Positions 1 through 47,279 of a DNA stretch of 47,279 nucleotides are shown in pieces. The stretch is from an uncultured Syntrophaceae bacterium (GTDB taxonomy: Bacteria > Desulfobacterota > Syntrophia > Syntrophales > PHBD01): positions 1-47,279 of the forward strand of contig CAZXMK010000001.1 in NCBI GenBank assembly GCA_964641935.1, given 5' to 3'. The notes under the pieces are model-generated. The model was given only the letters and a program-made list of their open reading frames with translations, ran no database searches and had not been told where the DNA came from. The position numbers and the translations under genes are program-made. Each line of letters starts with the position of its first letter. Within the stretch, counting starts at the first letter, position 1.

Positions 1-207
1 GCAGACCACATCTCCCTTTTTCACACCAAGCTTTTCCAGACCTCCCGCAAGTCTGTGGATCCGTTCGTTCAGCTGGCGATATGTCAGGCGGAGCTTGTCC
101 CGATAGACGATCTCATGGTTCGGTGCAAAAACCAGGGGCATTTCGAGGATGTGCTTGATGAGGAGTTGATAATGATAATGCTGTCCCGGCTCATAGGTTG
201 CCGACAT
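1..207 (-). CDS. AMP-dependent acyl-CoA synthetase/ligase, N-terminal 69 codons only (runs off the window start)
   Basis: Not in the ORF track. My translation from ATG at 207 gives MSATYEPGQHYHYQLLIKHILEMPLVFAPNHEIVYRDKLRLTYRQLNERIHRLAGGLEKLGVKKGDVVC, a typical fatty-acid-CoA ligase N-terminus. A GGAGG Shine-Dalgarno sits just upstream (about 213-221). Confidence 0.6.
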   Translation of the reverse strand, partial: MSATYEPGQHYHYQLLIKHILEMPLVFAPNHEIVYRDKLRLTYRQLNERIHRLAGGLEKLGVKKGDVVC

Positions 208-284
208 TGGAATTCCCTCCTCTGGCGGAAAGCCGGGAACGGCCCCCCCGAGCCGTTCCCGGGATATGAATGCGGACGTTACCC

Positions 285-1142
285 TTACTTGTAATTAAAA
301 ACGCCCTTCCCCACCTTTCGACCATATCGGCCTGCCCGGACGAGCTGTACCAGAAGCGGCGCCGGACGGTATTTATCTCCCAGTTCGCGATGGAGTCCTT
401 CAATAACGCGCAGGAGCGTCTCATTGCCCACCAGGTCCGAAAGGGCCAGGGGACCGATGGGATGGTTGCAGCCCAGGACCATCCCCTTGTCGACGTCCTC
501 AGCGCTGGCGAGCCCTTCGCCGAGCACAAAGAATGCCTCGTTCAGCATCGTGCAGAGGATCCGATTGACCACGAAGGCGGGAGCCTCTTTCACAACCACC
601 AGTTCCTTTCCGATTTTCTTTCCCCAGGCCTCGGCTGCCGCAAGGGTCTCCGCGCTCGTTTCATACCCCTTGATGATCTCCAGGAGCTTCATGACCGGAA
701 CGGGGTTGAAGAAGTGCGTACCGATGAACTTGTCGGGCCGCTTCGTCACTGCCGCCATCTCCGTGATGCTCAGGCCCGATGTATTGGTGAAGAACAGGCA
801 GTGGGCCGGAACGATTTCTTCCAACTCCGCATAGACTTTCTTCTTCACGTCCATGACCTCAATGACCACCTCGACAACGATGTCAGCATTGGCGGCGGCT
901 TCCTTCATGTCCAGGGTCGGTTTGATCCGGCCCAGAACGGCATTCATGTCATCCTGGGTCCGTTTGCCCTTCTCCACTTCTTTGGCCAGGTTCTTCCGAA
1001 TCGTATTCATGCCCCCGTCAATGAAGCGCTGCTCGATGTCCCTGAGGGTGACCGAATACCCTGCCTGGGCACATACCTGCGCAATTCCATTGCCCATGAG
1101 ACCTGCACCCAGCACACAAATGTTCTTGATCTCCATCTTCAA
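285..1142 (-). CDS. hbd: 3-hydroxybutyryl-CoA / 3-hydroxyacyl-CoA dehydrogenase (NAD-binding)
   Basis: 285 aa. N-terminal Rossmann motif [12 protein letters not shown], then [13 protein letters not shown] and a C-terminal [13 protein letters not shown] block, all typical of Hbd/HADH. Confidence 0.9.
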
Positions 1143-1283
1143 CCTCCTTCCCGTGATTATGCGCAGACCGTACCCGCCTTCTGCGGATCGATCGTTGCTG
1201 ATGAAGTGGATTCTGGATGGGCCGTGAAAGCCGGAAAGCTTTCGCTGTCGGTCCCTTGCAGACCGACGTGACGAAGGTCTGCC

Positions 1284-1305
1284 GGAACGGGTGGAACGGG
1301 TGGAC
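1284..1305. repeat. Tandem 9-mer GGAACGGGT x2 plus a partial third copy, in the hbd upstream region
   Basis: Direct reading: GGAACGGGT GGAACGGGT GGAC. It is flanked by a 7-bp hairpin (1258-1282) and a T6 run. Confidence 0.8.
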
Positions 1306-1426
1306 TTTTTTCGGCCGTTGGACTACATGCTTTCCATCACATGCGCCGGTGTCTATAACATATTCACCAACCTGTGACAACGTCATGATTGACATTTCAA
1401 TCAAGATGCATGCGATTTTCTAGAGA

Positions 1427-1951
1427 GTGTCTATGCACGTCATCCTGGATGGTTACAATGTCATCCGGCAGTCCGACCTTTTAAGATCCTTTGAACGGAG
1501 GAGCCTCGAGGAGGCACGCTCCGCACTGGTCCGTCTTGCGGCGGCCTACCAACGGAAGAAAGGCCACCGCGTCACCGTCGTTTTTGACGGCTGGTCCGGC
1601 GGATTTCCGCTGGAAGAACGCGACCGGTACGGAAATATCGACATTATCTATTCCCGGAAAGGAGAAAAGGCCGACGAAGTCATCAAGCGAATGGTCCATC
1701 GCAGCGGCGAGGAAACCATTGTCGTCACATCCGACCGGGACGTGGCGGATTATGCGAATCGCCATGGGGGAAGCGCCGTTTCCTCACAGGACTTTGAGCC
1801 CATTCTGACGGATGCCTCTCCGGAAGCAGGCTTGACTGTCGGATCAGACAATCTCGGCGAGGAAGAAGATCGTCCGTCCAAGGCAAAAGGTCCCTCACGG
1901 CGTCCGTCGAAGAGGGAGAAGGCTTATAAGTCTCGATTTCGCAAGCTATGA
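1427..1951 (+). CDS. NYN-domain (YacP/Rae1-like) predicted ribonuclease with a basic C-terminal tail
   Basis: 174 aa. VILDGYNVIR ... VTVVFDG ... IVVTSDRDV matches the YacP-like NYN fold pattern. The C-terminus is Lys/Arg rich. Start is GTG 1427 or ATG 1433. Confidence 0.7.
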   Translation: MSMHVILDGYNVIRQSDLLRSFERRSLEEARSALVRLAAAYQRKKGHRVTVVFDGWSGGFPLEERDRYGNIDIIYSRKGEKADEVIKRMVHRSGEETIVVTSDRDVADYANRHGGSAVSSQDFEPILTDASPEAGLTVGSDNLGEEEDRPSKAKGPSRRPSKREKAYKSRFRKL

Positions 1952-1968
1952 CTGGCAGGCTGTTGAAA
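1949..1968. repeat. Copy 1 of a 20-nt perfect direct repeat TGACTGGCAGGCTGTTGAAA
   Basis: Exact 20-mer also found at 2088-2107. It starts on the stop codon of the NYN gene and is followed by a related GGCCGC(C)TGCG segment. Confidence 0.85.
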
Positions 1969-2087
1969 CGGCCGCCTGCGGCGTTCCCCTCGTCCTTCGC
2001 CATTCGACGTACCAAGGGGCACGACTCATGACCCAGGACTTCGGGAGCCTTGCATCCATCCACTTTTGAACCGCCTGAAAAACCGAT

Positions 2088-2107
2088 TGACTGGCAGGCT
2101 GTTGAAA
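2088..2107. repeat. Copy 2 of the 20-nt perfect direct repeat TGACTGGCAGGCTGTTGAAA
   Basis: Identical to 1949-1968, offset by 139 nt. It lies in the convergent gap between the NYN gene and holA. Confidence 0.85.
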
Positions 2108-2157
2108 TGGGGCCGCTGCGTCAGCCCTGAGATGCCTGACGGGGAGAAGGAGGTCTG

Positions 2158-3522
2158 TCAGCGGGAGCAGACCCTGATCAGAAAACGTTCCAGCATGTGC
2201 CTGGGGTTGCGGGCAGTCGACTTCAAGGCCAGGTCCATCGCTGCCAGTTCGGATATCCAGGCATTCAGATCGCTGTCGGAGAATGAGCGGGCGTTCCGCA
2301 GTGCCAGATAGATAACGTACGGATGCTGGCTCCGGAAACCACCCTCCGGTGGGGAGGAACCGACACCCGCCCGCAGGGCGGGATACACGGCACGCTGAAA
2401 GTCATGGTACTCCATATCGGCCCGATAAGCGGGCGGAAGCTGCCCGGACCGGAGAAAAAGGGCGGCACCCCGGAGATTCCGAATCTCCCGGGCGACCATG
2501 GAGAGGATGAAGACGGGCGATTCTCCTCTCAAGAAGAGTTCGTCGAGGGTCAACAGGCATTGGGAAAGATCCCTGGCCGCCAGGGCCGTTGTCAGGTCAA
2601 AGACCGTGTCCTCCTTTGTTTTACCGACGGCTTCTTCCACGTCACGTGCTTCGATGATCGCCCGCTCTCCCGTATAGGCAATCAGCTTTTCCACCATCTT
2701 CAGGGATTCACGGAGCTGGAAACCGGTTTTCCGCCCGACGGCAAGCAAAGCGTCACCAGCCAGCCTCTTGCCTGTCCCCGCCAGAAGATCCTCGACGGAC
2801 CTGGCAAGGGATTGTTTTTGTTTCGTCTCCCCCTTCACCTGCGCAAAGGTCAAAACCCGGCTCTTTTCACTGATGATCTTGAACAGCCTCATCCGGCGGT
2901 CCGCCGCCGGCGCCGTCAGGATCAGACAGACGTCGTCCGGCGGTCCGGAACGAAAAAAGGCCTCCAGACGTTCCGCACCGTCTGCAGATGAAGATGCCGT
3001 CACCCCGATCCGCTCGCACATCTCCAGGAGTCGGGGGAGCCAGGAAGAGAGATCCCGGGCGGCATCCGCGCCGGCAAAGCGAATCCATTCATCCGTGGAC
3101 AGATTTTTCCAGCCGCCGTCTTTCAGATCGTTCGTCTGCAGACCGCTGATCGTAAGAAACTGGGAAAAGGCCTGTACGGCCTTAGTCGGACTGCGATCCA
3201 TGAGTTCCCGGACTTTCTGAATCAGATGTGGAGTCGTGGCGGACGACTGAAACAGCCTGGTGTTCTTTACGATCACCACCTTGCGGCCGGGGATAAGTGC
3301 GGGGGTGTTCAGTTGCTCAAGGATGCGCGACGGGCTTTCCTGCTCTCCGTCAAGAATGAAGAGACTCCATTCCCGATCGGATTCCGGAACCAGTTCGTTG
3401 ACGATCTTCTGGAGCGCATCCTGGATGAGAAATTCTTCATCGCCCAGGAGCAGATAGCAGGAAGCGACGGTCCCCTGTCGGATTTCCCGAAGGACGCCCG
3501 TCAACGAATCTCTGGTCTCCAT
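2158..3522 (-). CDS. holA: DNA polymerase III delta subunit (long form, 454 aa)
   Basis: N-terminus CYLLLGDEEFLIQDALQKIV, plus a C-terminal block TVFDLTTALAARDLSQCLLTLDELFLRGESPVFILSMVAREIRNL that fits the HolA pattern. Confidence 0.72.
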   Translation of the reverse strand: METRDSLTGVLREIRQGTVASCYLLLGDEEFLIQDALQKIVNELVPESDREWSLFILDGEQESPSRILEQLNTPALIPGRKVVIVKNTRLFQSSATTPHLIQKVRELMDRSPTKAVQAFSQFLTISGLQTNDLKDGGWKNLSTDEWIRFAGADAARDLSSWLPRLLEMCERIGVTASSSADGAERLEAFFRSGPPDDVCLILTAPAADRRMRLFKIISEKSRVLTFAQVKGETKQKQSLARSVEDLLAGTGKRLAGDALLAVGRKTGFQLRESLKMVEKLIAYTGERAIIEARDVEEAVGKTKEDTVFDLTTALAARDLSQCLLTLDELFLRGESPVFILSMVAREIRNLRGAALFLRSGQLPPAYRADMEYHDFQRAVYPALRAGVGSSPPEGGFRSQHPYVIYLALRNARSFSDSDLNAWISELAAMDLALKSTARNPRHMLERFLIRVCSR

Positions 3523-3600
3523 GACTTTTTCCCCTGAAAAGGGAACTGTGGATATGCCGGATCTTCCCTCGGGAAGGGATGTGCGGAACGCAGGACAGGT

Positions 3601-4254
3601 TCAGAGGATGACGAATTTCTGGATATGCCTGACGGCATCCTCCGGGTCATCCGTGATTTTCAAAAGCCCCAGGTCCTCTGGATCGATTTTTCCTTCTTTC
3701 ACCATCACCTTCTTGAGCCAGTCCAGCAGCCCCTGCCAATAGGCCCGGCCCAGCAGGATGACGGGAAAGCTTCGGATTCTCTTCGTCTGAATCAGCGTGA
3801 GGGCCTCGAAAAGCTCATCCATGGTGCCGAAACCGCCGGGGAAAATGACATAGGCCACGGCATATTTCACAAACATCACCTTCCTGACGAAGAAATACTT
3901 GAAGTCAAGACTGACATTCGCGTATTGGTTCGGCTTTTGCTCATATGGAAGGTGGATATTCAACCCGACGGATTTGCCACCCGCAGCAGCGGCTCCTTTA
4001 TTCGCCGCTTCCATGATCCCGGGACCACCACCGGTGATTACCCCGAACCCTTCTTCCGCCAGCCTCCGGGCGAGGATTTCCGCCTTCTCGTAATAGGGAT
4101 CGGAGGGTGTCAGGCGGGCTGAACCGAAGATGGTGACCGCATGCTTCACCTTGGAGAGGGACTCGATTGCCTCGACAAATTCCGCCATGATGCGGAAGAT
4201 GCGCCACGACTCATCGATGGACAGAGCGTCTACAAGATACTGCTTTTCATCCAT
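3601..4254 (-). CDS. LOG family protein (TIGR00730-type, cytokinin riboside 5'-monophosphate phosphoribohydrolase-like)
   Basis: 217 aa with ITGGGPGIMEAANKGA and the signature PGGFGTMDELFE. Confidence 0.85.
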   Translation of the reverse strand: MDEKQYLVDALSIDESWRIFRIMAEFVEAIESLSKVKHAVTIFGSARLTPSDPYYEKAEILARRLAEEGFGVITGGGPGIMEAANKGAAAAGGKSVGLNIHLPYEQKPNQYANVSLDFKYFFVRKVMFVKYAVAYVIFPGGFGTMDELFEALTLIQTKRIRSFPVILLGRAYWQGLLDWLKKVMVKEGKIDPEDLGLLKITDDPEDAVRHIQKFVIL

Positions 4255-4343
4255 CCCGACCTCCCCCGGGGAAGAAATTCCGCGCAGGTCCCTGGACCGA
4301 AGGCAGCCGGCTCATTCCGTCCCTGATGCGACCACTCCCTGTT

Positions 4344-4541
4344 TCAGGAATGGCGACGGCGCTGCACCTTCGCAAAACGACGACGGGCTTCGATGGCTTT
4401 TCTCTTCCGCCTTACGGAGGGTTTTTCATAGGCCCGACGCAATTTCAGCTCCTTGAACAAGCCGCTCTTGGAAAGCTTGTTCTTGAGAATCTTCAAGGCC
4501 TTTTCCACATCGTTGTCAAATACCTTTACTTCCAAGGCCAT
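4344..4541 (-). CDS. rpsU: 30S ribosomal protein S21
   Basis: 65 aa, very basic. The run EKALKILKNKLSKSGLFKELKLRRAYEKPSVRRKRK is typical of S21. Confidence 0.95.
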   Translation of the reverse strand: MALEVKVFDNDVEKALKILKNKLSKSGLFKELKLRRAYEKPSVRRKRKAIEARRRFAKVQRRRHS

Positions 4542-4660
4542 CCATCCTTTCTTGTCATGGTTTACTCATTCCTGTTTCCCCGAATCCAGTTGATCCGGCC
4601 TCAGCAATCCTAATATTATTCTTTATTCCAATAGGTTAGCCAGAATCGGGCATCGGGCAC

Positions 4661-4689
4661 AAAAAAAGGGCAGTACGGCGCATCTGTCC
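4661..4689 (-). terminator. Candidate intrinsic terminator downstream of hisC
   Basis: The minus strand reads GGACAG-loop-CTGCCC (one mismatch) followed directly by T7. A second stem TACGGCAC/GCGCCGTA overlaps it. Confidence 0.45.
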
Positions 4690-4740
4690 TTATCGTGCCG
4701 TAAACCACCCTTTGACGCCGAGTATTCTAGATCACGCTCC

Positions 4741-5811
4741 TTATCGGCCCGAAACGAGAACGCTCCTGACAATTCTCAGGAACTCCCCGTTTTCTTTTCG
4801 CGTCCCGATCGTTACGCGAATGCCGCTGGCTCCCCCCGGCCGGACGATTTTCTTGACAAGAACACCCTCCCGGAGGAGCGCATCATATATGTCATCCTCT
4901 CGGAATTTGCAACAGAAAAATATGAAATTGGCATCCGTCGGATATGCCTGCACACCCTTGATGGAATGCAGAGATCGCATCAGCCTCTCCCGTTCCCGGC
5001 GGATTCTGGCGACCTGTTCGAGAAAGACCGTTTCATGTTCCAGATAGAAGGCCGCCGCAACCTGGGAGAGTGCATTCAGGTTATATGGCAGACGGACTTT
5101 GTTCAATTCCCGCACCAGTTCCGGAGCAGCGATTAAGAAACCGACCCTCATCGCGGCCAGGCCTATCTTGGACAGGGTTCTTAAAATCACAAGCCGGTCG
5201 TACTGTCTCAGCTTTGGGAGAAACGTTCTGCCGGAAAAATAATAATATGCCTCATCCACAACGACCACTCCAGGGGAGGCCTGGATCAGGCGTTCCACCC
5301 GTTCTGCATCAAAGCAGGCACCGGTCGGATTGTTCGGATAACTCAGGAACGTAATGGCCGGCTTCTCGGTTTCCAACAACCGCTCCATCCTATTAAAATC
5401 AAGATCACCCTGTCCATCCAGGGGAACATCGAAAACCCGGAGTCCGTTATTCATAGCCGAAATCCGATACATGGCAAATGTGGGCACCGGGATCAGGATC
5501 GCCGCACCGGGTCGTGCCATGGCCGTGCATAGAATTGCAATAGCCTCGTCGGATCCGTTGCCGATCAGGATCATGTCTTCCCCGACTCCGAAATACTTCG
5601 CATAGGCCTTCCGGAGGCGAAGAGAACCAGGTTCCGGGTAGTGATGGAGGTCAACGGCCTTCATGGCAGCGAACAGCATGCTTCGCACCCGCGAGGGAAG
5701 CGGATAGGGGTTCTCGTTCGCATCCAGCTTGATTCTTGCGGGCGTATCCTCGATGGAATAAGCCTGCTGGCCGGCCACTTCATCCCGAATCAGGGACAGC
5801 GCAGTTTTCAT
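4741..5811 (-). CDS. hisC: Histidinol-phosphate aminotransferase
   Basis: Class II aminotransferase pattern (KLDANENPYP, YPNNPTG, LRTLSKIGLAAMRVG with the PLP lysine). I prefer ATG 5811, which has AGGAG 9 nt upstream, over the track start 5847. Confidence 0.9.
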   Translation of the reverse strand: MKTALSLIRDEVAGQQAYSIEDTPARIKLDANENPYPLPSRVRSMLFAAMKAVDLHHYPEPGSLRLRKAYAKYFGVGEDMILIGNGSDEAIAILCTAMARPGAAILIPVPTFAMYRISAMNNGLRVFDVPLDGQGDLDFNRMERLLETEKPAITFLSYPNNPTGACFDAERVERLIQASPGVVVVDEAYYYFSGRTFLPKLRQYDRLVILRTLSKIGLAAMRVGFLIAAPELVRELNKVRLPYNLNALSQVAAAFYLEHETVFLEQVARIRRERERLMRSLHSIKGVQAYPTDANFIFFCCKFREDDIYDALLREGVLVKKIVRPGGASGIRVTIGTRKENGEFLRIVRSVLVSGR

Positions 5812-5815
5812 GTAT

Positions 5816-6706
5816 TCATTCTCCTGCCGGAATTCCTGAAGGAGCACCCTTCTGACGCCTCTCGCGCCCGATTCGCTCCACCAGGGTCAATTCCCTTTCC
5901 GTCAAGTCCGATCCGGTAAAAGAAATCCCCCACTCCAGGATAAATGCATCTTCCAGGCAACGGCTCAGTGTCATTGGTGTTTCATCCCCTGCGGGCCGAT
6001 AATCACGAATGCAGGTCACCGAATCCGAAAGCGATCGGACCTGCGCCACAGAATCCCCGGTGGTACAGAGAATCTCCACAGTCCTTTCCGCGTTGAAACC
6101 GATCAGAATCGATCCGTGCTGGAGAAAAGCCCCCCCGGACCGTGCCTGGGCGCTGCCGCAGATCTTGCGGCCGTTTACAAGCAGCTCATAGCGCGACGGC
6201 TTGGCAAAGCAGGAAGCATTCATCAACGCCCCTGGTGAAGGCCTGCCTGATTCCGCATAATCCACCGGGATCCCCCAGTCCTTGAGAGCCCTGCCCAGGC
6301 ATCGGCTTATCGCAAGGTAGGTTTGCAGGATTCCGGGCTCAAAACGTCCTTCCTGGCGGGCGATCACGGCATAGGTCAGATCGTCCTCGTGCAGGACGGC
6401 CTTCCCTCCGGTGGGGCGACGAACGACGTCAATTCCGAAACGTCTGCAGGCGTCAAGATTGACATCTAAGTGGAGGTCCTGAAAATATCCAAGGGAAATG
6501 GATGGTCGACGCCACCCGTAGAATCGGATCGTCGGTGGCGAACGGTGGTCCTGAACTTCACGGAAAATGGCCTCGTCGATGGCCATGTTTTCGAATGCCG
6601 AGTGAACCTGATAGTGAAGGATTCTCCATGAAGACAAGGAAATCTCAGCCCGCCTCCCCTTCCTCGGCAATAAAGTCCTGGTATCCCCTGGCATCCAGAA
6701 GATCAT
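5816..6706 (-). CDS. Lipoate-protein ligase A / octanoyltransferase LipM-like (BPL/LplA/LipB catalytic domain)
   Basis: NMAIDEAIF ... PTIRFYGW ... RRPTGGKAVLHEDDLTY ... CFAKPSRYELLVNGRKICGSAQAR. The true start is uncertain: the ORF overlaps the end of gcvH, and an in-frame TTG at 6637 is an alternative. Confidence 0.75.
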   Translation of the reverse strand: MIFWMPGDTRTLLPRKGRRAEISLSSWRILHYQVHSAFENMAIDEAIFREVQDHRSPPTIRFYGWRRPSISLGYFQDLHLDVNLDACRRFGIDVVRRPTGGKAVLHEDDLTYAVIARQEGRFEPGILQTYLAISRCLGRALKDWGIPVDYAESGRPSPGALMNASCFAKPSRYELLVNGRKICGSAQARSGGAFLQHGSILIGFNAERTVEILCTTGDSVAQVRSLSDSVTCIRDYRPAGDETPMTLSRCLEDAFILEWGISFTGSDLTERELTLVERIGRERRQKGAPSGIPAGE

Positions 6707-7043
6707 CCAGTTCTTCGGGATCCTTCATGGCAACAACGATCATCCACCCCGTATCATGGGCGTCACTGTTGATGATTCCGATGTCATCGGACAGGTCTTC
6801 ATTGACGTGAACGACGTCACCCGTCACGGGAGAAATCAGCTCCACCACACCCTTTACCGCTTCAATGGTACCGAAGGGCTCATCCCGTTCAACCTCATCC
6901 TCTGGATCAGGCAATTCAATGGCATGCACTTCACCAAGCCTCTCCTGGGCGTAATCGGTGATCCCCACCGTTGCCAGGTCGCCTTCGACACGAACCCAGA
7001 GATGCTCCCGGCTATAGAACAAATCATCAGGAAATACTTTCAT
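6645..7043 (-). CDS. gcvH: Glycine cleavage system H protein (lipoyl carrier)
   Basis: YSREHLWVRVEGDLATVGITDYAQERLGEVHAIELP ... IEAVKGV contains the lipoyl-lysine motif. I prefer the start at Met23 of the track ORF (MKVFPDDL). Confidence 0.9.
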   Translation of the reverse strand: MKVFPDDLFYSREHLWVRVEGDLATVGITDYAQERLGEVHAIELPDPEDEVERDEPFGTIEAVKGVVELISPVTGDVVHVNEDLSDDIGIINSDAHDTGWMIVVAMKDPEELDDLLDARGYQDFIAEEGEAG

Positions 7044-7119
7044 ATAAAGGCCCCTATCGTAAGAATTTTCCATTGTTGAGCCGGCCAAGGATTGCCTCGT
7101 CCGGCACAACGATGCATCG

Positions 7120-8205
7120 CTACAGAATTTTCACTTCCTTTGGAACTCGGGAAAGGATCTCGATTCCATCGCGTTGGACCATCACCATTTCCTCAATCCG
7201 TATGCCCCATTTTCCCGGAAAATAAACGCCCGGTTCGACCGTTACCACCATCCCCTCTTCAAGCACCTCATCGGACCGTGATGACAGTCGGGGCGCCTCG
7301 TGAACGTCCAGTCCGACGCCATGCCCCGTTCCATGGGAGAAAAACGGTCCCCACCCGGCCCGTTCAATCCTCTGACGCGCCCTGCCGTCCACCTCCCTGC
7401 AGGGAACACCGGGACGGACTGCGTCCAGCGCCTCCAGAAGAGCCTCTCTCACAACCGTGTATGCCTTTTTCTTTTCCGGGTCCAATGGCCCCACGAAAAC
7501 CGTCACGGTCTCGTCGGAGCAATAGCCCTCGAAGATCGACCCGCAATCGATGATCACGGCATCACCGTCCTGAATGCGGCGAGGTCCCGGCGCAGCGTGC
7601 GGAAGCGCCGAATTTTCACCGGAAGCCGCTATGATCGGGAAAGAAGGGCCATCCGAGCCGTTCTTTCGCAGCAGGTACTCAAGTTCGGCAGCAAGCTCCC
7701 GTTCGCTCACTCCAGGCACGATCCGGGGGAAAAGTGCCATAACGGAATTCGAAGAAATGGCGGCGGCCCTCCGCATGAGATCGACTTCGCCATCCTCCTT
7801 GACAGCCCTGAGACGTTGAACTTCCTCTCCGAGGGGAGAAAGATTCCTGTCACCGGAGGATTTCTTCAAGGACAGGTAAAGATCCACGGACAGAGCGGAG
7901 GCGTCGAAGCCAAAGTCCCGTTGTCCTCCATCCGGTAATGCCTCCAGGAGACCCGTTACCTTGTCCTCGAACAGCCTGATCTCCACGCCGTCCGCCTGAC
8001 CGTCCGCCTGCGTTTTATAGCGGCCGTCCACCAGGAGAATCGTCCGATCAGGCAACAACAGGAGCACTCCATCACTTCCGGAAAAACCAGAAAGATAACG
8101 GATTGTACGCAGATTAAAAAAAACGATCCCGTCGAGATGGAGCTCCGGGAGCATAGATCGGACCCGGGCCTGCCGGTTACGGTGGGAACTGCCCTCACGT
8201 TCCAT
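7120..8205 (-). CDS. pepP: M24 family Xaa-Pro aminopeptidase/dipeptidase
   Basis: 361 aa with a creatinase-like N-domain. Metal ligand blocks are DCGSIFEGYCSDETVT, HGTGHGVGLDVHE and VTVEPGVY. Confidence 0.85.
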   Translation of the reverse strand: MEREGSSHRNRQARVRSMLPELHLDGIVFFNLRTIRYLSGFSGSDGVLLLLPDRTILLVDGRYKTQADGQADGVEIRLFEDKVTGLLEALPDGGQRDFGFDASALSVDLYLSLKKSSGDRNLSPLGEEVQRLRAVKEDGEVDLMRRAAAISSNSVMALFPRIVPGVSERELAAELEYLLRKNGSDGPSFPIIAASGENSALPHAAPGPRRIQDGDAVIIDCGSIFEGYCSDETVTVFVGPLDPEKKKAYTVVREALLEALDAVRPGVPCREVDGRARQRIERAGWGPFFSHGTGHGVGLDVHEAPRLSSRSDEVLEEGMVVTVEPGVYFPGKWGIRIEEMVMVQRDGIEILSRVPKEVKIL

Positions 8206-8869
8206 GGGATTTCAGCCTGTTAATATTATTGAGCCAGCGGGCAAGTTCCTCAGCCAGTCTCCTCCCCGAGCCTGCGCCTCCCCCTGCATGTTCTTTCGGA
8301 AGCGCTTCCAGTCTCATTCTGGCCTCCTCGTGATCCGGATCCCGCTTCAGGATATCTTCCAGAACGATCCGGGACATGTCCGAATGCCCCTGGCGGGCAT
8401 AAAGATCGGCCAGAGTTACAGTCCAGAACTGGCGGTCAATTTCTTCGATGCGGACATGAGGACGGTCCGAATCGTTTTCCGCCGACTGGTTCGGATTGCC
8501 AGCATCACTGATCCTGGCTGCAATCTCTTCCGCTTCGGATGCATCCGGATCAAGATACAGGAACTTCCGGTAAAAGCGGGCTGCATCGTCCAGACGTCCC
8601 TTCCTGGCAAAAGAGTCACCCGCCTCAAGATAGATTCTGGCTGTGAAACGAATCCAGCGATCAATTTCATGGATCCACTGCTCGGCGGCGTCCAGGTCAT
8701 CCATGCCCAGTAGAGCTCGGCAGAGGACAATTCTCCCCTCGATGTCGGACGGGAGGCGGGCCAGGTTCTCTTCCGCAAGCCGACGGGCACTGTCATAGCG
8801 ACCTTGCTCGAGCAGTAGTTCCGCTTCTTCCAGAAACAGAGAGCTTCCTTGAACGTCTCCTGGTTTCAT
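8195..8869 (-). CDS. Tetratricopeptide-repeat protein
   Basis: 224 aa with repeated A/L/Y-rich helical pairs (YDSARRLAEENL, YLEAGDSFARKGRLDDAARFYRKFLYLDPD, LADLYARQGHSDMSRIVLEDILKRDPDHEEA). Overlaps pepP by 11 nt. Confidence 0.6.
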   Translation of the reverse strand: MKPGDVQGSSLFLEEAELLLEQGRYDSARRLAEENLARLPSDIEGRIVLCRALLGMDDLDAAEQWIHEIDRWIRFTARIYLEAGDSFARKGRLDDAARFYRKFLYLDPDASEAEEIAARISDAGNPNQSAENDSDRPHVRIEEIDRQFWTVTLADLYARQGHSDMSRIVLEDILKRDPDHEEARMRLEALPKEHAGGGAGSGRRLAEELARWLNNINRLKSHGT

Positions 8870-9185
8870 CGATCAATGTATTCGAAATGCTTATGTTTTT
8901 AGCCACAAAATACGGCTCGGCGAACGCTAGCATAGCCCCCCCGGGGTGTCAAGGAGGAAATCTCCACAACTCAAGGAGATATGCGTGTCGATAAAGAGAG
9001 AAAGCCGCGGTTTGGTGAAAATGCCGACCAAATGGTGAAAACCCCCGGTTGTATTGCTTTCAAGCAGGTTATGATCGCCTTTGCAGAAAAATCCATACAT
9101 ATAATTACACCATATATTACAGTAGCTTCGGTACAGTGGAAATGAATGTGGGGGGTGATGGTCTGACAATTGCAGGGCTTGTCAC

Positions 9186-9284
9186 ACTGCCTGCAGAGGC
9201 AAACTGCCCGAAAGGGCAGGACGCAAAACCAGCGGCCTACGTCTTGAAAAGGATATGGTGGCAGGGTTGCCGGGCGACAGCAGT
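9186..9284 (+). promoter_or_regulatory. c-di-GMP class I (GEMM-I) riboswitch aptamer in the 5' leader of the dsbC-like/minor pilin/pilY1 operon
   Basis: P1 is ACTGC(C)TG 9186-9193 pairing with CAGCAGT 9278-9284. GGCAAA lies at 9198-9203. Hairpin CTGCCC-GAAA-GGGCAG spans 9204-9219. GACGCAAAACC lies at 9220-9230. The second hairpin carries CCTACG (9236-9241) and TATGG (9254-9258), resembling the 11-nt GAAA tetraloop receptor. The 3' core GGGTTGCCG lies at 9264-9272. The layout parallels the Vc2 aptamer as I recall it. Confidence 0.8.
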
Positions 9285-9483
9285 CAACAACATCTTTCCA
9301 ACCCCGGGGTATTCCCGTCGGCTGTCCGGAAATCCCGCCAATCGTCCTTCAAGCCGTTGCCTGAGACAAACCGAAGAGGCCGATTCGTTTACAGATACGC
9401 TTCTTGATTTTGCCGTTTGGATATGAGAATATTCACCTAATTTCAATCATATCCCTCCTCATAGGAGATCAAGGAGCATGCGA

Positions 9484-10281
9484 ATGACATCGTTTGAGCG
9501 GATCATGAGGCGAATTGTCCCGTTGATTCTTCTGGTACTCGTTTTCAGTCTGCCCGCTTCGGCAAACGGCCAGGACAAACCAGCGACAAAAGACCCCTGC
9601 GCGTCCATGACGGAAGCTGCTTTACATGATATTTTTGACAAGATTGCACCGGGTGGCGTGTCCATCCTTTCGCATCGCAAAAGTCCAGTGGACGGCTTCT
9701 GCGAAATCGCCCTCGGCAGCAAGATGAATCCGCAGATTGTCTATCTCGATTATGCGAAAAAATTTATCCTCGCAGGATCGATGTTCGATGCCCACAGCAT
9801 GACCAATCTCAGCCTGATATCGAAAAATGCGATTCAGGACCAGTTCCGGGTCGATGTTGCCAAGATCCCTCTGGACAATGCTTTATGGATGGGAAATGGA
9901 AAGGCAATAAAGAAAGTGATTGTATTTACGGATCCCGACTGCCCGTTCTGTTCCTCTCTTCACAAGACGCTGCATCAGATCGTAACCGAACGACAGGATG
10001 TGGCTTTTCTCATCAAGCTTCTGCCCCTGCCCATGCACAAGGATGCCTACTGGAAATCAAAGAGCATCCTCTGCAACCGCTCTCTGAAAATGCTGGATGA
10101 AGCCTTTGAAAAGAAAGAAATACCCCGGACTGACTGCGCAACGGATGAACTGGAAAAGAATCTCCAGTTTGCTCAATCTTTCGACTTTGGAACCCCCACG
10201 TTGATTTTCCAGGACGGCTCAGTTATTCCCGGGGCCGTACCGAAAGATGAACTGCTGAAAAAGCTGGATTCGAAGAAATGA
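9484..10281 (+). CDS. DsbC/DsbG-family periplasmic thiol:disulfide isomerase (secreted)
   Basis: Signal peptide ends LPASA|NG. It has an N-terminal dimerisation-type domain, a thioredoxin fold with the CPFC active site (DPDCPFCSSLH), and the cis-Pro loop GTPTLIF. ATG 9484 has AAGGAG 7 nt upstream; the track start 9478 is the alternative. Confidence 0.8.
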   Translation: MTSFERIMRRIVPLILLVLVFSLPASANGQDKPATKDPCASMTEAALHDIFDKIAPGGVSILSHRKSPVDGFCEIALGSKMNPQIVYLDYAKKFILAGSMFDAHSMTNLSLISKNAIQDQFRVDVAKIPLDNALWMGNGKAIKKVIVFTDPDCPFCSSLHKTLHQIVTERQDVAFLIKLLPLPMHKDAYWKSKSILCNRSLKMLDEAFEKKEIPRTDCATDELEKNLQFAQSFDFGTPTLIFQDGSVIPGAVPKDELLKKLDSKK

Positions 10282-10787
10282 CACCATTACATCGGCGAAG
10301 ATCATCCGGCTGCCAGGCTAAAGCAGTCGGGAGCACTCGCGAAGGTTTCCCTCCCAGGGGGTTCAGCCTCGCCGAACTCCTGATTGTCATTGCCATCATC
10401 GGCACACTGGCGGTCATCGCGGGGTACTCCTGGCAGCGCTATGTCACAAACGCCAATCTCCGGTCCGCTGCCCGCGAGATTGCCTCGGATTTCTCCGCAG
10501 CAAGGGAAAACGCCATCAAGGGAAGCCAGAACTACACGATCAACTTCGATGTGTCCGGCAATCAATACACGATCTCTCCGGGAGCAATAGTCAAGGCTCC
10601 CACATTCTTCGGCTCGGATATCCGCCTCACGGCCGCCAATTTCGGACTCGGGGGCACGACCATCACTTTTTTTTCAAGAGGGACAGCCTCGGCAGGGAAC
10701 GTGTCGCTTGTAAACAGTCGCGGGTCCACAGCACAGATCATAGTAAACATTACAGGAAAGAACTATGTCCAGTTTGCGACGCAATGA
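10278..10787 (+). CDS. fimT: Type IV pilus minor pilin, FimT/GspH-like
   Basis: Prepilin motif PRG|FSLAELLIVIAIIGTLAVIA with Glu at +5, plus a GspH-like body (LRSAAREIASDFSAARENAI). Its ATG overlaps the dsbC-like stop as ATGA. Confidence 0.75.
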   Translation: MTPLHRRRSSGCQAKAVGSTREGFPPRGFSLAELLIVIAIIGTLAVIAGYSWQRYVTNANLRSAAREIASDFSAARENAIKGSQNYTINFDVSGNQYTISPGAIVKAPTFFGSDIRLTAANFGLGGTTITFFSRGTASAGNVSLVNSRGSTAQIIVNITGKNYVQFATQ

Positions 10788-11205
10788 GCGGGGAATCGGC
10801 CTCCCGGAGGTCATCATCGCCATTTTTCTGACCACCATCGGCGTTCTGGCCATTCTATCCCTGCAGCCCTCTGCATGGAGAACGGTCGGACGATCCGATT
10901 TCCTGGGCCGGGCGGCGGAGATCCTCTACAAAGAGATGGACACCCGTGAAACCTGGATCATGAATCCTTGCAACGCCGTGACAGCGGGAACCACGACTTC
11001 AGCCGTCAAAACCAGCGGCATGGCCGGAACGATCGCCGGGGACGCCACGTACACGGTGTCCACGACGATCACCAACATCGGGACCGGCGTCTGGCGGGTT
11101 ACGGTCCGTGTAACCTGGCCGATCAACCAGACCGGAATCTCGGAGAGCCTGGTGGTCACAAGGCAGGAGAAATTCCGATTCCCGGAGGGGTGTCCAAGCG
11201 TATGA
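10765..11205 (+). CDS. pilV: Type IV pilus minor pilin PilV-like
   Basis: NERG|IGLPEVIIAIFLTTIGVLAI (Glu+5). 146 aa, AGGAAAG Shine-Dalgarno, overlaps the end of fimT by 23 nt. Confidence 0.75.
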   Translation: MSSLRRNERGIGLPEVIIAIFLTTIGVLAILSLQPSAWRTVGRSDFLGRAAEILYKEMDTRETWIMNPCNAVTAGTTTSAVKTSGMAGTIAGDATYTVSTTITNIGTGVWRVTVRVTWPINQTGISESLVVTRQEKFRFPEGCPSV

Positions 11206-11924
11206 GAGAACAGAAGGGTTTTACCCTCATTGAATTGCTGATCACGCTGGTCATCGCCGTCATCCTCATGATGGCGATCTACGGGGCAATCAACACTGCA
11301 CAGCGATCCACCCAGGGGATCGAGCGGAAGGTGACGGCCCAGCAGGACGCCCGCGCCGCCCTGGAACTGATGGCCATGGAGATTCGCATGGCGTCGTACA
11401 ACCCGAATGTTGTCACGAATCTCTGGGTCGACCCGGGTAACTGCTTCAGTGCGAGTGGAAACCAGACCTACCAGGGCATCCAGGCGGCGACCAACAATCT
11501 CATGACGATCGAGATGGACATTAACGAGAACTCCGTCATTACGAACAACACCAACACGGATCCCAACGAAACGATCGCCTACGTCTATGACGCAGCCAAC
11601 CAATATATAACCAGGACAACCAACTGCGGCACTGCGCAGCCGTTTCTCGGAGAAACCGCAGCCAGCGGCCGCCCCCGGACGGTCCGGGTCATCAATGACG
11701 TCAACGGAAACGGTGCGTACGACACAGGCGTGGATATTCCCGTGTTTCGTTATTACAACGGGAGCGGGACCGAACTGGTCAACTTCCCGGCAGATATCCC
11801 GAACATCCGGAGGATCGACATAACGCTGGCGGTGGAGACGGCGGAAATCGATCCCATGACGAACCAGAGGAGACGCCTTGTCTACTCAACCAGTGTTACT
11901 CCGAGGAACCATGCTGCCAACTGA
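11202..11924 (+). CDS. pilW: Type IV pilus minor pilin PilW-like
   Basis: Start is at Met79 of track ORF 10968..11924: MREQKG|FTLIELLITLVIAVILMMAIYG (Glu+5). It overlaps the pilV stop as ATGA. The part of the ORF upstream of this Met overlaps pilV in another frame. Confidence 0.8.
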   Translation: MREQKGFTLIELLITLVIAVILMMAIYGAINTAQRSTQGIERKVTAQQDARAALELMAMEIRMASYNPNVVTNLWVDPGNCFSASGNQTYQGIQAATNNLMTIEMDINENSVITNNTNTDPNETIAYVYDAANQYITRTTNCGTAQPFLGETAASGRPRTVRVINDVNGNGAYDTGVDIPVFRYYNGSGTELVNFPADIPNIRRIDITLAVETAEIDPMTNQRRRLVYSTSVTPRNHAAN

Positions 11925-12399
11925 TTCGAAGCATCGGCAATATTTTCCGTCAGAACGCGGGTTTGCAATGGTGGCGGCCATTATGGCCTGCCTGATCCTT
12001 TTGGCCATCGGCATGCTGGTCATTCACCTGTCCACGGGGGATTTGCGGACCAGCGCGATGACCGTGGGGGACAAAAAGGCCCTCGCCGCCGTGGAGACAG
12101 GTATACACCGGCTCATGCAGACCTTCGACCCGGAAAACCTGTCGGCAACGACGTCCAGCACCCAGGTGGATTCGAGCAACGACCCGAATTCCTTCTATTC
12201 CATCGGAGCCGCAGTTGCACCCACTTCGGGCCCCTCCATCATCCCCATGGCAGGGTTTGCGATCGGCGGAGGACAACAATGGGGACAGGCCCGTTTTAAT
12301 GTCGATATTACAGGAAGGAACACCACGTACAACTCTACCGTCACGGTCGGGATCGGCCTCGGCTACGGCCCGGTGGAGATCAGCCTGATGCACCGTTAG
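11911..12399 (+). CDS. pilX: PilX-like minor pilin (no Glu at +5)
   Basis: SERG|FAMVAAIMACLILLAIGMLVIHLSTGDLRTSA ... KKALAAVETGIHRL matches the PilX N-terminal pattern. ATG 11911 has GAGGA upstream; the track start 11878 is the alternative. Confidence 0.65.
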   Translation: MLPTDSKHRQYFPSERGFAMVAAIMACLILLAIGMLVIHLSTGDLRTSAMTVGDKKALAAVETGIHRLMQTFDPENLSATTSSTQVDSSNDPNSFYSIGAAVAPTSGPSIIPMAGFAIGGGQQWGQARFNVDITGRNTTYNSTVTVGIGLGYGPVEISLMHR

Positions 12400-12413
12400 A
12401 CCGGAGGAGACCC

Positions 12414-15400
12414 ATGAAGCGTTCGGCGTGTTTTCTATTGATGTTGTTTGTTTGCCTGGTCCTGCCGCTGGCGGCAAACGCCCAGGAGGATGAGGCGGAC
12501 GAGTCCGCTCTGTTCACCTCTCTGGCGCCGGACGCCCTGATCATTCTCGACCTTTCGGGAAGCATGAACTGGACGGCCGCCGGGGAGACAATGTATGCAT
12601 CCTCCTGTACATCCAGTGCGGCATATTACAACGACTCCGGCACAGGACATACAACGGCGTGCACCATCAGCACCTCCAGTGTTCCCAAATATGGAAACTC
12701 AACTTGCAGCGGACCCTTTTACAAGACAAGCCAGACGGGTTACACAACCGACTGCAGCCGCCTCGCCATCGCCAAACGGGGGCTCTTCGAAATCCTGGAT
12801 GACAACGGGGACAATACCATCAACCTTCAAGACTCCAACAGCCTCGGAATCCGTCTCGGCTACATGCGCTACTACAATTGCGGCTCCGACGAAAGCGGCG
12901 ATTACTCAAGCGGCTGCAATAAAGTCCTGAAATCCATCGACACCAAATACAGCTCCATCTATTGCGGCAAAACTTCAAGCTGCTCGACCACCGATGTCGG
13001 ATCGAGCTCTACCATCTCCGGCGCATCCGCCACCGGCGGAACGCCGTTGGCGGGCGCCCTGACGGAAGCGAAGGCCTATCTGGATTACCACAAAAATACG
13101 GACAGCGCGGCCCTCTGCCGCTCGAAATTCGCCCTCCTGATCACCGACGGTGCCGACACCTTTGCCTGTAGCGGTGACGGCTCTGAAACACAGAAAGACC
13201 AATATAAGCGCCGGAGGGCCTTCGCGGAAAAAGCGCGGGCGCTTTCCGCCGCCGGCTACCGCACCTTCGTGATCGGATTCGGGGCAGCCATGCCCCACTA
13301 CCTGAAGAACACCCTGAACTGGGCCGCCTACCTCGGCGGCACCGACAACCCCCAGGCGACCAATACGGGAGACCCGACAGCCTACACCGAGGTGACATCC
13401 CCATGTACGACCGTAACGGTCACCAGTGGCAGCCAATGCCTCGCCACGGCGGATTACAATGCGGCGAATTCCATCTGTTACCACACCCTCACCGGTGAAG
13501 AGGGCCATTACTACTCCCCCAACGATCCCGGTGAACTGTCCCTCTCCGGGTATGCCTTCATCGCCTCGAACCCGGCCGAACTCTCCACAGCCCTGAAAGC
13601 GGCCTTCACGATCATTCGCGAGGCCACCTATTCCTTTTCACAGGCCTCCGTCCAGTCGACCCGGACGCAGGACGAAAACTACATCTATGAAGGCTCCTTC
13701 CAACCCGTTACAAACGATCCCTTCTGGCTTGGACACCTGAAGAAATACAACATCAACACCGACGGAAGCGTCGGCAGCGTGGTCTGGGATGCAGGAACCA
13801 TTCTCCAGTCGAGGGGGGCCGACACCCGGACCATGTACACATACGTGGGAGGAGCCCTGACGTCTTTTACAACAAGCATCGCCAGAAGCTATTTCAACGC
13901 CGATTCCGACGCGGAACGGAACATGATCGTGGGATATCTGCGGGGTGAATCGGCATACAATTTCGATTACTGGAAGCTTGGGGACGTGTTCCGCTCCAAT
14001 CCGATCACCATCAGCACTCCATCATCCTTTTTCAACGACACCCGTGACGCCAACAACGCTTTCTCCACGTTCCGCTCCGGCCACGCCAGGACGTCCGCTA
14101 TCGGGAACCGTGTCATCCTCGCCGGGGCCAACGACGCCCAGATGCATGCTTTCAAGACAAGCGACGGTTCGGAGGCTTGGAGCTTCATTCCTCCCAATTT
14201 CATGTACCGCCTCAAGTCCCTCGCCCATTCGTCCCATCCCACCCTGCTGGCACACGCCTATTACGTAGACGGGCAGGTAACCGTGTCCGAATACTGGACA
14301 GGCAGCGGCGACGGCACCAGCAAGACGTCGACCGACTGGAAGACCATCCTCGTATTCGGCCTGGGACGAGGCGGTAGTTCGACCCTCTGGAGTTCATCCG
14401 CTTCCTGTGACACCGGCTTCAACTCAACCTACAGCACAACGTACTCCAATTATTGCGGTTATTACGCTTTGAACGTAACGAATCCGCTGACCCCGACATA
14501 CCTGTGGCGCATCATGCCCACGAGCACTCAGGCACCATACCTGGGAGATCCCTGGAGCCGCATGCAGATCGGGCGCGTCAGCGTCCTGGGCAATGAGAAA
14601 TGGGTGGGGTTCATCGGGGGCGGTTACAATGCATCCGACTGCTCCGGCGGCGGCACCTGCGATGCCCGGGGCAAGGGATTCTACGTCATCGACCTGGCGG
14701 ACGGTACCGTCCTGTGGAGTTACACCCGGTCGGACAACACGAACATGAACTACAGCCTACCGGCACCTCCGGCCATCGTCGATACGGACAACGACAACTT
14801 CATCGACACGGTCTATATTGGAGATCTGGGTGGAAGCATGTGGCGCTTCAAGATGTGCTCCGCGTCGGACTTGGCCAGCAGCCCCTACTGCACGACATCG
14901 AGCTGGTCAGGAAGCTTTCTTTTTGGCGCCTCCACCGGAACCATAAGACCCATTTTCACGAGTCCCGCCATCGCGAAAGACAAGCAGAACAACCTCTGGA
15001 TATACTGGGGCACGGGTGACAAGTCGGATCCGACGGCGTCCAACGCACAGGAAAAATTCTTCGGCCTCAAGGACAATGACCGGACGACATCATACGCGAT
15101 CAATGACCTGGACAATATTACAACGGGAACCTACGACACCGCCTCGACCACAAAGAAAGGGTGGTACATCAACCTCGCCGGCCAGGGTGAAAAGATGCTG
15201 GCCGACCCCACGGTCTATGGAGGCGTCGTTTATTTCACATCCTATACGCCCCCGGTCGGAAACGACATCTGTTCCCAGGCGGGCACTGCCACACTCTACG
15301 GTGTGAACTACACAACGGGCGGTGCAGCCCTGACGACCAGTACTGGAACAGCCCGCAGCATCACACTCGGCGTGGGGATCCCCTCAGCACCTGTCATTTC

Positions 15401-15554
15401 CTTAAAGCCAGGGTCGTCGCCGGTACCGGATCTCTACGTGACCGTCAGCGGCGGTGCCGGAACAGGCGCCAGTACAATGCGGGCAAACATCAATCCCGTA
15501 TCGCCTTCCAACCGGACAAACATGCTCTATTGGAGAGACCGGCGCCTGCAATAG
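12414..15554 (+). CDS. pilY1: PilY1-like type IV pilus tip adhesin with an N-terminal von Willebrand A domain and a C-terminal PilY1 propeller
   Basis: 1046 aa with a Sec signal peptide (PLAANA|QE). The vWA MIDAS is DLSGS (12549-12563), GGTPLAGAL and LITDGAD. The C-terminal half has WSFIPP, DGTVLWSY and the calcium loop DTDNDNFID (14781-14807), followed by YIGDLGGSMWRF. GGAGGAG Shine-Dalgarno. Confidence 0.85.
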   Translation: MKRSACFLLMLFVCLVLPLAANAQEDEADESALFTSLAPDALIILDLSGSMNWTAAGETMYASSCTSSAAYYNDSGTGHTTACTISTSSVPKYGNSTCSGPFYKTSQTGYTTDCSRLAIAKRGLFEILDDNGDNTINLQDSNSLGIRLGYMRYYNCGSDESGDYSSGCNKVLKSIDTKYSSIYCGKTSSCSTTDVGSSSTISGASATGGTPLAGALTEAKAYLDYHKNTDSAALCRSKFALLITDGADTFACSGDGSETQKDQYKRRRAFAEKARALSAAGYRTFVIGFGAAMPHYLKNTLNWAAYLGGTDNPQATNTGDPTAYTEVTSPCTTVTVTSGSQCLATADYNAANSICYHTLTGEEGHYYSPNDPGELSLSGYAFIASNPAELSTALKAAFTIIREATYSFSQASVQSTRTQDENYIYEGSFQPVTNDPFWLGHLKKYNINTDGSVGSVVWDAGTILQSRGADTRTMYTYVGGALTSFTTSIARSYFNADSDAERNMIVGYLRGESAYNFDYWKLGDVFRSNPITISTPSSFFNDTRDANNAFSTFRSGHARTSAIGNRVILAGANDAQMHAFKTSDGSEAWSFIPPNFMYRLKSLAHSSHPTLLAHAYYVDGQVTVSEYWTGSGDGTSKTSTDWKTILVFGLGRGGSSTLWSSSASCDTGFNSTYSTTYSNYCGYYALNVTNPLTPTYLWRIMPTSTQAPYLGDPWSRMQIGRVSVLGNEKWVGFIGGGYNASDCSGGGTCDARGKGFYVIDLADGTVLWSYTRSDNTNMNYSLPAPPAIVDTDNDNFIDTVYIGDLGGSMWRFKMCSASDLASSPYCTTSSWSGSFLFGASTGTIRPIFTSPAIAKDKQNNLWIYWGTGDKSDPTASNAQEKFFGLKDNDRTTSYAINDLDNITTGTYDTASTTKKGWYINLAGQGEKMLADPTVYGGVVYFTSYTPPVGNDICSQAGTATLYGVNYTTGGAALTTSTGTARSITLGVGIPSAPVISLKPGSSPVPDLYVTVSGGAGTGASTMRANINPVSPSNRTNMLYWRDRRLQ

Positions 15555-15608
15555 CGATCCATCTAACCAGAGACCGGATTCGAAAGTCCAATATCCAAAC
15601 ATGAGAAA

Positions 15609-15639
15609 GGGGGCAGACATATCGAGTCTGTCCCCTTTT
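15609..15639 (+). terminator. Rho-independent terminator of the minor pilin/pilY1 operon
   Basis: GGGGGCAGAC (15609-15618), a 7-nt loop, GTCTGTCCCC (15626-35), then TTTT. The stem is 10 bp with one G-U pair, 55 nt after the pilY1 stop. Confidence 0.65.
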
Positions 15640-15960
15640 CGCATGTATTGCGTCTGTCATCTCTTGAGACTGTCCGGATAAAGGAAGGTACGTCTCCATT
15701 TCCGCCGCCGAACCCTCTGTTCTCGACTCCCCTTTGATTCCTTCATCCTGTCAATCATCATTGAGTGTTGCGGCATGCACCCATCAAGGAATCCATCCGC
15801 CGGAACTTTTCTGCTACGCACACCAGGACACGGTTGCCTGCGAACGGGCTTCCTTAAGGGACAGCGTCCAGAATCGATTCCATTATATAAGGAATACATC
15901 GGCGCTACCCTGTCGCTGATAGACCGACATCACGAGTGGACCGAAACGCATGACGTTTAT

Positions 15961-16007
15961 AAAAAGAGAAAGCCCCTCCCCGCACAATGACGCAGGAAGG
16001 GGCTTTC
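15961..16007 (-). terminator. Candidate rho-independent terminator after pilQ
   Basis: The minus strand reads GAAAGCCCCT ... AGGGGCTTTC (10-bp stem, large loop) followed by TCTTTTT, about 35 nt after the pilQ stop. Confidence 0.5.
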
Positions 16008-16040
16008 CTTGTGTCTACGAGTCCTGTTCTTCGCGTTCCT

Positions 16041-17804
16041 TTATCCTTCTGATGCCGCCGACACAGGCTCGACGTAAGCCGTATCCGTCGAATTGATGAT
16101 CTTCGGCGTGACAAAGATAAGCAACTGCGTTTTCTTCTTCGTGATGTCTTCCGTCTTGAAAAGCCAGCCCAGAACAGGGATCTTATGGATCCATGGAACC
16201 CCCGTTACAGCCTCCGTGTCCGTGGTTTTCATGATTCCGCCGATGACGATCGTATCCCCGTCCCTCACGACAACCGTGGATTCGATCTCACTCTTGTTGA
16301 TCGGAGGGTTGTTCTGCAGGCTTGCGGCCCGGGCATAGTCGGCGTAGTCGTTGGACGCCTTGATCTCCATCGAAATCTTTCCGTCCGGCGTGAGCCGGGG
16401 TTTCACCTCGAGCTTCAGGACCGCTTCCTTGAAGGATACCGTGGCCGGACTGGTTGAAGATGCCGGCGTCACGTAAGGTACATCCTCCCCCTGCTTGATG
16501 ATAGCCTTGACATTGTCCATGGTTGTGATCTTCGGAGAAGAAATAATGCGGGTCTCGCTGATGGTTTCACTGGCGGCAAGCTGCACGTCCAGAACCGCCT
16601 TGGAGCTTCCCAGGACGATACCGAGCGTCGGAGATGTTATGGTTGACGCCATGGGCAGGAAATTCACGGCCAGGGCCTCGCTGGTAAGGCCTATCCCCGT
16701 GGGCGGAGTCGTCACGAGAGACTTCAGCAGGGAAGGGTTGGTTCCCCCCGCAACACCATAAGGATAGTTATTTGCAGCACCGAATCCGGTACCGCCGGCC
16801 GCCCATTGAACGCCCAAATTCCGGATGAAACTGTCCGTCGTCTCGATGATCTTCGCTTCAATGGACACCTGCCGCAGCCGGCCCTTCTCGACGAGCTGTT
16901 TCTGTTCTTCCTCCTTGCGGGCCAGTTCGGATTTCCTCTGTTCTTCCTCAATGGCCTTCCTGTCCGCTGTTTCCTTTTTCAACTTCTCCTGGGTAATGAT
17001 GGAGATGACATCACCCGATTCCTTCTTCGTCAGGCTGTTCAGGGAGAGGATTGTGTCCAGGGCCTGATCCCATGGAACATTCTTAAGGGTAATCGTCACG
17101 GTCCCTTTGATGTCCTCAGCCGACACGATGTTTTTCCCGCTCACCTCGGAAAGAAGGCGAAAGACGGAGCGGATATTGGCGTCCTGGAAATCGATGGATA
17201 TTCGCTGGCCTGCGTATTTCTGCTTTTCCCCGTCCGTCGTATCAAGATCATAAGATTTTGCGAACTGGACCGGTTTGGGTTCCGCTGGTGCCTGCCCGAG
17301 AAGAAGTGCCTTACTGGAAACCGGCGGCTTCGTCGACACCGACGGCTTTGCGATCGGTGCGGAAGGCTTAGCGGTTGGTCCGGAGTACTTCGCGAACGCC
17401 AGCGTGGTCACATTGAAATCTACAAGTATGGAGCGGCCGCTTTGCCTGACGACGAACGGGACCCGCTCCTTCAGGCTGACATCCACAGCGACCCAGCTTT
17501 GGCTTCCGGACCCTTTCCCGTCAGCGTCAATGCTCTTGATGTTGTCTAACTCTCCCGCTCCATGGGTCCGCTTGAGCTTGTCCGGCACGGAAGCCCCTTC
17601 CAGCCGAATTCGCACAACGTTTCCATCCCGTTCCTCCACCGTGAATGAAGCGGGTTTCGATACCAGGATATTGACCCGCTCCTTACCGGTCGGATGATCG
17701 AATGTGATGCCTTCCAGCACAGCCGGATCGGCGGCATTTCCTCCAGGCAGAAGGACGGCCAGTACAAAGAAAACGACGAGTAGTCCCTCAATCAATCGCT
17801 TCAT
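16041..17804 (-). CDS. pilQ: Type IV pilus secretin PilQ (AMIN domain plus secretin)
   Basis: 587 aa with a signal peptide, an AMIN-like N-domain (RVNILVSKPASFTVEERDGNVVRIRLEGASV) and a secretin C-terminus (VVVRDGDTIVIGGI ... GVPWIHKIPVLGWLFK ... LLIFVTPKII). Confidence 0.9.
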   Translation of the reverse strand: MKRLIEGLLVVFFVLAVLLPGGNAADPAVLEGITFDHPTGKERVNILVSKPASFTVEERDGNVVRIRLEGASVPDKLKRTHGAGELDNIKSIDADGKGSGSQSWVAVDVSLKERVPFVVRQSGRSILVDFNVTTLAFAKYSGPTAKPSAPIAKPSVSTKPPVSSKALLLGQAPAEPKPVQFAKSYDLDTTDGEKQKYAGQRISIDFQDANIRSVFRLLSEVSGKNIVSAEDIKGTVTITLKNVPWDQALDTILSLNSLTKKESGDVISIITQEKLKKETADRKAIEEEQRKSELARKEEEQKQLVEKGRLRQVSIEAKIIETTDSFIRNLGVQWAAGGTGFGAANNYPYGVAGGTNPSLLKSLVTTPPTGIGLTSEALAVNFLPMASTITSPTLGIVLGSSKAVLDVQLAASETISETRIISSPKITTMDNVKAIIKQGEDVPYVTPASSTSPATVSFKEAVLKLEVKPRLTPDGKISMEIKASNDYADYARAASLQNNPPINKSEIESTVVVRDGDTIVIGGIMKTTDTEAVTGVPWIHKIPVLGWLFKTEDITKKKTQLLIFVTPKIINSTDTAYVEPVSAASEG

Positions 17805-18304
17805 GGTTTCACCCCTTCATCCTTGTGAAGCAGAATCGGAATCCGCTTCGCTTTCACCTTTCCCCCGCCCTCTCGCAACCTCTCTTCCACGATGATCCGA
17901 TCGGCCAGGATCTCCACCACACGGCCATCGTTTTGACCAATGTACGTGCCTGGCACCACGGGATAAAACTTCTTGGCGATTTTATCCTCCATCATGGCGA
18001 CACGACTGGCTTTGCCAACGGCAATACCCACCAGGGAAAACTGTTCCAGAGACAGATTCTGCAACGGGGAGATGGGGCCCGCTTTCCGGCGGCCGGTTGT
18101 CTTTTGGACCACCAGCGGCTTGTTCAGCTCGATAAAGGGCTTGAACGGATCCGGCTTCCCCGCCGGCACATACCGGTACGTCTCCACCGGAACCTGCGGC
18201 TGCGGAACCGGCTGCACCGCCGTCTGGGTCCATCCGTCGGCCGCCATCATCAAAACCACTCCGCAGGCGGCTATTCCCATGCAGCTAAGGTTTTTTCTTT
18301 TCAT
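17801..18304 (-). CDS. pilP: Type IV pilus assembly protein PilP
   Basis: 167 aa with a signal or lipoprotein-like N-terminus, the KPDPFKPF motif and a beta-domain. Position between pilO and pilQ, with a 4-nt overlap onto pilQ. Confidence 0.8.
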   Translation of the reverse strand: MKRKNLSCMGIAACGVVLMMAADGWTQTAVQPVPQPQVPVETYRYVPAGKPDPFKPFIELNKPLVVQKTTGRRKAGPISPLQNLSLEQFSLVGIAVGKASRVAMMEDKIAKKFYPVVPGTYIGQNDGRVVEILADRIIVEERLREGGGKVKAKRIPILLHKDEGVKP

Positions 18305-19004
18305 CGGCTTTATCCAGAAACATGTATGTCTTGATGATGCAGGATGTTGTAAGGACCCTCTGACCTTTAAGATCCTTTCCCTCTCCCATGGTTATTTCCT
18401 CGATATTCACGATTCGCGGAAGCTTGGCCACCTTGTCGAAGAAGACGGCCGCACTGTGAAACGGGCCGTTCACGGAGACCTTTACGGGGATTTCCTCATA
18501 AAACGATACCGGCTCAGCCTGTTTCCCCTTTGCTCCCTTGGCCGGCTGCCCCGCCTTTGCATCCGGAGTCTTCTGTTCCGCCCGCTGGTCGGAAGGCTTC
18601 AGATTCTGGACGACCTGCGGCTGTGTCTCTGTTTTCTTCTCCGGAGCCTTCGGTTCAAAGAGAACAAACTCAACCCCCGCCTCCTTTCCGGCTTCCGCAA
18701 CAGCCAGGAAAAGTCCGGGGATTTCTCGCTGGTTCGGAAGCTTGGTAAGAGCCAGCTGGTATGCCTCCTTGAGGGCCTGCACTTCCTTTATGAACTTATC
18801 CCTCTGCTTGGCGATACGGTCTTTCTCGTCAATCTGCTGATCCAGGGTCGCCTTCTTTTCTTCCAGTCCCTTCTTCTTCTCCAGAGCGCCTTCCATGTAA
18901 AAGAACCAGAAAAAATACCCCAGCAGGAGAAGGACCGCGCAAAGAATTCCGATCTTTGCCGGCATGGACAACTTCTTCAGATCCTCCAGGGACGACAGGG
19001 CCAT
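18285..19004 (-). CDS. pilO: Type IV pilus assembly protein PilO
   Basis: 239 aa with a single TM helix, a coiled coil, LPNQREIPGLFLAVAEAG and a ferredoxin-like C-terminal domain. A low-complexity Lys/Pro/Gln insert is present. Confidence 0.85.
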   Translation of the reverse strand: MALSSLEDLKKLSMPAKIGILCAVLLLLGYFFWFFYMEGALEKKKGLEEKKATLDQQIDEKDRIAKQRDKFIKEVQALKEAYQLALTKLPNQREIPGLFLAVAEAGKEAGVEFVLFEPKAPEKKTETQPQVVQNLKPSDQRAEQKTPDAKAGQPAKGAKGKQAEPVSFYEEIPVKVSVNGPFHSAAVFFDKVAKLPRIVNIEEITMGEGKDLKGQRVLTTSCIIKTYMFLDKADEKKKP

Positions 19005-19007
19005 GGC

Positions 19008-19556
19008 TCACATGCTCCTTCTGGTGATGCACTTCAGGGTGAATTGCTGCAGTTTACGGCCGGTGAGATCTTTCTGCTTAGATGAGACGAGATCGACAGA
19101 CTTGATGAATGAAGCCGTTTCAAGACTTTTCATGAATCTGGCAACGGCAATACTGTCCACGGCCATTCCCTCGATGGTCAGATTCGTCCCTGCTTCTGTA
19201 ATCTTTTCGAGCCAAATCTCTTTTACCGGAACCAGGGATGTAAACTGGTCCAGCATTCGCACGGGATAAAGACGGTTCTCCTCCAGCTTCTGGATAATGG
19301 AGAGTTTTTTCTCCATCAGCGACTTATCGGCCTTGAACGTTTCCACCTCGCCGACAATTTTGTTCAGAACCGCAAGTCTTTGTTCATTATTTGCAATATC
19401 CGATTCAAGGCCGCTCGTTGTTATGATCATGTAGGCAGCCACGGAACCCAGGAGGACAAGAAACAGGAGAATAACTCCGGCATAAACGAACAACTCCGCT
19501 TTCGTGTCCTCTTTTTTCTTCTTCTCAACGTATGGGAGCAGATTGATGCGGATCAT
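19008..19556 (-). CDS. pilN: Type IV pilus assembly protein PilN
   Basis: Begins with the canonical MIRINLLP motif, followed by one TM helix and a coiled coil. Confidence 0.9.
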   Translation of the reverse strand: MIRINLLPYVEKKKKEDTKAELFVYAGVILLFLVLLGSVAAYMIITTSGLESDIANNEQRLAVLNKIVGEVETFKADKSLMEKKLSIIQKLEENRLYPVRMLDQFTSLVPVKEIWLEKITEAGTNLTIEGMAVDSIAVARFMKSLETASFIKSVDLVSSKQKDLTGRKLQQFTLKCITRRSM

Positions 19557-20632
19557 TAGTCGCCAATCCTCCTCAATGCGAGACCCACCCCTACCGCGGC
19601 AATCGAGGCAATGCGATCCATGGTATCCGGATCCAGCTTCTTCCTGTTGATGCCGATCTTCCGGAAGGGATTGACAATCTCGGTTTCAATGTTGAGTCTC
19701 TGATACAGTTCTCCAGCTAGTCCCGGCAGGTTGGCTCCTCCGCCGGAAAGAATGATCTTCTTAATGGATGCGCCTCCATAAGAGGACTGAAAATATTCAA
19801 TGGATCGTTCAATCTCCAGGATCAGGGGCTCTGCAAAGGAAAGAAGACTGGCCATGACCTCACGTCGGGCAGCGTCGTCGAAGGCCATCTTCCCGGCCTT
19901 GACCTGTTCCGCTTCTTCGAACGTCAACCCGAACCGCTCTTGAATCGCCTCCGTTACGGCATTCCCTCCAAGCGTGAAATCGCGTGTAAAAACAGAGGTT
20001 GCGCTTTTGATGACGCTTATATTGGTGATGGTCGCCCCAATATTTACAATAACGACCATCTCGTTTTCCTGATAGTCGTAATTCTCTTCGTACATGGTCT
20101 CCAGGGCGAAGGAATCAACGTCCATGATTGCCACGGAGAGGCCCGCGTCCATAAGGGCATCCACGAAGCTGTTGACCGCCTCTTTCTTGGCGGCAACAAT
20201 AAGAACATCCATCTGGTTCGGATTGTATTCGGAGGCCCCAAGGATCTCGAAGTCAAAATTGATATCATCCATGTTGTCGAAGGGAAGGTACTTGGCTGCT
20301 TCATCCCGGATCAGCTCGCGAAGTTCCTCCTCTTCCATGGTGGCAAAATTGACTTTCTTCACGATCACGGAATGGCCGGACAGGGATGTAACAATCGCTT
20401 TCTTGCTGCAGCCGGAATTTTTAAACAGTTCTTTAACTTTTTCGGTGAGGGCTCTCTGGTCGACCAGCAAGCCGTCGACGATAATGCCTCTGGGAAGGGG
20501 GATCTGAGAAAAGTGATTTAAAAGATATCCATCGGCGGAATCCAGAACTTCCACCAGTTTCAGTGAACTGGACCCGATATCCAGTCCCACAACCTGTTTC
20601 TTTCCTGCAAACAAGTTTCTGATATCGAACAT
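19556..20632 (-). CDS. pilM: Type IV pilus assembly ATPase-like protein PilM (actin fold)
   Basis: 358 aa. VGLDIGSSSLKLVEV ... IVNIGATITNISV ... LSGGGANLPGL matches the PilM/FtsA-like pattern. Confidence 0.9.
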   Translation of the reverse strand: MFDIRNLFAGKKQVVGLDIGSSSLKLVEVLDSADGYLLNHFSQIPLPRGIIVDGLLVDQRALTEKVKELFKNSGCSKKAIVTSLSGHSVIVKKVNFATMEEEELRELIRDEAAKYLPFDNMDDINFDFEILGASEYNPNQMDVLIVAAKKEAVNSFVDALMDAGLSVAIMDVDSFALETMYEENYDYQENEMVVIVNIGATITNISVIKSATSVFTRDFTLGGNAVTEAIQERFGLTFEEAEQVKAGKMAFDDAARREVMASLLSFAEPLILEIERSIEYFQSSYGGASIKKIILSGGGANLPGLAGELYQRLNIETEIVNPFRKIGINRKKLDPDTMDRIASIAAVGVGLALRRIGD

Positions 20633-20709
20633 GGGATCACCACAAAAGAAATGGGTTCGTCACTTTCCTCCTGCCGGTCATGCCGGCAAGCGGGCTATTT
20701 CCGTCTCAC

Positions 20710-20976
20710 TTATTTCGGAAATCGATATACAACGTCTCCTTTCTTCACCATGCCCAACTCATTGCGGGCCACCATCTCAATGTAACCCAGATGGTTTTTC
20801 AGCAAATCGATTTTCTTCTGATACTCCCTGTTCTCTTGTACGATATTCTCATTCGCTTGCTGGATGGCTGCCAGCTTCTTGCCCATCCTGTAATTATCCA
20901 GCAACCCCCGGTTTCCGAAGGTGATGAGAATCGCCATAAACATTATGAATACGAAAAGATACCTACCTACCCGCAT
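20710..20976 (-). CDS. ftsB: Cell division protein FtsB/DivIC (septum formation initiator)
   Basis: 88 aa with an N-terminal TM helix, a leucine-zipper-like coiled coil, and the C-terminal IEMVARNELGMVKKGDVVYRF motif typical of FtsB. Confidence 0.75.
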   Translation of the reverse strand: MRVGRYLFVFIMFMAILITFGNRGLLDNYRMGKKLAAIQQANENIVQENREYQKKIDLLKNHLGYIEMVARNELGMVKKGDVVYRFPK

Positions 20977-21022
20977 AATATTCAGATTGAGACAGGTATT
21001 TCGTTACGCAATTTGGATAGGA

Positions 21023-21051
21023 AATATAAAGCAAATTTAAACGCTTTGCAA
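21023..21051 (-). promoter_or_regulatory. Candidate sigma-70 promoter for ftsB-pilMNOPQ
   Basis: The minus strand reads TTGCAA (21051-21046), a 17-nt spacer, then TATATT (21028-21023), inside an AT-rich gap about 45 nt upstream of the ftsB ATG. Confidence 0.3.
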
Positions 21052-21135
21052 CATAAAATCAAATTACGGATAAAATGATTGAGTTGGAACTTACAATTGG
21101 TCAAAATATGTAAGGCAAAGGGTAAGATGGAATGC

Positions 21136-22314
21136 TTATTGAACATCCACCGTTGGCAGGCTCTGTTGAGGTTCGCCGAGCAAAAAATCTCCCCGCTCGA
21201 TCCAATCCTTCAGGATGACTGCAATTTCTCTTGCTTTATACATACTGGACAACGGCGCCGTCGGCACGTCTTTCTCAAACAGCCGAACCGAACCGCTCCG
21301 GAGGTCCTTGTAATTCACTTCCGCCAGGCTTTTAGCTGCCCCTTTCGGATAATCCATCCCATAGTCATAAACCTGTGTAACGATCTCTTCATCCCGGACC
21401 GATGTGAAACGAGCCATTTCTTCGTTCAGGATAGGAATCGGAATACCGATCCCTACGAAAAGGGATACGCCGTACCCGAGAATGCTTGCGCCGACGATCC
21501 AATCCGGAGACATTTCCTTCAGATTTCCAATTGTTGCAATTGTCCCAGCCCCCTCCCGAGGCACACCGTTTTTCGCCCTCATGGCATTCGGATTATGCTG
21601 GGTCCCGGGCCAGGCACAGAATCCCTGGGCTCCACCCAGGAAAATGCGTGTACCGATACCTATGGTCCGGTAATAAGGGTCATTAAAGAGCGGGCTGAGT
21701 TGGCCGGATGTCGAATAATTCGCATTCCCTGCCCGGGGTCGCAGCATCCCCATATAGGTGTAGATCGTGCGGTCCGAAAGATTCACGGCGCAACTGTAGT
21801 TCTGATACGCATTCCGGGGATTGAAAAGAATCCCGTCTCTGAGGTCATGAACGGTGATGTTTTTCTCGAACTTGCGGAGGGGATAGCAGTCCGTTCCATA
21901 GGATTCAGCCCGCAGCCGGATCAGGTTTCCTGCAACCAGGTCTTCCATCACGTGGCCGCCGCCGTAGTTGAACTCACCCGGGTACACACTGTTGAGAGGA
22001 TCGCCCTCCACCACCTCCGTCGCCCCGATGTAACAATCCACTGCGGCGATTCCGGCATAGGCCGGCACGTCGTTAAGCCATACCTTGGAAGCCTTGATTT
22101 TTGGGGAAGTGTGCCCAAAGTTCAAAAACGCACCGGATGAACACATGGGGCTGAACGTACCGGTCGTTACCACATCGACCCGCCGGGCCGCCTCGACGTC
22201 CCCATGGCGGTCCACGATATCGATCATCTCTTCCGCCGTAACAACCACAGCCCGTCCCTGGCGGATTCGATCGTTGATCTCCCGATAGCTCTTGGCAACC
22301 CGATGCTTCTTCAT
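21136..22314 (-). CDS. DUF39/COG1900 family protein (sulfide-dependent homocysteine biosynthesis family), stand-alone domain
   Basis: VVVTAEEM ... VDVVTTGTFSPMCSSGAFLNFGH ... GTDCYP ... NPRNAYQNY ... TYMG ... LSPLFNDP ... GTRIFLGGAQG ... GIGIPIPILNEE. I prefer the start at Met25 of the track ORF, which has GAGGGTGGA upstream and sits just past the dut stop. Confidence 0.8.
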   Translation of the reverse strand: MKKHRVAKSYREINDRIRQGRAVVVTAEEMIDIVDRHGDVEAARRVDVVTTGTFSPMCSSGAFLNFGHTSPKIKASKVWLNDVPAYAGIAAVDCYIGATEVVEGDPLNSVYPGEFNYGGGHVMEDLVAGNLIRLRAESYGTDCYPLRKFEKNITVHDLRDGILFNPRNAYQNYSCAVNLSDRTIYTYMGMLRPRAGNANYSTSGQLSPLFNDPYYRTIGIGTRIFLGGAQGFCAWPGTQHNPNAMRAKNGVPREGAGTIATIGNLKEMSPDWIVGASILGYGVSLFVGIGIPIPILNEEMARFTSVRDEEIVTQVYDYGMDYPKGAAKSLAEVNYKDLRSGSVRLFEKDVPTAPLSSMYKAREIAVILKDWIERGDFLLGEPQQSLPTVDVQ

Positions 22315-22324
22315 GTTTCCACCC

Positions 22325-22771
22325 TCACTCCGTATGGCCGAAACCGCCTTCCCCCCGAAGGGTGGAATCGAGGTGTCCCCGCTCAACCCAGATCACCCTG
22401 GCCACCCGCTGCACAACGAGTTGCGCGATTCGATCCCCCCTTCGAACGGTGAAGGGGGCATGGCCATGATTGATGAGGAGAACACCGATCTCTCCCCGGT
22501 AGTCGGCATCAATTGTACCCGGGGTATTCACGAGTGTTATTCCGTGGTTGATAGCCAGTCCGCTGCGGGGTCGAACCTGAGCCTCGAAACCTGCAGGGAG
22601 GGAGATGGCAAATCCGGAGGGGATCCTCTCTCTTTCTCCCGGCTGGATGACCGTATCCCCTGTCACTGCCGCGTGAATATCCATCCCTGCGGAATGCATG
22701 GTCATATAGCATGGAAATGGGAGTCCCACACCACCAGGGAGACGCTGAATGGCCAGTTCCAGGATTTCCAT
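22325..22771 (-). CDS. dut: dUTP diphosphatase
   Basis: 148 aa. AGMDIHA ... RPRSGLA ... [19 protein letters not shown] ... GDRIAQLV ... RGEGGFGHT. Confidence 0.92.
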
Positions 22772-22786
22772 GTCAGACGTATGTGA

Positions 22787-24043
22787 TCACTGATGGAGAA
22801 TAGAAAGGGTCAGGTCCTTTTCGGAAACCTTTCCCGTTGCCGCTACCGAGATCTTGTCGGGATTGAACAATTCCCGGGCAAGTTCCAGGACATCCAGGCT
22901 TTCCACGGCATCAATGGCTGAAACGGTCTCTTCCGGTGGAATCTGCCGGGCGAAACAGATTTCGTTTTTTGCCAGCCTGGTCATATGGTTATCGGTGCTT
23001 TCCATGCTCAGGAGGAAGTTGCCCTTGATCAGTTCCTTGGCCCCTCGGAGCTCCTGGTCTGTCAAAGGATCACTGGCCAGACGCAGCATCTCATCCAGAA
23101 CCACCCCGACTACTTCCCGGACCTTGCTGTCACTTGTTCCCACGTATATGCCCAGCATGCCCGTGTCCAGATAGGGGGTCAGGTAGGAATGAACGGCATA
23201 TGCCAATCCCCGTTTCTCTCTGATTTCCTGAAAAAGCCGGGAGCTCATGCTCCCGCCGAGAACGGCATTCATCAGGAAGCCGGCGTATCGTCTCGGATCG
23301 ATGGATGATGGTGCCGGTGTGCCGATAATCAGATGCACCTGTTCCAGGTCTTTCTCCAGGGATCCTATCCGGGGAGTGATCATGGGAACATTCGTCACCT
23401 CCCGGACGGCATCTCGTTGAAGTCCTGAAAAGGAGGACTTCACCAGGCGAACCAGCGCTTCATGCTCCAGCCGCCCGGCCGCCGAGATGACAAGATTCTC
23501 CCCCCGGTAACGCGGGGAGAAAAACTGCGTCAGGGACTCCCTGCTGAAGTCCTGGACTCTCTCCTTTGTCCCCAGTACGGGAAGCCCGAGCGGATGCCCG
23601 TCCCAGAAGAGAGCTTCGAAGAAATCGTGGATCTGCTCGTCCGGTGTGTCCTCCAGCATATGAATTTCCTGGAGAACGACCGATTTCTCACGCTGGATCT
23701 CCTCCGGATCGAAAACCGATTCCTGGAGGATGTCCGCCAGAAGATCGATCGCCATGGGAAGATGGTAATCGGGGATCTTGACGTAGAGGGACGTCAGTTC
23801 TTTGCCTGTAAAGGCATTGAGGACGCCTCCAACCGAATCGATGGCCGATGCGATGTCGAAGGCGGATCGCTTCCGGGTCCCTTTGAAAAGCATGTGCTCC
23901 ACAAAGTGAGACATGCCATTGGTCAATCCATCTTCATACCGCGTCCCGCACTGAACCCATACCCCTATCGTGACCGACCGGACATGGTCGATGCTCTCCG
24001 ACACGACCCGGATGCCGTTATCGAGAATGCTTTTCCGGATCAT
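22787..24043 (-). CDS. M16 family zinc peptidase (insulinase/pitrilysin-like)
   Basis: 418 aa with the inverted zinc motif HFVEHMLFKGT near the N-terminus. Confidence 0.85.
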   Translation of the reverse strand: MIRKSILDNGIRVVSESIDHVRSVTIGVWVQCGTRYEDGLTNGMSHFVEHMLFKGTRKRSAFDIASAIDSVGGVLNAFTGKELTSLYVKIPDYHLPMAIDLLADILQESVFDPEEIQREKSVVLQEIHMLEDTPDEQIHDFFEALFWDGHPLGLPVLGTKERVQDFSRESLTQFFSPRYRGENLVISAAGRLEHEALVRLVKSSFSGLQRDAVREVTNVPMITPRIGSLEKDLEQVHLIIGTPAPSSIDPRRYAGFLMNAVLGGSMSSRLFQEIREKRGLAYAVHSYLTPYLDTGMLGIYVGTSDSKVREVVGVVLDEMLRLASDPLTDQELRGAKELIKGNFLLSMESTDNHMTRLAKNEICFARQIPPEETVSAIDAVESLDVLELARELFNPDKISVAATGKVSEKDLTLSILHQ

Positions 24044-24047
24044 GCTT

Positions 24048-26153
24048 TCACAGGGCTTCCTTGCGGCTGAGACGGATTTTTCCGGCCTTGTCGATCTCCA
24101 GGACCTTCACCATGACTTCATCCCCTTCCTGGAGGATGTCGGTCACCTTGTTCACCCGTTCCTTGGCCAGTTGGGAGATATGAATCAGGCCTTCAGTCCC
24201 CGGCAGAATTTCGACGAAGGCACCGAAATCGACGATCTTTTTCACCGTTCCCCGATATATCTTGCCGATCTCCGCATCCTCGGTCAGCCATTTCACCATG
24301 GCCACGGCACGGGCCGAAGCCTCGGCGTCGATGGAGGCAATTGTCACGGTCCCGTCGTCTTCCACGTCGATGGTCACACCCGTTTCGCTTATAATCTGGC
24401 GGATGTTTTTCCCGCCCGTCCCGATAACATCCCGCACCCGTTCCGGGCGAACCTTCACGGTCGTGATTCTCGGGGCATAAATGGAAATGTCGCTTCTGGC
24501 CTGGGAGAGCGTCTCCTTCAGTTTTCCGATGATATGCAAGCGGCCTTCCTTGGCCTGCTGCAGAGCTTGGCGGAGGATTGCCTCCGTGAGGCCGTCGATC
24601 TTGATGTCCATCTGCAGCGCCGTGACGCCGTTCTTGGTCCCGCAGACCTTGAAGTCCATGTCACCCGCATGATCCTCGTCGCCCAGGATGTCCGACAGAA
24701 CCGCCACATCTTCCCCTTCCTTCAGGAGGCCCATGGCAATGCCGGCCACGACATCCTTAACAGGAACACCGCCATCCATGAGGGCCAGAATGCCCCCGCA
24801 AACGGTGGCCATGGAAGACGAGCCATTCGATGAAAGGATCTCGGAAACGATCCGAATCGTGTAGGGGAATTCCTCTGACGATGGCAATACCGGCACCAAG
24901 GCTCGCCGCGCCAGATTCCCGTGTCCGATCTCCCGACGGCCCGGGCTTCTCAGCGGTCTCGCCTCACCCACGCTGTAGGGCGGGAAATTGTAGTGCAGAA
25001 GGAAGGACCTGAACTCCTCACCCATGATGAAGTCGAGTCTTTGTTCGTCGGACGAAGTACCCAGCGTCAGGGAGGCCAAGGCCTGGGTTTCACCCCTTGT
25101 GAACAGGGCCGAACCATGCGCTCTCGGCAGGATGCCCGTTTCCGACCATATCGGTCGGATTTCATCGTAAGCACGGCCATCGATTCTCTTCTTTTGTCCC
25201 AGGATCATGCCCCGCAGGACCTGCCTTTCCAGGTCCTCAAAGATCCCCCGGGCCTGCGGCGCCGATGCCTCATCTTCTTCTGTAACCGTCTTCAGAACGG
25301 CGTCCCTCAGGGCATCCAGTTGGGCATAACGGTCATGCTTCCCAGGCGTCACATAGGCCTGCTGCAATCCAGGCAGGGCCAGTTCCTTGATCCGCAGTGC
25401 AAGCGCTTCATCCACCTTCGGCGGTTCAATTACCCGCTTCGGTTGACCGATGGCTTCCCGCATCTTGTCCTGAAGATCAATCACCGCCGCCAGTTCGTCC
25501 AAGCCACATTGTATGGCATCCACCAACACGTCTTCCGCGACTTCCCTGGCCTCCCCCTCCAGCATGACAAGGTTTATATCGTAGGGCTTTCCGCCGGTAC
25601 CTGGAGTGACCTTTCGTCCGACGAGAAAAAGGCTGAAATCGCTTTGGGTCATCTGCTCCTGTGACGGATTGCAGACAAACCGGCCGTCGATCCTTCCCAC
25701 CCGGACCCCACCAACGGGACCCTTGAAAGGAATGTCCGATATTTCCAGGGCTGCCGAGGCACCCAGCATGGCCGCTACATCCGGATTGTTCTCGTTGTCC
25801 ACCGACAGCACCGTCGCCACGATCTGGGTTTCGTAAACATATCCCTTTGGGAAAAGGGGACGAACGGAACGGTCGATGATGCGTGAGGTAAGAACTTCCC
25901 TTTCGTTGGGACGTCCTTCACGCTTGAAGAAGCCGCCGGGAATCTTTCCGGCCGCAGAAGTCATTTCCTGATAATCTACTGTGAGGGGTAGAAAATCGAG
26001 CCCCTCCCTCCTGCTTTTGACAGCCACGGCTGTCACGAGAACAACCGTGTCTCCATATTGGACGAGCGCACTGCCGTTGGCCTGGCCCGCCATGTAATTC
26101 ACCTTGACCGAAATCGGTCTTCCGGCAAAATCTGTACTAAATACTTGACTCAT
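24048..26153 (-). CDS. pnp: Polyribonucleotide nucleotidyltransferase (PNPase)
   Basis: About 700 aa with two RNase PH domains plus KH and S1 domains (GKIYRGTVKKIVDFGAFVEILPGTEGLIHISQL). I prefer the second ATG (26153), which has GAGGAA 7 nt upstream. Confidence 0.96.
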   Translation of the reverse strand: MSQVFSTDFAGRPISVKVNYMAGQANGSALVQYGDTVVLVTAVAVKSRREGLDFLPLTVDYQEMTSAAGKIPGGFFKREGRPNEREVLTSRIIDRSVRPLFPKGYVYETQIVATVLSVDNENNPDVAAMLGASAALEISDIPFKGPVGGVRVGRIDGRFVCNPSQEQMTQSDFSLFLVGRKVTPGTGGKPYDINLVMLEGEAREVAEDVLVDAIQCGLDELAAVIDLQDKMREAIGQPKRVIEPPKVDEALALRIKELALPGLQQAYVTPGKHDRYAQLDALRDAVLKTVTEEDEASAPQARGIFEDLERQVLRGMILGQKKRIDGRAYDEIRPIWSETGILPRAHGSALFTRGETQALASLTLGTSSDEQRLDFIMGEEFRSFLLHYNFPPYSVGEARPLRSPGRREIGHGNLARRALVPVLPSSEEFPYTIRIVSEILSSNGSSSMATVCGGILALMDGGVPVKDVVAGIAMGLLKEGEDVAVLSDILGDEDHAGDMDFKVCGTKNGVTALQMDIKIDGLTEAILRQALQQAKEGRLHIIGKLKETLSQARSDISIYAPRITTVKVRPERVRDVIGTGGKNIRQIISETGVTIDVEDDGTVTIASIDAEASARAVAMVKWLTEDAEIGKIYRGTVKKIVDFGAFVEILPGTEGLIHISQLAKERVNKVTDILQEGDEVMVKVLEIDKAGKIRLSRKEAL

Positions 26154-26261
26154 CGTATTCTTCCTCATTTTCAGTCGATCCTTGATCGGGCAAGGAATGT
26201 AAGGATCCCATGCATTCCTCCCCCGTTTCCGGGATCGGCGGCACGGTTGTTGGACCGCGCA

Positions 26262-26528
26262 TTACTTCCGGAGACCCAGCCGGGAGATGATGCTTCGATA
26301 GCGATCCACATCGCTTTTCTTCAGGTAATCCAGCAGTCTCCGCCGCTGGCCGACAAGCTTCAAGAGCCCCCTGCGGGAATGGTGATCTTTCTGGTGCATC
26401 TTGAAATGCTCCGTCAGATACTCGATGCGGGCACTGAGGAGGGCAATCTGCACTTCCGGGGAACCGGTGTCTCCCTCATGGAGTTGGTAGCTCTTGATGA
26501 TGTCTTTTCTCTTCTCCGTATCTAACAC
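26262..26528 (-). CDS. rpsO: 30S ribosomal protein S15
   Basis: 88 aa. [51 protein letters not shown]. Confidence 0.96.
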
Positions 26529-26546
26529 CTCTGTATCCTCCCTCTT

Positions 26547-27503
26547 TCACTGATTTCGGTCTATGCTGGACGGATGAAATACTCGCAGGAGCCTCGCCGC
26601 CTGAACATCTCCCTTTTCGGTCAACAGCTCTTCCGAAGAAAAAAGCATCTCGGCAACGGCGACCAGTTCTCCTTGCACATTCAATACTTTTATCATATCT
26701 CCGGGGGCAAGAAAAGGGATATCAACCCCCCGGAGCGCATCCACCCTGGGCTGTCCGCCATCCAGGATTCTCCCCTCCTCATTCGCGTCAACGGTAACGG
26801 CACGGGCACAGCTCCCCAAGGCTTCCGCCATGGGGATCACGGCCTCCAGCAGGGCACTCCGGGCCTCTTCCCTTGTCATGCCGTCGAAAAACACGGCATT
26901 TTCAACCGCAAATGGGCCGTTTCGAAGGCGTCGCAACTCTGTCATGCAGGCTCCGCAGCCAAGGACTTCTCCAATGTCTGCACACAGAGACCGGATATAG
27001 GTCCCTTTCGAGCATTCAACCCGCAGGGTCAGGTACGGAAGCCGAATCTCTTCGACATCGAGACGGTAGATATCCACCCATCGGGGAGGCGACGAAACGG
27101 CTTCCCCCCGCCTGGCTCTCCGGTGGAGAGGCTCCCCCTGCAGTTTGATGGCGGAGTACACGGGGGGCACCTGCCGGATCCGGCCTACGAACCGGGGGAT
27201 TGCTTCCATAACGTCTGCGGGTGAAACATGAACCTCCCGTTCTGAAAGGATCCTTCCGTCGCTGTCAAGGGTATCCGTCGTTGTCCCCAGGAGCAGCGTC
27301 GACCGGTATTCCTTGTTTCCCTCCATCAGAAAAGGGACCAGTTTTGTCGCCTCCCCCAGGCACACCGGAAGAACGCCCGTGGCAAGCGGATCCAGGGTCC
27401 CTGTATGGCCCGCTTTCCGGATGCCCAGCGTCCTCCTCACATCCTGAACGACGCGATGAGACGTCCTTCCCGCCGGCTTGTCCACGACTACGACACCATT
27501 CAT
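26547..27503 (-). CDS. truB: tRNA pseudouridine(55) synthase
   Basis: NGVVVVDKPAGRTSH ... KAGHTGTLDPLATGVLPVCLG, plus a PUA-like C-terminus. Confidence 0.92.
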   Translation of the reverse strand: MNGVVVVDKPAGRTSHRVVQDVRRTLGIRKAGHTGTLDPLATGVLPVCLGEATKLVPFLMEGNKEYRSTLLLGTTTDTLDSDGRILSEREVHVSPADVMEAIPRFVGRIRQVPPVYSAIKLQGEPLHRRARRGEAVSSPPRWVDIYRLDVEEIRLPYLTLRVECSKGTYIRSLCADIGEVLGCGACMTELRRLRNGPFAVENAVFFDGMTREEARSALLEAVIPMAEALGSCARAVTVDANEEGRILDGGQPRVDALRGVDIPFLAPGDMIKVLNVQGELVAVAEMLFSSEELLTEKGDVQAARLLRVFHPSSIDRNQ

Positions 27504-28456
27504 TCCGACAGGACCGCTTCGATCTCCTCCAGGACCCGCCGCCGGACATCCGCCAGTTCGCCCTCCAACCGGCAGGCAGCGGCATTCATGTGGCCCCCGC
27601 CGCCGAAAGACCGGGCCACCCGCTCGATATTGACCCTGCCCTTGGAGCGCAGGCTGAGCTTGTACGACCGCTCCGCGACCTCCGTGAACAAAGCGGATAC
27701 CTGCACCCCTTTGATACCCCGGGGGAAATCGACAAAGCCCTCCGTATGCTCGAAGAGCGCTCCGGAGGCGGCAAAATCGGCCAGCGTCACAACCATCAGT
27801 CCGACCTTTCCGTCGAGCTGAAACTCCATGGCCGCCATCGCCCTCGCCAGGAGCCGGATTTTTTCAAGGGGCTTGCTTTCATACACATTCTCGGAAACCC
27901 ATTGCGGATCGGCCCCTCTGGCCACCAGATCCGCCGCCGCGAACAGACTGTCCCGGCCGGTGTTGCCGTAACAGAATCCCCCCGTATCAGTCAGGATTCC
28001 CGTGTAAAGGCAGTCGGCGGCTTCCTTTGACAGGCTCCACCCCAGGGCGACCGCCAGCCGATAAAGGAGTTCGGCCGTCGAACTGGCATGGGTGTCGATG
28101 AGGAACGCATCCGTGAACCGGTCATTGGAAATGTGGTGATCGATATTGACAAGCGGACCGGCCTTGCTGATTTCCTCCCAGCGGTCTCCAACCCGGTCCA
28201 GTTCGCTGCAGTCGAGAAGAAAAACGGCATCATAAATCCGGCCGGCCGGAAGATCGAACACGACATCGCAGGAACCCGGCAGAAAGCGGTAGTTTTCCGG
28301 AATGTCGTCCTGGGAATATACAAGCGGCTCCTTCCCGGCGCTCTTCATCATATGGTAAAGCGCCAGCATGGATCCGACAGAGTCTCCATCGGGCCGGGCA
28401 TGGGCGACGACGAGAAAAGACCGTCCCCGGCGGATGATATCAAGAATCTTCTGCAT
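27500..28456 (-). CDS. nrnA: DHH/DHHA1 phosphoesterase, NrnA-like oligoribonuclease / pAp phosphatase
   Basis: AHARPDGDSVGS, NIDHHISN (the DHH motif) and the DHHA1 motif GGGGH. I prefer the start MQKILDIIRRG at 28456. Overlaps truB by 4 nt. Confidence 0.8.
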   Translation of the reverse strand: MQKILDIIRRGRSFLVVAHARPDGDSVGSMLALYHMMKSAGKEPLVYSQDDIPENYRFLPGSCDVVFDLPAGRIYDAVFLLDCSELDRVGDRWEEISKAGPLVNIDHHISNDRFTDAFLIDTHASSTAELLYRLAVALGWSLSKEAADCLYTGILTDTGGFCYGNTGRDSLFAAADLVARGADPQWVSENVYESKPLEKIRLLARAMAAMEFQLDGKVGLMVVTLADFAASGALFEHTEGFVDFPRGIKGVQVSALFTEVAERSYKLSLRSKGRVNIERVARSFGGGGHMNAAACRLEGELADVRRRVLEEIEAVLSE

Positions 28457-28814
28457 CGTGCTCCGCGTCTCTCTGATGAATCTCCCTGAGCAATCCCTCG
28501 ATCCGGCTCCCGTATGCAAAAGACGGGTCGTGCTTGAAAACGATGTCCGGCACGTAGCGAAGATGGAGCCGGTGCCCCAGCTCCCGTTTCAGAAAACCGG
28601 CGGCGCTTTCAAGTCCTTCCCAGGTCTCGGCGGCCACATTATCTTTGCCGAGTTCGACGAAGAAAATCCGAGCCAGGCGAAGATCATCCGTCACACGGAC
28701 ATCCGTGATGGTAACGGAGCCGATCCTCGGATCACGGATCTGACGGCGGAGGATCTCAGATATCTCCATCCGGATCTGGTCCGCCACCCTCTGTGCCCTC
28801 TTGAAGGGCTGCAT
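28440..28814 (-). CDS. rbfA: Ribosome-binding factor A
   Basis: MQPFKRAQRVADQIRMEISEILRRQIRDPRIGSVTITDVRVTDDLRLARIFF. Start is at Met16 of the track ORF. Confidence 0.9.
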   Translation of the reverse strand: MQPFKRAQRVADQIRMEISEILRRQIRDPRIGSVTITDVRVTDDLRLARIFFVELGKDNVAAETWEGLESAAGFLKRELGHRLHLRYVPDIVFKHDPSFAYGSRIEGLLREIHQRDAEHDAEDS

Positions 28815-29139
28815 ATTTCCGCTCCTCGTAGAGTGCGGGGGACATCCGCTCCGACACACTGGTTATTTCGATCATGGTCTGCAGAATTTCGGCCAGTTGC
28901 TGTTCCTGGATGAAATTCAGCACCATGTCGATCTTCCGGTTCACATATGCCCGATCGTTGCCGACGATGCTGAACCCGATTCTCGCCCGCCCCCACAAAT
29001 CCTGCAGGCCCACCTCGGCGATGGATATATTGAACGTATTCTGCGTTCTCTTGAGGATCCGGTTCAGGACTCCCCGTTTGTCCTTGAGGGACCGGCTGTC
29101 GGGAATCAGGATTTCCAGGATTCCGGATCCGATGACCAT
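28756..29139 (-). CDS. DUF503 (YlxP-like) protein
   Basis: MVIGSGILEILIPDSRSLKDKRGVLNRILKRTQNTFNISIAEVG matches DUF503. It sits between infB and rbfA, as in many bacteria. Its C-terminal tail overlaps rbfA by 59 nt. Confidence 0.75.
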   Translation of the reverse strand: MVIGSGILEILIPDSRSLKDKRGVLNRILKRTQNTFNISIAEVGLQDLWGRARIGFSIVGNDRAYVNRKIDMVLNFIQEQQLAEILQTMIEITSVSERMSPALYEERKYAALQEGTEGGGPDPDGDI

Positions 29140-29181
29140 CTTCGTTCCTGTCGTCGGGAATGTTTTCCTGGCCGTGTCTTC

Positions 29182-31851
29182 CTACAGTTTCCGCTCGACC
29201 CGCTCCTTCACGTAGGCTTCGATTACATCCCCTTCCCGAAGGTCATTGAAGTTTTCGATGCCAATGCCGCAGTCGTATCCGCTCTGTACTTCGCGGACAT
29301 CGTCCTTCAGCCGCTTGAGGGAAGCGAATCGGCCGTCGTAAAGAACAACCCCCTGCCTCAGAAGCCGCAATTGCGCGTTTCGGGATATCTTGCCGTCCAA
29401 AACATGGCTGCCGGCGATCGTTCCCACCTTCGGAATCCGGAAGAGCTGGCGTACCTCCGCATGCCCCTGGACCACGTCCCGGAACTCGGGCTCCAGGAGT
29501 CCTTCCATGGCCGCCCTCATATCGGCGATAACATTGTAGATGATGTCGTAAGGTTTGATCTCGACGCCTTCGTTTTCCGCGAGTTCGGCAACCCGCGCAT
29601 CGGGCCGGACATTGAAACCGATGATGATGGCATTGGAAGCAGAGGCCAGCATGACGTCCGTCTCCGTCACGGTGCCGGTGGAGCTGTGAATGATCTTGAC
29701 CTTGATTTCATCCGTCCCGAGCTTGTTGAGCGCGTCCGCCAGGGCCTCGACGGATCCCTGGACATCGGCCTTCAGGATGACGTTGAGTTCTTTCACGCCT
29801 TCCTTCATCCTTTGATATAACTGCTCCAGTGTGATCTTGGACGTGGAGGAAAGTTCTCTCTCCCGTTCCTTGCGCAACCAGTATTCGCTGATGCCTTTGG
29901 CCTTCTTCTCGTCTTCGACGCACACAAACTCTGCCCCTACGTGGGGAACGCCGGAAAAACCGATGACAACAACGGGCATGGAGGGTGGGGCTTCCTTCAC
30001 CCGGCGTCCCTGGTCGTCGATCATAGCCCGGACCCGTCCGAATTCCGTCCGGGAAACAAAGGTGTCCCCTTCTTTCAGCGTGCCTTCCTGAATCAGGACG
30101 GTCGCCACGGGCCCGCGTCCACGGTCGAGCGTTGACTCGATGATAATACCCCGGGCCGACTGATCCGGATCGGCTTTCAGTTCCAGAACGTCCGCCTGGA
30201 GAAGAATCATTTCCAGGAGTTCCTCGATACCCTCCTGTTTTTTCGCGGATACTTCCGAGAAGATCGTATCCCCGCCCCATTCCTCTGAAACCAGGTTGTA
30301 TTCCGTCAGCCCCTGTTTGATCCGCGCAATATCGGCATTCGGCTTGTCGATCTTGTTGATGGCCACCATGATGGGAACGCCGGCGGACCGGGCATGATTG
30401 ATGGCCTCCACGGTCTGTTCCATGACGCCGTCGTCGGCGGCAACCACGAGAACAACGATGTCCGTAACCTGGGCTCCACGGGCGCGCATGGCAGTAAACG
30501 CTTCGTGGCCGGGCGTGTCCAGGAATACGATGTCCCGGTCCTTGATGTGGACGTGATAGGCACCGATCGCCTGGGTGATTCCGCCTGCCTCTCCATCAAT
30601 CACGTTGGTCTGGCGAATCGCATCCAGGAGAGACGTCTTTCCGTGATCGACGTGCCCCATGATCGTCACGACAGGGGCCCGCGGCTTCAGATTCGCCGGA
30701 GCCGTCTCGGGACGCTGAATGGTTTCATCGTAATCAAAAGCGGCCGCTTCCACTTGATATCCGAAGTCACCTGCAATCAGCGCCGCCGTGTCGAAGTCGA
30801 TGGACTGATTGATCCCCGCCATCAGCCCCAACCCCATCAGCTTGTTGATGACTTCGCTGGCCTTGACGCCCATTTTCTTTGCCAGCTCCCCGACGGTGAT
30901 GGCTTCCATCACCTTGATCCGCCGCTTGCTTGCCTTGGGAACCGTGATCTGGGGCTTCTGCATGCGGACAACGGTGGCTTTCTTTTCATCGCGCCAGCGT
31001 GATGCCCGTTCATCAAGTTCCAGTTCCTGCCGGATGTCCCGCCGGTCAAGGGACTTACGAGCCATGGACTTCTTCTTCAGACCCGGCTGTTCGCCCATGA
31101 CCACTTCAATGGTCTTTTTCTTCTTGTCGGCGACCCATTTCGGTTTCTTGTCCGGTGCCCCGCCCGCTGGGGGAGCCGCCGGGGGAACATCCCTCGTCAC
31201 TTTGAGATCGGGCCTGCGGGGCGCTTCTTTTCGTGCTCCCGGTGCGGCAGGGGCCTGCCTCGGCGGAACCGGTTCCCGCCTCACAAACGGCTTTCGGATC
31301 TCACCTGGGGCGGGCCTGGAAATAACCGTGGCAGTCGTGCCGCGGGAGGGAATCTCCGGAGGCTTTTCCGGCTTCTTTTCCCCCACCGGAGGAGCGGCCG
31401 GCTCCGTGGCTGCAGGCAAGGGTTCCGGAAGCGGTTCGGCTTCCTTTTCAAGCGGCTCCGGCGGTGTGGCTGGTGCAGCCGCAGATTGCCGCGGTTCGGC
31501 GGGCTCCGGCACGGCCGCTGCGGGCACTTCATCTGCTTCTGCTTCTGCTTCTGCTTCCGCTTCCACTCCAGCTTCCGCTTCCACAGCCGTTTGCTCGGAC
31601 ACTGCAGCAGGTTCCTCTTCCGCAGCCGTTCGTATCGCACGTCGCCGGATCACGGTCGACTTGATCCGCTGCTCCACAACCTCCCGAGGCTCCGGCGCCA
31701 GCAATTCTTTCTGGATCCTCTCCAGGTCCGCCTCCTCGAGCGTGCTCGAGTGAGATTTCACGATGACACCGATCTTTTCAAGGCGGGAAATGAGCTCTTT
31801 GTTGTCCAGGCCCAGTTCCTTCGCCAGCTCGTATACCCTCTTCTTCGACAT
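29182..31851 (-). CDS. infB: Translation initiation factor IF-2
   Basis: GTPase motifs [17 protein letters not shown] and NKID, plus the conserved C-terminal domains. The start [14 protein letters not shown] has GGAGGAAG upstream. The N-terminal region is Pro/Ala/Glu-rich and low-complexity. Confidence 0.97.
31535..31582. repeat. Hexanucleotide tandem repeat inside infB
   Basis: The plus strand reads GCTTCT x3, GCTTCC x2, ACTCCA, GCTTCC x2. It encodes [16 protein letters not shown] in the IF-2 N-terminal linker. Confidence 0.9.
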
Positions 31852-31906
31852 CCCGACTTCCTCCGACGAAGTCCAAACAGAGGAAAACACCCTGTTGGGT
31901 CTTTGA

Positions 31907-33169
31907 TCACTCGCTTTTTCCGGCGACAGTACCCTGCGTGATCATCCTTCCCGCTTCTTCAATCCATTGGGCCACCACTTGAACATCCATACCGGGCAGC
32001 GCGGAGATCGCCTCCGGATCCGCGGCAGCCAGAGCCGCCACGGTCTTGAAACCGTGTTCATAAAGCTGTTCCGCCCGCTCTTCGCTCATCCCGGGAATCC
32101 CCATCAACTCCTTGTGTCCCGGATCCTCCTGGGAAGAAATAAGCGCTTCCGTCTTCACATCGATTTTCCAGCCCGTCAGTTTGACGGCCAGCCGAACATT
32201 CTGCCCGTTCTTGCCGATGGCCAGGGAAAGCTGATCATCAGGAACGATGATCTCCATGGCACGGTTTTCCTCGTCCATGAGCACTTTTTCCACCTTGGCC
32301 GGAGACAGGGCGCTGCAGACGAACTTGACCGGATCTTCGGAGTACGGAACAATATCAATTTTCTCGCCCCGCAGTTCCTGAACCACGCTCTGCACGCGGG
32401 ATCCCCTCATGCCGACGCAGGCACCCACCGGATCGATATCCTTGTCCTTGGTGCGCACGGCGATTTTCGCCCGTTTCCCGGGTTCTCTCGCCACATTGAC
32501 CAGTTCAATGAGTCCCTCGGAGATTTCCGGAACCTCGACCTCGAACAGTGCCCGCAGGAACCCGGGATGGGTCCTCGAGAGAATGATCTGCGGCCCTTTT
32601 GTAATCCGCTTCACTTCCAGGATATAGGCACGAATCCGCTCCCCCCGCTTGTACACTTCCTTGAAGATCTGTTCGGATACGGGAATCACGCCCTCCGCCC
32701 GGCCAAGGTTTACAATGATGGATCCTCCCTCGAACCGCTGGACAAATCCGTTGATCAGTTCCCCTTTCCGGTCCTTGTATTCATCATAGATGTTATCCCG
32801 TTCTGCATCCTTGACCCGTTGGATGATGATCTGCTTGGCCGTCTGAACGGCGATTCTTCCGAAGGTGCTTGTATCGATCTTGATTCCCAGGCTGTCCCCG
32901 GGCTCCGCCTCCTCGTCGAGCGTCTGCCGCGCTTCGTCCAGCAGGATATGAAGATCCGGATCGAGGATCTTGTCCACAACCATCTTGAACTGGAAAACCT
33001 CCACCTCGCCGGCTTCATCGTTATAGTGAGCCTCGATCTCCACGTGGGGACCCAGCTTCTTGCGCGCTGCCGTCAGCATCGCCGCCTCCAGGGCCTCGAT
33101 GATGATCTGCTTGTCGATTCCCCGGTCTTTCCCCATCTGTTCGATCAGTCGTTTCAACTCCGGCAACAT
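31907..33169 (-). CDS. nusA: Transcription termination/antitermination factor NusA
   Basis: I prefer the start [31 protein letters not shown], which has GGAGG upstream. S1, KH1 and KH2 domains are present ([26 protein letters not shown]). Confidence 0.95.
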
Positions 33170-33322
33170 GAACGTTCCTCCGCTTACAAAATATGGCTCG
33201 TCACCAGGCACGCGATCAGGACGGATGGCATGCCATTCGTCTGCCCCGGGCACCCGCCGGTGGCTGCCGTTTCCAAGTCTGTGCACCGATCCGGAGACGA
33301 CGGGTGCCGCCCCGGCTGCGAC

Positions 33323-33862
33323 TCAGTGACGGGTTTTCCTCTTTCCCTTTCGGGGGACCTCCGTACGACGGGTCTCTCCCTCAACATCAATAAGGTTTGC
33401 CTTCACAACGGCTTTTCTCGGGATGCGCCGGACCGCACCGTCAACCTCCACCAGGAGCATCCTCTCCGCCTCTCCGGCATCGTACTCCAGGAGGGTTCCA
33501 CGGACATTCCTCCGCCCCTCCAGCGAACCGTCCAGCCTCAACATCACCGGGCTTCCGCAAAAGCGGGCAAAGTCGCTGTCCCGGAACAGAGGCCGGTTCG
33601 GACCGGGCGAGGAGACCTCCAGCGTGTAAGGCCCCGGCGGCAGATCGTGGACCTCCAGGAGATCCCCCAGCACATGGCTGACCCGTGTGCAGTCATCCAA
33701 GGTGACGCCCCCGGTCTTGTCCAGAAAAATCCGGACGATCCAGCGGGTCTTCATACGGATGCACTCGACGTGGATCAATTCCACGCCCTCCGCATCCGCG
33801 GTGGGTTCCGCCAGATTCCAGATCGCTTCCTCGATGGACCTTCCGGTCGGGCCGTTTTCCAT
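33323..33862 (-). CDS. rimP: Ribosome maturation factor RimP
   Basis: AEPTADAEGVELIHVECIR ... LEVSSPGPNRPL. I chose ATG 33862 because the longer track ORF would read through a strong terminator hairpin at 33870-33894. Confidence 0.85.
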   Translation of the reverse strand: MENGPTGRSIEEAIWNLAEPTADAEGVELIHVECIRMKTRWIVRIFLDKTGGVTLDDCTRVSHVLGDLLEVHDLPPGPYTLEVSSPGPNRPLFRDSDFARFCGSPVMLRLDGSLEGRRNVRGTLLEYDAGEAERMLLVEVDGAVRRIPRKAVVKANLIDVEGETRRTEVPRKGKRKTRH

Positions 33863-33869
33863 TGCTTTG

Positions 33870-33894
33870 AAAAAAAAAGTGGGCTCAGGCCCAC
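33870..33894 (-). terminator. Strong rho-independent terminator/attenuator between tRNA-Gly and rimP
   Basis: The minus strand reads GTGGGC-CTGA-GCCCAC followed by T9. It ends 8 nt before the rimP ATG. Confidence 0.8.
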
Positions 33895-34028
33895 TCATCA
33901 GAAATCCACGATGATCTGGCGGGGCGGTAACATATCCAAACCGCAATTACAAGTGTTTTTTTCGGCAGGAAGCCCGGATTTGCCCCGAGTACAGGGGCTG
34001 GAGACACCCCATGAAGGAAGGAAATCAA

Positions 34029-34103
34029 TGGAGCGGGCGATGGGAATCGAACCCACGACGTTCAGCTTGGGAAGCTGACATTCTACCTCTGAATTACGCC
34101 CGC
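34029..34103 (-). tRNA. tRNA-Gly (anticodon CCC), CCA encoded
   Basis: Hand fold: acceptor GCGGGCG/CGCCCGC, D stem AUUC/GAAU, anticodon stem UCAGC/GCUGA with loop UUCCCAA, T arm GUGGG-UUCGAUU-CCCAU, discriminator U, 3' CCA. Total 75 nt. Confidence 0.92.
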
Positions 34104-34200
34104 CCTCGATGATTCCTGATGTTGAATGGGAGCGCCATCCTAATGGAGACCGTTTTTTTTATCAAGGGTTTTTTCCCGTTGTATTCTTTTCAAGGACCGA

Positions 34201-35517
34201 TTATCGGGAGTCCGGATCACCGGACGAAGTCCCTTCCATCCGGACGGATGCGGCCAACTCGTGTCCCGTCAGTCCCTCCATCGCCGCAAAGGTCGCAACC
34301 GAAGCTCCGTATCGACCGAAGGCCTCCGGCGAGAACTGGATAATGCTTGTCCGTTTGAGGAAATCGTACACACCCAGCGGAGACGAGAAGCGGGCCGTTC
34401 CGCCGGTAGGCAGGATGTGGTTCGGACCGGCGAGATAATCCCCGATCGCCTCGGGTGCGTGCGCCCCCAGGAAGATGGAGCCGGCATGCCGGAACCGGGG
34501 CAGGATGTTCCGGGGATTCTCCACCATCAACTCCAGGTGCTCCGGCGCGAACCGGTTGGCGACGTCCGCCGCCTCCTCCAGGTCCTTCACCAGGATGATC
34601 GCACCGTACCGCTCCATGGACCGCGTCAGGATCTCTCTCCTGGACATGCCGCTCACCAGCCGATCCACCTCAGCCGCCACCCGGGCCGCATAAGCCGAGT
34701 CGGGCGTAACCAGGACCGCGCTGGCCGATTCATCATGCTCCGCCTGGGCGATGAGGTCCGCGGCGGCGAATGCCGCGGGGGCGCTGCCGTCGGCGACGAT
34801 CAGAACCTCGCTGGGTCCGGCGATCATGTCGATGGAGACCTCCCCGAAGACGATCCGCTTGGCGGCGGCCACATATGCATTGCCGGGCCCCACGATCTTG
34901 TCGACCCGCGGCACTGAGGCGGTCCCGTACGCCAGAGCCGCAATGGCCTGCGCTCCTCCGATTTTGAGGATGCGCATGACCCCGCAGAGCTTCGCCGCAG
35001 CGGCGATCAGGGGGTGAAGGCGCCCATCCCGGACCGGAGAGGCGAGCAGAATCTCCTTCACCCCGGCGATCCTGGCAGGGATCGTGGCCATCAGCACCGT
35101 CGACGGATAGGCCGCGAGTCCTCCGGGGGCATAGACGCCCACCCGGTCCAGCGGAAGAACCCGCTGTTCCAGGAGCACGCCCTCCTCATCATCGATCCGC
35201 CAGTCCGGAAAAACCTGTCTCCTGTGATATCGCTCGATTCGCCCGGCGCTCAGGCGAAGGATTTCCCATTCCCGCGGGGAGACGGCGGACAGCGCGGTTT
35301 CAATCTCCGCCGGCGAAGCCTCAACCGCGCCCGGAGAAAGATGACAGCCGTCGAATTGCCTCGTATAGGCGAAAAGCGCTTCGTCGCCCCGGTCGGCCAC
35401 ATCCCGAACGATGCGGGACGTCGTGTTCCAGAGATCCTCGTCGAAGACCCGACCCCGTCCCGCGATCTGCCGGAACACCTCTTCAAACCGGGAATCGCCT
35501 GTGCGGATGATCCTCAT
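34201..35517 (-). CDS. hisD: Histidinol dehydrogenase
   Basis: 438 aa. YAPGGLAAYPSTVLM ... IVGPGNAYVAAAKR ... AGPSEVLIVAD ... QAEHDE. Confidence 0.95.
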   Translation of the reverse strand: MRIIRTGDSRFEEVFRQIAGRGRVFDEDLWNTTSRIVRDVADRGDEALFAYTRQFDGCHLSPGAVEASPAEIETALSAVSPREWEILRLSAGRIERYHRRQVFPDWRIDDEEGVLLEQRVLPLDRVGVYAPGGLAAYPSTVLMATIPARIAGVKEILLASPVRDGRLHPLIAAAAKLCGVMRILKIGGAQAIAALAYGTASVPRVDKIVGPGNAYVAAAKRIVFGEVSIDMIAGPSEVLIVADGSAPAAFAAADLIAQAEHDESASAVLVTPDSAYAARVAAEVDRLVSGMSRREILTRSMERYGAIILVKDLEEAADVANRFAPEHLELMVENPRNILPRFRHAGSIFLGAHAPEAIGDYLAGPNHILPTGGTARFSSPLGVYDFLKRTSIIQFSPEAFGRYGASVATFAAMEGLTGHELAASVRMEGTSSGDPDSR

Positions 35518-35518
35518 C

Positions 35519-36769
35519 TCATGCCTTCTCCCTTTTCACATCGGCCCCGAGAGCGGAAAACTTCTTCTCCATGGACTCATACCCGCGATCCAGGTGGTAG
35601 ACTCGGGCGACTTCCGTCCGTCCCTCCGCGGCCAGCCCTGCCAGGACCAGGGACGCAGATGCCCTGAGGTCCGTGGCCATGACCGGTGCTCCGAGAAGCC
35701 GCGGGACCCCTCTCACGAAGGCGCTGCTTCCCTGGATGTCGATGTCCGCGCCCATCCGAAGCAGTTCGCTCACGTGCATGAAGCGGTTTTCGAAGACCGT
35801 CTCGGTCACGACGCTGAAACCCTGCCCGAGAGCCATCATCGCCATGATCTGCGCCTGGAGGTCCGTCGGAAACCCGGGATAAGGAAGGGTCTTCACATCG
35901 ACGCTCGCGATCCGTCGGGTCCCGGTGGCCCGGATTCCACCAGGCTCCGTCTCGATGGTCATGCCCGATTCCTGGAGCTTCACAATCAGCGCCTCGATGT
36001 GGCCGGGATCGCATCCCGTCAGGCGGATGTCCCCGCCCGTCATGCCGGCGGCAATCAGGAACGTTCCCGCCTCGATCCGGTCCGGGATGACGGAGGCCTC
36101 CGCGGGGTGAAGGCGCGGGACCCCTTCAATCGTGATCACGTCCGTTCCCGCTCCATGGATGCGTGCACCCATCCCGACCAGAACATCGGCCAGGTTGACC
36201 ACTTCGGGCTCTTTCGCGGCATTCTGCAGGATGGTCGTCCCCTCGGCGAGGGTCGCTGCCATCATGATGTTCTCCGTTCCCGTTACGGTGGAGAGATCGA
36301 AGTAAATCCGGGCCCCTTTGAGCCTCCGCGCCCTCGCATCAATGTATCCCTCCTCCAGACGGATCTCCGCTCCCATCTCCTCCAACGCCTTGATGTGCAG
36401 GTTGACGGGTCTTGCCCCGATGGCGCACCCGCCGGGCAGGGAGACCCGTGCCCGGCCCATCCTGGCCACCAGCGGTCCCAGGACCAGAATGGAGGCCCGC
36501 ATCGTCTTCACCAGGTCATAGGGCGCCTCGCAGCTGGTGATCGTGGTGGCGTCCACCTCGATGGTACCGTTTCCTTCCGTTCGCACACCGAGGTTGTGCA
36601 GCAGCCTGCGGGCCGTCTTGATGTCCACCAGGTTCGGAATATTTCCGAATCGGTTCGTACCCTCCGTCAGGAGCGTTGAAAACAGGATGGGCAGCGCCGC
36701 ATTTTTCGCGCCGCTGACAGGCACTTCCCCCTTCAGCTTCCTCCCCCCCTGGATGACGATTTTATCCAT
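35519..36769 (-). CDS. murA: UDP-N-acetylglucosamine 1-carboxyvinyltransferase
   Basis: [29 protein letters not shown] ... [15 protein letters not shown] (catalytic Cys) ... HLDRGYE. Confidence 0.96.
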
Positions 36770-37619
36770 GTTTGATCTCCACCTTCCTGGCCTTCACAAC
36801 GCGGTCACGGCCCCCGTAATCCTGCCGGATGCCGATGCGGTCATAACGGCCGTCCTCCTTCAAGGCTTCCGCGAGTTTTTTCGCCTGCCGGTCGCCCGTC
36901 TCCAACAGAAGCCAGCCTCCCTCCTTCAGGACGGACGGGGCACCCGAGATCAGCCGGCGGTGTAACGCCGTTCCGTCACCCGGAGCCCACAGGGCTTCTT
37001 TCGGTTCATATTCCCTTACCCCGGGAGGCAGCTCCCTGAATTCATCCTCCGGAATGTAAGGGGGGTTCGAGACAATCAGATCAAAAGGTCCGCGAAGCGG
37101 CTCCAGGAGGTCCGCCACCACGATGGACACCCGATCCGCCAAGCCCGCCCGTTCCGCGTTTCCCGCCGCCGCCGTCGCGGCCTCGGGAGAGCGATCCGTC
37201 GCCACAATCCATGCCTGGGGCAGCTCACGGGACATCGCTACGGCCACGGCACCGCTTCCCGTTCCTACATCCAGGATGTGGTCACGGGCCTGTGCCACCC
37301 GGAGGGCCTCTTCGACAAGAATTTCCGTGTCCGCCCGGGGAATCAGGACCCGCCGGTCAACGGCGATGGGGATCGACCAGAACTCCTTTTCTCCGACGAT
37401 GTAGGCGACCGGCTCCTGCCGCCGGCGCCTCTCCACCCAATCCTGAAACCTGTCAAGGACATCCGGACCAATGATCTCCTCCGGATGGGAATAGAGATGC
37501 GTGCGATCCGTCCCGAGAGAGCGGCACAGCAAGACTTCGGCGTCCAGGCGCGGGGTGGGCAGATCGTGACGGCGAAGGAAGTCCGTCGCCTCGTGCAGAG
37601 CGGAACGGATGGTTGCCAT
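36762..37619 (-). CDS. prmC: Release factor glutamine N5-methyltransferase
   Basis: SAM motif [13 protein letters not shown] and the catalytic NPPY (IVSNPPYIP). It lies immediately downstream of prfA. Confidence 0.9.
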
Positions 37620-37659
37620 GAATCCCCCCGATTCACAGCGGTCTCGGTACGAGCCGGCT

Positions 37660-38733
37660 TCAGGCGGGTGTCGCCGCCTTGAGGACGTTCGCCTGAAAAT
37701 GGGTCGTCAGGGTGTCGATGATCCCCTGGATCTCGCCGTCCAGGATGCTCTCCAGGTTGTACAGGGTCAGCCCGATGCGATGATCCGTGACCCGGCCCTG
37801 GGGAAAGTTGTAGGTCCGGATGCGCTCGCTGCGGTCCCCGCTCCCCACTTGGCTTCGCCGTGCTTCCGTAATTTCGGCGTTCTGTTTCTGCACCATGATG
37901 TCCAGGAGCCTCGCCCGGAGCACCTTCATCGCCTTCGCCTTGTTCTTGAGCTGGGATTTCTCATCCTGGCAGGTGACGATCAGGCCGGTGGGCAGATGCG
38001 TGATCCTCACCGCCGAATCGGTCGTGTTGACACTCTGCCCGCCATGACCGCTGGAATGGTAAACATCGATCCGAAGTTCGTTCGGGTCGATCTGAACGTC
38101 CACTTCTTCCGCCTCCGGAAGGATCGCCACCGTAACCGCCGAGGTGTGGATCCGGCCCTGGGACTCCGTAACGGGAACCCGCTGCACCCGGTGTACGCCG
38201 CTTTCGTACTTGAGGCGGCTGTAGGCCCCGCGGCCCTCGATCATGGCGATGATTTCCTTGAAGCCGCCTACTCCTCCGGACGGGCTGCCGCTGATCACTT
38301 CGACCTTCCATCCGGACCGCTCGGCATAGCGGGCATACATGCGGAAGAGATCGGCCGCGAAGAGCCCCGCCTCGTCGCCACCTGTGCCCGCGCGGATCTC
38401 CAGGAGAACATTTCTATCGTCGTTCGGGTCTTTCGGAAGCAGGAGGATTTTCAGACGCTCTTCCAGGATCGCCCTCTGTTCCTTGAGCCGGGGCAGTTCT
38501 TCCCGCACCAGCTCCTTCAACTCCTCGTCGTCCTCCCGGAGGATCCGCTGGTCCTCCTCGATCTGCCCGCTGAGCTTTTCATATTCCCGCCAGGCCTCCA
38601 CCAGGTCGTGCAGGTCGGAATGCTCCTTGGCATATTTCTGGTACAGGGAAGGCTTGGTGACGACGTCGGAACTGCTCAGCAAACCCTCAAGTTCCTGAAA
38701 CCGCTGATCGATGTCTTTCAGTCTCTTGAACAT
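37660..38733 (-). CDS. prfA: Peptide chain release factor 1
   Basis: RF1-type tripeptide context [16 protein letters not shown] and the GGQ motif ([17 protein letters not shown]). Confidence 0.96.
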
Positions 38734-38911
38734 GGAGTTACCGAGAATCCGGGAGAAGGGGCGGGAATTCCCGGCATGCCGGCCGGGCCTGCCTGCCTGT
38801 CGCGGCCGTGCTTGCCTGGAAGTCTTCGGGGCACTTTACCCCGGGAAAGATGGAACACAGGGGTGCGGATCGGGACACAATGGAACCGGACAGTTTTTCC
38901 TGTCGCTCACT

Positions 38912-38936
38912 CCACAAAACCGGCCGCCGGACCGGT
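38912..38936 (-). terminator. Candidate intrinsic terminator after rpmE
   Basis: The minus strand reads ACCGG-UCCGGCGG-CCGGU followed by UUUG, about 35 nt after the rpmE stop. Confidence 0.45.
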
Positions 38937-38968
38937 CTCATACACACCTCCGCAAGCGGAGAAACCGC

Positions 38969-39187
38969 TTATTTTTCCTTATTCTGCTCCAGGGAGGCAT
39001 ATTTTTTCTTGAACCGCTCCACCCTCCCGGCCGTATCGACGATCTTCTGCTTTCCCGTCATGAAGGGATGGCAGTTAGAGCAGATTTCAACCTTGATGTC
39101 CTGGCGGGTGGACTTCGTTTCAATGACATTCCCGCAGACGCAGGTGATGGTCGTATTCTTGTATTCCGGATGGATTCCCTCTTTCAT
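38969..39187 (-). CDS. rpmE: 50S ribosomal protein L31 (zinc-binding type A)
   Basis: [47 protein letters not shown], with the CxC...CxxC cysteine pattern. Confidence 0.96.
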
Positions 39188-39278
39188 GGGATTCTGTCTC
39201 CTTTTCCCTTTTTTATCCGAACCGTTTCACGAAAGGGTGTGCATCTAATCAAATCGGCCGGAAAATTCAAGCGGTATT

Positions 39279-40526
39279 TTACTGGTTCATGGAATCCAGG
39301 AACAACTGGTTCGTATCGGTCTTCCGGATCTTGTCGATGATGAACTCCATGGCATCCAGGGGATTCATCTCCTGGAGGAGCCTGCGCAGGATCCAGACCC
39401 GGTTCAGATTGGTCTTTGCAATCAGGAGCTCTTCCTTGCGGGTTCCGGAGCGGATCAGGTCGAAAGCCGGGAAGATGCGGCGGTCGGCGATGCGGCGGTC
39501 CAGGTGCAGCTCCATATTACCGGTTCCCTTGAACTCCTCGAAGATGACCTCGTCCATCCGGCTTCCCGTGTCGATGAGAGCCGTGGAGATGATGGTCAGG
39601 CTTCCGCCGTTTTCAATATTTCGGGCCGCGCCGAAGAAGCGCTTCGGCTTGTGGAGGGCGTTGGAATCGACACCGCCTGAGAGGACCTTCCCGCTGGGCG
39701 GAACCACCGTGTTGTACGCCCGGGCCAACCGGGTGATGCTGTCCAGTAAAATGACCACGTCGCGCTTGTGCTCCACGAGCCGTTTCGCCTTCTCGATGAC
39801 CATCTCCGCCACCTGGACGTGCCGGGTGGCCGGTTCGTCGAACGTGGAGGAGATGACCTCCCCCTGGACGCTCCGCTGCATGTCCGTGACTTCCTCCGGC
39901 CGCTCGTCGATGAGCAGGACCATGAGGATCACTTCCTTGTGGTTCTTGGCGATGCTGTGGGCGATATCCTGCAGGAGAACCGTTTTCCCCGCCCGGGGGG
40001 GGGACACGATCAAGCCCCGCTGTCCTTTCCCGATGGGCGTGAACAGGTCCATGATGCGGGTCGAAAAGTTCTCCGAATCCGATTCAAGGGCCAGCTTCTC
40101 CTGGGGGTACAACGGTGTCAGGTTGTCGAAAAGGATCTTGTCCCGGGCGGCGTCGGGGTGTTCGTAATTGACGGAATCGACCTTCAGCAGGGCGAAGTAC
40201 TTCTCGCCCTCTTTGGGAGGCCGGACCTCTCCGGAAATCGTGTCGCCGGTCCGCAGGCTGAAGCGCCGGATCTGGGAAGGGGATACATAGATGTCGTCGG
40301 GGCTGGGAAGATAGTTGTAGTCCACGGCGCGAAGGAATCCAAACCCGTCCGGAAGGATCTCCAGAACGCCGGTTCCGGAGATGACGCCATTCTTGTCCGA
40401 CTGTGCCTGCAGGATGGAAAAGATGAGGTCCTGCCGCCGCATGCCTCCGGCGCCCGGCACGTTGAGATCCTTTGCCAGGCCGGCCAATTCGCTGATGGGG
40501 AGTCTCTTGATTTCCTCGATGTTCAT
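39279..40526 (-). CDS. rho: Transcription termination factor Rho
   Basis: Start [21 protein letters not shown]. Also has the RNA-binding domain, Walker A (PPRAGKT), and [30 protein letters not shown]. Confidence 0.96.
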
Positions 40527-40783
40527 GTCGATTTCCTTTCCGTGTCGCTGCACGGATTCAGCCGGAACGCCGTCATGCGCCGACACGCGTGACTGTTCCC
40601 GGCACCATGATTCCCACTGTCTTCAAGTGGAATTGGCCATGTGTCAGAAATACGAATCTGGATTAGAACCGGTTTGCCAATTGGAACGCTGGAAACACTT
40701 GAAAAGGGAGGCTTAGACGTTACCTTTCAAAATTCCCGATTCCCTCTACCCGATGCCCTATAATGTGTCAAGGGATTTTTATC

Positions 40784-41602
40784 TTACAGGATATCCGCTT
40801 TCCGGTCCATCAAAATGAAATTCAGGTGCCTGCCCGAGCGCCCCGCGTCCCGACGGTGGGAGAACCAGTGTTCGGTCCCGCAGGAAGTGCAGGTATCGGA
40901 CAGGTGGATCTTTTCCGGAGAAAGGCCGCACGCCAGCAGTTGGGAGCAATTCGCCGCCGCCAGGTCGAACCTCCACTTCCCCGGCCCCGCCGGGGTCAGA
41001 AATGACGTCTGGCCGGATCCCAGGTCCTCCATGGCCCGGTAGACGGGCGTATCCACCTCGTAGCAGCACGGCCCGATGGCAGGCCCTACCGCTGCCAGGA
41101 GATCCCGCGGATCGGACGAGAAGCGGTCCCGGAAGCAGTCGGCCACCCGCCCAGCGACGCCCAGGGAGGTCCCCCGCCAGCCGGCGTGGACCGCCGCGAC
41201 AATCCCCTTCCGGGGGTCCGCCATCAGGATGGGGACGCAGTCCGCTGTCCGGATGCAGAGGGCCAGCCCCGGCCGGCTCGTGACGATGGCGTCAAAGCGG
41301 AGAGGCTGGCAGGTGAAGGTCGTGAACGCGGGATCATCAATGACCAGAACGTCGTTCCCGTGCACCTGGTGAACGTTGAAAAACTGGCGCCGGGTCAGAC
41401 CGAAGGACTCCGCCGCCCGGTCCCAGTTCGCCCGGACGCATTCTTCCGGGTCTCCTTCGGAAGTACTGAAGTTGAGGCTTTCGAAAGGTCCCGAGCTGAC
41501 TCCATCCCGGCGCGTGCAGAAGGCGTGGGTCACGAAACCCAGTTCCCTCAGGGGCACGCATTCAAGGTACGATACGGATCCTCTCTGCACAAGCTCAAAC
41601 AT
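40784..41602 (-). CDS. pgeF: YfiH/PgeF family purine nucleoside phosphorylase / peptidoglycan editing factor (DUF152, laccase-domain)
   Basis: HAFCTRRDGVS ... QVHGNDV ... TADCVPIL ... HAGWRG ... CTSC ... FSHRRD. I prefer the start MFELVQ at 41602, which overlaps the end of rluD by 8 nt. Confidence 0.85.
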   Translation of the reverse strand: MFELVQRGSVSYLECVPLRELGFVTHAFCTRRDGVSSGPFESLNFSTSEGDPEECVRANWDRAAESFGLTRRQFFNVHQVHGNDVLVIDDPAFTTFTCQPLRFDAIVTSRPGLALCIRTADCVPILMADPRKGIVAAVHAGWRGTSLGVAGRVADCFRDRFSSDPRDLLAAVGPAIGPCCYEVDTPVYRAMEDLGSGQTSFLTPAGPGKWRFDLAAANCSQLLACGLSPEKIHLSDTCTSCGTEHWFSHRRDAGRSGRHLNFILMDRKADIL

Positions 41603-42569
41603 GCATCCGCCTCCCCCGGAGGGCTTCGCACAGTCCCGCCATGTCCGCCGGCAAGGGGGACTCGAAGGACAGGGGAATTCCCTGGAGGGGATGCCGGAAG
41701 GCAATCCGGGCCGCGTGCAGGGCCTGGCGCTTCATTCCCCGGAGAATCGACCGTGTTTCCATGTCCGAAACCAACTTCAGCAGGCCGGACCGCCCGTAAA
41801 CAGTGTCTCCCAGGACGGGATATCCCTGGGAAGCGAGGTGCACCCGGATCTGGTGGGTCCTGCCCGTCAGGAGGCCGACCTCCAGCAGCGTCGCGACGCC
41901 GAAGCGCTCCCGCACACGCCAGCGGGTGACGGCGTCACGGCCCCGGGAACTCCGGGTGGACATCTTCTTCCGGTCCGACGGATGCCGCCCCACGGGCAGG
42001 AGCACCTCCCCGGCATCCGCCGGGGGTGCACCCAGGACCACGGCCAGATAGGTCTTGTCGATGCTGCGTTCCCTGAACTGCGCGGCAAGACCCCGATGAG
42101 CCCCGTCCGTCTTGGCGACCAGGAGCAGCCCGGACGTGTCACGGTCCAGGCGGTGGACGATCCCGGGCCGGAGCACCCCGCCGATACCGGACAGATCCCG
42201 GCAGTGATGAAGAAGGGCATGCACGAGGGTGCCGCTGGAATGGCCCGCTGCGGGGTGGACCACCATTCCCGCCGGTTTGTCCACCACCAGCAGGTGCTCA
42301 TCCTCGAAAAGGACGGACAGGGGGATCGCCTCCGGCTGAACATCCAGGGGCGCCGGCTCTGGAATCGCCAGCTCCACGGCCTCTCCCTCGCGGAGCCGAT
42401 GACCCGCCTTGACCCGCCGGCCGTTGACGAGGACCCGTCCCTCCTCCACGGCCTTCCGGATCTGTGATCTTGAAAGGCCCGCGTCCCCGCCGGCCAGGTA
42501 CACGTCCAGGCGCACGCCCTCGCCATCCGCCGTGACCGTATACCGCCCCATCTTCGGGTCCGCCGTCAC
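41595..42569 (-). CDS. rluD: RluA-family 23S rRNA pseudouridine synthase (RluD-like)
   Basis: N-terminal S4 domain (RLDVYLA ... SRSQIRKAVEEGRVLVNGR) and the catalytic HRLDRDTSGLLLVAK. Confidence 0.9.
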   Translation of the reverse strand: MTADPKMGRYTVTADGEGVRLDVYLAGGDAGLSRSQIRKAVEEGRVLVNGRRVKAGHRLREGEAVELAIPEPAPLDVQPEAIPLSVLFEDEHLLVVDKPAGMVVHPAAGHSSGTLVHALLHHCRDLSGIGGVLRPGIVHRLDRDTSGLLLVAKTDGAHRGLAAQFRERSIDKTYLAVVLGAPPADAGEVLLPVGRHPSDRKKMSTRSSRGRDAVTRWRVRERFGVATLLEVGLLTGRTHQIRVHLASQGYPVLGDTVYGRSGLLKLVSDMETRSILRGMKRQALHAARIAFRHPLQGIPLSFESPLPADMAGLCEALRGRRMHV

Positions 42570-43978
42570 GGCGCCGACACCGCCCGCAGGGCATCCCGGA
42601 CGGCCTGGAGGTCTCCCTCGTCCAGGGTGCGGGCGTCCAGGAGAACTTCCTCGTCAGCGATCCGGGCAACTACCGGTAGCGGAAGCCCACGGAGCCGGTC
42701 TCCGAGGGAAGCCGACGACAGGCCGGCCATCCGGACGCCGATCAGCCAGGTGGGGATGTCCCGGGCGGGAAGAGAGCCTCCTCCGGCCATGGCGGTTCCC
42801 GGTTTCAGGGACAGGGCAATCCCCTCGATCCCCGCCCGCCGGAGGAGCGTCAGGAGTCGGCGGGCCCGTCTCCGAACGGCATCCAGGGGCTCCGAGAGGG
42901 CCTTCAGGACCCGGATCTCCTCCAGGGCCCGATCTGGTTTGAGATACGCAGCCAGGGTCGCTTCGAGGGCCGCCAGGGTCAGCTTGTCGATCCGCAGGGC
43001 CCGGTTCAGGGGATTCCGGCGTATCCTCTCCACGCTCTCCCTTTGGCCGAGGATGATCCCCGCCTGCGGCCCGCCGAGAAGCTTGTCCCCACTGAATGTA
43101 ACCACGTCCGCCCCGGAGGCGACGGCATCCCGGACGGTAGGCTCCCGCTCCAGCCCGAAGGGCTCCAGGTCGATCAGGCATCCGCTTCCCAGGTCGTGCA
43201 TGACCGGGATTCCGACCCTGCGTCCCAGCGCAACGAGGTCGGAAACGCCCACTTCCTCGGTAAACCCGACCACCCGGAAATTGCTTGTGTGCACTTTCAG
43301 GATCAGGCCTGTCTGCTCCGTGACGGCCCGTTCGTAATCCCCCAGGCGGGTCCGGTTGGTCGTGCCGACCTCCCGGAGACGGACACCGCTCTTTTCCATG
43401 ACCTCCGGAATCCGGAACTCGCCGCCGATCTCGACCAGTTCACCCCGGGAGACAACACCTTCCCGGCCTTCCGCCAGGGTGTTCAGAACAAGGAGGACGG
43501 CGGCGGCATTGTTGTTCACCACGAGGGCATCCTCCGCCCCGGTCAGAAGGAGCAGCAGGTCCCGGACGTGGTCGTATCGGAGTCCCCGCTCCCCCTTTTC
43601 CAGGTCGAACTCCAGATTCGAGTATCCTCCGGCTACCTCCGCCACCCGGAGAACCGCCTCCCGGCTCAGGGGAGCCCGCCCCAGATTCGTGTGAAGAATC
43701 ACGCCGGTGGCATTGATCACACGCTTGAGCCGGGGGGATTCCAGGTCGGCCATCCTCTTTTCAATGCCCTCAGCCACCGCCTGCCGGTCCGGAACGCAAA
43801 ATTCCTCTCCCACACCCGCGGCCAGGATCCGGTGCCGCAGGTCGTCCACGGCGGTGCGGCATGCCTCCCGGACGAATTCCCGGGGCATCTGCCGGAGGAG
43901 ACCCCGCTTTTCCAGGGACAGCATCAGCTCGTCTATCTTCGGTAGTTTCCGCAGCCGGGATTTTGTCCCTTCTTCCAT
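42566..43978 (-). CDS. selA: L-seryl-tRNA(Sec) selenium transferase (selenocysteine synthase)
   Basis: 470 aa. LRKLPKIDELM N-terminus, NATGVILHTNLGRAPL, VNNNAAAVLL, and the PLP-lysine block TFSGDKLLGGPQAGII. Confidence 0.9.
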   Translation of the reverse strand: MEEGTKSRLRKLPKIDELMLSLEKRGLLRQMPREFVREACRTAVDDLRHRILAAGVGEEFCVPDRQAVAEGIEKRMADLESPRLKRVINATGVILHTNLGRAPLSREAVLRVAEVAGGYSNLEFDLEKGERGLRYDHVRDLLLLLTGAEDALVVNNNAAAVLLVLNTLAEGREGVVSRGELVEIGGEFRIPEVMEKSGVRLREVGTTNRTRLGDYERAVTEQTGLILKVHTSNFRVVGFTEEVGVSDLVALGRRVGIPVMHDLGSGCLIDLEPFGLEREPTVRDAVASGADVVTFSGDKLLGGPQAGIILGQRESVERIRRNPLNRALRIDKLTLAALEATLAAYLKPDRALEEIRVLKALSEPLDAVRRRARRLLTLLRRAGIEGIALSLKPGTAMAGGGSLPARDIPTWLIGVRMAGLSSASLGDRLRGLPLPVVARIADEEVLLDARTLDEGDLQAVRDALRAVSAP

Positions 43979-44111
43979 GTTGATTTCCCTCCCTCACGGA
44001 ATCCCGATTTTCCAATCACATCCCGCCCGCCTGCACGGCGGGAAGGTGAATCCGCAATGCGGCGGGTTCGGCCATGCGGCCCGGATCACCCGGCCATGGA
44101 AAAGGCGGGCT

Positions 44112-45380
44112 TCACCACACCAGCGGTGAAACGATGGCTTCGCGGCAGAAATCGCGGAAGTTGTTCACCGCCGTGAAAAATTCGCGCATCAGGATGACCC
44201 AGTAGTAGCATCCCCGTTCTGTCAGGAAAAACGTGCCGTTCCGCTGGCGGAGCCCTCCAGCCGCCGTGAAGGCCGCGATGTCTTTCCAGAGATGCGGATA
44301 CACAGCCCCGAACTTTTCCTTCAGGTATGACTCCTTCAATTCCATGCTGAACAGCTTCATCATGAAATCGTAACGGATTCTCTCCTCAAGGCTGAAGGTC
44401 CGGGATGCCATCAGCGGCGGCTCTCCCCGAGCAATCCGGGTGACGTACTCGGCCACGTCGAAGGTGTTGGCATAGCAGGTTCCGTGGAGATACCCGATGG
44501 ACCCGCTGCCCAGGCCGGCATATTCGCCGTAATCCACGATGTATTCGTCGATGAGGGAGGGTTTGCGGCAGAAGCACCAGGCCGAGGACATCCGGTACGT
44601 CGGCCGGAGCCGTTCGAGAATGCGCCGGTAAAAAAGAGCCTCCTGCTTCATGTCCACGTATCCGAGCGTCCGGGTGACCATCTGGCGGGTCGAATCGGAC
44701 ACCATCAGGGGGTAATACGTCACCTGGTCCACGCCACTCCCCAACAGGACATCCAGATCCCGGTCGAGCATCTTGGGCGTCTGCGTGGGAAAATTGAACA
44801 TCATGTCGGCGTTGAGCGTATCGAACGCTCCCTGGTATGTCCGCAGGCGGCCGAGGATCTCTTCCCCGCCGCCGTACTTGTCGCGCCGCTCCATCTGCCG
44901 CAGGAGCCCGTCATCGAAGCTCTGGATGCCCACGGAAAGGCGGTTCACACCTGCCTGCTGCAGGATTTCCACGTTCCGGTCCGTCAGGTGATTCGGGTTC
45001 GTCTCCACGGAGATCTCGCGGACTCCGAATGTTTCCCGCGCCAGATGAAGCGTTTCCGCCAGTTCGTCCGGCAGGACCGTCGGCGTGCCGCCACCGACGT
45101 AGATGCCCTGGAAATCATAGCCCCGGGCGCGGTAGAGGCCCATCTCTTTCCTCAGGGCCTTGAAGTAGCGGCGGCAGACCTTCTCCTGGAAGACGAACCG
45201 GTTGAACGAGCAGTAGGGACACAGCCGTTCGCAGAAGGGAATGTGAAGATAGAGCAGGCGGGGCTCCGAGTCGGTGCAGGCCGGCAGTTCCGGGGGCGGG
45301 CCGGCCTGGAAACTCACGGCCCTGGAAAATTCCTTTTTTGCCTGCCTGCTGATCATCCGGTGAATCAATGAGGTCAACAT
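44112..45380 (-). CDS. HemN-family radical SAM protein (coproporphyrinogen III oxidase-like)
   Basis: LYLHIPFCERLCPYCSF (CxxxCxxC), then YVGGGTPT and a HemN C-terminal-like region. I prefer the start MLTSLIHRM. Confidence 0.8.
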   Translation of the reverse strand: MLTSLIHRMISRQAKKEFSRAVSFQAGPPPELPACTDSEPRLLYLHIPFCERLCPYCSFNRFVFQEKVCRRYFKALRKEMGLYRARGYDFQGIYVGGGTPTVLPDELAETLHLARETFGVREISVETNPNHLTDRNVEILQQAGVNRLSVGIQSFDDGLLRQMERRDKYGGGEEILGRLRTYQGAFDTLNADMMFNFPTQTPKMLDRDLDVLLGSGVDQVTYYPLMVSDSTRQMVTRTLGYVDMKQEALFYRRILERLRPTYRMSSAWCFCRKPSLIDEYIVDYGEYAGLGSGSIGYLHGTCYANTFDVAEYVTRIARGEPPLMASRTFSLEERIRYDFMMKLFSMELKESYLKEKFGAVYPHLWKDIAAFTAAGGLRQRNGTFFLTERGCYYWVILMREFFTAVNNFRDFCREAIVSPLVW

Positions 45381-45507
45381 GGGTTCTTCCGTCGGTGAGG
45401 GGCAGAGGCTAACAGACACTCCACAAATAATCAAGGAGTTTCGCCCACTCCCTTGCATCACCGGGTGCCTGGTGCTATAGGCTTGAAAGATTCATGAAAA
45501 GAAAGGA

Positions 45508-46083
45508 ATGGAAGGCATGGAGGAGAAAAGAGTCCTCACCCTGTGGACCGAAACCGGGAGAAACGAAGGCGATGCCGCCATCCTGAGAACACCCTGCCGG
45601 GAAGCGGCATCCCCGTTCCACCCGGAAACGATCCGGAACATCGAGACGCTGGTGAAAACCTTCCTCGATCGCAATGACGCCCTGGGCCTGGCGGCCCCGC
45701 AGATCGGCATCAGTGAGAGGATCGTGGTGTTCCGGAACAAGGGCTTCGACGAGAAGACCTGGTCGAAGAAGGATGACGATTACGACGTCCTGGTCAACCC
45801 GCGGATCACCCAGTCCCGGGGGGAACCGGTGAAGGGGGCGGAGGGCTGCCTTTCCTGCCCCGACATCCAGGTGGAGATCGACCGATTCCCGGAAATCAAG
45901 GTCCGGGCCCTGGACCGCCACGGGAAAAAGATCAACCGGCGCTATCTGGATTTCCTGGCCCGCATCGCCCAGCACGAGATCGACCACCTGGACGGGAAAC
46001 TCATCGTCGATTACGAGGGCAGTCTCTGGTATCCGAAGAAGAAGGAACGATTCTTCGCGGAGGTGCTTCGGGAACACTTTTAG
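45508..46083 (+). CDS. def: Peptide deformylase
   Basis: All three PDF motifs are present: GLAAPQIG, EGCLSCP and QHEIDHLDG. The overlapping minus ORF 45475..46107 is its antisense shadow. Confidence 0.9.
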   Translation: MEGMEEKRVLTLWTETGRNEGDAAILRTPCREAASPFHPETIRNIETLVKTFLDRNDALGLAAPQIGISERIVVFRNKGFDEKTWSKKDDDYDVLVNPRITQSRGEPVKGAEGCLSCPDIQVEIDRFPEIKVRALDRHGKKINRRYLDFLARIAQHEIDHLDGKLIVDYEGSLWYPKKKERFFAEVLREHF

Positions 46084-46428
46084 AAAGCGGGCGGATTTTA
46101 TCTGCATCCATCCAAAAATATGTCAGGACAACAATGCGGAATCAGACCGTACCATCAGAAGCCTTCGCTTCTCTCTCGACAAAGATGACATAGCGATGAC
46201 ATGAATCCCGCCGAAGTGTTCATATCATACATTTGACCCCAAGATTCGCGCCCGCGATCACCGAACACCCTGCCTCGTTGATCCCCGGGAGTATCCGAGA
46301 CCCGAGCGGCACCGGTGTTCGGATAAGTACCGGGCCGATATGGGAAAATCGTCTTCCCGAAGTGTCCCGTTCTCAAGCATGCCCGCCGTCGGCCGACCGC
46401 GCCAACCGGCGGGAAAGTCCATGATGCC

Positions 46429-47279
46429 ATGGGTGTTCGTCCTTCCAAGGACACTCACCCTGACGGACGGCTCATGAACGAGGAGGTTCGCGAGTTTGTC
46501 GAGGGATGCGACTGCGTCATCGAAATCGGCGCGCTCATGACGGACCTGAGTTCCGGGGGCTTCACCGCAAGGATCGACCCCGCAAAGAGCATCAACATCA
46601 TGCTCCATCATGTACGGGTGGGGTATGCCGTCTACAACAACGTGGAAATCCGGGATGTGCTGACGGCGCTGGCGGGAAGGATCCCCCGGCGTACGGACGT
46701 GAAAGCCCCGCGGGTCCAGAGTCTCGGCGAGCCGGAAGGCAGCCCGGCCGGCAAAATCACCTCGTCCTTCCTGTACCCGCGACTGGAACGGATGTTGAAA
46801 CCGGGAGACATCGTGATGGTCGAGACGGGCACCGCGTCCATGGGGTTCGCTTTCGCCCGGATGCCCGCGGGCTCGACGTTTCACAATCAGTCTCTGTGGG
46901 GTTCCATCGGCTGGGCCACGCCGGCCGCCTTCGGCGCGGCTCTGGCCGACCCGGGCCGGAGAATCATACTGGTTACCGGGGAAGGCTCCCACCAGCTCAC
47001 GGCCCGGGAGATCTGCAGGTTCCATCGGTACGGACTGAAGCCGATCATATTCGTAATCAACAATAACGGATACCTGATCGAGCGCATCCTCTGCAAGGAC
47101 TCCGGCATATACTACAACGACCTGGCGCCGTGGCGTTACCACAAGCTGCCCGAGGCACTGGGATGCGAAGGCTGGTTTTCCACCCGCGCGGCCACATGCG
47201 GCGAGCTCGACGATGCCGTAAGAAAGGCGGAGGGATGCGGCATCGGGGCCTACATCGAGGTCGTAACGGACACGTACGA
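46429..47279 (+). pseudogene. TPP-dependent 2-oxoacid decarboxylase (indolepyruvate/phenylpyruvate/pyruvate decarboxylase family). Only the distal middle domain and the PP domain are present, so it looks 5'-truncated. It runs off the window end.
   Basis: Frame 1 is open from 46327 to the window end, so it is absent from the track. My translation gives ...MGVRPSKDTHP...VREFVEGCDCVIEIGALMTDLSSGGFTA...LWGSIGWATPAAFGAALA...ILVTGEGSHQLTAREI...IIFVINNNGYLIERIL... No PYR domain (about 250 aa) can fit between the def stop (46083) and this frame. An in-frame TAA lies at 46324. Confidence 0.55.

Follow-up and report, generated by a model that had tools for sequence, protein, structure and literature searches.

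A class I c-di-GMP riboswitch aptamer ahead of a minor pilin and PilY1 operon in an uncultured Syntrophales bacterium

The window analysed here, the whole stretch of 47,279 nucleotides, carries on its plus strand an operon for the tip complex of the type IV pilus. The operon is headed by a gene for a DsbC-family periplasmic disulfide isomerase (9484-10281, +), which bears a CPYC motif and matches the Pfam families DsbC_N and Thioredoxin_2; its NCBIfam DsbC match falls below the equivalog cut-off, and the CxxC motif is invariant among 33 homologs. Four prepilin-type minor pilin genes follow (10278-12399, +; Pfam GspH, N_methyl and, weakly, PilX_N), which are GspH/FimU-like (10278-10787), PilV-like (10765-11205), PilW-like (11202-11924) and PilX-like (11878-12399). 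These genes overlap or abut, are also called in relatives, and give in NCBIfam matches to the GFxxxE domain together with a weak PilV match. Next comes a gene of the PilY1/PilC-type pilus tip adhesin (12414-15554, +), 1046 aa long, whose beta-propeller matches Pfam T4P_PilY1 with 61 bits (cut-off 28.1) and whose NCBIfam PilC match is partial. A pilMNOPQ cluster adjoins the locus in the window. The DsbC-like gene starts at ATG 9484-9486 behind a Shine-Dalgarno sequence (SD) AAGGAG at 9471-9476 (+); this ATG is kept in all leaders, while an ATG at 9478 is not kept in the relative L084. Upstream, a TPR gene on the minus strand (8195-8869) leaves a gap before the DsbC-like gene which is divergent, as a previous sequence-only reading of this DNA had described, and which measures 608-614 nt where that reading gave 600.

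The segment quoted in that reading as a GEMM-I aptamer was found on the plus strand at 9186-9284, and the search that it proposed with the Rfam model RF01051 (c-di-GMP-I) returned a strong match over the full length of the model (positions 1-87 of 87) at 9188-9274 (+), scoring 69.9 bits where 35 is the gathering score, with E = 8.6e-12 in the whole-window search. When 8850-9500 was searched permissively, RF01051 still ranked at the top of its clan with the variant families behind. Our own covariance model gave the aptamer 119 bits, and nine relatives reached 64-81 bits under Rfam's own model, which is independent of our alignment. The comparison with homologous leaders, also suggested beforehand, was carried out on 13 non-redundant aptamers from Syntrophales genomes and metagenomes. 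In their alignment, which was fitted to the model so that counts are biased towards structure, 90.3% of cells form pairs, where slid controls give 33-45%, compensatory changes occur at 8 pairs, and none of 500 column shuffles reached the observed pairing or covariation. On this sequence and covariation evidence the element at 9188-9276 (+) is a genuine canonical class I c-di-GMP riboswitch aptamer, and the earlier assignment is confirmed.

Neighbouring classes fit less well. No c-di-GMP-II match was obtained at gathering score in the window, nor at E <=5 in 8850-9500. The c-di-GMP-I-GGC variant (RF03167) is defined here by a score above that of RF01051, G replacing A47 and the consensus GACGCGAAG; the window reads GACGCAAAA and RF01051 is its best clan family. 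Among the relatives, L012 is the only one with RF03167 as best match, and A47 is still kept there. In our literature search the GGC variant was named in lists only, its ligand not being given. The rest of the window, including the region upstream of pilMNOPQ, contains no other Rfam match at gathering score; the sole extra match in the intergenic region, cow-rumen-1 with E 3.4, is at chance level and was discarded as a second element. A metagenome scan with the invariant 14-mer GGCAGGGTTGCCGG found at least 80 loci, and among the matches listed L167 is the only GEMM-I, with unrelated neighbour genes.

The aptamer, delimited by RF01051, by our covariance model and by the covariation of the 13 homologs, is closed by a P1 helix in which UGCCUG (9188-9193) pairs with CGGGCG (9271-9276, +), with 92.9% of cells paired in 7 sequences. 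This proximal P1 exists in 13 of 13 homologs with compensatory differences; in the distant clade it reads (A)GUCC/GGAC(U) at the same place, C-G being exchanged for U-A and U.G for A-U. The closing helix initially put forward, ACUGC(C)UG with CAGCAGU (9186-9193/9278-9284), can form in the window, and it forms in L081 and L001 as well. Nevertheless it is not the closing helix that is conserved: across relatives 77.6% of its cells are paired versus 92.9% for the proximal one, and 2-3 of its 7 pairs break in L083 and L084, which is why the proximal P1 was adopted.

The remaining building blocks were recovered as anticipated. The GCAAA strand lies within GGCAAAC at 9198-9204 (+). P1a (9199-9224, +; 100% of cells paired) consists of G9199-C9224 and C9200-G9223 closing a hairpin at 9204-9219, the predicted six-bp stem CUGCCC-GAAA-GGGCAG, which displays compensatory changes at 4 of its 6 pairs and exposes the GAAA tetraloop at 9210-9213. 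The ACGCAAA junction is contained in GACGCAAAA at 9220-9228. It is followed by the second, irregular hairpin P2/P1b (9227-9268, +), with the receptor-like strands CCUACG (9236-9241) and UAUGG (9254-9258) and a GAAA loop (9246-9249), and by the 3' core GGGUUGCCG at 9264-9272. The helices of this hairpin are 90.8% and 90.4% paired in the 13-aptamer alignment. Two clades differ here: the tetraloop-receptor motif is CCUACG/UAUGG in the window versus CCUAAG or CCUAAA in the distant clade, and the P2 positions G9232.G9264 and C9233.A9263, non-canonical in the window's clade, are C-G and U-A in the distant one.

The aptamer lies on the operon's strand, some 200 nt ahead of the start codon. An aptamer precedes the DsbC/four minor pilins/PilY1 operon in 8 of the 9 Syntrophales species having this operon, and it is found at none of the loci where a DsbC homolog is without following pilins; its placement in the leader of this operon, on the coding strand, stands. 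The relatives whose helices are held by compensatory changes have a DsbC only 43% identical to that of the window. In the relative L003, the operon and a promoter-like box are kept while the aptamer has decayed, hence the riboswitch can be dispensed with, nor is it the sole control of the operon.

Downstream of the aptamer, the RNAalifold consensus of five leaders predicts an anti-aptamer strand, GUCGGCUGUCCGGAAAUCCCGCC (9317-9339, +), whose partners are the linker 9280-9288, the C92/P1-3' segment 9270-9273 and the P2-3' strand 9264-9267. In unconstrained MFE folds this strand replaces the aptamer P2/P1 in 13 of 13 leaders, and a CCC(U)GCC element occurs 43-61 nt past the aptamer in 11 of them; the duplex clearly exceeds shuffles in only 6 of the 13. 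The segment 9281-9350 (+) is C-rich and G-poor (C 0.39, G 0.19), in part because complementarity to the G-rich half of the aptamer forces C. Closer to the gene, RNAalifold predicts that an anti-Shine-Dalgarno strand GCUUCUUGAUUUU (9399-9411, +) pairs over 13 bp with the GGAGAUCAAGGAGC-type strand at 9465-9477. This duplex has z = -2.3 to -3.7 in six of six window-clade leaders and about 0 in the distant clade, and the SD-side changes in L084 and L086 are uncompensated. Thermodynamic folding gives the SD an unpaired probability of 0.12-0.24 in the window clade; it is paired in free and aptamer-forced folds, with no consistent change in accessibility between the two. Anti-anti-SD pairing was looked for in the leaders and none was found.

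No intrinsic terminator was detected in the leaders of the window, L012 and L013. Weak hairpins noticed by eye before a U-rich CUUGAUUUU are neither GC-rich nor conserved and were dismissed as a terminator. An attenuator-like 1:2/2:3/3:4 chain made of two CUUGA and two UCAAG was also abandoned, the 2:3 pairing having z of about 0 in any clade and the P2b:UCAAG pairing being significant in the window only. Small ORFs overlap the leader (9049-9426), with a 96-aa call in L081; indels occur in the alignment of this region, which is accounted for by the elements described here for RNA and promoters.

Two kinds of promoter-like elements flank the aptamer. A sigma-54-like -24/-12 element, TGGTCTGACAATTGCA (9159-9174, +), implies a start at about 9184-9187, a few bases before P1. 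We took the consensus to be TGGCAC-N5-TTGCW at -24/-12, with activator sites presumably about 100-150 bp upstream. By itself the pattern lacks significance, with 2 occurrences against 2.45 expected; TGGTCTGACAATTGCA is nearly invariant in six of six window-clade leaders amid variable flanks and is absent from most distant-clade leaders. A repeat finder also detected two TGGTGAAAA direct repeats 20 bp apart (9013-9041, +), located at -169 and -149 from the aptamer in six of six window-clade leaders, which might function as an enhancer-binding-protein site. No rpoN or enhancer-binding-protein gene was found within the window. Between the aptamer and the gene lies a conserved 26-nt box, CTTGATTT-N10-ATATGAGA (9403-9428, +), which can be read as a -35-like TTGATT (9404-9409), a 17-nt spacer, TG (9424-9425) and a -10-like GAATAT (9427-9432).

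The identity of the ligand can be judged from three positions. The equivalents of Vc2 A47 and C92 are A9225 and C9270 (+), which we tentatively map to model positions 38 and 83 from the Vc2 sequence, the role given to A47 being in part equally tentative. The G20 equivalent, placed by the Rfam alignment, is G9198 (+), expected to read the ligand G-alpha on its Hoogsteen edge: according to the published rule, G20 and C92 read the two ligand guanines, and cGAMP-sensing aptamers carry A at position 20 (PMC6140456). The purine singled out in the sequence-only reading as ligand contact is indeed G, although it sits two bases 5' of CAAA and is not directly adjacent to it. The three equivalents are invariant in all 13 aptamers (the window and 12 relatives), so the A that marks GEMM-Ib is present in none of them, and c-di-GMP is therefore favoured over 3'3'-cGAMP, in agreement with what had been proposed. 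It seems quite improbable that the switch is a variant of GEMM-Ib or GGC/UAU type which responds to cGAMP or some other dinucleotide. Related Desulfobacterota such as Geobacter are rich in cGAMP-sensing GEMM-Ib (PMC6456294, PMC8835794), L012 fits RF03167 best, and bispecificity occurs among some natural GEMM-I aptamers (PMC6140456), but wild-type Vc2, which has G20, discriminates against cGAMP (PMC6140456), A47 and C92 are canonical in the window, and RF01051 outscores the variant families on it. It is hardly credible either that the aptamer is an evolutionary relic without regulatory effect in this genome, even if L003 illustrates that the lineage can lose it yet keep the operon, Bc1 is a validated GEMM-I without downstream expression change (PMC11218506), Clostridioides difficile has non-functional copies (PMC6366702) and the predicted folds do not couple aptamer and SD structurally. 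Every nucleotide of the core and of the ligand contacts is intact, compensatory changes maintain the helices across relatives as divergent in DsbC as described above, and it is the decayed L003 copy, unlike that of the window, which has the look of relaxed selection.

Known riboswitches for Mg2+ and for FMN include examples that depend on Rho. In the present case the ligand-bound aptamer would free the C-rich 9281-9350, where Rho would load and stop transcription before dsbC, making an OFF switch. We consider this route unlikely. It would fit the failure to find an intrinsic terminator, the presence of a rho gene within the window (39279-40586), and the C-over-G tract right after the aptamer, which at the six window-clade loci falls among the top 0.1-2.7% of all 70-nt windows, with C/G of 1.5-1.9 over about 120 nt. 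On the other hand, most of this C bias comes as a side effect of the tract being complementary to the aptamer, the distant clade shows it only weakly (top 3-15%, C/G 1.0-1.4), and rut sites are not reliably predictable from sequence. A possibility to be taken more seriously, though somewhat short of even, is that the aptamer is functional without gating the whole operon: an internal sigma-70-type promoter (9403-9428, start about 9439) would drive most expression, and the riboswitch would only modulate read-through or translation of long transcripts coming from the upstream alternative-sigma promoter. Written as CTTGATTT-N10-RTRTGR[GC]A, the box has 16 matches on both strands of 1.82 Mb, and all 16 are confined to leaders of the DsbC/pilin/PilY1 operon, at a position fixed relative to the start codon (64-82 nt before it, L003 included). 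The N10 spacer is variable; the -35-like hexamer, the TG and the second base of the -10, an A, do not change. The box is kept in the distant clade, where no SD partner exists, and in L003 despite the decay of its aptamer; L012, without the box, displays TTGTTA-N17-TATAAT at the equivalent place, but this match is at chance level (1 found, 1.3 expected). Against a promoter, the -10-like hexamers are poor (GAATAT, GACGAT, CATAAC) and do not conserve their final T, the copy in the window does not pass the promoter tool's stricter sigma-70 criteria, and for the window clade the anti-SD helix accounts for these same bases. Conservation of the box could equally well reflect a protein operator or an RNA-level site.

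Taken as a whole, we think it quite probable that a class I c-di-GMP aptamer stands at the 5' end of the pilus tip operon mRNA and acts as follows. Aptamer-bearing transcripts probably start at the sigma-54-type promoter 9159-9174. Binding of c-di-GMP would lock P1 (9188-9193/9271-9276) and P2, and the locked aptamer would keep its 3' half (9260-9276) off the anti-aptamer strand 9317-9339. In the free state, this 3' half and the anti-aptamer strand would form a long alternative helix, and the switch would therefore toggle the single-strandedness of a C-rich stretch of about 70 nt. As output, we infer something other than intrinsic termination. A tentative proposal, to which we give a little less than an even chance, is that the SD-burying 13-bp helix (9399-9411/9465-9477) controls translation of dsbC, which would hold for the window clade only; what is left after this route and Rho falls to other routes or to no output. 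We regard an ON switch and an OFF switch as about equally likely. The downstream promoter-like box 9403-9428 may provide riboswitch-independent basal expression, in which case c-di-GMP would gate the induced, long transcripts only. The suggestion that the riboswitch gates the whole tip complex did not find support: no terminator was found, SD accessibility is unchanged, and a promoter-like box lies between aptamer and start. Because this box survives in a relative with a decayed aptamer, whole-operon gating is unproven.

One may go further and imagine, with considerable doubt, a composite control region in Syntrophales that combines an alternative-sigma promoter, a GEMM-I leader switch and a riboswitch-blind internal housekeeping promoter. 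In the window's clade the launch promoter would be of sigma-54 type and accompanied by activator repeats; in the distant clade it would be sigma-28-like. The aptamer would set the fate of the leader without intrinsic terminator, via the SD-burying helix or Rho, and the -35 region of the internal promoter would double as the anti-SD strand. If this were true, c-di-GMP would gate only a signal-induced burst of tip-complex synthesis, and surface or partner contact of the syntroph could be coupled to pilus-mediated aggregation or interspecies electron transfer.

The element is a new example of a known RNA class with a newly noted target, and not a new kind of element. The find leaves riboswitch knowledge as it was, since the class, the ligand logic and the general link with motility and pilus genes are all established. 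Our literature search found no description of a riboswitch ahead of a minor pilin/PilY1 operon. The locus offers a direct and testable RNA-level link from c-di-GMP to the priming and tip complex of type IV pili, that is minor pilins, PilY1 and a DsbC-like helper. Its host belongs to uncultured Syntrophales, on whose regulation almost nothing is known and in which pili are discussed for aggregation and interspecies electron transfer. The combination of a terminator-less platform, a leader box and the decayed L003 copy makes it a convenient system to study GEMM-I wiring without termination.

Among known systems, one that is close in architecture is Vc2 of Vibrio cholerae, the type member of RF01051. 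Both share the same three helices, a P1a whose GNRA (GAAA) tetraloop docks on the receptor-like motif of P2, the GGCAAA and ACGCAAA junction strands, and the contacts G20, A47 and C92. The two V. cholerae class I switches are also devoid of intrinsic terminator, as here (PMC6366702). The differences concern the receptor, CCUACG here and CCUAAG there, two P2 pairs that are non-canonical in the window's clade, the target genes, the platform of about 200 nt and the Syntrophales host.

Other systems approach the window aptamer by their targets. Geobacter offers documented cases of GEMM riboswitches lying ahead of genes for pilus assembly (PMC6456294), and together with the C. difficile pilA1 switch (PMC6366702) they render the target less surprising than it had been held to be. 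In Geobacter sulfurreducens, GSUR3013 upstream of GSU2033-pilMNOP is, as here, a GEMM-I fold before type IV pilus genes in a deltaproteobacterial lineage (PMC6456294), and the pilMNOPQ cluster that adjoins the present locus is the same one. However, GSUR3013 is a cGAMP-activated GEMM-Ib with A at position 20, where the window has G, and it precedes the alignment subcomplex pilMNOP instead of a minor pilin/PilY1 operon, an arrangement that is reversed here. For the Geobacter pilV/W/X/Y1 operon (GSU1063-1066), the supplement of that study lists neither a neighbouring riboswitch nor a response to cGAMP (PMC6456294). In C. difficile, Cdi-2-4 upstream of pilA1 likewise lets c-di-GMP act on the mRNA leader of type IV pilus genes (PMC6366702), but it has a class II fold, a major pilin as target, a terminator-based ON switch and a Gram-positive host. 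Bc1 of Bacillus thuringiensis resembles the present element in joining a class I aptamer to a long and complex platform; this platform contains transcription- and translation-level elements and an internal DNA-binding protein site, and its ligand response is not simple (PMC11218506). Bc1 differs by two intrinsic terminators, none being found here, and hosts and targets are unrelated. In Pseudomonas aeruginosa, the fimU-pilVWXY1E operon is under FimS-AlgR control, and PilY1 feeds c-di-GMP synthesis. The likeness resides in a minor pilin and PilY1 operon tied to c-di-GMP surface signalling, whereas a DsbC-like gene heads the operon here, unlike in P. aeruginosa. There the path leads from PilY1 to c-di-GMP via proteins, while in the Syntrophales locus c-di-GMP would act on the mRNA of the operon itself.

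The sequence that the sequence-only reading had quoted as a GEMM-I (c-di-GMP-I) riboswitch lies at 9186-9284 on the plus strand of the window, in the gap of ~610 nt that separates the DsbC-like gene from a divergently oriented TPR-repeat gene (8195-8869, minus strand). When all 4227 Rfam models were run against the whole window, two matches reached the gathering-score cut-off, RF01051 (c-di-GMP-I) and a tRNA. The RF01051 search proposed in that reading thus succeeded: the match (9188-9274, plus strand) spans the full model, positions 1-87 of 87, and scores 69.9 bits (E 8.6e-12) where the gathering score is 35. Under permissive settings over 8850-9500, RF01051 stayed at the top of its clan with variant families behind, and no other credible family emerged. 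By every sequence-level criterion tested, the predicted aptamer is a member of RF01051. The second match is a tRNA-Gly(CCC) (34029-34103, minus strand), and housekeeping functions account for the remainder of the window (infB, truB, pnp, rho, selA, hisD, aroA and prmC-like genes).

Fold statistics were obtained on 13 non-redundant aptamers; their alignment was fitted to the model and is therefore biased towards the structure, while the Rfam scores are independent. Standard pairs occupy 90.3% of cells; sliding the partners by one to three columns lowers this to 33-45%. Both sides have changed in eight pairs, and all 500 column shuffles fell short of the observed values. The two hairpins, for which covariation support had been sought, are well sustained: in P1a (9199-9224, plus strand), which carries the GAAA loop, 100% of cells are paired and four pairs are compensatory, and in the two parts of P2 the paired share is 90.8% and 90.4%. 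The receptor-like CCUACG/UAUGG motif previously recognized is indeed found in P2, the distant Syntrophales clade carrying the classical CCUAAG. Two P2 positions, 9232-9233 with 9263-9264, are non-canonical (G.G, C.A) in the window's clade of six close-relative leaders and C-G, U-A in the distant clade; a register shift in the former, to G9232-C9262 and C9233-G9261, is possible. The closing P1 helix is the sole block of the earlier proposal that does not hold, being 77.6% paired and favoured only in the three closest genomes. The proximal P1, UGCCUG/CGGGCG (9188-9193 with 9271-9276, plus strand), is 92.9% paired and directly 3′ of the C92 equivalent; in the distant clade P1 is (A)GUCC/GGAC(U), differing by compensatory exchanges.

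Concerning the ligand, contact positions are numbered as in Vc2, the class I aptamer of Vibrio cholerae. In the Rfam alignment, the G20 equivalent is G9198, the unpaired G before the G-C/C-G pairs. From the same alignment and the Vc2 sequence, we take A9225, the first A after the ACGC pairs, to be A47, and C9270, the first C after GGGUUG, to be C92. None of the three varies among the 13 aptamers. Of the two guanines of c-di-GMP, G20 recognizes one via its Hoogsteen edge and C92 pairs with the other, position 20 is A in cGAMP riboswitches, and wild-type Vc2 discriminates against cGAMP (PMC6140456). By these rules the invariant contacts make c-di-GMP the expected ligand, the window being canonical, and the initial preference for c-di-GMP over cGAMP would stand, with G at the position 20 equivalent throughout (13/13). 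The aptamer of one relative, L012 (6576-6666), finds its best family not in RF01051 but in the variant RF03167 (c-di-GMP-I-GGC; 66.3 bits, gathering score 59), in whose consensus G replaces A47; L012 reads GACGCAGAG, with A47 retained and G at the next position.

The DsbC-like protein has its closest homologs in entries labelled Syntrophales, Syntrophaceae or Smithellaceae; the related genome contigs belong to Syntrophales MAGs. Two sources supplied syntenic loci: species-representative genomes (L001-L013) and metagenome contigs encoding DsbC homologs of 62-96% identity (L081-L088). A covariance model of our own, built from seven aptamers and searched over 89 sources (1.1 Mb in total), placed every full-length aptamer it detected ahead of a DsbC homolog in a Syntrophales locus (window, L081/82, L001/88, L083, L084, L086/87, L012, L004, L006, L007, L008, L010 and L013); Rfam's own model gives 64-81 bits for nine of the ten relatives' aptamers scored. 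Each aptamer locus displays the same layout by tblastn with the window's proteins, namely a divergent M24 peptidase and TPR gene, then the operon in the order DsbC, GspH/FimU-, PilV-, PilW- and PilX-like pilins, PilY1. The aptamer is present in eight of the nine species-level loci with this operon; none was found where no pilins follow the DsbC homolog, either in L002, L005, L009 and L011 or in ~65 loci from Nitrospirota and other phyla. It thus tracks the pilin operon and not the DsbC homolog alone, which bears out its placement in the leader of a minor pilin/PilY1 operon.

No intrinsic terminator was found in the leaders of the window, L012 and L013, and the scheme we favour is a competition between aptamer and anti-aptamer that would have a non-terminator output. 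The anti-aptamer strand (9317-9339, plus strand), complementary to the linker and the aptamer 3′ half, figures in the RNAalifold consensus (9264-9267 with 9332-9335, 9270-9273 with 9326-9329, 9280-9288 with 9317-9325). In unconstrained folds it displaces P2/P1 in all 13 leaders, and 11 of them have a CCC(U)GCC element 43-61 nt past the aptamer. Since the duplex clearly exceeds dinucleotide shuffles in only 6/13, support for this pairing is moderate. Further downstream, GCUUCUUGAUUUU (9399-9411), invariant in the window's clade, forms a 13-bp helix with 9465-9477 (plus strand, RNAalifold), burying the DsbC-like gene's Shine-Dalgarno AAGGAG (9471-9476); the conserved start of this gene is ATG 9484, not 9478. 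This pairing exceeds shuffles in all six leaders of the window's clade and in no distant-clade leader; with the aptamer pairs forced, the Shine-Dalgarno region kept the same predicted probability of being unpaired (0.12-0.24, window clade). An attenuator-like chain through two CUUGA and two UCAAG elements was not supported.

Rho-dependent output is possible, as the strand that ligand binding would free belongs to a C-rich, G-poor tract (9281-9350) that ranks among the top 0.1-2.7% of windows for the window's clade and the top 3-15% for the distant one; complementarity to the aptamer accounts for much of this bias. We would give translational output somewhat less than an even chance and consider Rho rather unlikely, other routes or no output at all taking up the rest. 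Published class I switches work in both directions and by differing means (PMC6366702; PMC11218506), so that the sign, ON or OFF, cannot be borrowed from them.

Between riboswitch and gene lies a conserved promoter-like box of 26 nt, CTTGATTT-N10-RTRTGR[GC]A (9403-9428, plus strand), which reads as TTGATT (-35), a 17-nt spacer ending in TG-n and a weak -10. All 16 matches in 1.82 Mb of fetched DNA fall in leaders of this operon (window, L001, L003, L004, L006-L008, L010, L013, L081-L084, L086-L088), every copy 64-82 nt upstream of the start codon. L003 is a natural loss-of-riboswitch variant: its operon is complete, while its decayed aptamer (~6700-6800) keeps a recognisable 5′ half (GUCCUGUAAAAGGCAAACUGUCCGAAAGGAUG...), has lost the ACGCAAA junction, the P2 3′ strand and C92, and its leader matches neither the Rfam model nor our own. 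The box is intact there despite this decay. In L012 the CTTGATTT box is missing and TTGTTA-N17-TATAAT occupies the corresponding position, a match within chance expectation. An internal sigma-70-type promoter is the best single reading of the box, to which we accord close to an even chance; in the window clade its 5′ part would double as anti-Shine-Dalgarno strand of long transcripts.

Just upstream of P1, TGGTCTGACAATTGCA (9159-9174, plus strand) is conserved as TGGTC(T/C)(G/A)ACA(A/T)TTGCA in all six window-clade leaders and presumably fits the consensus of a sigma-54 -24/-12 element; taken by itself, the -24/-12 pattern is no more frequent within the window than chance predicts. On this reading, transcription would begin two to four bases ahead of P1. 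A pair of TGGTGAAAA direct repeats, 20 bp apart (9013-9021, 9033-9041), stands at a fixed distance in 6/6 of these leaders, ~120-150 bp upstream of the element, with an AT-rich stretch (~9095-9125) between, an arrangement that would resemble enhancer-dependent promoters. An inverted repeat, GTCTGACAA/TTGTCACAC (9161-9169, 9179-9187), overlapping the element and the predicted start, may represent an operator or have arisen by chance. Beside the divergent TPR gene, the block GGCGAACGCTAGCATAGCCCCCCCGGGGTGTCAAGGAGGAAATC (~8920-8965) is almost invariant in five aligned leaders, and the tract there holds a TCAAGGAG repeat (8949-8956, 8971-8978); the block may serve as promoter of the TPR gene or as an additional activator site. 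Most distant-clade leaders lack the sigma-54-like element. Four of them (L004, L006, L010, L013) show TAAAG-N15/16-(G/C)CCGATA 63-94 nt upstream of their aptamers, which we take to resemble the sigma-28 (FliA) promoter consensus, and L008 carries TGGCATATTAATTGCT in its place. Promoter type before the same riboswitch seems, from these motifs, to differ between clades.

Riboswitches acting on type IV pilus genes are already known, and a specialist would not be surprised by the finding. The target is one not previously highlighted, our literature search, of incomplete coverage, having found no paper on a riboswitch before a minor pilin/PilY1 operon. In C. difficile, pilA1 is preceded by a class II c-di-GMP riboswitch (PMC6366702). 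In Geobacter, GEMM-Ib (cGAMP) riboswitches are found ahead of pilus assembly genes, among them GSUR3013 before GSU2033-pilMNOP, and the G. sulfurreducens pilV/W/X/Y1 operon shows neither an adjacent riboswitch entry nor a response to cGAMP (PMC6456294). The window's pilMNOPQ genes (PilM, PilN, PilO, PilP and the PilQ secretin; 16041-20632, minus strand) are convergent with the minor pilin/PilY1 operon, and the whole-window scan gave no Rfam match at gathering score upstream of them. The Geobacter arrangement, with the riboswitch before pilMNOP, is thus reversed in the window, where it precedes the minor pilin/PilY1 operon instead.
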